14,727 nt of DNA from the IMG/VR virus record IMGVR_UViG_2579778539_000002. One strand, written 5' to 3'. Positions 1 to 14,727 of the stretch are shown one piece after another. Origin of the DNA: a virus (taxonomy: Duplodnaviria > Heunggongvirae > Uroviricota > Caudoviricetes). How positions within the stretch are numbered: the stretch's first letter is position 1; each line of letters opens with the position of its first letter. A program made the translations under genes and the position numbers. The notes beneath the pieces were generated by a model. It was not told where the DNA came from and ran no database searches. It was given only the letters and a program-made list of their open reading frames with translations.

Positions 1-237
1 TACCGCAAACAGCTTGCCCTGCCGGATTTCAGTCCGTTGTCACAGGACAGACTCGCCATTCAGTTGATCCGCGAACGCGGTGCACTGGATGACATCCGGG
101 CGGGACGCATTGAGCGCGCCATTTCACGCTGTCGCAATATCTGGGCGTCCCTGCCGGGTGCCGGTTACGGTCAGCGTGAGCATTCACTGGAAAAACTGGT
201 CACCGTCTGGCGTACCGCCGGCGGCGTACCGGCTTAA
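1..237 (+). CDS. K: Endolysin (P2 gpK-like lysozyme), C-terminal fragment; 5' end lies outside the window
   Basis: Frame 1 is open from base 1 to TAA at 235-237. The C-terminal residues ...LPGAGYGQREHSLEKL... resemble the P2 K endolysin as I recall it. Position directly upstream of lysA fits P2 order. Confidence 0.7.
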   Translation, partial: YRKQLALPDFSPLSQDRLAIQLIRERGALDDIRAGRIERAISRCRNIWASLPGAGYGQREHSLEKLVTVWRTAGGVPA

Positions 238-251
238 ACGGAGTAAACACC

Positions 252-677
252 ATGAAGAAATTATCCCTTTCACTGATGCTGAACGTGTCGCTGGCGCTGA
301 TGCTGGCACTGTCCCTGATTTACCCGCAGAGCGTGGCCGTCAGTTTTGTCGCTGCCTGGGCGATTCTGGCGACGGTTATCTGTGTGGTTGCCGGCGGTGT
401 CGGCGTGTATGCCACTGAGTATGTACTGGAGCGCTACGGGCGGGAGCTGCCGCCGGAATCGCTGGCCGTGAAGATTGTCGCGTCGCTGTTTTTGCAGCTG
501 GTGCCGTGGCGCAGACGGGCGGTGGCTCTGGTAGTGATGGTGGCGACGTTTATCTCGCTGGTCGCTGCCGGGTGGATTTTTACCGCGCTGATTTATCTCG
601 TGGTATCGGTGTTCTTCCGGCTGATACGTACGGCCTGCCGTCAGCGTTTTGAGGGGCGGGAACCATGTCAAAGCTGA
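252..677 (+). CDS. lysA: LysA-like lysis accessory membrane protein (141 aa)
   Basis: ATG at 252 preceded by GGAG. Protein is very hydrophobic with several predicted transmembrane stretches. Length of 141 aa and position after K match P2 lysA. Confidence 0.6.
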   Translation: MKKLSLSLMLNVSLALMLALSLIYPQSVAVSFVAAWAILATVICVVAGGVGVYATEYVLERYGRELPPESLAVKIVASLFLQLVPWRRRAVALVVMVATFISLVAAGWIFTALIYLVVSVFFRLIRTACRQRFEGREPCQS

Positions 678-1090
678 TGATTGTGCTGGTCGTGTTGTTA
701 TCGCTGGCGGTGGCGGGTCTGTTTCTGGCGAAGCATGAAAACGCCCGCCTGCGCGCCTCGCTGGACAGGGCGAATAACGTCGCCAGTGAACAGCAGACGA
801 CCATCACCATGCTGAAAAATCAGCTTCATGTTGCCATCACCAGGGCAGACAAAAACGAGCTGGCGCAGGTGGCACTGCGTCAGGAACTGGAGAACGCCGC
901 GAAGCGTGAAGCACAGCGCGAGAAAACCATCACGAGGTTACTCAATGAAAACGAAGATTTTCGCCGCTGGTACGGCGCTGACCTGCCTGATGCTGTGCGC
1001 CGGTTGCACCAGCGCCCCGCCTGCACCGACGCCAGTGATTGTCCACAACGCCTGCCCGAAAGTGAGCCTTTGCCCGATGCCGGGCAGTGA
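665..1090 (+). CDS. lysB: LysB, Rz-like inner-membrane spanin (141 aa)
   Basis: N-terminal transmembrane segment (LMIVLVVLLSLAVAGLFLA) followed by a charged, probably coiled-coil region. Start overlaps the lysA end. Length matches P2 LysB. Confidence 0.65.
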   Translation: MSKLMIVLVVLLSLAVAGLFLAKHENARLRASLDRANNVASEQQTTITMLKNQLHVAITRADKNELAQVALRQELENAAKREAQREKTITRLLNENEDFRRWYGADLPDAVRRLHQRPACTDASDCPQRLPESEPLPDAGQ

Positions 1091-1235
1091 CCCGCAGAAG
1101 AACGGCGATTTAAGTGCCGATATCCGGCAGCTTGAGAACGCGCTGGCACGCTGTGCCAGCCAGGTAAAAATGATTAAACAGTGTCAGGACGAAAACGATG
1201 CTCAAACCCGACAGCCTGCGCAGGGCGCTGACTGA
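945..1235 (+). CDS. lysC: LysC, Rz1-like outer-membrane lipoprotein spanin (96 aa), starting inside lysB in another frame
   Basis: Internal ATG at 945 within six-frame ORF 828..1235. Signal peptide with lipobox LCAG|C, then a Pro-rich mature region. It runs 145 bp past the lysB stop, the overlapped spanin architecture. Length of 96 aa matches P2 LysC. Confidence 0.65.
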   Translation: MKTKIFAAGTALTCLMLCAGCTSAPPAPTPVIVHNACPKVSLCPMPGSDPQKNGDLSADIRQLENALARCASQVKMIKQCQDENDAQTRQPAQGAD

Positions 1236-1665
1236 TGCCGTCACGGTGCTGAAAACCAGTCCTGAGATGCTGCGGATATTCGTGGATAACGGGAGTATTG
1301 CCTCCACACTGGCGACGTCGCTGTCATTCGAAAAGCGTTACACGCTCAATGTCATTGTGACCGACTTTACCGGTGATTTTGATCTGCTCATTGTGCCGGT
1401 GCTGGCGTGGCTGCGGGAAAATCAGCCCGACATCATGACCACCGACGAAGGTCAGAAAAAGGGCTTCACGTTTTATGCAGACATCAACAATGACAGCAGC
1501 TTTGATATCAGCATCAGCCTGATGCTGACCGAGCGCACGCTGGTCAGTGAGGTGGACGGCGCGCTGCATGTGAAGAATATCCCGGAACCTCCGCCGCCGG
1601 AGCCGGTCACCCACCCGATGGAGCTTTATATCAATGGCGAACTGGTGAGTAAGTGGGATGAATGA
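1198..1665 (+). CDS. R: Tail completion protein gpR (155 aa)
   Basis: Length and position match P2 gpR. Start overlaps the lysC end and the stop overlaps the S start (ATGAATGA). Confidence 0.75.
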   Translation: MLKPDSLRRALTDAVTVLKTSPEMLRIFVDNGSIASTLATSLSFEKRYTLNVIVTDFTGDFDLLIVPVLAWLRENQPDIMTTDEGQKKGFTFYADINNDSSFDISISLMLTERTLVSEVDGALHVKNIPEPPPPEPVTHPMELYINGELVSKWDE

Positions 1666-2110
1666 GTTTAAGCGTTTTGAAGACAGGCTGACCGGACTTA
1701 TTGAGTCGCTGTCACCGTCAGGGCGTCGGCGACTGAGCGCCGAACTGGCGAAACGTCTGCGTCAGAGTCAGCAGCGTCGGGTGATGGCACAGAAAGCCCC
1801 GGACGGCACACCCTACGCACCACGCCAGCAGCAGAGCGCCAGAAAAAAGACCGGTCGCGTTAAGCGAAAAATGTTTGCGAAACTTATCACCAGTCGTTTT
1901 TTGCATATCCGCGCCAGCCCGGAACAGGCATCAATGGAGTTTTACGGCGGGAAGTCACCGAAAATCGCCAGCGTGCATCAGTTCGGTCTGTCGGAAGAAA
2001 ACCGAAAAGACGGTAAGAAAATTGATTATCCGGCGCGTCCTCTGCTCGGCTTTACCAGTGAGGATGTGCAGATGATTGAAGAGATTATCCTGGCTCACCT
2101 CGACCGTTAG
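1658..2110 (+). CDS. S: Tail completion protein gpS (150 aa)
   Basis: Length and position match P2 gpS. Translationally coupled to R. Confidence 0.75.
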   Translation: MNEFKRFEDRLTGLIESLSPSGRRRLSAELAKRLRQSQQRRVMAQKAPDGTPYAPRQQQSARKKTGRVKRKMFAKLITSRFLHIRASPEQASMEFYGGKSPKIASVHQFGLSEENRKDGKKIDYPARPLLGFTSEDVQMIEEIILAHLDR

Positions 2111-2142
2111 TTGTGCCATTCCTGACACCTCATCGTCACATT

Positions 2143-2164
2143 GCCGCCGGTATGACCCGGCGGC
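2143..2164 (+). other. GC-rich inverted repeat (8-bp stem GCCGCCGG/CCGGCGGC, 6-nt loop) in the S-V intergenic region
   Basis: Read directly from the sequence. No U-tract follows, so it is not a canonical intrinsic terminator. Function unknown. Confidence 0.4.
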
Positions 2165-2176
2165 ATCCTTCCCGTT

Positions 2177-2812
2177 ATGAACACTCTCGCAAATATTCAG
2201 GAACTCGCGCGCGCACTGCGCAACATGATTCGCACCGGCCTTGTCGTCGAAACCGACCTTAACGCCGGTCGCTGCCGTGTGCAGACCGGCGGCATGTGCA
2301 CCGACTGGCTTCAGTGGCTGACCTGTCGTGCCGGGCGTTCGCGCACATGGTGGGCACCTTCCGTGGGAGAGCAGGTGCTGATTCTGGCCGTGGGCGGTGA
2401 ACTCGACACTGCGTTCGTTCTGCCGGGGATTTATTCCGGCGATAACCCCGCGCCGTCGGCGTCGGCGGATGCCCTGCATATCCGTTTCCCTGACGGGGCG
2501 GTGATTGAGTATGAACCTGAAACCAGTGCACTCACGGTAAGCGGAATTAAAACGGCCAGCGTGACGGCTTCTGATTCTGTTACTGCCACGGTGCCGGTGG
2601 TCATGGTGAAAGCATCAACCCGCGTCACCCTGGACACACCGGAGGTGGTCTGCACCAACAGGCTGATTACCGGCACGCTGGAAGTGCAGAAGGGCGGGAC
2701 GATGCGCGGCAACATTGAACACACCGGCGGTGAACTTTCATCAAACGGTAAAGTACTGCATACCCATAAACACCCCGGCGACAGCGGCGGCAAAACCGGG
2801 AGTCCTCTATGA
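2177..2812 (+). CDS. V: Baseplate spike/assembly protein gpV (211 aa)
   Basis: Length matches P2 gpV and the N-terminus resembles it as I recall. First gene after the S-V gap. Confidence 0.8.
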   Translation: MNTLANIQELARALRNMIRTGLVVETDLNAGRCRVQTGGMCTDWLQWLTCRAGRSRTWWAPSVGEQVLILAVGGELDTAFVLPGIYSGDNPAPSASADALHIRFPDGAVIEYEPETSALTVSGIKTASVTASDSVTATVPVVMVKASTRVTLDTPEVVCTNRLITGTLEVQKGGTMRGNIEHTGGELSSNGKVLHTHKHPGDSGGKTGSPL

Positions 2813-3156
2813 CAGCGCGTTATCTCGGAATGAATCGCAGTGATGGCCTGACTGTCACTGACCTTGAGCATATCAGCCAGAGTATCGGCGATATCCTGCG
2901 CACACCGGTCGGCTCACGGGTGATGCGTCGTGATTACGGCTCGTTGCTGGCGTCAATGATTGACCAGCCGCAGACCCCGGCGCTTGAGTTGCAGATTAAG
3001 GTCGCCTGTTACATGGCCGTACTGAAATGGGAACCCCGCGTCACCCTGTCATCCGTCACCACGGCGCGCAGTTTTGACGGGCGAATGACGGTCACGTTAA
3101 CCGGTCAGCACAACGACACCGGCCAGCCACTTTCGTTAACCATCCCTGTGAGTTGA
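2809..3156 (+). CDS. W: Baseplate wedge protein gpW (gp25/GPW family, 115 aa)
   Basis: Length matches P2 gpW. Start overlaps the V stop (ATGA). Synteny V-W-J-I. Confidence 0.8.
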   Translation: MTARYLGMNRSDGLTVTDLEHISQSIGDILRTPVGSRVMRRDYGSLLASMIDQPQTPALELQIKVACYMAVLKWEPRVTLSSVTTARSFDGRMTVTLTGQHNDTGQPLSLTIPVS

Positions 3157-3160
3157 AACC

Positions 3161-4069
3161 ATGCCGATTATCGACCTGAACCAGCTACCCGCACCGGATG
3201 TGGTCGAGGAGCTGGACTTTGAAACCATTCTTGCCGAACGCAAGGCGACACTGATTTCCCTTTACCCGGAAGACCAGCAGGAGGCGGTTGCCCGTACCCT
3301 GACGCTGGAATCCGAGCCTCTCGTCAAACTGCTGGAGGAAAATGCTTATCGTGAGCTTATCTGGCGTCAGCGTGTGAATGAGGCCGCACGGGCGGTAATG
3401 CTGGCCTGTGCCGCCGGTAATGACCTTGATGTGATTGGTGCCAATTACAACACCACGCGCCTGATTATCACCCCGGCAGATGATTCGACTATCCCGCCGA
3501 CACCGGCAGTGATGGAGTCTGACACCGATTATCGTCTGCGTATTCAGCAGGCGTTTGAGGGCTTAAGCGTCGCCGGGTCGGTGGGAGCCTATCAGTATCA
3601 TGGTCGCAGTGCCGACGGGCGTGTCGCGGATATCTCTGTCACCAGTCCGTCTCCGGCCTGCGTCACCATCTCTGTGCTGTCACGTGAAAATAACGGTGTC
3701 GCATCCGAAGACCTGCTGGCCGTGGTGCGTAACGCCCTTAATGGCGAGGACGTCAGGCCGGTGGCCGACCGCGTGACCGTGCAGTCTGCCGCCATCGTTG
3801 AATACCAGATAAACGCCACGCTGTATCTTTACCCTGGTCCCGAAAGCGAACCCATTCGCGCTGCCGCCGTGAAAAAACTGGAAGCGTATATCACGGCACA
3901 GCACCGGCTGGGGCGCGACATCCGTCTGTCTGCCATTTATGCCGCTTTGCATGTGGAAGGCGTGCAGCGTGTCGAACTGACTGCACCTCTGGCTGACATC
4001 GTGCTCAACAATACGCAGGCGTCTTTCTGTACTGAATACCGCGTCGTGACCGGAGGCTCGGATGAGTGA
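3161..4069 (+). CDS. J: Baseplate protein gpJ (302 aa)
   Basis: Length matches P2 gpJ. Synteny. Confidence 0.8.
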   Translation: MPIIDLNQLPAPDVVEELDFETILAERKATLISLYPEDQQEAVARTLTLESEPLVKLLEENAYRELIWRQRVNEAARAVMLACAAGNDLDVIGANYNTTRLIITPADDSTIPPTPAVMESDTDYRLRIQQAFEGLSVAGSVGAYQYHGRSADGRVADISVTSPSPACVTISVLSRENNGVASEDLLAVVRNALNGEDVRPVADRVTVQSAAIVEYQINATLYLYPGPESEPIRAAAVKKLEAYITAQHRLGRDIRLSAIYAALHVEGVQRVELTAPLADIVLNNTQASFCTEYRVVTGGSDE

Positions 4070-4673
4070 TTCGCGACTGCTGCCGACCGGCTCATCACCG
4101 CTTGAAGTCGCCGCCGCAAAAGCCTGTGCGGAAATTGAAAAAACGCCGGTCAGTATTCGTGAGCTGTGGAACCCGGATACCTGTCCGGCAAATCTGCTGC
4201 CGTGGCTGGCGTGGTCATTTTCGGTCGACAGGTGGGATGATAAATGGCCGGAAGCGACCAAACGCGCTGTTATCCGCGATGCGTATTTCATTCACTGCCA
4301 TAAGGGCACTATTGGTGCGATTCGCCGTGTGGTGGAGCCGCTCGGCTATCTGATTGAGGTGAGGGAGTGGTGGCAACTCAACGAGGAGCCGGGGACGTTC
4401 CGTATCGTTGTTGGCGTGCTTGAGCAGGGTATTACCGAGGAAATGTATCAGGAGCTGGAGCGCCTCGTTGCTGATGCAAAACCGGCAAGCCGCCATCTGA
4501 CGGGACTGGCTATCAGTTTAAGTACAACCGGCAACATTTTTGCCGGTGCGGGATGCTATCACGGCGACGCCCTGACGGTTTATCCCTACACCCCGGAGGC
4601 CATTATTGTCGGAGGGGATTATTTCCCGGCCTCGGCCATTCATTTAATTGATAACCTGAGAGTAAACGCATGA
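4062..4673 (+). CDS. I: Baseplate protein gpI (203 aa)
   Basis: Position between J and H; start overlaps the J stop. Longer than the ~176 aa I recall for P2 gpI (unverified). Confidence 0.7.
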   Translation: MSDSRLLPTGSSPLEVAAAKACAEIEKTPVSIRELWNPDTCPANLLPWLAWSFSVDRWDDKWPEATKRAVIRDAYFIHCHKGTIGAIRRVVEPLGYLIEVREWWQLNEEPGTFRIVVGVLEQGITEEMYQELERLVADAKPASRHLTGLAISLSTTGNIFAGAGCYHGDALTVYPYTPEAIIVGGDYFPASAIHLIDNLRVNA

Positions 4674-5992
4674 CAGTGAAATACTACGCCATTCTGACTA
4701 ATCAGGGCGCAGCACGGCTGGCTAACGCGACGATGCTCGGCAGTAAGCTGAATCTGACGCAAATGGCCGTTGGTGATGCGAATGGTGTCTTGCCGACACC
4801 AGACCCGGCACAGACAAAACTGATTAACCAGAAACGCATCGCGCCGCTGAATCTTCTGAGTGTTGACCCGAACAACCAGAGCCAGATTATTGCGGAGCAA
4901 ATCATCCCTGAGAACGAGGGCGGATTCTGGATCCGTGAGATTGGGCTTTATGATGATGAAGGCGTACTCATTGCGGTGGCGAACTGCCCGGAAACGTACA
5001 AACCGCAGTTGCAGGAAGGCAGTGGTCGTACCCAGACTATCCGCATGATTCTGGTTGTCACGAATACCGAAGCTATCACGCTGAAAATCGACCCGTCGGT
5101 GGTACTGGCGACCCGTAAATACGTGGATGATGAAGTCCTGGAATTAAGGCTGTATGTGGATGACCAGATGAGAAACCACATTGCCGCACAGGATCCTCAT
5201 ACACAGTATGCGCAGAAACATAATCCGACATTTACCGGAGAACCAAAAGCGCCGACGCCTGCCGCAGGAAATAACACCACGCGGATTGCGACCACTGCGT
5301 TTGTTCAGGCCGCTATTACCGCTCTGATTAACGGTGCGCCAGCCACGCTGGACACACTGAAAGAAATTGCCGCAGCCATTAACAATGACCCGAAATTCAG
5401 CACCACCATTAACAATGCGCTGTCAGGTAAGCAGCCACTGGATGAGACGCTGACTCATTTGAGTGGAAAGGATGTAGCTGGTCTTCTCGCATACCTTGGT
5501 TTGGGAGAAGGCTCTGCATTACCGGTTGGTGTGCCTGTTCCGTGGCCTTCAGCCACTCCGCCAACAGGCTGGCTGAAATGCAATGGTGCGGCTTTTTCTG
5601 CTGAAGAATACCCGGAACTGGCAAAGGCTTACCCGACCAATAAATTGCCTGATTTACGTGGTGAGTTTATTCGTGGCTGGGATGATGAACGTGGTGTGGA
5701 TAGTGGGCGAACTCTGCTTTCATCGCAAGGAGATGCTATTCGAAACATTACTGGCGGTTTTGGTCAGTTGCGCGTAAACAGCGAAATTAATGCAATTGTC
5801 GATGTTCAAAGTGTGAGTGGGGCTTTTTACGGAGGTACCTCAGTCCGGAATAACATCAATGTGTCTATGACATACGCTAATGACCGAAAAATCCGACAAG
5901 ATGTTCACTTCTCGGCGGCAAATGTTGTTCCAACAGCAAATGAAAATCGTCCACGTAACATCGCCTTTAATTATATTGTGAGGGCTGCATGA
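4670..5992 (+). CDS. H: Tail fibre protein H (440 aa): constant N-terminal part (aa 1 to ~280) fused to the currently expressed variable C-terminal part, with a recombination site inside the gene
   Basis: N-terminus resembles the P2 H / Mu S fibre N-terminal domain. C-terminal part carries a phage tail-collar-like motif (WLKCNGAAFSAEEYPELAKAYP...LPDLRGEFIRGWDDERGVD). Start overlaps the I stop (ATGA). The 26-bp hix-like site at 5484..5509 is in frame. Confidence 0.85.
   Translation: MTVKYYAILTNQGAARLANATMLGSKLNLTQMAVGDANGVLPTPDPAQTKLINQKRIAPLNLLSVDPNNQSQIIAEQIIPENEGGFWIREIGLYDDEGVLIAVANCPETYKPQLQEGSGRTQTIRMILVVTNTEAITLKIDPSVVLATRKYVDDEVLELRLYVDDQMRNHIAAQDPHTQYAQKHNPTFTGEPKAPTPAAGNNTTRIATTAFVQAAITALINGAPATLDTLKEIAAAINNDPKFSTTINNALSGKQPLDETLTHLSGKDVAGLLAYLGLGEGSALPVGVPVPWPSATPPTGWLKCNGAAFSAEEYPELAKAYPTNKLPDLRGEFIRGWDDERGVDSGRTLLSSQGDAIRNITGGFGQLRVNSEINAIVDVQSVSGAFYGGTSVRNNINVSMTYANDRKIRQDVHFSAANVVPTANENRPRNIAFNYIVRAA
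5484..5509. repeat. Left recombination site, hix/gix-like 26-bp element (TTCTCGCATACC-TT-GGTTTGGGAGAA), inside H
   Basis: The 15 bp at 5496..5510 (TTGGTTTGGGAGAAG) are a perfect inverted repeat of 7389..7403. Overall form is two 12-bp half-sites around a central dinucleotide, similar to hixL as recalled (TTCTTGAAAACC-AA-GGTTTTTGATAA). Confidence 0.6.
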
Positions 5993-6594
5993 TGAATAAA
6001 GCTGTATTAAATAGTGAACTCATTGCCATAAAAGCGGGAGACATTATCATTTATAATTATGATGGTGAAACGCGTGAATATATTTCTACATCAACTGAAT
6101 GTCTCGCTGTCGGCGTCGGTATCCCGGCATGTTCTTGTTTAGATGCACCAGTTACACATAAAGCTGGTTATGCAATCTGCCGTTCTGCAGATTTTAACTC
6201 ATGGGAATATGTGCCAGACCATCGCGGTGAAATCATCTATAGCACCGAAACAGGAGAATCGAAAGAAATCACAGCTCCGGGTGATTACCCTGAAAATACA
6301 ACCACTATCGCCCCGTTAACGCCATATGATAAATGGGATGGTGAGAAATGGGTGACGGATACTGAGGCACAGCATAGTGCCGCAGTAGACGCGGCAGAAG
6401 CACAGCGCCAGTCACTGATTGATGCAGCAATGGCTTCCATTAGTCTGATTCAGCTGAAATTACAGGCCGGACGGAAGTTGACGCAGGCAGAAACAACCAG
6501 ACTTAACGCTGTGCTGGATTACATTGACGCGGTGACGGCAACAGATACCAGCACCGCGCCGGATGTCATCTGGCCTGAACTGCCGGAGGCGTAG
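5989..6594 (+). CDS. G: Tail fibre assembly protein G (201 aa), partner of the currently expressed H variable part
   Basis: Start overlaps the H stop (ATGATGA). C-terminus has the tail fibre assembly motif (LDYIDAV...DTSTAPDVIWPELP). Longer than the 175 aa I recall for P2 G. Confidence 0.75.
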   Translation: MMNKAVLNSELIAIKAGDIIIYNYDGETREYISTSTECLAVGVGIPACSCLDAPVTHKAGYAICRSADFNSWEYVPDHRGEIIYSTETGESKEITAPGDYPENTTTIAPLTPYDKWDGEKWVTDTEAQHSAAVDAAEAQRQSLIDAAMASISLIQLKLQAGRKLTQAETTRLNAVLDYIDAVTATDTSTAPDVIWPELPEA

Positions 6595-7018
6595 GCCATT
6601 CAATATCTGGCGCACCGGAAGTATCGACCAGCACCAGTGCGTCCAGATAATCCAGCCACAAATTATATTGCGCCAGTTCGTCATCTTTCAGACGACCAAT
6701 AGCGGCTTTACCGGGCCATTGCTTACTGTTCATGTATTCGTTGGCCTGGTTAATTAGTAGCTGTCTTTCTGATTCAGTAATTTCAATAAGCTCTTCATGC
6801 GTGGGTGGAGGAATATCTGCCCACGCAGGCATCCCATCATCTCCGGCAATACGGATTTTTCCTTGTGGCGGTTCAGCCATAAACTCACTGATAATATTTT
6901 GATTCACCTCCTTTGCATCTGATAAATCCCATCCCTCTGATTTATATTTATCAATCATATCCACAGGGAAAAAAGCATTATGCCTTGCGCTATAAACATA
7001 TTCGTTCATATAAATCAC
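6566..7018 (-). CDS. Alternative tail fibre assembly protein (G', 150 aa) in the silent orientation
   Basis: C-terminus (LWLDYLDALVLVDTSGAPDIEWPTPP) parallels the G C-terminal motif. Sits directly downstream of the alternative fibre segment on the minus strand. Its 3' end overlaps the G 3' end by 29 bp. Confidence 0.65.
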   Translation of the reverse strand: MIYMNEYVYSARHNAFFPVDMIDKYKSEGWDLSDAKEVNQNIISEFMAEPPQGKIRIAGDDGMPAWADIPPPTHEELIEITESERQLLINQANEYMNSKQWPGKAAIGRLKDDELAQYNLWLDYLDALVLVDTSGAPDIEWPTPPAVQAR

Positions 7019-7029
7019 CCTGAATAAAA

Positions 7030-7443
7030 TTACTCACCAACAGCCCACCAACTGTAATTCATCGATACTGTGGAACTGGTTGATGCAGTTCTGTAAGCGG
7101 AATTAAAACCGGTTAATGTTGGGCCTTCTGCAGTCATCATGAACCCTCGCCCAGCACCTAAAGGCGCACCACCATCACCAGAATGAGTAAGCATGGCGCA
7201 GTCCACTTTTTTAGGAAAAGGGATGCTGAATGTAATTCTCATTGTTTGCGTCGATAATGTCGGCGTAACCGCACCACGACCATATTGCAGGATTTTCCCG
7301 TTGGGTAATTTCATCCATCCATCACCACTGGCAAAAGAGGCCATGTCCGGTATCTGATTTTCCCCTGTCCCCACATCCCGTTTTGCCGCTTCTCCCAAAC
7401 CAACGTTTATGAAAATGCAGAGATAACGGGCAACTGGCATCAT
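7030..7443 (-). CDS. Alternative tail fibre variable C-terminal segment (H'v); no promoter of its own expected, would fuse to the H constant part after inversion
   Basis: Minus-strand ORF reads through the right recombination site. Residues GLGE at aa 15-18 are encoded by the inverted repeat in the same frame as GLGE (aa 277-280) of H. The ATG at 7441-7443 lies outside the segment and may not be a real start. Confidence 0.6.
   Translation of the reverse strand: MMPVARYLCIFINVGLGEAAKRDVGTGENQIPDMASFASGDGWMKLPNGKILQYGRGAVTPTLSTQTMRITFSIPFPKKVDCAMLTHSGDGGAPLGAGRGFMMTAEGPTLTGFNSAYRTASTSSTVSMNYSWWAVGE
7390..7415. repeat. Right recombination site, hix/gix-like 26-bp element (TTCTCCCAAACC-AA-CGTTTATGAAAA)
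   Basis: Contains the reverse complement of the 15-bp core in H. Central dinucleotide AA is the complement of TT in the left site, as inversion requires. Lies 55 bp upstream of the invertase start. Confidence 0.6.
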
Positions 7444-7470
7444 CTCCGGTTTTTATTCAGGGGGATGCTC

Positions 7471-8064
7471 ATGCTTATTGGCTATGTACGCGTGTCAACA
7501 AATGACCAGAACACGGAATTGCAGCGTAACGCGCTGGAGTGCGCAGGATGCGAGCGGATTTTTGAGGATAAAATCAGCGGCACGAAGTCCGACCGACCGG
7601 GACTGAAAAAACTGCTCAGAACATTATCAGCAGGTGACACTCTGGTAGTCTGGAAGCTGGACCGGCTGGGGCGTAGTATGCGGCATCTGGTCATTCTGGT
7701 TGAGGAGCTGCGCGAACGCGGCGTTAATTTTCGCAGCCTGACAGATGCTATTGATACCAGCACGCCGATGGGGCGTTTTTTCTTTCATGTGATGGGTGCC
7801 CTGGCTGAAATGGAGCGAGAACTCATTGTCGAGCGGACACGCGCTGGACTGGAAGCGGCCAGAGCCAAAGGGCGTATTGGTGGCAGACGTCCGAAGCTCA
7901 CCGCGAGTGAGTGGGAGCAGGCCGGGCGGTTGCTGGCTGCGGGGGAATCTCGTCAACGTGTGGCGCTGATTTTTGATATTGGCCTGTCCACGCTCTATAA
8001 AAAATTCCCCTCATCAGCGACAAAGAATAAATTGTGTCATCCCTTAGCCAACCGGGACAAATAG
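7471..8064 (+). CDS. Serine site-specific DNA invertase, Gin/Cin/Pin/Hin family (197 aa from ATG 7471; in-frame ATG at 7465 would add 2 aa)
   Basis: N-terminus MLIGYVRVSTNDQNTELQRNAL carries the catalytic-serine motif (Ser9) typical of small serine recombinases and is near-identical to Gin/Pin as recalled. C-terminal HTH-like region (GLSTLYKKFP). AGGGGG Shine-Dalgarno 6 nt before 7471. Confidence 0.9.
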   Translation: MLIGYVRVSTNDQNTELQRNALECAGCERIFEDKISGTKSDRPGLKKLLRTLSAGDTLVVWKLDRLGRSMRHLVILVEELRERGVNFRSLTDAIDTSTPMGRFFFHVMGALAEMERELIVERTRAGLEAARAKGRIGGRRPKLTASEWEQAGRLLAAGESRQRVALIFDIGLSTLYKKFPSSATKNKLCHPLANRDK

Positions 8065-8123
8065 CCTGACATCTCCGGCACAACTGAAAATACCACTCAC
8101 CCATTAACCACGGAGTTAAACGG

Positions 8124-9314
8124 ATGAGTGACTATCATCACGGCGTGCAGGTGCTGGAGATTAACGACGGCACCCGCGTCATTTCCACCGTATCCACTGC
8201 CATTGTCGGCATGGTCTGCACGGCCAGCGATGCGGATGCGGAAACCTTCCCCCTCAATAAACCTGTGCTGATTACCAATGTGCAGAGCGCAATTGCAAAG
8301 GCCGGTAAAAAAGGCACGCTGGCAGCATCGTTGCAGGCCATCGCTGACCAGTCAAAACCGGTCACCGTTGTCGTGCGTGTGGAAGACGGCACCGGCGACG
8401 ACGAAGAAACGAAACTCGCGCAGACCGTTTCCAATATCATCGGCACCACCGACGAAAACGGTCAGTACACCGGACTGAAAGCCCTGCTGGCGGCGGAGTC
8501 GGTTACCGGTGTTAAACCGCGTATTCTTGGTGTGCCGGGACTGGACACCAAAGAGGTGGCGGTTGCACTGGCATCCGTCTGTCAGAAGCTGCGCGCTTTC
8601 GGGTATATCAGCGCATGGGGCTGTAAAACCATTTCCGAGGTGAAAGCCTACCGCCAGAATTTCAGCCAGCGTGAGCTGATGGTCATCTGGCCGGATTTCC
8701 TCGCATGGGATACGGTCACCAGTACCACCGCCACCGCGTATGCCACCGCCCGTGCGCTGGGTCTGCGTGCCAAAATCGACCAGGAGCAGGGCTGGCATAA
8801 AACGCTGTCCAACGTCGGGGTGAACGGTGTTACCGGCATCAGCGCATCTGTATTCTGGGATTTGCAGGAGTCCGGCACCGATGCTGACCTGCTTAACGAG
8901 TCAGGCGTCACAACGCTGATTCGCCGTGACGGTTTCCGCTTCTGGGGTAACCGTACCTGCTCTGATGACCCGCTGTTCCTCTTTGAAAACTACACCCGCA
9001 CCGCGCAGGTGCTGGCCGACACGATGGCTGAGGCGCATATGTGGGCGGTGGACAAGCCTATCACCGCAACGCTGATTCGCGACATCGTTGACGGCATCAA
9101 TGCCAAATTCCGTGAGCTGAAAACAAACGGTTATATCGTGGATGCGACCTGCTGGTTCAGCGAAGAATCCAACGATGCGGAAACCCTTAAGGCCGGAAAA
9201 CTGTATATCGACTACGACTATACCCCGGTGCCTCCTCTTGAAAACCTGACCCTGCGCCAGCGTATTACCGATAAATACCTGGCAAATCTGGTCACCTCGG
9301 TTAACAGCAATTAA
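8124..9314 (+). CDS. FI: Contractile tail sheath protein FI (396 aa)
   Basis: Length matches P2 FI. GGAG RBS. Followed by the tube gene. Confidence 0.9.
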   Translation: MSDYHHGVQVLEINDGTRVISTVSTAIVGMVCTASDADAETFPLNKPVLITNVQSAIAKAGKKGTLAASLQAIADQSKPVTVVVRVEDGTGDDEETKLAQTVSNIIGTTDENGQYTGLKALLAAESVTGVKPRILGVPGLDTKEVAVALASVCQKLRAFGYISAWGCKTISEVKAYRQNFSQRELMVIWPDFLAWDTVTSTTATAYATARALGLRAKIDQEQGWHKTLSNVGVNGVTGISASVFWDLQESGTDADLLNESGVTTLIRRDGFRFWGNRTCSDDPLFLFENYTRTAQVLADTMAEAHMWAVDKPITATLIRDIVDGINAKFRELKTNGYIVDATCWFSEESNDAETLKAGKLYIDYDYTPVPPLENLTLRQRITDKYLANLVTSVNSN

Positions 9315-9326
9315 GGAGCCTGACCG

Positions 9327-9845
9327 ATGGCAATGCCGCGCAAACTCAAGTTAATGAACGTCTTTCTGAACGGCTACAGCTATCAGGGCGTTGCAAAGTC
9401 CGTCACGCTGCCAAAACTGACCCGTAAGCTCGAAAACTATCGCGGTGCGGGGATGAACGGCAGCGCACCGGTAGACCTCGGCCTTGATGACGATGCGCTG
9501 TCAATGGAGTGGTCGCTCGGGGGCTTCCCGGATTCGGTTATCTGGGAGCTTTACGCCGCAACCGGCGTGGATGCCGTGCCGATTCGTTTTGCAGGCTCTT
9601 ACCAGCGCGACGATACCGGCGAAACGGTGGCCGTCGAAGTGGTCATGCGTGGACGTCAGAAAGAAATCGACACCGGCGAGGGCAAACAGGGAGAAGACAC
9701 CGAGTCGAAAATCTCCGTGGTCTGCACCTATTTCCGGCTGACGATGGACGGTAAGGAGCTGGTCGAAATTGACACCATCAACATGATTGAAAAGGTGAAC
9801 GGCGTCGACCGGCTGGAGCAACACCGCCGCAATATCGGCCTGTGA
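9327..9845 (+). CDS. FII: Tail tube protein FII (172 aa)
   Basis: Length matches P2 FII. AAGGAG RBS at 9313-9318. Synteny. Confidence 0.85.
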   Translation: MAMPRKLKLMNVFLNGYSYQGVAKSVTLPKLTRKLENYRGAGMNGSAPVDLGLDDDALSMEWSLGGFPDSVIWELYAATGVDAVPIRFAGSYQRDDTGETVAVEVVMRGRQKEIDTGEGKQGEDTESKISVVCTYFRLTMDGKELVEIDTINMIEKVNGVDRLEQHRRNIGL

Positions 9846-9850
9846 TTTTC

Positions 9851-9871
9851 ATCCGGTCAGCCTGGCTGGCC
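9851..9871 (+). other. GC-rich hairpin (CCGGTCAGCC / GGCTGGCCGG arms) immediately after the FII stop
   Basis: Near-perfect inverted repeat read from the sequence. Only TT follows, so it is at best a weak or partial terminator or an RNA-stability element. Confidence 0.35.
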
Positions 9872-9901
9872 GGTTAACCCTGATTCAGAAGTGAGAAAAC
9901 C

Positions 9902-10177
9902 ATGAACAAAGAAAATGTCATTACCCTGGACAATCCGGTCAAACGTGGTGAGCAGGTTATCGAACAGGTCACGCTGATGAAACCCAATGCCGGGACGCTA
10001 CGCGGTGTCAGTCTGGCTGCGGTTGCAAACTCCGAAGTCGATGCACTGATTAAGGTGCTGCCGCGCATGACGGCACCGATGCTGACCGAGCAGGAAGTCG
10101 CCGCGCTGGAACTGCCTGACCTTGTGGCGCTGGCCGGTAAGGTGGTCGGTTTTTTGTCGCCGAACTCGGTGCAGTGA
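9902..10177 (+). CDS. E: Tail assembly chaperone gpE (91 aa)
   Basis: Length matches P2 gpE. Lies between tube and tape measure, the conserved chaperone position. Confidence 0.75.
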   Translation: MNKENVITLDNPVKRGEQVIEQVTLMKPNAGTLRGVSLAAVANSEVDALIKVLPRMTAPMLTEQEVAALELPDLVALAGKVVGFLSPNSVQ

Positions 10178-10329
10178 CGTTTCCAAAAAATCTCTCGGTC
10201 GATGACCTGATGGCGGATGTGGCAGTGATATTTCACTGGCCGCCATCAGAACTGTATCCCATGAGCCTGACCGAACTCATCACATGGCGCGAAAAGGCGC
10301 TCCGGCGAAGCGGAAACACGAATGAGTAA
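9902..10329 (+). CDS. E+E' fusion made by programmed -1 frameshift (about 143 aa)
   Basis: Heptamer T_TTT_TTG at 10150..10156 is in the correct phase of the E frame. The -1 frame is open from there to TAA at 10327-10329, overlapping the T start. Confidence 0.6.
10150..10156 (+). promoter_or_regulatory. -1 ribosomal frameshift slippery heptamer T_TTT_TTG for E/E'
   Basis: X_XXY_YYZ pattern in the E zero frame, 7 codons before the E stop. Conserved tail chaperone frameshift arrangement. Confidence 0.6.
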
Positions 10330-12769
10330 CAATGTAAAATTACAGGTATTGCTCAGGGCTGTTGACCAGGCATCCCGCCCGTTTAAATCCATCCGCACAG
10401 CGAGTAAGTCGCTGTCGGGGGATATCCGGGAAACACAAAAATCACTGCGCGAGCTGAACGGTCACGCATCCCGTATTGAGGGATTCCGCAAGACCAGTGC
10501 ACAGCTCGCCGTGACTGGTCATGCACTTGAAAAGGCACGGCAGGAGGCCGAAGCCCTTGCCACACAGTTTAAAAACACCGAACGTCCGACCCGTGCTCAG
10601 GCGAAAGTGCTGGAATCAGCAAAGCGAGCGGCGGAGGACTTACAGGCGAAATATAACCGCCTGACGGATTCCGTTAAACGCCAGCAGCGGGAACTGGCCG
10701 CTGTGGGAATTAATACCCGCAATCTTGCACATGATGAGCAGGGGCTGAAAAACCGTATCAGTGAAACCACCGCACAGCTTAATCGTCAGCGCGACGCACT
10801 GGCGCGTGTCAGTGCGCAACAGGCAAAACTTAACGCAGTAAAACAGCGTTATCAGGCCGGAAAGGAACTGGCCGGAAATATGGCCTCAGTGGGCGCTGCC
10901 GGTGTGGGGATTGCGGCGGCGGGAACGATGGCCGGAGTTAAGCTGCTGATGCCAGGTTATGAGTTTGCGCAGAAAAACTCAGAATTGCAGGCCGTGCTAG
11001 GAGTGGCAAAAGACTCCGCCGAAATGACCGCACTCCGCAAGCAGGCGCGCCAGCTCGGCGACAATACCGCAGCCTCGGCGGATGATGCGGCCGGTGCGCA
11101 GATTATTATTGCGAAAGCCGGTGGGGATGTTGATGCCATTCAGGCGGCAACGCCGGTCACGCTGAACATGGCGCTGGCGAACCGCCGCACGATGGAAGAA
11201 AACGCCGCCCTGCTGATGGGGATGAAATCCGCCTTTCAGCTTTCAAACGATAAGGTCGCTCATATCGGGGATGTTCTCTCCATGACGATGAACAAAACCG
11301 CCGCCGATTTTGACGGCATGAGCGATGCGCTGACCTATGCCGCACCTGTGGCAAAAAATGCCGGTGTCAGCATTGAAGAAACCGCCGCAATGGTCGGGGC
11401 GCTGCATGATGCAAAAATCACAGGCTCAATGGCGGGGACGGGAAGCCGTGCCGTGTTAAGCCGCCTGCAGGCACCGACGGGAAAAGCATGGGATGCACTC
11501 AAAGAGCTTGGAGTGAAAACCTCAGACAGCAAGGGAAACACCCGGCCAATATTTACCATTCTGAAAGAAATGCAGGCCAGTTTTGAGAAAAACCGGCTCG
11601 GTACTGCCCAGCAGGCTGAATACATGAAAACTATTTTCGGGGAGGAGGCCAGCTCAGCCGCCGCCGTGCTGATGACTGCCGCCTCAACCGGAAAGCTGGA
11701 CAAACTGACCGCTGCGTTTAAAGCCTCAGACGGGAAGACCGCCGAGCTGGTAAATATCATGCAGGACAACCTAGGCGGTGACTTTAAAGAGTTTCAGTCC
11801 GCTTATGAGGCAGTGGGGACTGACCTGTTTGACCAGCAGGAAGGCGCGCTGCGTAAGCTCACGCAGACGGCCACAAAGTATGTGTTAAAACTCGACGGCT
11901 GGATCAAGAAAAACAAATCACTGGCGTCAACCATCGGCCTCATTGTCGGTGGTGCACTGGCGCTTATTGGCATCATCGGTGCCATTGGTCTTGTCGCCTG
12001 GCCGGTTATCACCGGCATCAATGCCATCATCGCGGCAGCAGGCGCAATGGGGGCAGTCTTCACGACGGTTGGCAGTGCTGTTATGACCGCCATCGGGGCT
12101 ATTAGCTGGCCGGTTGTGGCCGTGGTGGCCGCAATTGTCGCCGGGGCGTTGCTTATCCGTAAATACTGGGAGCCTGTCAGCGCATTCTTTGGCGGTGTGG
12201 TTGAAGGGCTGAAAGTGGCATTTGCGCCGGTGGGGGAACTGTTCACGCCACTTAAGCCGGTGTTTGACTGGCTGGGTGAAAAGTTACAGGCCGCGTGGCA
12301 GTGGTTTAAAAACCTGATTGCCCCGGTCAAAGCCACTCAGGACACCCTGAACCGTTGCCGTGACACGGGGGTCATGTTCGGGCAGGCACTGGCTGACGCG
12401 CTGATGCTGCCGCTTAATGCGTTCAACAAACTGCGCAGTGGTATTGACTGGGTACTGGAAAAACTCGGTGTTATCAACAAAGAGTCAGACACACTTGACC
12501 AGACCGCCGCCAGAACTCAAGCCGCCACGTATGGCAGCGGTGGTTATATTCCGGCGACCAGCTCTTATGCAGGCTATCAGGCTTATCAGCCGGTCACGGC
12601 ACCGGCTGGCCGCTCTTATGTGGACCAGAGTAAAAACGAATATCACATCAGCCTGACGGGTGGCACTGCGCCGGGGACACAGCTTGACCGCCAGTTACAG
12701 GATGCGCTCGAAAAATACGAGCGGGATAAACGTGCGCGCGCTCGTGCCAGCATGATGCATGACGGTTAA
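10322..12769 (+). CDS. T: Tail tape measure protein T (815 aa)
   Basis: Length matches P2 gpT. Long coiled-coil-like N-terminal part, Gly/Ala-rich hydrophobic segment near aa 540-600, position after E/E'. Confidence 0.9.
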   Translation: MSNNVKLQVLLRAVDQASRPFKSIRTASKSLSGDIRETQKSLRELNGHASRIEGFRKTSAQLAVTGHALEKARQEAEALATQFKNTERPTRAQAKVLESAKRAAEDLQAKYNRLTDSVKRQQRELAAVGINTRNLAHDEQGLKNRISETTAQLNRQRDALARVSAQQAKLNAVKQRYQAGKELAGNMASVGAAGVGIAAAGTMAGVKLLMPGYEFAQKNSELQAVLGVAKDSAEMTALRKQARQLGDNTAASADDAAGAQIIIAKAGGDVDAIQAATPVTLNMALANRRTMEENAALLMGMKSAFQLSNDKVAHIGDVLSMTMNKTAADFDGMSDALTYAAPVAKNAGVSIEETAAMVGALHDAKITGSMAGTGSRAVLSRLQAPTGKAWDALKELGVKTSDSKGNTRPIFTILKEMQASFEKNRLGTAQQAEYMKTIFGEEASSAAAVLMTAASTGKLDKLTAAFKASDGKTAELVNIMQDNLGGDFKEFQSAYEAVGTDLFDQQEGALRKLTQTATKYVLKLDGWIKKNKSLASTIGLIVGGALALIGIIGAIGLVAWPVITGINAIIAAAGAMGAVFTTVGSAVMTAIGAISWPVVAVVAAIVAGALLIRKYWEPVSAFFGGVVEGLKVAFAPVGELFTPLKPVFDWLGEKLQAAWQWFKNLIAPVKATQDTLNRCRDTGVMFGQALADALMLPLNAFNKLRSGIDWVLEKLGVINKESDTLDQTAARTQAATYGSGGYIPATSSYAGYQAYQPVTAPAGRSYVDQSKNEYHISLTGGTAPGTQLDRQLQDALEKYERDKRARARASMMHDG

Positions 12770-12783
12770 GGAGGTGACGAAAA

Positions 12784-13263
12784 ATGATGCTCGCGTTAGG
12801 TATGTTTGTTTTTATGCGCCAGACGCTGCCACACCAGACCATGCAGCGTGAATCAGATTATCGCTGGCCGTCAAATTCCCGTATCGGTAAACGGGACGCT
12901 TTTCAGTTTCTCGGTGTGGGTGAGGAAAACATCACGCTGGCCGGTGTGCTTTATCCCGAACTGACCGGCGGCAAGCTGACGATGACCACGCTCAGGCTGA
13001 TGGCAGAGGAGGGGCGGGCGTGGCCGTTGCTGGATGGCACCGGCATGATTTACGGCATGTATGTCATCAGCAGGGTGAGTGAAACAGGGAGTATTTTCTT
13101 TGCAGACGGCACACCCCGGAAAATTGATTTTACGCTGTCACTCACCCGCGTTGATGAATCACTGGCCGCGCTTTATGGCGATATCGGTAAACAGGCGGAA
13201 TCGCTCATCGGTAAGGCCGGCAGTATGGCGACCAGATTCACAGGTATGACGGGGGCGGGATAA
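12784..13263 (+). CDS. U: Tail protein gpU (159 aa)
   Basis: Length matches P2 gpU. AGGAGG RBS at 12769-12774. Synteny. Confidence 0.8.
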   Translation: MMLALGMFVFMRQTLPHQTMQRESDYRWPSNSRIGKRDAFQFLGVGEENITLAGVLYPELTGGKLTMTTLRLMAEEGRAWPLLDGTGMIYGMYVISRVSETGSIFFADGTPRKIDFTLSLTRVDESLAALYGDIGKQAESLIGKAGSMATRFTGMTGAG

Positions 13264-14426
13264 TGCTGGATGCGCTGACATTTGATGCAGGCAGTACGCT
13301 GACGCCGGATTACATGCTGATGCTCGACAGCAGGGATATTACCGGCAATATCAGCGACCGTCTGATGAGCATGACCCTGACGGATAACCGGGGCTTTGAG
13401 GCTGACCAGCTTGATATTGAACTGAACGATGCCGACGGGCAGGTCGGGCTGCCGGTTCGTGGCGCTGTCCTGACGGTGTATATCGGCTGGAAAGGTTTTG
13501 CCCTGGTATGCAAAGGGAAATTTACCGTTGATGAGGTTGAACACCGGGGCGCACCGGATGTAGTCACCATCCGCGCCCGGAGTGCAGATTTTCGCGGGAC
13601 GCTCAATTCCCGCCGGGAAGGCTCCTGGCATGACACCACGCTCGGTGCGATTGTTAAGGCGATAGCCACCCGTAACAGGCTGGAAGCCAGTGTCGCTCCG
13701 TCACTGGCCGGAATAAAAATTCCACACATCGACCAGTCGCAGGAGTCTGATGCGAAATTCCTGACCCGTCTTGCAGAACGCAACGGCGGTGAGGTGTCGG
13801 TAAAAATGGGAAAACTGTTGTTTCTCAAAGCGGGGCAGGGAGTGACGGCCAGCGGTAAAAAAATCCCGCAGGTCACCATAACCCGCAGCGACGGCGACCG
13901 CCATCATTTTGCGATTGCTGACCGTGGAGCCTACACCGGTGTAACGGCAAAATGGCTACACACTAAAGACCCGAAGCCGCAAAAGCAGAAGGTAAAACTG
14001 AAACGCAAAAAGAAAGAGAAACACCTGCGCGCACTGGAGCACCCGAAAGCGAAACCGGTCAGGCAGAAGAAAGCGCCAAAAGTACCGGAAGCGCGCGAAG
14101 GTGAATACATGGCCGGTGAGGCTGACAACGTTTTTGCCCTGACCACGGTATATGCCACGAAAGCGCAGGCCATGCGCGCCGCTCAGGCGAAGTGGGATAA
14201 ACTGCAACGGGGTGTGGCGGAGTTCTCCATCAGCCTGGCTACCGGTCGGGCAGATATTTACACGGAAACACCGGTCAAAGTGTCAGGCTTTAAGCGTGTC
14301 ATAGACGAGCAGGACTGGACAATCACTAAGGTGACACATTTTCTGAATAATAGCGGCTTCACGACGTCCTTAGAGCTTGAGGTAAGGCTTTCTGATGTGG
14401 AGTACGAAACCGAAGATGATGAGTGA
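13263..14426 (+). CDS. D: Tail protein gpD (387 aa)
   Basis: Length matches P2 gpD. Start overlaps the U stop (TAATG). Lys-rich linker in the middle. Confidence 0.8.
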   Translation: MLDALTFDAGSTLTPDYMLMLDSRDITGNISDRLMSMTLTDNRGFEADQLDIELNDADGQVGLPVRGAVLTVYIGWKGFALVCKGKFTVDEVEHRGAPDVVTIRARSADFRGTLNSRREGSWHDTTLGAIVKAIATRNRLEASVAPSLAGIKIPHIDQSQESDAKFLTRLAERNGGEVSVKMGKLLFLKAGQGVTASGKKIPQVTITRSDGDRHHFAIADRGAYTGVTAKWLHTKDPKPQKQKVKLKRKKKEKHLRALEHPKAKPVRQKKAPKVPEAREGEYMAGEADNVFALTTVYATKAQAMRAAQAKWDKLQRGVAEFSISLATGRADIYTETPVKVSGFKRVIDEQDWTITKVTHFLNNSGFTTSLELEVRLSDVEYETEDDE

Positions 14427-14445
14427 TGTGTTTTATTTTATCTGT

Positions 14446-14474
14446 TTGTTTTATAAGGATAAATTAACTAAAAT
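14446..14474 (+). promoter_or_regulatory. Candidate sigma70 promoter for ogr (-35 TTGTTT, 17-bp spacer, -10 TAAAAT)
   Basis: Read by eye in the AT-rich D-ogr gap. ogr is known to have its own promoter in P2. Not verified. Confidence 0.25.
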
Positions 14475-14508
14475 GGCAACATCAACAAAACCGGAAGAGG
14501 TGCTCGCA

Positions 14509-14727
14509 ATGTTTCATTGTCCTTTATGCCAGCATGCCGCACATGCGCGTACAAGTCGCTATATCACTGACACGACAAAAGAGCGTTATCACCAGTGTCA
14601 GAACGTGAATTGCAGCGCCACATTCATCACTTATGAGTCGGTACAGCGATATATCGTGAAGCCGGGAGAAGTCCACGCCGTAAGGCCGCACCCGTTGCCA
14701 TCAGGGCAGCAAATTATGTGGATGTAA
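14509..14727 (+). CDS. ogr: Ogr, zinc-finger late gene transcription activator (72 aa)
   Basis: MFHCPLCQHAAHARTSRYITDTTKERYHQCQNVNCSATF... carries the Cys4 motif (CxxC...CxxxxC) and matches P2 Ogr as I recall it. GAGG RBS 8 nt upstream. Last gene before the expected att/int region. Confidence 0.85.
   Translation: MFHCPLCQHAAHARTSRYITDTTKERYHQCQNVNCSATFITYESVQRYIVKPGEVHAVRPHPLPSGQQIMWM

Follow-up and report, generated by a model that had tools for sequence, protein, structure and literature searches.

The tail-fibre switches exemplified by the Mu G, P1 C and e14 P segments place a crossover site in frame inside a fibre gene, whose constant part and promoter lie outside the invertible segment, and carry within the segment two convergent modules that each consist of a fibre tip and its cognate chaperone. 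In Mu, the constant part S lies outside, Sv-U and U'-Sv' lie inside, and the invertase gene is found immediately to the right. The e14 element of E. coli K-12 carries its own version of this arrangement (stfP-tfaP / tfaE-stfE, with pinE). Sequencing has demonstrated inversion, in e14 with further support from PCR, and inversion has also been detected in EPEC P2-like prophages (PMC4272514). At the Z/fun hotspot of P2, an invertase together with inversion of adjacent genes is a frequent finding (bioRxiv 10.1101/2024.10.15.618418). The locus described here is therefore a phage device of a well-known kind, and its P2-like version has already been deposited, annotated and published.

We are confident that the stretch of DNA analysed here (14,727 nucleotides; called the window below) is the late region, comprising lysis and tail genes, of an E. 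coli P2-like (Peduovirus) prophage, and that its fibre region carries a Pin/Gin-type inversion switch. The window matches P2 (NC_001895) at 95-98% nucleotide identity over positions 1-4498 and 8044-14473, and its genes follow the P2 order lysA-lysB/C-R-S-V-W-J-I-H-G ... FI-FII-E/E'-T-U-D, in agreement with the annotations of near-identical prophages. Relative to P2, the block at 4499-8043 has been replaced. P2 carries a single, longer H (669 amino acids), G, a terminator and the fun(Z) moron between G and FI, and has neither an invertase nor an alternative module. The replaced block and its edges contain the following features.

4670-5495, + strand: constant N-terminal part of H (codons 1-275 plus the site-encoded LGLGE), joined to either tip
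5484-5509: left 26-bp crossover site, inside H; two 12-bp half-sites, TTCTCGCATACC and GGTTTGGGAGAA, flanking the 2-bp core TT at 5496-5497
5496-7403: invertible segment of 1908 bp, bounded by a perfect 15-bp inverted repeat (5496-5510 / 7389-7403)
5510-5992, + strand: tip A, the currently expressed C-terminal 160 amino acids of H; tail-collar domain, StfE-like
5989-6594, + strand: chaperone A, TfaE-like, currently co-expressed with tip A; PF02413 Caudo_TAP, E=1.8e-32
6566-7009, - strand: chaperone B, TfaP-like, silent in the present orientation; PF02413 Caudo_TAP, E=2.1e-30
7030-7389, - strand: tip B, the alternative 119-amino-acid fibre end; PF21882 Gp53-like_C, E=2.7e-13
7390-7415: right 26-bp crossover site; half-sites TTCTCCCAAACC and CGTTTATGAAAA flanking the core AA at 7402-7403; 55 nt upstream of the invertase start
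7471-8064, + strand: Pin/Gin-family serine DNA invertase, 197 amino acids; Resolvase and HTH_7 domains
7492-7555: candidate recombinational enhancer, within the invertase gene; contains two Fis-type cores (G-N13-C), 7492-7506 and 7541-7555
8034-8064, + strand: right edge of the cassette, where the last invertase codons run into the P2 pF late-promoter activator-binding site, shortly before the sheath gene FI (8124)

Crossover sites and invertase

The sequence TTGGTTTGGGAGAAG occurs at 5496-5510 on the + strand and, with no mismatches, at 7389-7403 on the - strand, and the window holds no further match to it at up to two mismatches. Only 0.02 matches are expected by chance, and two matches arose in none of 200 shuffles. 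The perfect 15-bp inverted repeat that had been predicted at these positions is thus present and is not a product of chance. If imperfect pairing is allowed, the repeat can be lengthened to 27 nt (81% complementarity), the arms lying 1878 nt apart. Specifically, the 15-bp repeat comprises the inner half-site and core of two 26-bp Din-type crossover sites, a length in keeping with the phrase "26 bp recombination sites" in the title of Johnson and Simon (1985). As in other members of this family, the two sites are imperfectly dyad-symmetric, lie in inverted orientation and have matching cores (TT at the left; AA at the right, which is TT on the other strand).

The right site matches the right pix site of e14 exactly, and its sequence is the commonest proximal site across 79 viral-contig relatives, where the gap to the ATG is constant at 54-55 nt. 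The left site differs from that of e14 at three positions, all of them in the outer half, and is also found in TW14359, EC4115 and 98-3133. The original prediction set the invertase gene 55 bp outside the right repeat. This distance holds when counted from the end of the 26-bp site (7415) to the ATG at 7471, but it becomes 67 nt when counted from the last base of the 15-bp repeat (7403), or 61 nt if an upstream in-frame ATG at 7465 is taken as the start.

The invertase has the composition of a small serine recombinase of the Din family (about 190 amino acids), with an N-terminal resolvase domain (PF00239, E=8.3e-53) and a C-terminal helix-turn-helix (PF02796 HTH_7, E=1.1e-12). It aligns without gaps to residues 1-182 of the Gin structure 3UJ3 (E=1.1e-94), and is 85.3% identical to PinE and 77.5% identical to Gin. 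Inactivating mutations in the catalytic motif, which had been named as grounds for rejecting an active switch, are absent: R7, S9, R42, D64, R65 and R68 are all present and identical to their Gin counterparts in the alignment. The protein also lacks M114V, a substitution carried by deposited Gin chains.

Contacts with Fis and enhancer DNA in the invertase subclass involve Hin K47, R/K48 and K/R51, as well as Q151, R154 and L155 (PMC3798978). At these contact positions, K46, K47 and R50 and the EQAGRLL motif of the window's invertase are identical to Gin. The two G-N13-C cores of the candidate enhancer are 49 bp apart and occupy positions conserved among the window, Mu gin and e14 pin, and the DNA homologous to the enhancer region is 84.6% identical to pin and 72.6% identical to gin. 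A Fis-core scan with a degenerate motif yields several pairs at 46-50 bp spacing and is not discriminating by itself. Synonymous diversity across codons 8-29 ranks sixth lowest of 159 blocks (65 sequences), a rank that translation-start constraint and possible mosaicism could also influence, and pairwise Fisher tests of synonymous sites against Mu and e14 are not significant.

No sigma-70 consensus promoter for the invertase was found between the right site and its ATG, and a scan of 5300-8300 for sigma-70 and terminator consensus sequences performed no better than it did on shuffles, yielding no convincing terminator candidate after the + strand chaperone gene. Downstream, 98% identity to P2 restarts at 8044, within the annotated pF activator site of that phage.

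Two fibre tips and two chaperones

The N-terminal part of H belongs to the Phage_tail_fib family (PF12571, E=2.6e-62) and is collinear in both orientation states among related genomes, yet it shares only about 42% identity with P2 H. Tip A carries a Collar domain (PF07484, E=3e-15), is 59% identical to e14 StfE and has approximately 93% nucleotide identity to the side tail fibre of lambdoid HK106. Chaperone A is 92.5% identical to e14 TfaE and has no BLASTP match to P2 G. The names H and G given in the original prediction are consequently apt for positional equivalents, but not for close orthologues of the P2 genes. On the opposite strand, chaperone B is 53% identical to e14 TfaP and overlaps chaperone A convergently by 29 bp. 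Tip B is promoterless, and the segment supplies no start codon for it; the tip would be expressed only after inversion, as part of a 399-amino-acid fusion with H. The two tips fall in different Pfam families, and when both are compared with the fibres of Mu, e14 and P2, the sole match is that of tip A to StfE. Tip B is 97.5% identical in pro483 and in Citrobacter phage Omnitron. Its 97.5% identity to a module in a Citrobacter braakii phage makes it conceivable that the switch reaches beyond E. coli.

The contents of the segment are those foreseen: the + strand carries H codons 281-440 and a Caudo_TAP gene, and the - strand carries a Gp53-like_C fibre end and another Caudo_TAP gene. The 15-bp repeat is read in the same frame in H (+) and in tip B (-), and inversion therefore swaps a 160-amino-acid tip and its chaperone for a 119-amino-acid tip and its chaperone. 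Indeed, flipping the segment in silico creates a 399-amino-acid H-tip B fusion in frame, and this open reading frame is intact in the naturally flipped 98-3133, EC4115 and pro483. With crossover sites in frame inside the fibre gene, the constant part of that gene and its presumed promoter outside the segment, two opposed modules that each pair a tip with a chaperone (as judged by Pfam domains), and an intact Gin/Pin-family invertase alongside, the locus has the predicted architecture of the Mu G and e14 P type.

In this reading, the invertase would bind the inverted sites at 5484-5509 and 7390-7415, cut at their 2-bp cores and exchange strands to flip the 1908-bp segment. By analogy with Gin, Hin and Cin, the reaction probably takes place on supercoiled DNA in an invertasome that depends on Fis and an enhancer. 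We infer that the fibre gene is read from the late promoter of the V-W-J-I-H operon, upstream, which would serve the + strand only. Because only this strand would be read, and because the two fibre ends have the crossover site in one common frame, each orientation should yield one form of H and one chaperone: in the first, H(1-280) joined to the collar tip A (440 amino acids) with chaperone A, and in the second, H(1-280) joined to the gp53-like tip B (399 amino acids) with chaperone B. A lysogen population could thus release two kinds of virions whose tips presumably bind different receptors, which would amount to bet-hedging on host range.

Both orientations in related genomes

Inversion was assessed by comparison with other genomes, not in the specimen itself. 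Complete E. coli genomes with near-identical prophages show the two orientations at roughly equal frequency: 74 match the window collinearly and 67 match its in-silico flipped version, and junction probes found matches in 340 and 75 genomes. The breakpoints between orientations fall inside the 15-bp repeat. The O157:H7 strains TW14359 and EC4115 provide the cleanest pair, with flanks of 6841 and 6732 bp that are 100% identical and only the 1908-bp segment inverted between them; our literature searches found no explicit description of this flip. Relative to the window, 98-3133 has positions 5496-7406 inverted at 99.8% identity, and pro483, like EC4115, is in the flipped state. The comparison with related prophage assemblies that had been proposed as a check is therefore positive. 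That the segment inverts, as expected of a Din-family system, is established through such comparison, which shows that both orientations occur naturally. From these relatives we infer that the copy in the window is probably an active switch as well.

It is conceivable that the window has inherited this architecture but no longer inverts to a meaningful extent, for instance if the invertase is unexpressed in the lysogen, which would leave a tip A phage with a silent relic module. A single assembly can display only one orientation, no consensus promoter precedes the invertase gene, and P2 H, which keeps only a relic-looking gix-like sequence, indicates that such switches can decay. Here, however, the two sites are intact and have the same sequences as in prophages distinguished only by the flip, the invertase shares 100% identity with its counterpart in the oppositely oriented strain 98-3133, and tip B and chaperone B are intact open reading frames with strong Pfam matches. 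Given also the similar frequency of both orientations within O157:H7, we consider such a frozen state unlikely.

Still less credit is due to the notion that the polymorphism arises from RecA-dependent recombination between the repeats, or from assembly error, rather than from the invertase. Inverted repeats can mediate inversions, but efficient RecA recombination needs roughly 25 bp or more of homology, and the perfect repeat here is only 15 bp. Moreover, the sites are canonical 26-bp Din sites accompanied by their own recombinase at a distance of 55 nt, an arrangement kept in 59 of the 79 viral-contig relatives. An assembler faced with a mixed population does pick an orientation arbitrarily, but that choice itself implies a mixed, switching population, and sequencing has revealed such populations, with corroboration by PCR in the case of e14 (PMC4272514). 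It is also very improbable that the window carries a multi-site system resembling a shufflon, with more than two fibre ends, although one P2-like prophage of EPEC has been reported to carry three inverted repeats and as many alternative C-termini (PMC4272514). The window contains only two tip/chaperone modules and two sites, with no third site anywhere in it even when three mismatches are allowed in a half-site and seven in the 26-mer. A true shufflon has more than two sites and an Rci-type tyrosine recombinase, whereas the recombinase here is a serine invertase.

A two-state switch operated by the adjoining invertase thus remains the preferred reading, and two extensions of it can be entertained tentatively. 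Tip B could target another genus or a non-LPS receptor, and the invertase may act in trans on the switches of co-resident prophages, coupling their fibre states, because e14 and many other prophages have crossover sites identical, or nearly so, to its own. Either possibility, if true, would extend known Din-family behaviour without creating a new kind of system.

Consequences and closest known systems

The current understanding of the mechanism is unchanged by this locus, and its value lies mainly in annotation and practical use. Two forms of the fibre gene are legitimate in such prophages, but the NCBI pipeline labels the flipped form as a pseudogene plus an orphan 'gp53-like' protein, even though the open reading frame is intact. 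Host-range and prophage-completeness calls made from a single assembly can therefore be wrong. Likewise, orientation differences between otherwise identical outbreak genomes, such as TW14359 and EC4115, are switch states rather than evolutionary events; comparative or SNP analyses should mask them. P2/P4-based delivery vectors have been re-targeted by swapping fibre tips (PMC9942202), and the two natural tip-plus-chaperone cassettes of the window are ready-made parts for vectors of this type.

Among described systems, the e14 P segment resembles the window in its identical right site and near-identical left site, in the 29-bp convergent overlap of its chaperone genes and in the 54-55 nt gap between site and ATG. 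However, e14 is a defective lambdoid element, whereas the cassette in the window is embedded in what appears to be a complete P2-type contractile-tail operon. The gp53-like tip B has no detectable similarity to e14 StfP, and the window's invertase differs from PinE by a 13-residue C-terminal extension that reaches into the P2 pF promoter region.

The Mu G segment operates by identical logic and likewise has 26-bp sites with a 2-bp core, but the core dinucleotide is TC/GA in Mu versus TT/AA here, and the Mu segment is 3 kb rather than 1.9 kb long. Mu is a different type of phage, a transposable myovirus, and its fibre tips and chaperones have no BLASTP similarity to those of the window at E<=1e-3.

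Also close are deposited P2-like phages and prophages, namely pro483 (KR073661), the 'Escherichia phage P2' of O157:H43 T22 (KC618326) and the TW14359/EC4115 prophage, which share the arrangement I-H-tfa / tfa'-tip' - invertase - FI and in which a 'DNA invertase' is annotated. The centre of tip A (window positions ~5703-5935) does not align to TW14359 or pro483. Overall, these relatives are 93-97% identical to the window at the nucleotide level and show allelic differences only, with three to six amino-acid changes in the invertase.

Crossover sites and paired fibre modules

Within the 14.7-kb window there are exactly two copies of the 15-mer TTGGTTTGGGAGAAG, one at 5496-5510 on the + strand and the other at 7389-7403 on the - strand, and a search of the whole window for further copies with up to two mismatches finds none. 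Two copies are not a product of composition (0.02 hits expected by chance; none of 200 dinucleotide-preserving shuffles yields two), and thus the perfect inverted repeat of the original prediction is borne out. A repeat finder lengthens the arms to 27 nt, with 81% complementarity and 1878 nt separating them. Each arm constitutes the inner half-site plus the core of a 26-bp imperfect dyad.

Features of the invertible segment and its surroundings
4670-5992, + strand: gene H, 440 aa; N-terminal P2-type fibre domain, PF12571 (E=2.6e-62); C-terminal tail-collar domain, PF07484
5484-5509: left crossover site, TTCTCGCATACC-TT-GGTTTGGGAGAA, 12+2+12 layout, core TT
5989-6594, + strand: fibre-assembly gene (chaperone A), Caudo_TAP, directly after H
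6566-7009, - strand: second fibre-assembly gene (chaperone B), Caudo_TAP
7030-7389, - strand: ORF of an alternative fibre end (tip B), Gp53-like_C (PF21882, E=2.7e-13)
7390-7415: right crossover site, TTCTCCCAAACC-AA-CGTTTATGAAAA, 12+2+12 layout, core AA
From ATG 7471, right of the segment: serine invertase, 197 aa, Resolvase and HTH_7 domains

The right site and the one adjoining pinE in e14 of E. coli K-12 are identical, whereas the left site and its e14 counterpart mismatch at three outer-half positions only. The gixL and gixR sites of Mu share the 12+2+12 layout. The invertase gene had been placed 55 bp outside the right repeat. This distance is correct from the end of the 26-bp site to the homology-supported ATG, which is presumably how it was measured, but the gap from the 15-bp repeat is 67 nt. 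The corresponding site-to-ATG gap in Mu and e14 is 54 nt.

H and the - strand tip-B ORF read through the repeat in one and the same codon phase, each encoding L-G-L-G-E. In-silico inversion of 5496-7403 therefore gives an uninterrupted H of 399 aa, the last 119 residues of which are the gp53-like tip. As predicted, the segment holds the C-terminal end of H and an assembly gene on the + strand, with an alternative fibre end and assembly gene on the - strand. The assembly gene called G, however, is an orthologue of TfaE (92.5%) rather than of P2 G. The convergent chaperone genes overlap by 29 bp (6566-6594), such that the C-terminal 'W-P-x-x-P' ends of both proteins are encoded on opposite strands of one DNA stretch; e14 (tfaP/tfaE) and TW14359 share this 29-bp overlap.

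Mechanical ORF calling extends the tip-B frame to 7030-7443, starting at ATGs outside the segment, between the right site and the invertase (7404-7443). A GGAG abuts the ATG, a poor ribosome-binding-site spacing, and e14 stfE has a similar spurious N-terminus. The extension is probably untranslated, though databases list a 136-aa protein.

Natural inversion among related prophages

Comparison with related prophage assemblies, which the original prediction proposed as a test, recovers both orientations. All complete E. coli genomes were searched with window 4670-8120 or its flipped construct. The native arrangement, in which H ends in its own tip A, is collinear with 74 genomes along 80% or more of the query, and the in-silico flipped one is found in 67. 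The flipped construct aligns from end to end with O157:H16 strain 98-3133, at 99.9% identity. When the window itself is aligned to this strain, the flanks are collinear to 5510 and from 7389, 5496-7406 is inverted (99.8%), and the invertase is 100% identical. Similarly, the prophages of O157:H7 strains TW14359 and EC4115, both isolates from the 2006 spinach outbreak, occupy the same chromosomal position between flanks of 6841 and 6732 bp that are 100% identical, and differ solely by the flipped 1908-bp segment. Junction probes of 500 nt find H-constant/tip-A in 340 genomes and H-constant/tip-B in 75. An isolated phage, pro483, carries the segment flipped and has a fibre gene of 399 aa, and the inversion breakpoints always lie within the 15-bp repeat. 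These data argue, as strongly as comparative evidence can, that the segment inverts in nature among near-identical prophages; they concern relatives, not present switching of this specimen.

It is unlikely that the switch is a frozen relic, because its sites and silent module are intact and its invertase is identical to that of a flipped strain. Even less credible is inversion via RecA, or an assembly artefact, since the repeat spans only 15 bp and constitutes a canonical recombinase site. A search across the window for a third crossover site finds none, which makes a multi-site shufflon in this copy just as improbable. Sites, frames, modules, an intact enzyme and natural flips support an invertible tail-fibre switch in a P2-like tail operon.

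In the flipped genomes 98-3133 and EC4115, the NCBI pipeline calls H a pseudogene ('incomplete; missing C-terminus') and lists a 'gp53-like domain-containing protein' separately. Yet flipped genomes have an intact H::tip-B ORF of 399 aa (the equivalent of window 4670-5992 after the flip), and the pseudogene call is thus an artefact of annotating invertible fusion genes. Such annotation caveats are useful by-products of the analysis.

The invertase and a possible mechanism

The predicted Gin/Pin-like enzyme aligns to crystallised Mu Gin (3UJ3, 4M6F) without gaps over residues 1-182 (E=1e-94), and its identity is 85.3% to PinE and 77.5% to Gin. Its catalytic motif is not inactivated: nucleophilic Ser9 is kept, along with R7, R42, D64, R65 and R68. 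The alignment also shows the wild-type residue at the M114V position that is mutated in deposited hyperactive Gin chains. Fis/enhancer-dependent invertases are marked by basic Hin residues 47, 48 and 51 plus Q151, R154 and L155 (McLean et al., PMC3798978), and these are conserved here as K46, K47, R50 and an EQAGRLL motif.

To judge from the titles of Kahmann 1985 and Johnson & Simon 1985, the enhancer sits within the invertase gene in the Din family, and DNA homologous to this region is present in the window's gene. Two G-N13-C cores, at 7492-7506 and 7541-7555, keep their positions in e14 and Mu. Among 65 distinct relatives the gene's 5′ end shows the least synonymous diversity, codons 8-29 being the 6th lowest of 159 blocks, although no pairwise test against Mu or e14 reaches significance, leaving the enhancer here a candidate.

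By this scheme, invertase dimers would bind both 26-bp sites, and, on the model of Hin and Gin, the sites would synapse at an enhancer that Fis binds within the 5′ portion of the invertase gene. Cleavage of both strands with a 2-bp stagger at the TT/AA cores, followed by subunit rotation, would then invert the segment. Each orientation would express one tip and one chaperone and leave the other pair silent, because the late operon would be read rightwards only, from a putative promoter upstream of V. The two tips may confer distinct receptor specificities.

Mosaic origins and comparison with known switches

A prophage of E. coli 65COLEC matches the entire window at 99.3% identity, and canonical P2 matches positions 1-4498 and 8044-14473 at 95-98%. 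The genes run in the order lysA, lysB/C, R, S, V, W, J, I, H, tfa, [tfa', tip'], invertase, FI, FII, E/E', T, U, D; orf30, located between S and V in P2, is missing (2112-2177). Homology to P2 ends inside gene I at 4498 and returns at 8044. The block between (window 4499-8043) was thus swapped as one unit; it spans the rest of I, the whole of H and G, and the gap between G and FI, where P2 has a terminator and the fun(Z) moron. The constant part of H shares only ~42% identity with P2 H. The last invertase codons (8034-8064, ...KLCHPLANRDK and stop) are P2-backbone DNA, with FI at 8124. The point at which 98% identity to P2 returns lies within the annotated binding site for the Ogr activator in the pF late promoter; hence the last ~7 codons are P2 promoter sequence and the invertase gene terminates within the sheath-operon promoter. 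The left TTGTG element is kept, its spacing unchanged.

Lambdoid phage HK106 has a side tail fibre region with ~93% DNA identity to tip A and chaperone A (5490-6646). Tip B (7030-7389) is 97.5% identical to the tips of pro483 and Citrobacter braakii phage Omnitron, and phi80 and mEp237 carry fragments matching its first 43 residues (97.7% identity). The tips are circulating receptor-binding cassettes, and these identities indicate horizontal exchange across unrelated phage types and genera. Central tip A (5703-5935) has no DNA alignment to the O157:H7 (TW14359) or pro483 alleles, though both sides align, which suggests a mosaic sub-module of the expressed tip, possibly the actual receptor-contacting region.

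Canonical P2, which has no invertase, carries TTATCGAATATCTCGGTTTACAGGAA inside gene H (P2 record ~13857), a sequence that matches Mu gixL (TTATCCAAAACCTCGGTTTACAGGAA) at all but 4 of 26 positions. It resembles a relic crossover site and suggests that P2's own fibre gene descended from an invertible one.

When viral contigs are scanned with the invertase, over 600 stretches match. The best 79 of these show hardly any variation in the proximal site, which has an AA core and lies 54-55 nt from the ATG, and 59 of the 79 have a single inverted partner site 1.1-3.4 kb upstream, mostly 1.6-2.0 kb; the window's 1.9-kb segment is typical in length. The presence of such a switch in P2-like phages is already known. 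Annotated examples are pro483 and T22 'P2', and the Salmonella P2-like prophages Fels-2 and SopE-phi carry a related invertase (Fin). DNA invertases and inversion of adjacent genes are frequent at the P2 Z/fun hotspot (2024 preprint, bioRxiv 10.1101/2024.10.15.618418), and co-existing orientations occur in two EPEC P2-like prophages and in e14, the latter PCR-confirmed (Goldberg et al. 2014, PMC4272514). The switch shares its design with the Mu G, P1 C and e14 P segments, and the e14 Pin system is its closest relative.

What the first reader, a model, noticed from the sequence alone, without database searches (positions are those of the whole stretch)
5484..5509. In-frame crossover site inside H with hix/gix-like 26-bp architecture
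Left site is TTCTCGCATACC-TT-GGTTTGGGAGAA (5484..5509) and right site is TTCTCCCAAACC-AA-CGTTTATGAAAA (7390..7415). The central dinucleotides TT and AA are complementary, as needed for productive inversion. The shared core encodes Gly-Leu-Gly-Glu in the same frame in both H (aa 277-280) and the minus-strand ORF (aa 15-18), so inversion swaps the C-terminal domain without breaking the reading frame.
Basis: seen in the sequence. Interest (0 to 1): 0.55.

Follow-up and report, generated by a model that had tools for sequence, protein, structure and literature searches.

The report
Invertible tail-fibre switch, P2-like prophage
The two 26-base sites are real crossover sites of a classic Pin/Gin-type DNA inversion switch that lets a P2-like E. 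coli prophage swap the receptor-binding end of its tail fibre; it is a well-known mechanism, and this element is already in hundreds of sequenced genomes.

Summary
Sites 5484-5509 and 7390-7415 are the only two matches in the window to the Hin/Gin/Cin/Pin crossover-site consensus, where none is expected by chance. The right site is identical (26/26) to the site next to pinE in the E. coli K-12 e14 prophage. The left site matches the other e14 site at 23/26. They flank a 1.9-kb segment that holds two alternative tail-fibre C-termini, each with its own assembly chaperone. A gene for a serine invertase (87% identical to PinE) lies immediately beside it. Inverting the segment in silico gives an uninterrupted 399-aa H'. 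That inverted form exists in nature: E. coli O157:H16 98-3133 is colinear with the inverted window over 11.6 kb. The O157:H7 genomes EC4115 and TW14359 have 100% identical flanks but opposite segment orientation, with breakpoints inside the 26-bp sites. The reading frame through the site ((N/Y)-L-G-L-x-E) is the same in Mu S, P1 S, e14 StfP and this H. This is a pix-type inversion switch in a P2-like prophage. The mechanism is textbook, and inversion in P2-like prophages has been shown experimentally. Interest is low.

The parts
4670..5497 (+). Constant N-terminal part of tail-fibre gene H (aa 1-276), outside the invertible segment
   Evidence: ORF 4670-5992. Pfam Phage_tail_fib N-terminal domain at aa 1-150, E=2.6e-62. 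About 42% identical to P2 gpH over aa 26-280. Identical in both orientation states.
5484..5509 (+). Left crossover site (pix-type), TTCTCGCATACC-TT-GGTTTGGGAGAA; core dinucleotide at 5496-5497; read in frame as A-Y-L-G-L-G-E
   Evidence: 23/26 identical to the e14 left site. The natural inversion breakpoint lies within it.
5497..7402 (.). Invertible segment, about 1906 bp between the centres of the two cores
   Evidence: Found inverted in E. coli O157:H16 98-3133 relative to the window, and in EC4115 relative to TW14359, with flanks unchanged.
5498..5992 (+). Variable C-terminus Hv(+), currently fused to H (aa 277-440); carries a tail-collar domain
   Evidence: Pfam Collar PF07484 at aa 287-334, E=3.1e-15. 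Window 5493-5685 is 96% identical to e14 stfE.
5989..6594 (+). Tail-fibre assembly chaperone G (tfaE-like), partner of Hv(+)
   Evidence: Pfam Caudo_TAP, E=1.8e-32. Window 5942-6721 is 89% identical to e14 DNA that includes tfaE. The RefSeq homologue is annotated tfaE.
6566..7009 (-). Alternative tail-fibre assembly chaperone G' on the minus strand, partner of Hv'. The mechanical ORF starts at GTG 7018; the RefSeq homologue starts at ATG 7009.
   Evidence: Pfam Caudo_TAP, E=2.1e-30. RefSeq annotation of the homologue. Sequence read.
7030..7401 (-). Alternative variable C-terminus Hv' (gp53-like receptor-binding domain). Joined to H after inversion; now attached to a 14-codon orphan leader.
   Evidence: Pfam Gp53-like_C PF21882, E=2.7e-13. 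In silico H' is 399 aa. The same intact H' is present in L001.
7402..7443 (-). Orphan 14-codon leader (MMPVARYLCIFINV) outside the segment. It caps whichever variable end is silent, as the e14 stfE start does.
   Evidence: Translation. Similar to the e14 leader MPFACYFFIFINV.
7390..7415 (+). Right crossover site (pix-type), TTCTCCCAAACC-AA-CGTTTATGAAAA; core dinucleotide at 7402-7403
   Evidence: 26/26 identical to the e14 site beside pinE. The natural breakpoint lies within it.
7471..8064 (+). Serine DNA invertase gene (197 aa from the conserved MLIGYVRVS start; the mechanical ORF starts at 7465)
   Evidence: Pfam Resolvase, E=8.3e-53, plus HTH_7, E=1.1e-12. 87% identical to PinE, 80% to Gin, 78% to Cin and 66% to Hin. 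Catalytic Ser9 and helix-B basic residues K46, K47 and R50 are present.
7489..7560 (+). Presumed Fis-dependent recombinational enhancer (nt 19-90 of the invertase gene), inferred by homology only
   Evidence: Colinear with the enhancer annotated in the P1 record at cin nt 19-90. 78% identical to cin, 85% to pinE and 74% to gin over this stretch, higher than over the rest of the gene.

Best explanation
The window is the late/tail region of a P2-like (Peduovirus) prophage of E. coli. The two 26-bp sites are the crossover sites of a Din-family (Hin/Gin/Cin/Pin) serine-invertase switch. An invertase dimer, encoded at 7471-8064, binds each site. The two sites are brought together with a Fis-bound enhancer in the 5' end of the invertase gene. 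All four strands are cut with a 2-bp stagger at the TT/AA cores, one pair of subunits rotates 180 degrees, and the ends are religated. This flips the 1.9-kb segment. Because the site lies in frame inside H (A-Y-L-G-L-G-E), the constant N-terminal 276 residues become fused to one of two C-terminal ends. In the present orientation the fused end is the collar-type domain (5498-5992), co-expressed with chaperone G. In the flipped orientation it is the gp53-like domain (7401-7030), co-expressed with chaperone G'. The result is two virion populations with different receptor specificity. Shown here: the sites, the frame, the invertase homology and natural inversion at these sites. Inferred from the family: the cleavage chemistry, Fis and enhancer dependence, and the change in host range.
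For: Site statistics and family match. The right site is 26/26 identical to the e14 pix site and the left is 23/26. The published e14 P-segment inverted repeat TTGGTTTGGGAGAAGG (PMC12529663) occurs exactly at 5496-5511. The invertase is 87/80/78/66% identical to PinE/Gin/Cin/Hin, with the catalytic Ser and helix-B basic residues (PMC3798978). In silico inversion gives an open 399-aa H'. E. coli O157:H16 98-3133 is colinear with the inverted window over 11,597 bp at 99.2% without gaps, and its H' is intact. EC4115 and TW14359 have 100% identical 1712-bp flanks on each side and a 1908-bp block at 99.95% identity in opposite orientation, with breakpoints inside the sites. Many genomes carry each junction type. 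Each variable end has a different receptor-binding-type domain and its own Caudo_TAP chaperone. The reading frame through the site is the same in Mu S, P1 S and e14 StfP. Inversion in P2-like prophages of EPEC has been demonstrated by sequencing and PCR (PMC4272514).
Against: Nothing contradicts this explanation. The limits are as follows. Inversion was not observed for this DNA molecule itself, only for near-identical elements. The enhancer rests on homology, and the excess of synonymous-site conservation there is based on small counts. No sigma-70-like promoter for the invertase was found between the right site and its start codon. The receptor specificities of the two fibre ends are unknown.
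Confidence: 0.93

Rival explanations
1. The sites are fossils. The segment is fixed in this copy, and the two orientations seen in databases reflect ancient events or assembly choices rather than ongoing switching.
For: Canonical P2 H carries a relic gix-like site with no invertase nearby, so fossil sites do exist in this gene family. No invertase promoter was detected by the consensus scan.
Against: The invertase ORF is full length with its catalytic residues. Both sites are identical in the window, L001, L002, EC4115 and TW14359. EC4115 and TW14359 have flanks with no differences yet opposite orientation, which implies a very recent flip. Both O157:H7 states are common.
Confidence: 0.04
2. 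Inversion occurs by general (RecA-dependent) homologous recombination between the short inverted repeats, not by the site-specific invertase.
For: The two sites share a perfect 15-bp inverted repeat.
Against: By established knowledge, 15 bp is below the roughly 20-30 bp of homology that RecA-dependent recombination needs in E. coli. The repeat sits inside a full 26-bp dyad site that matches the Din-family consensus, with none expected by chance, next to a Pin orthologue. In e14 the same repeats are inverted by PinE, PinQ and PinR, and the segment is locked in pin mutants (PMC12529663).
Confidence: 0.01
3. The switch serves the lysogen rather than, or as well as, the phage. The orphan ORF beside the invertase (7030-7443, minus strand: 14-residue leader plus gp53-like domain) would be expressed and act like e14 StfE2, blocking adsorption of other phages, with inversion toggling this.
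For: The ORF has the same architecture as e14 StfE2, with a similar leader (MPxAxYxxIFINVGLGE) and a gp53-like domain at 30% identity, E=3e-8. StfE2 is reported to block T2 adsorption (PMC12529663).
Against: No promoter-like site was found on the minus strand upstream of 7443. In Mu and P1 the orphan-capped end is regarded as silent (established knowledge). Identity to StfE2 is low. The prophage looks complete in this window, so a virion host-range role is sufficient to explain the switch.
Confidence: 0.1

Closest known systems
P segment / pix sites / PinE of the E. coli K-12 e14 cryptic prophage
   Same: The right site is identical at 26/26 and the left at 23/26. Both share the inner half-site TTCTCCCAAACC and the TT/AA cores. 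The invertase is 87% identical. The layout is the same: fibre constant part, then Hv-Tfa and Tfa'-Hv' facing each other, then the invertase. One cassette is shared: the collar-type end is 96% identical at the DNA level at its start, and the tfaE region is 89% identical.
   Different: The host element is a P2-like myovirus prophage with an apparently complete tail gene set, not the defective lambdoid e14. The constant part is a P2 gpH-type N-terminus. The second cassette (gp53-like end) is only about 30% identical to the e14 StfP end. The segment is 1906 bp here against 1827 bp between core centres in e14. The invertase has a C-terminal tail 13 residues longer.
G segment / gix / Gin of phage Mu and C segment / cix / Cin of phage P1
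   Same: The same 26-bp site architecture, with half-site matches of 8-11/12 to the common consensus. The reading frame through the site is the same (IQNLGLQE, IQYLGLRE and AYLGLGE). Each has two alternative fibre ends with their own chaperones. The invertase lies just outside one site, and an enhancer lies in its first ~90 nt.
   Different: The invertase is 78-80% identical. The Mu core dinucleotide is TC/GA. The Mu and P1 segments are about 3.0 and 4.2 kb, with different variable domains.
Invertible tail-fibre loci of P2-like prophages (EPEC E2348/69; Fin of Salmonella Fels-2)
   Same: The same kind of element in the same phage family. Coexistence of both orientations in clonal cultures was shown for E2348/69 (PMC4272514). 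Fels-2 Fin is cited as a prophage invertase acting on the H segment (PMC12529663).
   Different: One EPEC locus has three inverted repeats and four variants. The window has only two sites, hence two states. I did not compare sequences with the EPEC or Fels-2 loci.
H segment / hix / Hin of Salmonella
   Same: The same 26-bp site type, with hixL and hixR verified in L010. The invertase is 66% identical, and the cores are complementary AA/TT.
   Different: Hin flips a promoter, and its gene lies inside the segment. Here a coding exon is swapped in frame, and the invertase gene lies outside the segment.

Membership tests
Din-family (Hin/Gin/Cin/Pin) DNA inversion system | 26-bp crossover site made of two imperfect 12-bp inverted half-sites around a 2-bp core, matching the family half-site consensus (TTCTCCAAAACC, derived from 16 known half-sites) | tested here: met
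   Dyad symmetry is 10/12 and 8/12. The four half-sites match the consensus at 9, 11, 11 and 8 of 12, within the range of authentic sites (5-11/12). The degenerate pattern hits only these two places, with no hits in 200 shuffles.
Din-family (Hin/Gin/Cin/Pin) DNA inversion system | Two sites in inverted orientation with complementary core dinucleotides, an identical inner half-site and divergent outer half-sites | tested here: met
   The cores are TT and AA. The inner half TTCTCCCAAACC is present at both ends. The outer halves are TTCTCGCATACC and TTTTCATAAACG. Mu, P1, e14 and hix show the same pattern.
Din-family (Hin/Gin/Cin/Pin) DNA inversion system | Adjacent gene for a small serine recombinase with an N-terminal catalytic domain (Ser9/10) and a C-terminal HTH | tested here: met
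   Pfam Resolvase plus HTH_7. 87/80/78/66% identical to PinE/Gin/Cin/Hin, with YVRVS conserved.
Din-family (Hin/Gin/Cin/Pin) DNA inversion system | Helix-B basic residues (Hin K47, K/R48, K/R51) that contact the enhancer and are specific to the invertase subclass | tested here: met
   K46, K47 and R50 align with Hin residues 47, 48 and 51. The criterion comes from PMC3798978.
Din-family (Hin/Gin/Cin/Pin) DNA inversion system | Fis-dependent recombinational enhancer in cis (in the 5' end of the invertase gene for Gin, Cin and Pin) | tested here: inconclusive
   The stretch colinear with the P1-annotated enhancer (cin nt 19-90) is 74-85% identical to gin, cin and pinE. It shows somewhat higher synonymous conservation than the rest of the gene, for example 15/21 against 68/124 versus pinE. 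Fis binding cannot be tested here.
Din-family (Hin/Gin/Cin/Pin) DNA inversion system | The segment between the sites actually inverts, with exchange inside the sites | tested here: met
   Comparative evidence only. L001 equals the in silico inverted window. EC4115 and TW14359 have identical flanks and a flipped 1908-bp block, with breakpoints within the 26-mers. Not tested on this molecule.
Phage tail-fibre C-terminus switching (Mu S/S', P1 S/S', e14 StfP/StfE) | The crossover site lies in frame inside the fibre gene, so each orientation gives a complete fibre ORF followed by its own assembly chaperone | tested here: met
   H is 440 aa and H' is 399 aa, both open. The codon offset (1) and the LGLxE peptide are the same in Mu S, P1 S, e14 StfP and H. 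There are two Caudo_TAP genes in opposite orientation.
Multi-site inversion systems (Min of p15B, the three-repeat EPEC P2-like locus, R64 shufflon) | Three or more crossover sites giving more than two arrangements (R64: tyrosine recombinase Rci with 19-bp sfx repeats) | tested here: not met
   Only two consensus matches in the whole window at up to 3 mismatches or at a score of 15/20 or more. The recombinase is a serine recombinase.
P2-like (Peduovirus) tail gene cluster | Gene order V-W-J-I-H-G ... FI-FII-E-T-U-D with a P2 gpH-type fibre N-terminus | tested here: met
   ORF order and Pfam families. RefSeq annotation of near-identical loci. Best phage match is Peduovirus magyaro, 93% identity over 93% of window 4600-8100. 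Canonical P2 has fun(Z) where the window has G', Hv' and the invertase.

The most novel reading that the evidence does not exclude
The orphan ORF beside the invertase (7030-7443, minus strand) has the architecture of e14 StfE2, a short leader fused to a gp53-like domain. It might be expressed from the prophage and protect the lysogen by blocking adsorption of unrelated phages. The switch would then toggle a host defence phenotype as well as virion host range.
Probability: 0.1. Interest if true: 0.45.

Novelty: already known. Interest (0 to 1): 0.1.

Why it matters
The finding matters mainly for correct annotation. The switch explains why the same prophage appears with two different tail-fibre genes in otherwise identical genomes. 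It also explains why RefSeq annotation calls H a C-terminally truncated pseudogene, plus a separate small gp53-like ORF, in the flipped state. The switch predicts two host-range classes of virions from one lysogen. Because its sites are the same as those of e14, cross-talk with resident Pin-family invertases is expected. It adds no new mechanism.

Tried and rejected
- Third crossover site (a multi-site system of the Min or EPEC three-repeat type): searched for and not found.
- Promoters: I scanned 6900-8200 for sigma-70-like sites that could drive the invertase or the orphan ORF. The only hit was one weak + strand match at 6919-6948, no more than expected by chance. Promoters therefore remain unassigned.
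- Enhancer constraint: I compared synonymous-site conservation in codons 7-30 with the rest of the invertase gene. The trend favours extra constraint, but the counts are small and I do not treat it as proof.
- Exact Fis sites: I looked for G-N13-C 15-mers. Candidates at gene nt 22-36 and 71-85 are conserved in position, but I could not confirm them against a held paper.
- Papers: the original e14 papers (PMC331406, PMC554175) are not held. The pix sites were therefore taken from the MG1655 record itself and from PMC12529663.
- 16-nt inverted repeat at 7014-7029 and 7451-7466: considered as a further recombination feature. It is a shared ribosome-binding-site-like motif 4 nt upstream of two start codons. 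The invertase copy is family-conserved (e14, Mu), so I treat it as incidental.
- RecA-mediated inversion and fossil sites: both rejected, as set out under the rival explanations.

Full report
**1. What is in the sequence**

The left site is 5484-5509, TTCTCGCATACC-TT-GGTTTGGGAGAA. The right site is 7390-7415, TTCTCCCAAACC-AA-CGTTTATGAAAA.

- They are the top-ranked inverted repeat of the region (27 nt, 81% complementary).
- The reverse complement of the left site matches the right site at 21/26. Each site has internal dyad symmetry, 10/12 and 8/12.
- I searched the whole window on both strands with the degenerate family pattern TTCTCNNAAACCNNGGTTTNNGAGAA, allowing up to three mismatches. Only these two places match (1 and 2 mismatches). 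None of 200 dinucleotide-preserving shuffles gave any hit.

**2. Surroundings**

The window is the late/tail region of a P2-like prophage.

- The ORF order and Pfam families give lysis genes, then V, W, J and I (Tail_P2_I).
- H follows at 4670-5992, with a P2-type fibre N-terminus at E=2.6e-62 and a Collar domain at aa 287-334.
- G is at 5989-6594 (Caudo_TAP).
- On the minus strand lie a second Caudo_TAP gene (6566-7009/7018) and a 137-aa ORF with a gp53-like C-terminal domain (7030-7443).
- On the plus strand there is a Resolvase + HTH_7 gene (7465/7471-8064).
- After that come sheath FI, tube FII, E, T, U and D.

The best phage match for 4600-8100 is Peduovirus magyaro, the 'phage P2' record from E. 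coli O157:H43 T22 (93% identity over 93% of the query). The best E. coli genome match for the whole window is strain 65COLEC, at 99.3% over all 14,727 bases. In canonical P2 the G-FI interval holds fun(Z) and no invertase. Here that interval holds G', Hv' and the invertase.

**3. Frame and in silico inversion**

GLGE is at aa 277-280 of H and at aa 15-18 of the minus-strand ORF (translation). I exchanged the DNA between the two core dinucleotides (5496-5497 and 7402-7403).

- Both 26-mers are regenerated unchanged.
- The result is an uninterrupted 399-aa H', made of constant aa 1-276 plus the gp53-like end.
- The collar-type end becomes attached to the 14-codon orphan leader, giving a 178-aa ORF.

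**4. Comparison with authentic sites**

I took the reference sites from database records rather than from memory:

- gix from Mu, at the annotated G-segment boundaries.
- cixL and cixR from the annotated P1 record.
- The two sites flanking the P segment of e14 in MG1655.
- hixL and hixR flanking hin in a Salmonella diarizonae contig, found by an exact-pattern scan.

The right site of the window is identical at 26/26 to the e14 site next to pinE. The left site matches the other e14 site at 23/26, differing only in its outer half. The four half-sites of the window match the consensus of the 16 known half-sites at 9, 11, 11 and 8 of 12. Authentic sites range from 5 to 11 of 12.

As in every known system, the inner half-site is identical at both ends (TTCTCCCAAACC) and the outer halves diverge. 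The cores are complementary: TT/AA here, in e14 and in P1, TC/GA in Mu, and AA/TT in hix. The e14 inverted repeat published in 2025, TTGGTTTGGGAGAAGG (PMC12529663), occurs exactly at 5496-5511.

The reading frame through the site has the same codon offset in four genes:

| Gene | Peptide across the site |
|---|---|
| Mu S | IQNLGLQE |
| P1 S | IQYLGLRE |
| e14 StfP | ENLGLGE |
| Window H | AYLGLGE |

The in-frame property is therefore a family trait.

**5. The recombinase**

From the conserved MLIGYVRVS start (7471) the protein is 197 aa.

- It is 87% identical to PinE, 80% to Gin, 78% to Cin and 66% to Hin.
- The catalytic serine (Ser9) is present.
- The helix-B basic residues that contact the enhancer are present as K46, K47 and R50. 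In Hin these are K47, K/R48 and K/R51, and they are reported as specific to the invertase subclass (PMC3798978).

Nucleotides 19-90 of the gene (window 7489-7560) are colinear with the enhancer annotated in the P1 record. Over that stretch the window is 74-85% identical to gin, cin and pinE, which is higher than over the rest of the gene. Synonymous codons are also somewhat more conserved there, for example 15/21 against 68/124 versus pinE. This is consistent with a Fis-dependent enhancer but does not prove one.

**6. Evidence that inversion happens at these sites**

The in silico inverted left junction is found at 100% identity in E. coli O157:H16 98-3133 and at 99% in many O157:H7 genomes. 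The native junctions are also common.

The O157:H16 locus (L001) is colinear with the in silico inverted window over 11,597 bp at 99.2% without gaps. Against the native window it splits into three blocks, with the middle 1911 bp reversed. Its H' is an intact 399-aa ORF.

The clearest case is O157:H7 EC4115 against TW14359. The 1712-bp flanks on each side are 100% identical. The 1908-bp block between them is 99.95% identical but inverted. The breakpoints fall inside the two 26-mers, and both 26-mers are identical in the two genomes and in the window. Identical flanks with a flipped segment imply a very recent flip.

Experimental precedent exists. Both orientations coexist in clonal cultures for the e14 segment and for P2-like prophages of EPEC E2348/69 (PMC4272514). 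PinE, PinQ and PinR all invert the e14 segment (PMC12529663).

**7. Mechanism**

The following steps are inferred from the family. Invertase dimers bind the two sites. With the Fis-bound enhancer they form an invertasome. All four strands are cleaved with a 2-bp stagger at the cores, subunits rotate by 180 degrees, and the ends are religated.

The consequence for coding is shown directly by the sequence. The constant part of H is joined either to the collar-type end with chaperone G, or to the gp53-like end with chaperone G'. That the two forms have different receptor specificity is inferred by analogy with Mu and P1.

**8. Rivals**

- **Fossil sites.** These do exist in this gene family. Canonical P2 H carries a relic gix-like site (TTATCGAATATCTCGGTTTACAGGAA, encoding EYLGLQETVNRA) with no invertase nearby. 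Here, however, the invertase is intact and near-clonal genomes differ in orientation.
- **RecA-mediated exchange.** This is unlikely because the shared perfect repeat is only 15 bp, and it sits inside a full consensus site next to a Pin orthologue.
- **A host-defence role for the orphan ORF.** Its architecture matches e14 StfE2, with 30% identity and E=3e-8. This cannot be excluded, but no promoter evidence supports it.

**9. Novelty and verdict**

This is a pix-type Din-family inversion switch embedded in a P2-like prophage. The mechanism is textbook. The right site is the e14 site itself. The same element is present in both states in many public genomes. Inversion in P2-like prophages has been shown experimentally. 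I rate it as already known, with low interest.

Noticed in passing
L001 5275-5664 and 6064-6474; L007 2775-3164 and 3564-3974 (homologues of window H in the flipped state): In the flipped orientation RefSeq/PGAP annotates H as a pseudogene ('missing C-terminus') plus a separate 'gp53-like domain-containing protein'. Translation shows one intact 399-aa H' ORF. This is an annotation artefact caused by the inversion switch.
   Followed up: yes
window 7030-7443 (-): The silent cassette capped by the 14-codon leader forms a 137-aa ORF with the same architecture as e14 StfE2 (leader MPxAxYxxIFINVGLGE plus a gp53-like domain, 30% identity). A 2025 paper reports that StfE2 blocks T2 adsorption. No promoter-like site was found upstream.
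   Followed up: partly
window 7014-7029 and 7451-7466: A 16-nt inverted repeat with 15/16 bases complementary, TTTTATTCAGGG(T/G)GAT. It lies exactly 4 nt upstream of the ATG of G' (minus strand) and of the invertase (plus strand). The invertase copy resembles the pinE and gin upstream regions, so this is probably a shared ribosome-binding-site context and is unexplained beyond that.
   Followed up: partly
L011 2858-2883 (canonical phage P2, gene H, aa ~375-383): P2 H, which has no invertase nearby, contains a relic gix-like site (15/20 to the consensus). It is read in the same frame as EYLGLQETVNRA, almost the same peptide as Mu S at gix (NLGLQETVNRA). This marks the crossover site as an old module junction of fibre genes.
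   Followed up: partly
window 8064-8124 versus L011 4275-6652: The G-FI interval, which holds the lysogenic-conversion gene fun(Z) in P2, is occupied here by G', Hv' and the invertase. This fits the interval being a variable cargo spot in P2-like phages.
   Followed up: no
window 7471-8064, C-terminus: The invertase has a C-terminal tail (SSATKNKLCHPLANRDK) 13 residues longer than PinE. Its significance is unknown.
   Followed up: no

Follow-up and report, generated by a model that had tools for sequence, protein, structure and literature searches.

The interval between the tail fibre assembly gene G and the tail sheath gene FI, which holds fun(Z) in phage P2, very probably contains a site-specific inversion switch of Pin/Gin type, acting on the tail fibre, in an E. 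coli prophage that is P2-like (Peduovirus) by sequence. The window (the whole stretch analysed, 14,727 nucleotides, IMG/VR record IMGVR_UViG_2579778539_000002) is a P2-like late region with the gene order K, R, S, V-W-J-I-H-G, FI-FII-E-T-U-D to ogr, and its late-cluster genes of P2 type are all intact. Nucleotide alignment gave 94-98% identity to P2 outside positions 4499-8043 (across 1-2112, 2177-4498 and 8044-14727), and the fun(Z) slot consists here of a second assembly gene, an alternative fibre C-terminus and a serine invertase (Table 1). The first-pass annotation had filled the interval with these same three elements, and Pfam and ORF assignments agree with it. The span that it had given, 5989-8123, needs refinement, as it includes G itself and the invertible unit starts at 5497, inside H.

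Table 1. Features of the inversion module and its P2-type borders (positions in the window)
Feature	Position	Strand	Evidence or remarks
H constant N-terminal part, aa 1 to ~276, common to both isoforms	4670..5496	+	Pfam Phage_tail_fib 2.6e-62
Left 26-bp crossover site, inside H	5484..5509	.	TTCTCGCATACC-TT-GGTTTGGGAGAA; top inverted repeat I1
Current H tip	5497..5992	+	Pfam Collar 3.1e-15 at aa 287-334
G, tail fibre assembly chaperone for current tip (TfaE-like)	5989..6594	+	Caudo_TAP 1.8e-32
G', alternative tail fibre assembly chaperone (TfaP-like)	6566..7018	-	Caudo_TAP 2.1e-30
Silent alternative fibre C-terminus (tip H'c)	7030..7402	-	Pfam Gp53-like_C 2.7e-13
Right 26-bp crossover site	7390..7415	.	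reverse complement TTTTCATAAACG-TT-GGTTTGGGAGAA; identical to e14 site beside pinE
Serine DNA invertase, Pin/Gin type	7471..8064	+	Resolvase 8.3e-53 (aa 5-137) and HTH_7 1.1e-12
Candidate recombinational enhancer, two Fis-type 15-mers (predicted)	7493..7555	.	invertase gene 5' end
Late promoter pF region, P2 backbone	8027..8123	+	P2 alignment; overlaps invertase ORF 3' end
FI, tail sheath, right-hand slot anchor	8124..9314	+	Phage_sheath_1 and sheath C-terminal domains; 98% identical to P2

In the present orientation H encodes a fibre of 440 aa, of which the tip begins with the collar domain and is 60% identical to StfE of e14 over 170 aa. The following gene, G, is 92.5% identical to TfaE of e14, and its counterpart in E. 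coli 65COLEC is named tfaE in RefSeq; G', for which RefSeq places the start at 7009, is 53% identical to e14 TfaP. These two Caudo_TAP genes lie on opposite strands, one chaperone for each tip, and are convergent with an overlap of 29 bp. No NCBIfam match was found for the chaperones or the tip. The mechanically predicted ORF of the alternative tip extends beyond the segment (7030-7443, minus strand), and when the segment was flipped in silico this tip joined H in frame to give a fibre of 399 aa. The two isoforms have their N-terminal part in common and end in alternative tips, as in the G segment of Mu, the C segment of P1 and the P segment of e14. The silent tip is routinely mis-annotated as a standalone gp53-like protein.

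The invertible segment comprises positions 5497-7402 (~1.9 kb), with its left end inside H and not at G. The crossover sites that bound it are identical at 21 of 26 positions and inverted relative to each other, with the same 2-bp core (TT on one site, AA on the plus strand of the other), an arrangement characteristic of the Hin/Gin/Cin/Pin switches. This pair is not a product of chance: an 18-nt half-site pattern has two matches in the window, against 0.03 expected. A search of the window with the same pattern found these two sites only, and a multi-segment shufflon, as in one EPEC P2-like prophage, was rejected for want of a third crossover site.

The exact flipped isomer exists in nature. 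The same prophage is present in E. coli O157:H16 98-3133, where window positions 5496-7406 are inverted at 99.8% identity between collinear flanks; the breakpoint falls at the left crossover site, the constant part of H is unchanged, the 399-aa fibre ORF is intact, and a genome search found the predicted recombinant junction at 100% identity. This difference in orientation between genomes, as distinct from observation within one culture, indicates indirectly that the segment inverts at the two sites. Inversion in EPEC P2-like prophages has been demonstrated experimentally (PMC4272514). The fibre gene of the flipped isomer, though intact, is wrongly labelled a pseudogene.

The invertase gene lies outside the invertible segment and is transcribed away from it; an alternative ATG is present at 7465. 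Its product is a small serine recombinase (~190 aa) with an N-terminal catalytic domain, in which the motif YVRVST is present, and a C-terminal helix-turn-helix, and it is 87% identical to PinE and 80% identical to Gin. Its best PDB matches are the Gin crystal structures 3UJ3 and 4M6F (E ~1e-94), and NCBIfam returned sub-threshold serine-recombinase matches only. Unlike Pin and Gin, the protein has a C-terminal tail of 16 residues that does not align to either; this tail is encoded in part by promoter sequence of the backbone and is probably neutral in effect. The two candidate Fis sites (7493-7507 and 7541-7555) have centres 48 bp apart, compared with 47 bp between the two Fis sites of the hin enhancer (PMC3798978). 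The second matches GNNYRNNWNNYRNNC, and the first is one position off the degenerate consensus. With 27 matches in the window against 34.8 expected, this consensus shows no enrichment and so carries no weight by itself; the candidate enhancer, at which Fis would bind, rests on the location of both 15-mers within blocks conserved with pinE and gin.

From these features a mechanism may be proposed. The invertase would bind the two inverted 26-bp sites and, with host Fis presumably bound to the candidate enhancer near the start of its gene, would flip the segment between them. In the current orientation H ends in the collar-domain tip and is followed by the TfaE-like chaperone; after inversion, the same H N-terminus is joined in frame to the gp53-like tip, followed by the TfaP-like chaperone. 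Since inversion yields two fibre isoforms, the particles released by a lysogen population would differ in their receptor-binding tips, and this may serve as host-range bet-hedging.

To judge by its sequence, the module is homologous to the P segment of e14 in E. coli K-12 and is built like the G segment of Mu. The e14 P segment, served by PinE, has the same succession of a constant fibre part, a tip and chaperone, an opposite-strand chaperone and tip, and an invertase; the overlap of the convergent chaperones is of the same length in both, and the right crossover sites are identical. The tip that is expressed here is the counterpart of the silent tip of e14 in K-12. The gp53-like tip has no detectable BLASTP similarity to YcfK beyond the site-spanning leader. 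Furthermore, e14 is a cryptic element, whereas the present module lies within a late cluster of P2 type, and the late region looks intact. The G segment of Mu with Gin (and likewise the C segment of P1 with Cin) shares the architecture and class of mechanism, and the crossover half-sites and enhancer region are conserved with those of Mu, but the fibre and chaperone sequences differ and the backbone here is P2-like. The position within a P2-like genome is that of Fels-2 of Salmonella LT2, which has the order I-H-G-G'-H'-invertase-FI (read from its GenBank record), although Fels-2 is a Felsduovirus, not a Peduovirus, and its tips differ. The same order in the same position is found in the E. 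coli Peduovirus genomes KC618326 ("P2" of O157:H43 T22), pro483 and S164, which differ from the present module allelically in the fibre tips; across 95% of window positions 4000-9400, KC618326 matches at 94.6% identity.

The slot itself is that of the fun(Z) locus, the second P2 hotspot, and ends on the right at the same point, immediately before the pF activator site, but P2 has a 1.6-kb lysogenic-conversion gene and the V-operon terminator there. Downstream of G, a scan for promoters and terminators gave no strong terminator, and for the invertase it gave no convincing sigma-70 promoter. On its right side the variable block ends at ~8032-8044, where homology to P2 resumes at the activator site, so that the last codons of the invertase ORF are backbone sequence. 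The counterpart of the annotated activator-binding site of P2 (8027-8055) is identical at 19 of 29 positions, near-identity to P2 extends from 8044 onward, and the transcription start of P2 maps to 8098-8100.

That P2 carries fun(Z) between G and FI, as the first-pass annotation had stated, was confirmed by comparison with P2. Its statement that this position is a variable cargo site often carrying anti-phage systems is also documented: the locus is variable and defence-enriched (Vassallo 2022, PMC9519451; iLund4u 2024 preprint, 10.1101/2024.10.15.618418), and the iLund4u preprint noted invertases in the hotspot; neither Rousset 2022 nor a 2026 NAR paper on the hotspots of P2 and P4 refers to invertases. 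The present interval leaves no space for a defence gene, nor was one detected, in keeping with the earlier observation of no unassigned ORF and no obvious defence gene. Fibre, chaperone and invertase genes account for all of its coding capacity, and non-coding sequence within 5989-8123 is confined to 7019-7029, 7444-7464 and 8065-8123 (91 bp in total). PADLOC profiles (E<=0.1) gave no hit to any of 10 ORFs, namely H, G, G', H'c, the invertase and five overlapping or antisense ORFs, and thus none to the minus-strand ORFs, where a hit would have counted against the first-pass annotation.

Comparison of the interval across relatives found differing contents that do not contradict the ORF labels. 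Among ~1,700 complete E. coli genomes with a P2-type sheath gene, the invertase-FI junction occurs in 550 and the P2-type, fun(Z)-side junction in 166, making the former about three times as common; the left junction is of the type seen here in 340 E. coli genomes and of the flipped type in 75. Other relatives have, in the same slot and with the same right edge, a SMEK-domain protein, hypothetical proteins or decayed inversion modules, such as that of E. coli 23CRST022, which retains only TAP fragments, and that of E. coli strain 1000, in which the invertase is truncated. In a small sample of relatives, no slot was seen to combine an invertase module with a defence gene. Thus, the replacement of Z/fun by an inversion module stands as an observation, but not as an exception: with its frequency in E. 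coli and its presence in Fels-2, the arrangement is already known, common and already annotated.

Apart from an inversion switch for the tail fibre, three other readings of the interval were considered. The module may double as an anti-phage function: the prophage would express one fibre isoform in the lysogen, this isoform would cover an outer-membrane receptor, and other phages could no longer adsorb, so that the hotspot would contain defence cargo after all. The module would then also be a switchable superinfection-exclusion system, and the masked receptor one of porin type, as has been reported for e14 StfE2. According to Kirigo et al. 2025 (PMC12529663), StfE2 arises by inversion of the P segment of e14 and prevents T2 from adsorbing, and the slot is defence-enriched (PMC9519451). 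The similarity of the current tip to StfE and of its chaperone to TfaE also favours this reading, which is nevertheless improbable, given the intact-looking late region, so different from that of the cryptic e14, and the lack of a PADLOC match. In addition, H of P2 belongs to the late V operon, whose promoter depends on Ogr, and a stable lysogen would not be expected to express it.

It is still less probable that inversion has ceased, leaving the second tip and its chaperone as dead cargo. Decayed versions do exist in 23CRST022 and strain 1000, but the present module retains all four ORFs, both crossover sites and the enhancer-region sequence intact, the invertase has its catalytic motif, and the nearly identical flipped isomer exists. 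The mechanical ORF list also contains antisense ORFs of 68-109 aa, and the real cargo might be sought in an unannotated gene that is small or overlaps another, such as the 74-aa ORF at 6460-6684 or an ORF inside the invertase gene on its antisense strand; this is scarcely credible, as all such ORFs lie wholly within well-supported genes, none has a PADLOC match, RefSeq annotates none in near-identical genomes, and so little of the interval is non-coding.

The inversion switch is of little significance beyond correct annotation. For surveys of defence hotspots, it means that about one-third of the G-FI slots of P2 type in E. coli hold a fibre-inversion module rather than defence cargo; superinfection exclusion, if it were true, could explain the invertase modules in this third of the defence-enriched slots. 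The module may also bear on the prediction of host range for P2-like phages and for the P4-type satellites that are packaged in their particles.

The window spans 14.7 kb and corresponds to the late region of a P2-like E. coli prophage (Peduovirus). In BLASTN comparison with P2 (NC_001895), positions 1-2112 match P2 7258-9369 (96% identity), 2177-4498 match P2 10308-12629 (95%), and 8044-14727 match P2 17572-24254, up to ogr (98%); the block 4499-8043, which spans the 3' end of I, H, G and the rest as far as the pF promoter, has no P2 counterpart except a weak 171-bp match in H (5284-5454, 67% identity). The 3' end of I (4499-4673) has diverged from P2, and I encodes 203 amino acids here versus 176 in P2; thus, the block replaced relative to P2 begins within I, upstream of the fibre gene. 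The closest genome is that of E. coli 65COLEC (99.8% identity across 8.8 kb), and phage records sharing the layout include KC618326 ("P2" of O157:H43 T22), pro483, S164 and MET_P1_103_31. Between S and V, P2 has a second variable slot (9370-10307) with a terminator, orf30, which is non-essential, and the activator site of pV. In the window this slot measures only 66 bp (2111-2176) and is empty, its sole remnant being a TGT-N12-type late-promoter-like sequence.

In P2, fun(Z) lies on the minus strand of the G-FI interval, together with a terminator and the activator site of pF, which bears out the placement of Z/fun in the first-pass annotation. That annotation had described the corresponding interval of the window as filled by an alternative fibre segment, an alternative assembly gene and an invertase; the ORFs are as described, and Pfam agrees. 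Only 91 bp within 5989-8123 are non-coding, leaving no unassigned ORF, as had been claimed, and PADLOC profiles (E ≤ 0.1) matched neither the five tabulated genes from H to the invertase nor five overlapping or antisense ORFs. Thus, both the observation and the absence of a defence gene hold; the finding is real and was read correctly.

Genes of the window from H to FI (H, fibre; G', alternative assembly chaperone)
Feature	Position	Strand	Pfam
H (440 aa)	4670-5992	+	Phage_tail_fib, Collar
G	5989-6594	+	Caudo_TAP
G'	6566-7018	-	Caudo_TAP
Alternative tip ORF	7030-7443	-	Gp53-like_C
Invertase	7465/7471-8064	+	Resolvase, HTH_7
FI	8124-9314	+	Tail sheath domains

The highest-scoring inverted repeat in 4600-8200 is 5484-5510/7389-7415. 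It contains two crossover 26-mers, TTCTCGCATACC-TT-GGTTTGGGAGAA and, in reverse complement, TTTTCATAAACG-TT-GGTTTGGGAGAA, which are identical at 21 of 26 positions including the central dinucleotide; the window has exactly two occurrences of the half-site pattern (0.03 expected). These paired inverted sites define an invertible segment, 5497-7402, whose left end falls within H, not at G, and which carries the current tip and G on one strand, with G' and the alternative tip on the other. The invertase gene lies 56 bp to the right of the segment and is transcribed away from it. Exchange at the core in silico produces an in-frame fibre, H', of 399 amino acids, whose sequence passes from ...LAYLGLGE into AAKRDVGTGENQ....

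E. coli O157:H16 98-3133 carries a perfect match (100% identity) to the predicted recombinant junction; there, 5496-7406 is inverted relative to the window (99.8% identity) between collinear flanks, and the 399-aa ORF expected after inversion is intact. In RefSeq, the fibre gene of this locus (L091 2924-4123) is split into a truncated pseudogene and a "gp53-like domain-containing protein" of its own, contrary to the intact fused ORF; the pseudogene call appears to be an annotation artefact that affects invertible fibre genes systematically. Among complete E. coli genomes, the left junction is of the flipped type in 75 and of the as-is type in 340. Inversion has been demonstrated by experiment in P2-like prophages of EPEC (Goldberg 2014, PMC4272514).

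The layout of the module matches the G segment of Mu and the P segment of e14. The invertase shares 87% identity with PinE of e14 and 80% with Gin of Mu, and its best PDB matches are Gin crystal structures (E about 1e-94); the corresponding identities are 92.5% for G with TfaE, 53% for G' with TfaP and 60% for the current tip with StfE. The e14 site beside pinE is identical to the right crossover site. The first ~90 bp of the invertase gene are conserved with pinE and gin and hold two Fis-type 15-mers (7493-7507 and 7541-7555), putative binding sites for Fis, with centres 48 bp apart; the spacing of this candidate pair fits the geometry of the hin enhancer, with two Fis sites 47 bp apart (PMC3798978).

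Several smaller features were noted. The convergent genes G and G' share 29 bp of 3'-terminal sequence (6566-6594), exactly the overlap found for tfaP and tfaE in e14, and a nearby inverted repeat (6513-6530/6639-6656) corresponds to the C-terminal LDYIDA and LDYLDA sequences on opposite strands. Another inverted repeat, of 16 nucleotides (7014-7029/7451-7466), is complementary at 15 of 16 positions. It puts a near-identical leader (TTTTATTCAGGG[T/G]GAT) directly ahead of the G' (minus strand) and invertase (plus strand) start codons, and may be a shared translation-initiation region or mere chance.

At the right boundary of the slot, P2 homology resumes at about 8032-8044, so the invertase ORF extends into backbone sequence. 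The annotated pF activator-binding site of P2 corresponds to window 8027-8055 (19 of 29 positions identical, TGT-N12-CCA arrangement kept) and the P2 transcription start to 8098-8100; over 8027-8064, the invertase ORF reads across the counterpart of the activator-binding site. The last 16 residues of the invertase do not align to Pin or Gin. Backbone promoter sequence encodes the final 6-11 of them, which places the module-backbone joint within the invertase ORF. In E. coli genomes with other cargo, homology to the window also stops at 8032 or 8044 (junction probe query positions 253 or 265).

Of 5,426 complete E. coli genomes, about 1,700 contain the 5' part of FI, 550 the invertase-pF-FI junction, and 166 the P2-type fun(Z)-side junction. 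Other slot contents sampled included a SMEK-domain protein, hypothetical proteins and two decayed inversion modules (L086 5436-5946 and L090 4968-6025), one reduced to two chaperone fragments, and the other retaining the silent tip and chaperone with a truncated invertase, so that the fibre is locked. In a wider sample of 80 species-representative Enterobacterales loci with a P2-type FI, the majority have H and G followed by ~125-130 bp to FI, without cargo. The invertase ends 60-65 bp before FI, as in the window, in Pseudocitrobacter, two species of Siccibacter, and Kluyvera; in Scandinavium and a second Kluyvera species, whose loci are cut at a contig end, its match ends within ~100 bp of FI. 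In two Dickeya species the fibre/invertase module is larger, and a few other loci have other cargo. In D. oryzae (L068, about 3243-10000) and D. undicola (L065), H and FI lie much farther apart (6.8 kb), with the invertase in mid-interval and an additional fibre-like ORF and chaperone downstream, which may be a multi-segment fibre-shuffling module. The order in Fels-2 of Salmonella LT2 is I-H-G-G'-H'-invertase-FI, and according to the iLund4u preprint (10.1101/2024.10.15.618418) the Z/fun hotspot frequently has a DNA invertase; an inversion module in this slot is a frequent arrangement, already annotated and published.

By analogy with StfE2 of e14 (PMC12529663), the fibre might mask a receptor and so act in defence; this is unlikely, since the prophage seems to be intact and H belongs to its late genes. 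A small gene hidden in the slot is likewise improbable, since free space is lacking and HMM matches are absent. That the switch is a frozen relic is also unlikely, its parts being intact and its flipped isomer existing.

Parts, sites, in-frame alternative fusion and an exact natural inversion isomer are established; operation of the switch would follow the Hin/Gin/Pin paradigm. A promoter scan for the invertase found nothing convincing. Invertase dimers on both sites would form a synapse with the enhancer and its bound Fis, and strand exchange would proceed by subunit rotation. Late transcription, which starts at pV and depends on Ogr, would then express whichever tip and chaperone currently face H, and lysates would contain two particle types differing in receptor specificity.

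Follow-up and report, generated by a model that had tools for sequence, protein, structure and literature searches.

The minus-strand open reading frame (ORF) at positions 7030 to 7443 can securely be read as a silent cassette, namely the alternative end of a tail fibre stored within a Gin/Pin-type invertible segment of ~1.9 kb. The ATG with which this frame opens just outside the segment is, judging from sequence comparison, probably the reverse complement of the -10 hexamer of the invertase promoter, placed at a fixed spacing from the crossover site. The identity of the cassette, its sites, the fusion products, the natural occurrence of both orientations and the pattern of conservation can be read directly from the compared DNA; we infer the promoter assignment, its autoregulation and the absence of leader translation. 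The locus, its flipped form, the annotation of the ORF and the idea of a free protein are all already present in databases or literature, and nothing reported here is new in kind.

The window, i.e., the whole analyzed stretch of 14,727 nt (14.7 kb), corresponds to the tail module of an E. coli prophage of the P2-like (Peduovirus) type. Its ORFs follow the P2 order with the baseplate genes V-W-J-I, fibre gene H, chaperone, sheath FI, tube FII and tape measure, backed by the Pfam domains Tail_P2_I, Phage_tail_fib and sheath. The region 4600-8200 shares 99.5% identity with E. coli 65COLEC and ~95% with P2-like prophages of O157:H7, and the locus is collinear with phage pro483 and the annotation of NC_041848 (Table 1). 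With the shared GLGE motif included, the constant part of H extends to codon 280, and without it to codon 276 at the crossover core (5495-5497). The active variable end (5498-5992) carries the Collar domain. The two chaperone genes converge in the middle of the segment with an overlap of 29 nt. The start of the invertase at 7471 is preceded by a Shine-Dalgarno (SD) sequence GGGGGA 6 nt upstream, the start at 7465 in the ORF list being two codons too early, and the protein shares 80% identity with Mu Gin and 87% with PinE.

Table 1. Positions of the genes, crossover sites and predicted or candidate elements of the fibre locus in the window.
Feature	Position	Strand	Remarks
P2 tail protein I	4062-4673	+	
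Tail-fibre gene H, current form, 440 aa	4670..5992	+	Pfam Phage_tail_fib 1-150, Collar 287-334; phrog_327; from translation
Left 26-bp crossover site, TTCTCGCATACC-TT-GGTTTGGGAGAA	5484-5509	.	Within H codons 272-280; inverted repeat
Tail-fibre assembly chaperone of the active end	5989..6594	+	Pfam Caudo_TAP E=1.8e-32; PGAP start 5992; tfaE in NZ_CP070914
Tail-fibre assembly chaperone of the silent end (tfa')	6566..7009	-	Pfam Caudo_TAP E=2.1e-30; PGAP CDS in L001 2467-2910
Silent fibre end, 119 residues after GLGE, gp53-like C-terminal knob	7030..7401	-	Pfam Gp53-like_C; in-silico flip
Right 26-bp crossover site, TTCTCCCAAACC-AA-CGTTTATGAAAA	7390-7415	.	Conserved in 100 related loci
Leader codons 1-13, MMPVARYLCIFIN	7404..7443	-	Outside the invertible segment
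Predicted invertase promoter	7415..7443	+	Weak -35-like ATGCAG 7415-7420; extended -10 TGGCATCAT 7435-7443
Candidate antisense sigma-70-like site	7471..7498	-	TTGACA (7498-7493), 16 nt, AAGCAT (7476-7471)
Serine DNA invertase, 197 aa, MLIGYVRVST...	7471..8064	+	Pfam Resolvase E=8e-53, HTH_7 E=1e-12; phrog_125; PGAP start
Candidate Fis-binding enhancer region inside the invertase gene	7564..7628	.	Fis-like 15-mers centred 7571 (+101), 7621 (+151)

An invertase with Resolvase and HTH domains is located beside the segment, which is bounded by two inverted 26-bp imperfect palindromes with a 2-bp core. Both are read in frame within the fibre gene, giving one constant N-terminal part, two ends, and a chaperone for each of them. 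The two sites are embedded in a 27-nt inverted repeat (5484-5510 and 7389-7415) and have identical inner half-sites with the cores TT and AA, the inner half-site GGTTTGGGAGAA occurring exactly twice in the window. They contain the repeat TTGGTTTGGGAGAAGG of the e14 P segment as quoted in PMC12529663. Inversion of 5498-7401 in silico at the 2-bp cores 5496-5497 and 7402-7403 kept the frame and resulted in an H' of exactly 399 aa (280 + 119), in agreement with the approximate length given in an earlier note on this DNA. The same operation moved the displaced collar-type end behind the MMPVARYLCIFINVGLGE leader, again in frame and as anticipated in that note, to form an ORF of 178 aa.

Both products have natural examples. 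Phage pro483 (KR073661, Peduovirus), a prophage of the same type with 96-97% DNA identity along the segment, had the flipped state when sequenced. The fibre pro483_31 (399 aa) of this phage and the predicted H' share 99% identity over the full length, and pro483_34 represents the displaced end behind the same leader; the collar-type end of pro483 differs in being only ~60% identical to the active end of the window. A further natural example is stfE of K-12. Among 5,426 complete E. coli genomes, the right junction of the window was found in 284 and the flipped junction in 974 when a coverage of at least 80% was required, the flipped junction being present at 100% identity in E. coli 98-3133. 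Since both orientations exist in nature, the segment would be a switch of known kind that is active or was so until recently. In EPEC, sequencing has shown the fibre loci of P2-like prophages to be phase-variable (Goldberg et al. 2014, PMC4272514).

The minus-strand ORF comprises 137 codons and represents a tail-fibre C-terminal cassette with matches to several PHROG tail-fibre families. Its residues 45-136 match Pfam PF21882 Gp53-like_C (E=2.7e-13, 50.7 bits vs. a gathering cut-off of 24.9). Both the coordinates and the assignment as silent alternative fibre end in the earlier note are correct. A search of the ORF against sequences of solved structures returned a weak match to the short tail fibre gp92 (9zd7, E=0.007). 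Structure prediction of the 136-aa product was uninformative (mean pLDDT 37, pTM 0.23), the underlying alignment of 14 sequences being too shallow because all listed homologues are >88% identical. An end 98% identical to that of this ORF also occurs joined to e14-type StfP N-termini (220 aa) and in no fewer than three further N-terminal contexts, the joint always being NLGLGE. PGAP calls the ORF 7030-7443 a CDS, and the 136-aa leader form constitutes an annotated 90% cluster with 996 member sequences. According to the arrangement described above, inversion would be required for the silent end to be expressed, and then as part of H'.

The first start codon of the frame, ATG 7441-7443, indeed lies between the right site and the invertase gene, where the earlier note had placed it, 28 nt before the invertase start. 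The additional statements that it is the only ATG and that the segment contains no start codon have to be corrected. A second ATG (7438-7440) directly adjoins the first, likewise outside the right site, and the frame contains seven further ATGs (codons 34, 44, 68, 84, 102, 103, and 128), two GTGs (codons 24 and 80) and one TTG (codon 16, inside the crossover site). Upstream, the frame is closed by an in-frame TAA (7453-7455), with 16 codons between the crossover core and this stop. Internal starts were used by annotators of relatives, e.g., M34 for NC_041848 gp37 (104 aa) and M44 for phrog_4890, while LLS gene 23 was annotated from TTG and Mu Mup52 from GTG.

The region between crossover site and invertase was compared across 79 viral contigs and 80 genome loci with invertase relatives, complemented by Mu, e14, D6, LLS, mEpX1, and a Yersinia phage. 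The Gin/Pin group was defined by an invertase of ~80% identity or more and a site on its 5' side. All loci of this group show one architecture with an interval of 53-55 nt, in which the outer half-site is followed by A-T-G (7415-7417), a variable stretch of a fixed length of 19 nt, TGGCAT(C/G)AT, a short G+C-rich stretch, a T run, and the SD sequence of the invertase. A comparison of 38 distinct site-to-box sequences showed conservation of the outer half-site, the A-T-G at 7415-7417 and TGGCATCAT, these blocks being separated by a spacer of variable sequence and fixed length. TGGCATCAT has the form of an extended -10 motif (TGn + cATcAT, in which -11 is A and -7 is T) and is situated 27 nt before 7471; its region is the sole conserved sigma-70-like element in the site-to-invertase interval. 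Throughout the Gin/Pin group, Mu and e14 included, 25-27 nt separate the -10 box from the invertase start. More broadly, 12 of 17 representative lineages, which are not fully independent of each other, carry an extended -10 at 25-43 nt before the invertase start vs. 2.2 expected from shuffles.

On the upstream side of the predicted promoter, the -35-like ATGCAG abuts the crossover site and is followed by a variable spacer of 17 nt (TG included) before the -10 hexamer. The -35 matches at 2/6 positions and the plus-strand promoter attains a moderate PWM score of 4.6. The extended -10 is retained in five lineages (L101, L103, L104, L109, and L110) in which there is no ATG or the frame is closed. 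The ATG-less -10 hexamers in such lineages are CACACT, CACAAT, and AAAAAT, and in other lineages the frame is closed by a TAA in the outer half-site. In a Salmonella locus (L097), TGTCATCAT is kept 24 nt before the invertase, without an adjoining fibre ORF. The invertase needs a promoter of its own, because everything upstream of it is located on the opposite strand. No usable result on a mapped promoter of gin, pin, or hin was obtained from the literature, and the SMRT-Cappable-seq data contain no entry for K-12 pinE/stfE transcription starts.

Based on these data, a mechanism for the locus can be proposed. The serine invertase would exchange DNA at the 2-bp cores of the two 26-bp sites, and transcription as well as translation would start solely in the constant part of H, from 4670, so that the end facing H would become the receptor-binding tip of the virion together with its own chaperone. 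The silent end is open across the right site because this site is a near-palindrome read in frame, leader codons 9-13 being the reverse complement of the outer half-site. The frame extends further to ATGATG (7438-7443), leader codons 1-2, because this hexamer is the reverse complement of the CATCAT within TGGCATCAT. The in-frame ATG recurs in Mu (gin) and e14 (pinE) because the -10 box and its spacing to the site are conserved there. The constant distance between promoter and crossover site would probably allow invertase bound at the site to cover the weak -35. Accordingly placed, the outside ATG would be a by-product of promoter geometry rather than a dedicated start, and little or no free receptor-binding domain would be made from it.

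Two other elements of the region were considered as candidates and dropped. A terminator-like hairpin at 7432-7451 (+) is unsupported, with no conserved pair in an RNAalifold analysis of eight diverse relatives, and the 12-nt direct repeat CATCATCTCCGG (6835 and 7438) is at chance level for the 4.5-kb region. Inside the invertase gene, the Fis-like 15-mer at +101 is a loose and weak pattern match that occupies the same position in Mu gin and e14 pinE; Fis sites inside the gin coding sequence have been reported (PMC3378877).

Among the known systems, the G segment of Mu (S/U, S'/U', gin) shares the serine invertase directly right of the segment and transcribed away from it, as well as 26-bp sites inside a fibre gene with a constant N-terminal part and two ends, each with a chaperone. 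The silent S' frame of Mu also passes the G boundary, RefSeq Mup52 being annotated 28 nt beyond it. Furthermore, TGGCATGAT stands at the same distance from gixR and gin as the box of the window, and Mu therefore likewise has an in-frame ATGCCA. Mu differs in its invertase (~80% identical), its gix site (TTCCTGTAAACC-GA-GGTTTTGGATAA), its much longer fibre ends, and its nature as a transposable myovirus that is not P2-like; in addition, it has neither the SD-like GGAG nor the antisense TTGACA-16-AAGCAT. The C segment of P1/D6 (cin, cix) employs an invertase of the same family with 77% identity and the same logic of alternative ends. In D6, however, it is the 3' end and not the 5' end of cin that abuts the annotated cixL, so the overlap of promoter and ATG does not apply to this phage.

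A further comparison is provided by the P segment of E. coli K-12 e14 (stfP, tfaP, tfaE, stfE, and pinE). Inner half-site and core are identical to those of the window (TTGGTTTGGGAGAAGG), the invertase is 87% identical, and upstream of pinE the site is followed by AAAATG and TGGCATCAT as in the window. The leaders are homologous (e14 MPFACYFFIFINVGLGE vs. window MMPVARYLCIFINVGLGE), both systems combine one collar-type with one gp53-like end, and stfE (b1157), an ORF of the same type, likewise begins outside the segment with MPFACYFFIFINVGLGE. In contrast to the full P2-type tail module of the window, e14 represents a defective remnant whose fibre N-terminus is truncated. The collar end is silent in the K-12 reference orientation, whereas the gp53-like end is silent in the window, and the gp53-like end of K-12 StfP cannot be aligned with that of the window beyond the junction, although other e14 variants carry the latter. 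Chromosomal inversion of the e14 P segment was reported to render K-12 resistant to T2 (Kirigo et al. 2025, PMC12529663). The resistance was attributed to StfE2, described as the beginning of stfE joined to the end of stfP and reported to reduce T2 adsorption (PMC12529663). We reconstructed StfE2 as a protein of 125 aa with Gp53-like_C at 47-125, as stated in PMC12529663, and this match implies that StfE2 starts at the outside ATG and is the counterpart of the ORF in the window. The latter shares the layout of StfE2, with an ATG between crossover site and invertase gene and a frame continuing into a gp53-like end. In PMC12529663, StfE2 was expressed from pCA24N PT5-lac, and for the native gene, evidence on promoter, start codon, transcript, or protein is absent from this paper.

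As an alternative, the leader ATG may be a genuine native start, by which whichever end is off the virion would be made as a free receptor-binding protein of the StfE2 type (137 or 178 aa). Such a protein could bind the cell-surface receptor and thereby exclude other phages or alter adsorption. We regard this reading as unlikely. In its favour, an in-frame ATG is found at the same distance from the site in Mu, e14, P2-like and other Gin/Pin loci and is kept in nearly every member of the group; the ATG is, however, fully accounted for by the -10 box. Plasmid-made StfE2 lowered T2 adsorption to 3-12% and the chromosomal inversion alone sufficed for T2 resistance (PMC12529663), but the plasmid construct did not draw on native signals. 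In addition, a pinE-linked copy of the window junction exists at 99.7% identity, and e14-type StfP proteins carry the silent end of the window at 98% identity, so that these e14 variants would make a near-identical 136-aa ORF after inversion. Just upstream of the ATG there is a GGAG in the window, or AGGA in the e14 type, yet its spacing is poor, with 0 nt to the first and 3 nt to the second ATG compared with 5-8 nt for the genes of the window, and no SD-like sequence was found at the equivalent position in Mu, L099, and L095. Regarding transcription, the candidate antisense site scores 8.8 in the PWM, the best value within 7300-7800 and in the top 0.1% of the window, and its predicted start near 7464 would be located ~21 nt upstream of ATG 7443. 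Against its role as a promoter, this site coincides with constrained codons of the invertase (M-L and V-S-T), its TCAACA is kept in enterobacterial relatives irrespective of the presence of a leader, and Mu has GTGCTG instead of the antisense -10 part. The earlier note had named a region empty of transcription and translation signals upstream of the ATG, along with missing leader peptides, as refuting translation of the leader. The region is empty as far as the consensus promoter scan of minus-strand 6900-8300 is concerned, which found none, but not with respect to the TTGACA site from the PWM and the GGAG. The leader frame itself is open in 37 of 38 distinct sequences, compared with 33 and 23 sequences with stops in the other two frames. 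We rejected this openness as a sign of coding, the stops in the other frames being two or three fixed motifs; only approximately five independent spacer lineages exist, and the single observed stop, an in-frame TAA in L022, fits the neutral expectation. A codon-position signature is missing, with extra alleles in the variable stretch (leader codons 3-9) distributed 14/15/12 over codon positions 1/2/3 and hence without an excess at the third position, and residues change non-conservatively (V/L/F/S, A/T/S/N, R/C/H, Y/N, and L/F/R). Moreover, a 16-bp insertion breaks the leader frame in the L003 / NC_041848 type, and a stop at the edge of the site closes it in most relatives with an invertase identity of 77% or less. 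A conserved export signal was rejected as well, since the hydrophobicity of the leader is as low as 0.5 in Mu and as high as 2.2 in e14, whose leader also lacks a charged n-region. Fibre tips normally need trimerisation and their own chaperone, which also speaks against a free product. Taken together, the sequence evidence leans against a dedicated start at the leader ATG. Native production of a free receptor-binding protein is improbable in view of the unsupportive sequence signals, and the probability it retains derives mainly from the findings reported for e14 and from the antisense promoter candidate.

Two further explanations dispense with either the promoter or the outside start. The outside ATG might be pure coincidence, a short open stretch after a near-palindromic site without any link to a promoter. 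A run of 16 random codons contains one or more ATGs with a probability of ~22%, and gene finders choose other starts in relatives (the GTG of Mup52, the TTG of LLS, internal ATGs). The ATG is, however, part of a strictly conserved 9-nt block at a fixed distance to both the site and the invertase start, surrounded by spacers that are otherwise unalignable (window type, L066, L095, L099, and Mu). This conservation across unalignable spacers implies some constraint, be it by promoter or start codon, and makes coincidence very unlikely. Alternatively, any free product might originate from an internal start (e.g., M34, M44, or M102/103) instead of the outside ATG, an explanation we consider highly improbable. 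It can draw on the seven in-frame ATGs inside the segment, on an SD-like GAGGG at 4-7 nt from M102/M103 (dG -8.0), and on the annotation of phrog_4890 and NC_041848 gp37 from M44 and M34. Nonetheless, it would require the same unproven minus-strand transcription; the product from M102/103 would have ~35 residues and be shorter than the gp53-like domain, the SDs of M34 and M44 are weak or mis-spaced, and the annotations are gene-finder output rather than expression evidence. A combination of promoter and start codon is conceivable, too. The in-frame ATG with its identical spacing in Mu, e14, and P2-like elements may be a weakly used start, and every Gin/Pin switch would then yield a free off-virion tip in the lysogen that occupies a surface receptor and alters the susceptibility to other phages, in line with the claim for StfE2 of e14; we consider this doubtful and rather improbable. 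If true, the same 9 bp would act on one strand as the -10 of the invertase and on the opposite strand as start codon, tying the expression of the invertase and that of the free tip together.

Returning to the preferred reading of the outside ATG as a probable by-product of the invertase promoter, the locus is a textbook example of a host-range switch, and its sequence is already available in RefSeq (99.5% identity) and in the isolated phage pro483. CDSs annotated as "gp53-like domain-containing protein" or "phage tail protein" beside such invertases are silent cassettes. The start assigned to them is most likely due to the invertase promoter, and they should therefore not be counted as independent proteins without evidence. 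The claim of an anti-phage function of StfE2 rests on plasmid expression, and the present analysis sorts the native signals into existing and missing ones. If native expression proved true, invertible fibre segments would have to be credited with a second function on the side of the lysogen. The free product and the fibre can be told apart at the peptide level: YLCIFINVGLGEAAK is a leader-specific tryptic peptide unique to the free product, and the junction peptide of H' differs from it.

The gp53-like fibre end of the window was found, at 95–99% identity, attached to no fewer than five N-terminal contexts unrelated to one another in matching proteins (P0040, P0082, P0021, P0059, P0052, and P0055), i.e., the e14 StfP-type (220 aa), 236-aa, 213-aa, and 143-aa forms as well as a P2 H fragment. 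The junction with every one of these contexts is NLGLGE, the motif encoded by the crossover site. Since the join falls invariably at this motif, the crossover site serves as a module junction across different prophage families.

Coordinates of the features discussed
Feature	Sequence	Position	Strand
Rearranged right crossover site	NC_041848 (L003)	2985-3035	
Locus with possible cargo	CP191473 (L097)	1658-2430	
Overlap of chaperone gene 3' ends	window	6566-6594	
Repeat copy upstream of tfa'	window	7014-7029	minus
Repeat copy upstream of invertase	window	7451-7466	plus
Invertase ATG, mechanical ORF list	window	7465	plus
Invertase start, assigned	window	7471	plus
Candidate antisense promoter-like site	window	7471-7498	minus

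Rearranged right crossover sites were detected in two relatives. In NC_041848, the normal outer half is preceded by an insert (GGTATGCGAGAAGACC) consisting of a complete left-site outer half plus 4 nt, which puts the leader out of frame; the invertase is annotated there at 165 aa only. In the second related invertase locus (L036), the left outer half stands in place of the right one, resulting in a leader that reads ...CILAYLGLGE. Both sites look like products of gene conversion or aberrant exchange between left and right sites. A further rearrangement of the right boundary is suggested by P0011, a 137-aa variant starting with MKSDGTYFCIFINVGLGE, as this protein is a hybrid whose first residues are e14 StfP-like (DIKSDGT) and are followed by YFCIFINV of the leader. 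Within locus L097 of Salmonella enterica, approximately 1 kb containing two plus-strand ORFs (152 and 106 aa) separates the gp53-like fibre cassette from the invertase gene; this stretch may have been inserted as cargo where the segment ends.

The mechanical ORF list opens the invertase with MLMLIGY...; homologues, PGAP annotation, and Shine-Dalgarno spacing assign the start to MLIGYVRVST. Antisense to codons 1-10 lies a perfect TTGACA followed by 16 nt and AAGCAT, the top-scoring sigma-70-like PWM match on both strands of 7300-7800. The predicted start of this candidate site would face the inferred invertase promoter, and the respective transcripts would overlap by ~14 nt.

Upstream of both the invertase and the tfa' start, we found TTTTATTCAGGG(T/G)GAT, showing that the translation-initiation regions of the two genes are near copies. 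The copies form a 16-nt inverted repeat identical at 15 of 16 positions, with a roughly estimated chance expectation of ~0.1 such pairs in 4.5 kb, and may be the trace of an old recombination joint. Mid-segment, the two chaperone genes converge and share 29 nt at their 3' ends.

Follow-up and report, generated by a model that had tools for sequence, protein, structure and literature searches.

Programmed frameshifting at the E/E+E' locus of a P2-like Escherichia coli prophage: conservation of the slippery heptamer and a candidate upstream element

The tail chaperone frameshift of phage lambda, which yields gpG and gpGT, was reportedly worked out by Levin et al. in 1993 and by Xu et al. in 2004, 2013 and 2014. 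For phage P2, the abstract of Christie et al. 2002 is said to describe E' as essential and the shift as occurring at a frequency of about 10%. The passage on P2 in PMC3091744, which cites Christie et al. 2002 and Xu et al. 2004, gives a -1 frameshift at TTTTTTG as the source of a 91-aa E and a 142-aa E+E' and describes the site as one without a downstream hairpin. A review (PMC5009743) counts the P2 site as one of the G-T type tail frameshifts and puts its efficiency at 2- to 3-fold that of lambda. The P2 E/E+E' pair is a textbook case of the conserved tail-chaperone frameshift. Here, we analyze the corresponding locus in a stretch of 14,727 nucleotides (IMG/VR virus record IMGVR_UViG_2579778539_000002), which we refer to as the window and whose coordinates are used throughout.

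Positions 9327-10400 of the window are 99.3% identical to phage P2 (AF063097 / NC_001895). Across the 451 nt around E/E', 2 nt differ from P2, and neither lies in or adjoins the heptamer: the substitution at 9987 replaces Ser29 of P2 E with Asn29, whereas that at 10185 is synonymous in the -1 frame that encodes E'. The P2 record contains both gpE (91 aa) and a two-piece CDS for gpE+E' that covers the same coordinates and carries the annotation 'shares amino terminus with gpE; -1 frameshift; essential tail protein'. Its misc_feature 'site of -1 translational frameshift' maps to window position 10157, the first base past the heptamer. A comparison with the P2 annotation had been proposed in the preliminary description of this locus; both the joined E+E' CDS and the frameshift site match. 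At the protein level, E and E' are 99% identical to their P2 and Wphi counterparts, and the conceptual E+E' agrees with the deposited Wphi gpE+E' (P0010) at 141/142 residues, sharing the GFL/VAELG junction. By this identity, the locus is P2's own E/E+E' frameshift site, the same element in heptamer, phase, 91- and 142-aa products, FII and T flanks, and 8-nt overlap with T. The frameshift is already known, having been published and experimentally shown in P2 (2002); it is real but ordinary, and the finding itself adds nothing new.

The element that carries the locus is a P2-like E. coli prophage with an invertible tail-fibre cassette, not P2 itself. The cassette occupies 5484-8064 and is absent from P2. 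Its 27-nt inverted repeats (5484-5510 and 7389-7415) have a TTCTCCCAAACC core like that of the Gin/Cin/Hin crossover sites, and it holds an alternative fibre C-terminus (7030-7443, minus strand), a fibre assembly gene (6566-7018, minus strand) and a serine DNA invertase (7465-8064; PF00239 and PF02796). The same invertible-cassette layout is found in KC618326 and phage pro483.

Coordinates of the E/E+E' features are collected in Table 1. The ORF that encodes E ends with the codons GGT TTT TTG TCG CCG AAC TCG GTG CAG TGA. Because (10150-9902) mod 3 = 2, TTTTTTG is in phase with E as T_TTT_TTG; the zero-frame codons across it are GGT, TTT and TTG, and the E stop follows at a distance of 6 codons. 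A TAA at 10138-10140 blocks the -1 frame, which then stays open from 10141 to the TAA at 10327-10329. The preliminary description had placed the heptamer in phase with E, counted 58 open codons beyond it, and ended the -1 frame 8 bp into T, which starts with ATG at 10322. The phase, the position at 10150-10156 and the overlap are confirmed. The frame is indeed open to that TAA; however, it contains 57 sense codons past the heptamer, and a count of 58 includes the stop. The conceptual E+E' is 142 aa long, with residues 1-85 common to E.

Table 1. Window coordinates of the E/E+E' region and the basis for each assignment.
Feature	Coordinates	Strand	Basis
FII, tail tube protein gene	9327..9845	+	Pfam PF04985 Phage_tube, E = 2.3e-60; gpFII in P2 record
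Gene E, 91-aa tail assembly chaperone, TGA 10175-10177	9902..10177	+	PF10109 Phage_TAC_7, E = 2.6e-12; PHROG 103; equals P2 gpE
Shine-Dalgarno-like AAGGTGGTC, candidate upstream stimulator (inferred)	10139..10147	+	16S 3' tail pairing; synonymous constraint
Slippery heptamer T_TTT_TTG, -1 shift site	10150..10156	+	Phase with E; P2 record; conservation in 177/177 loci
E' segment, 57 -1-frame codons plus TAA	10156..10329	+	PF06528 Phage_P2_GpE, E = 2e-22; -1-frame tblastn matches
E+E' fusion, 142 aa, join 9902..10156, 10156..10329	9902..10329	+	Wphi gpE+E'; P2 joined CDS
T, tail tape measure protein gene	10322..12769	+	Pfam PF10145, E = 2.4e-45; gpT in P2 record

The 18 plus-strand genes of the window contain 8 in-phase canonical heptamers, so the heptamer by itself is unremarkable; taken alone, it is not beyond chance. 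Among those 8, only the one at 10150-10156 sits at the 3' end of a gene with a -1 ORF that passes the gene end. Both frames are open over 37 nt at this site, and TTTTTTG is the only canonical heptamer in that overlap. A second in-phase T_TTT_TTG occurs at 1897-1903, within the tail completion gene (1658-2110); the -1 ORF from that heptamer spans 37 codons and ends within the same gene, and its presence is probably due to chance.

Both the PF10109 and PF06528 matches exceed their gathering thresholds. PF10109 is described as tail assembly chaperone E/41/14, and PHROGs agree with the Pfam assignment. E/E' lies between the tube gene FII and the tape-measure gene T on one strand, an order shared with the P2 record. 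The earlier classification of the site as the conserved G/GT-type chaperone frameshift found between tube and tape measure holds up, given the PF04985 and PF10145 neighbours and the identity with P2 E/E+E'. By analogy, E and E+E' would correspond in P2 to lambda gpG and gpGT, acting as chaperones on T. A sequence search of the PDB found no relative of E+E'.

The practical value of the finding lies in annotation. Of 5426 complete RefSeq E. coli genomes, 1583 carry the locus, and the sampled records split E/E' into two genes that are labeled as independent. In the one record opened, E. coli S56 (NZ_CP010242), RefSeq/PGAP gives E' its own 51-aa CDS with a GTG start, named 'GpE family phage tail protein', at locus positions 625-780, equivalent to window 10174-10329, with no ribosomal-slippage join. 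A join for E+E' is annotated in the phage records of P2, L-413C, FLC10 and Wphi. The Pfam PF06528 model begins at an internal Met (E+E' residue 104, window 10210), not at the junction. The preliminary description had expected pipelines to miss the frameshift and call only E. RefSeq does omit the slippage, but a 51-aa E' ORF is called as well.

Conservation was assessed across 80 IMG/VR loci, 80 GTDB genome loci (66-100% E identity) and 16 divergent phages, whose hosts are Burkholderia, Ralstonia, Pseudomonas (phiCTX), Klebsiella, Serratia, Enterobacter, Mannheimia, Aeromonas and Microcystis. Across these related loci, E identity falls to about 32%. The preliminary description had staked its reading on conservation of the heptamer and the -1 ORF in P2-like relatives, and this conservation is complete: E' is in the -1 frame relative to E in 177/177 loci having both parts (tblastn), and each of these 177 has an in-phase X_XXY_YYZ heptamer within the overlap. 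The heptamer is TTTTTTG in 170 loci, TTTTTTA in 3, and TTTTTTT, TTTTTTC, A_AAT_TTT or G_GGA_AAG in 1 each. Its first T is kept though the codon to which it belongs varies among GGT, ACT, CTT, CCT and TCT (Gly, Thr, Leu, Pro and Ser). For a synonymous-site test, we used 98 unique sequences with at least 60% E identity and took background codon usage from the same loci. The signal codons are GGT in 97/97, TTT in 98/98 and TTG in 95/98 (the others being TTA), against background usage of 27%, 47% and 5.6%, respectively, and nearby synonymous sites vary freely. By this comparative measure, the heptamer and the frame arrangement are conserved beyond protein-level needs.

Departures from the common heptamer occur in Mannheimia phage 587AP1 (G_GGA_AAG, the lambda type), E. 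coli phage 503458 (A_AAT_TTT), Aeromonas phage AhyVDH1 (T_TTT_TTC) and Microcystis phage Mae-JY29 (T_TTT_TTT). Since distant relatives with other heptamers have the E/E' layout intact, the slip site has been replaced while recoding was retained. In Erwinia tracheiphila ICMP 5845, the -1 frame stays open from locus position 1728 for 506 codons and reaches the locus end without a stop, implying either that the E' stop has been lost or that an indel fuses E' to the tape-measure frame. This locus possibly belongs to a decaying prophage.

Separate genes, as drawn in RefSeq, would require E' to be translated independently, either from a coupled GTG at 10174 or from an ATG at 10210, releasing a free 51- or 39-aa peptide and leaving the heptamer incidental. 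PGAP calls the 51-aa GTG-start CDS, and the GTG overlaps the E stop (GTGA) in a classic coupling arrangement; however, only 28-29 of about 125 unique sequences offer this GTG as their earliest start, and with TAA or TAG as the E stop its place is taken by GTA. In 110/125 unique sequences, no ATG precedes the one at E' codon 18, yet 77/127 have no -1-frame ATG, GTG or TTG ahead of codon 18, and among distant relatives the Met itself gives way to V, A, I or E. E' codons 7-17, which lie between the E stop and the codon-18 Met, show a mean per-site entropy of 0.46, 0.33 and 1.07 at codon positions 1, 2 and 3, the pattern of a sequence evolving as protein, with conserved residues that include F, P, L, S, V, D, D and L. 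Because this stretch evolves as protein without a start of its own, it is reachable solely by ribosomes coming from E. An independent start would, moreover, leave the frozen in-phase heptamer unexplained, and the fusion product is reported in the literature (PMC5009743, PMC3091744). On this comparative evidence, independent initiation is ruled out as a general mechanism, and we regard it as highly improbable for the present locus. The comparative data thereby amount to a proof, from sequence alone, that E' has no start of its own and is entered from E.

Passage from E into E' could also arise one step earlier, if RNA polymerase stuttered on the T6 run (+1 U or -2) and produced an mRNA encoding the fusion directly. 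Such a homopolymer is present at the heptamer, and its length is labile at some level, as database fusions with T7 or T4 runs attest (P0013, P0011, P0090). Polymerase slippage, though, needs neither a fixed phase nor a fixed seventh base, yet the X_XXY_YYZ phase is found in 177/177 loci and the seventh base is G in 170/177. The Mannheimia phage (G_GGA_AAG) and E. coli phage 503458 (A_AAT_TTT) have lost the T run and have no long homopolymer but keep a two-tRNA heptamer. Runs of 6 residues are also shorter than those known to give efficient polymerase slippage in bacteria. Given the fixed phase and seventh base, the non-homopolymeric heptamers in relatives and the shortness of T6, we consider transcriptional slippage extremely improbable.

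Public assemblies do contain genes that encode E+E' directly (proteins P0011, P0012, P0090 and P0013). Some of these fusions read ..GF-VAELG.., where the T run lacks 2 bases (22 sequences are represented by P0090); a single one reads ..GFFVAELG.. (T7). These genes are due either to sequencing errors in the homopolymer or to fixed variation, in which case the long form would be their sole product.

Programmed -1 frameshifting at U_UUU_UUG, by which E and E+E' would both be made from one start codon, is very likely the correct account, and nothing in the sequence argues against it. Production of the fusion by a -1 frameshift is reported for P2 (PMC3091744, PMC5009743) and can be presumed here from signal nucleotides identical to those of P2. 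On a ribosome translating E, arrival at U_UUU_UUG would place tRNA-Phe at the P-site UUU and tRNA-Leu at the A-site UUG. On a minority of ribosomes, the two tRNAs would shift back by one nucleotide, each then pairing with a UUU codon; slipped ribosomes would go on to read 57 codons in the -1 frame to give the 142-aa E+E'. The majority, which do not slip, would stop 6 codons on and release the 91-aa E, such that the E : E+E' ratio would be set by frameshift efficiency. Tandem slippage predicts a junction peptide of ...VVGFLVAELGAVTFPK (Leu85), whereas slippage in the P site only would give ...VVGFFVAELGAVTFPK (Phe). Lambda gpG/gpGT (PMC5009743) and the family assignment suggest that E, and the E part of E+E', would bind the tape-measure protein T. 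By the same lambda analogy, the E' extension may join the complex to the polymerising tube. Neither E nor E+E' would be expected in the virion.

A downstream stimulatory structure in 10157..10220, which the preliminary description had singled out as worth a search, did not materialize. The 64-nt segment 10157-10220 folds at -14.9 kcal/mol, no better than shuffles (z = 0.28), the first 40 nt are unpaired in the consensus fold of 13 diverse relatives (-1.83 kcal/mol), and scanning by E-value against Rfam returned no match, only chance-level hits. We rejected assignment to the class of -1 frameshifts stimulated by a hairpin or pseudoknot 5-9 nt downstream, there being no stable conserved structure just 3' of the heptamer. 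In an E. coli reporter series, U_UUU_UUG is absent from the efficient heptamers (PMC4066793). A stimulator would therefore help to account for the reported efficiency.

Upstream of the heptamer, the sequence AAGGTGGTC pairs with the 3' tail of 16S rRNA at -12.2 kcal/mol, placing it in the top 0.07% of plus-strand 9-mers in the window. This pairing is comparable to that of the best real ribosome-binding site and is among the four strongest anti-SD sites on the 14.7-kb plus strand. In 159 unique relatives, the same position is the strongest mean anti-SD site within -210 to +150 nt of the heptamer. Codon choice within the element is also constrained, with Lys encoded by AAG in 86/87 sequences against a background of 30% and Val by GTG in 92/98 against 36%. 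When synonymous codons were randomised, the median per-sequence fraction pairing at least as strongly was 0.083, with 18/69 unique sequences at or below 0.05. The sequences behind this constraint are phylogenetically related, and the constraint is seen in the enterobacterial clade. Among distant relatives, an SD-like element falls in the top 0.3-0.6 percentile in 7/13; with the amino-acid sequence held fixed, the enrichment in these relatives is not significant, and we dropped the element as a family-wide feature for that reason.

Only 2-4 nt separate the end of the element from the heptamer, a distance that resembles the short SD spacing of prfB +1 shifting. The spacing range searched for SD elements in PMC4066793 was 6-17 nt. 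In enterobacterial P2-like phages, the signal may be bipartite, with U_UUU_UUG aided by the SD-like AAGGUG(G/A)UC just upstream, whose pairing with 16S would set the ~10% efficiency and thus the E : E+E' ratio. We put this forward tentatively, as an arrangement that we currently think somewhat unlikely. A constrained SD-like sequence could nonetheless explain efficient shifting by a weak heptamer without a downstream structure. A literature search that left Christie 2002 and Xu 2004 outside its scope found no mention of an SD-like stimulator of P2 E/E', and the element, a lead rather than a finding, is possibly a new detail.

Apart from that of P2, the described frameshifts closest to this site are those of lambda gpG/gpGT and E. 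coli dnaX. Like E/E', lambda gpG/gpGT is flanked by the major tail (tube) gene and the tape-measure gene, and like the P2 pair, it has no required downstream structure (PMC5009743, PMC3091744). The lambda heptamer is G_GGA_AAG rather than T_TTT_TTG, and gpG/gpGT has no detectable sequence similarity to E/E', which belongs here to PF10109/PF06528. The lambda tail is non-contractile, whereas that of P2 is contractile, and the lambda efficiency is reported to be the lower of the two, by the same 2- to 3-fold margin (PMC5009743). E. coli dnaX (A_AAA_AAG) is likewise a bacterial tandem-slippage -1 frameshift and has an SD-like stimulator upstream; a strong anti-SD-complementary sequence also stands 5' of the heptamer here, in a putative role. 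In dnaX, the SD-like element lies 10 nt upstream and is combined with a downstream hairpin, whereas at the E/E+E' site the spacing is 2-4 nt and there is no hairpin.
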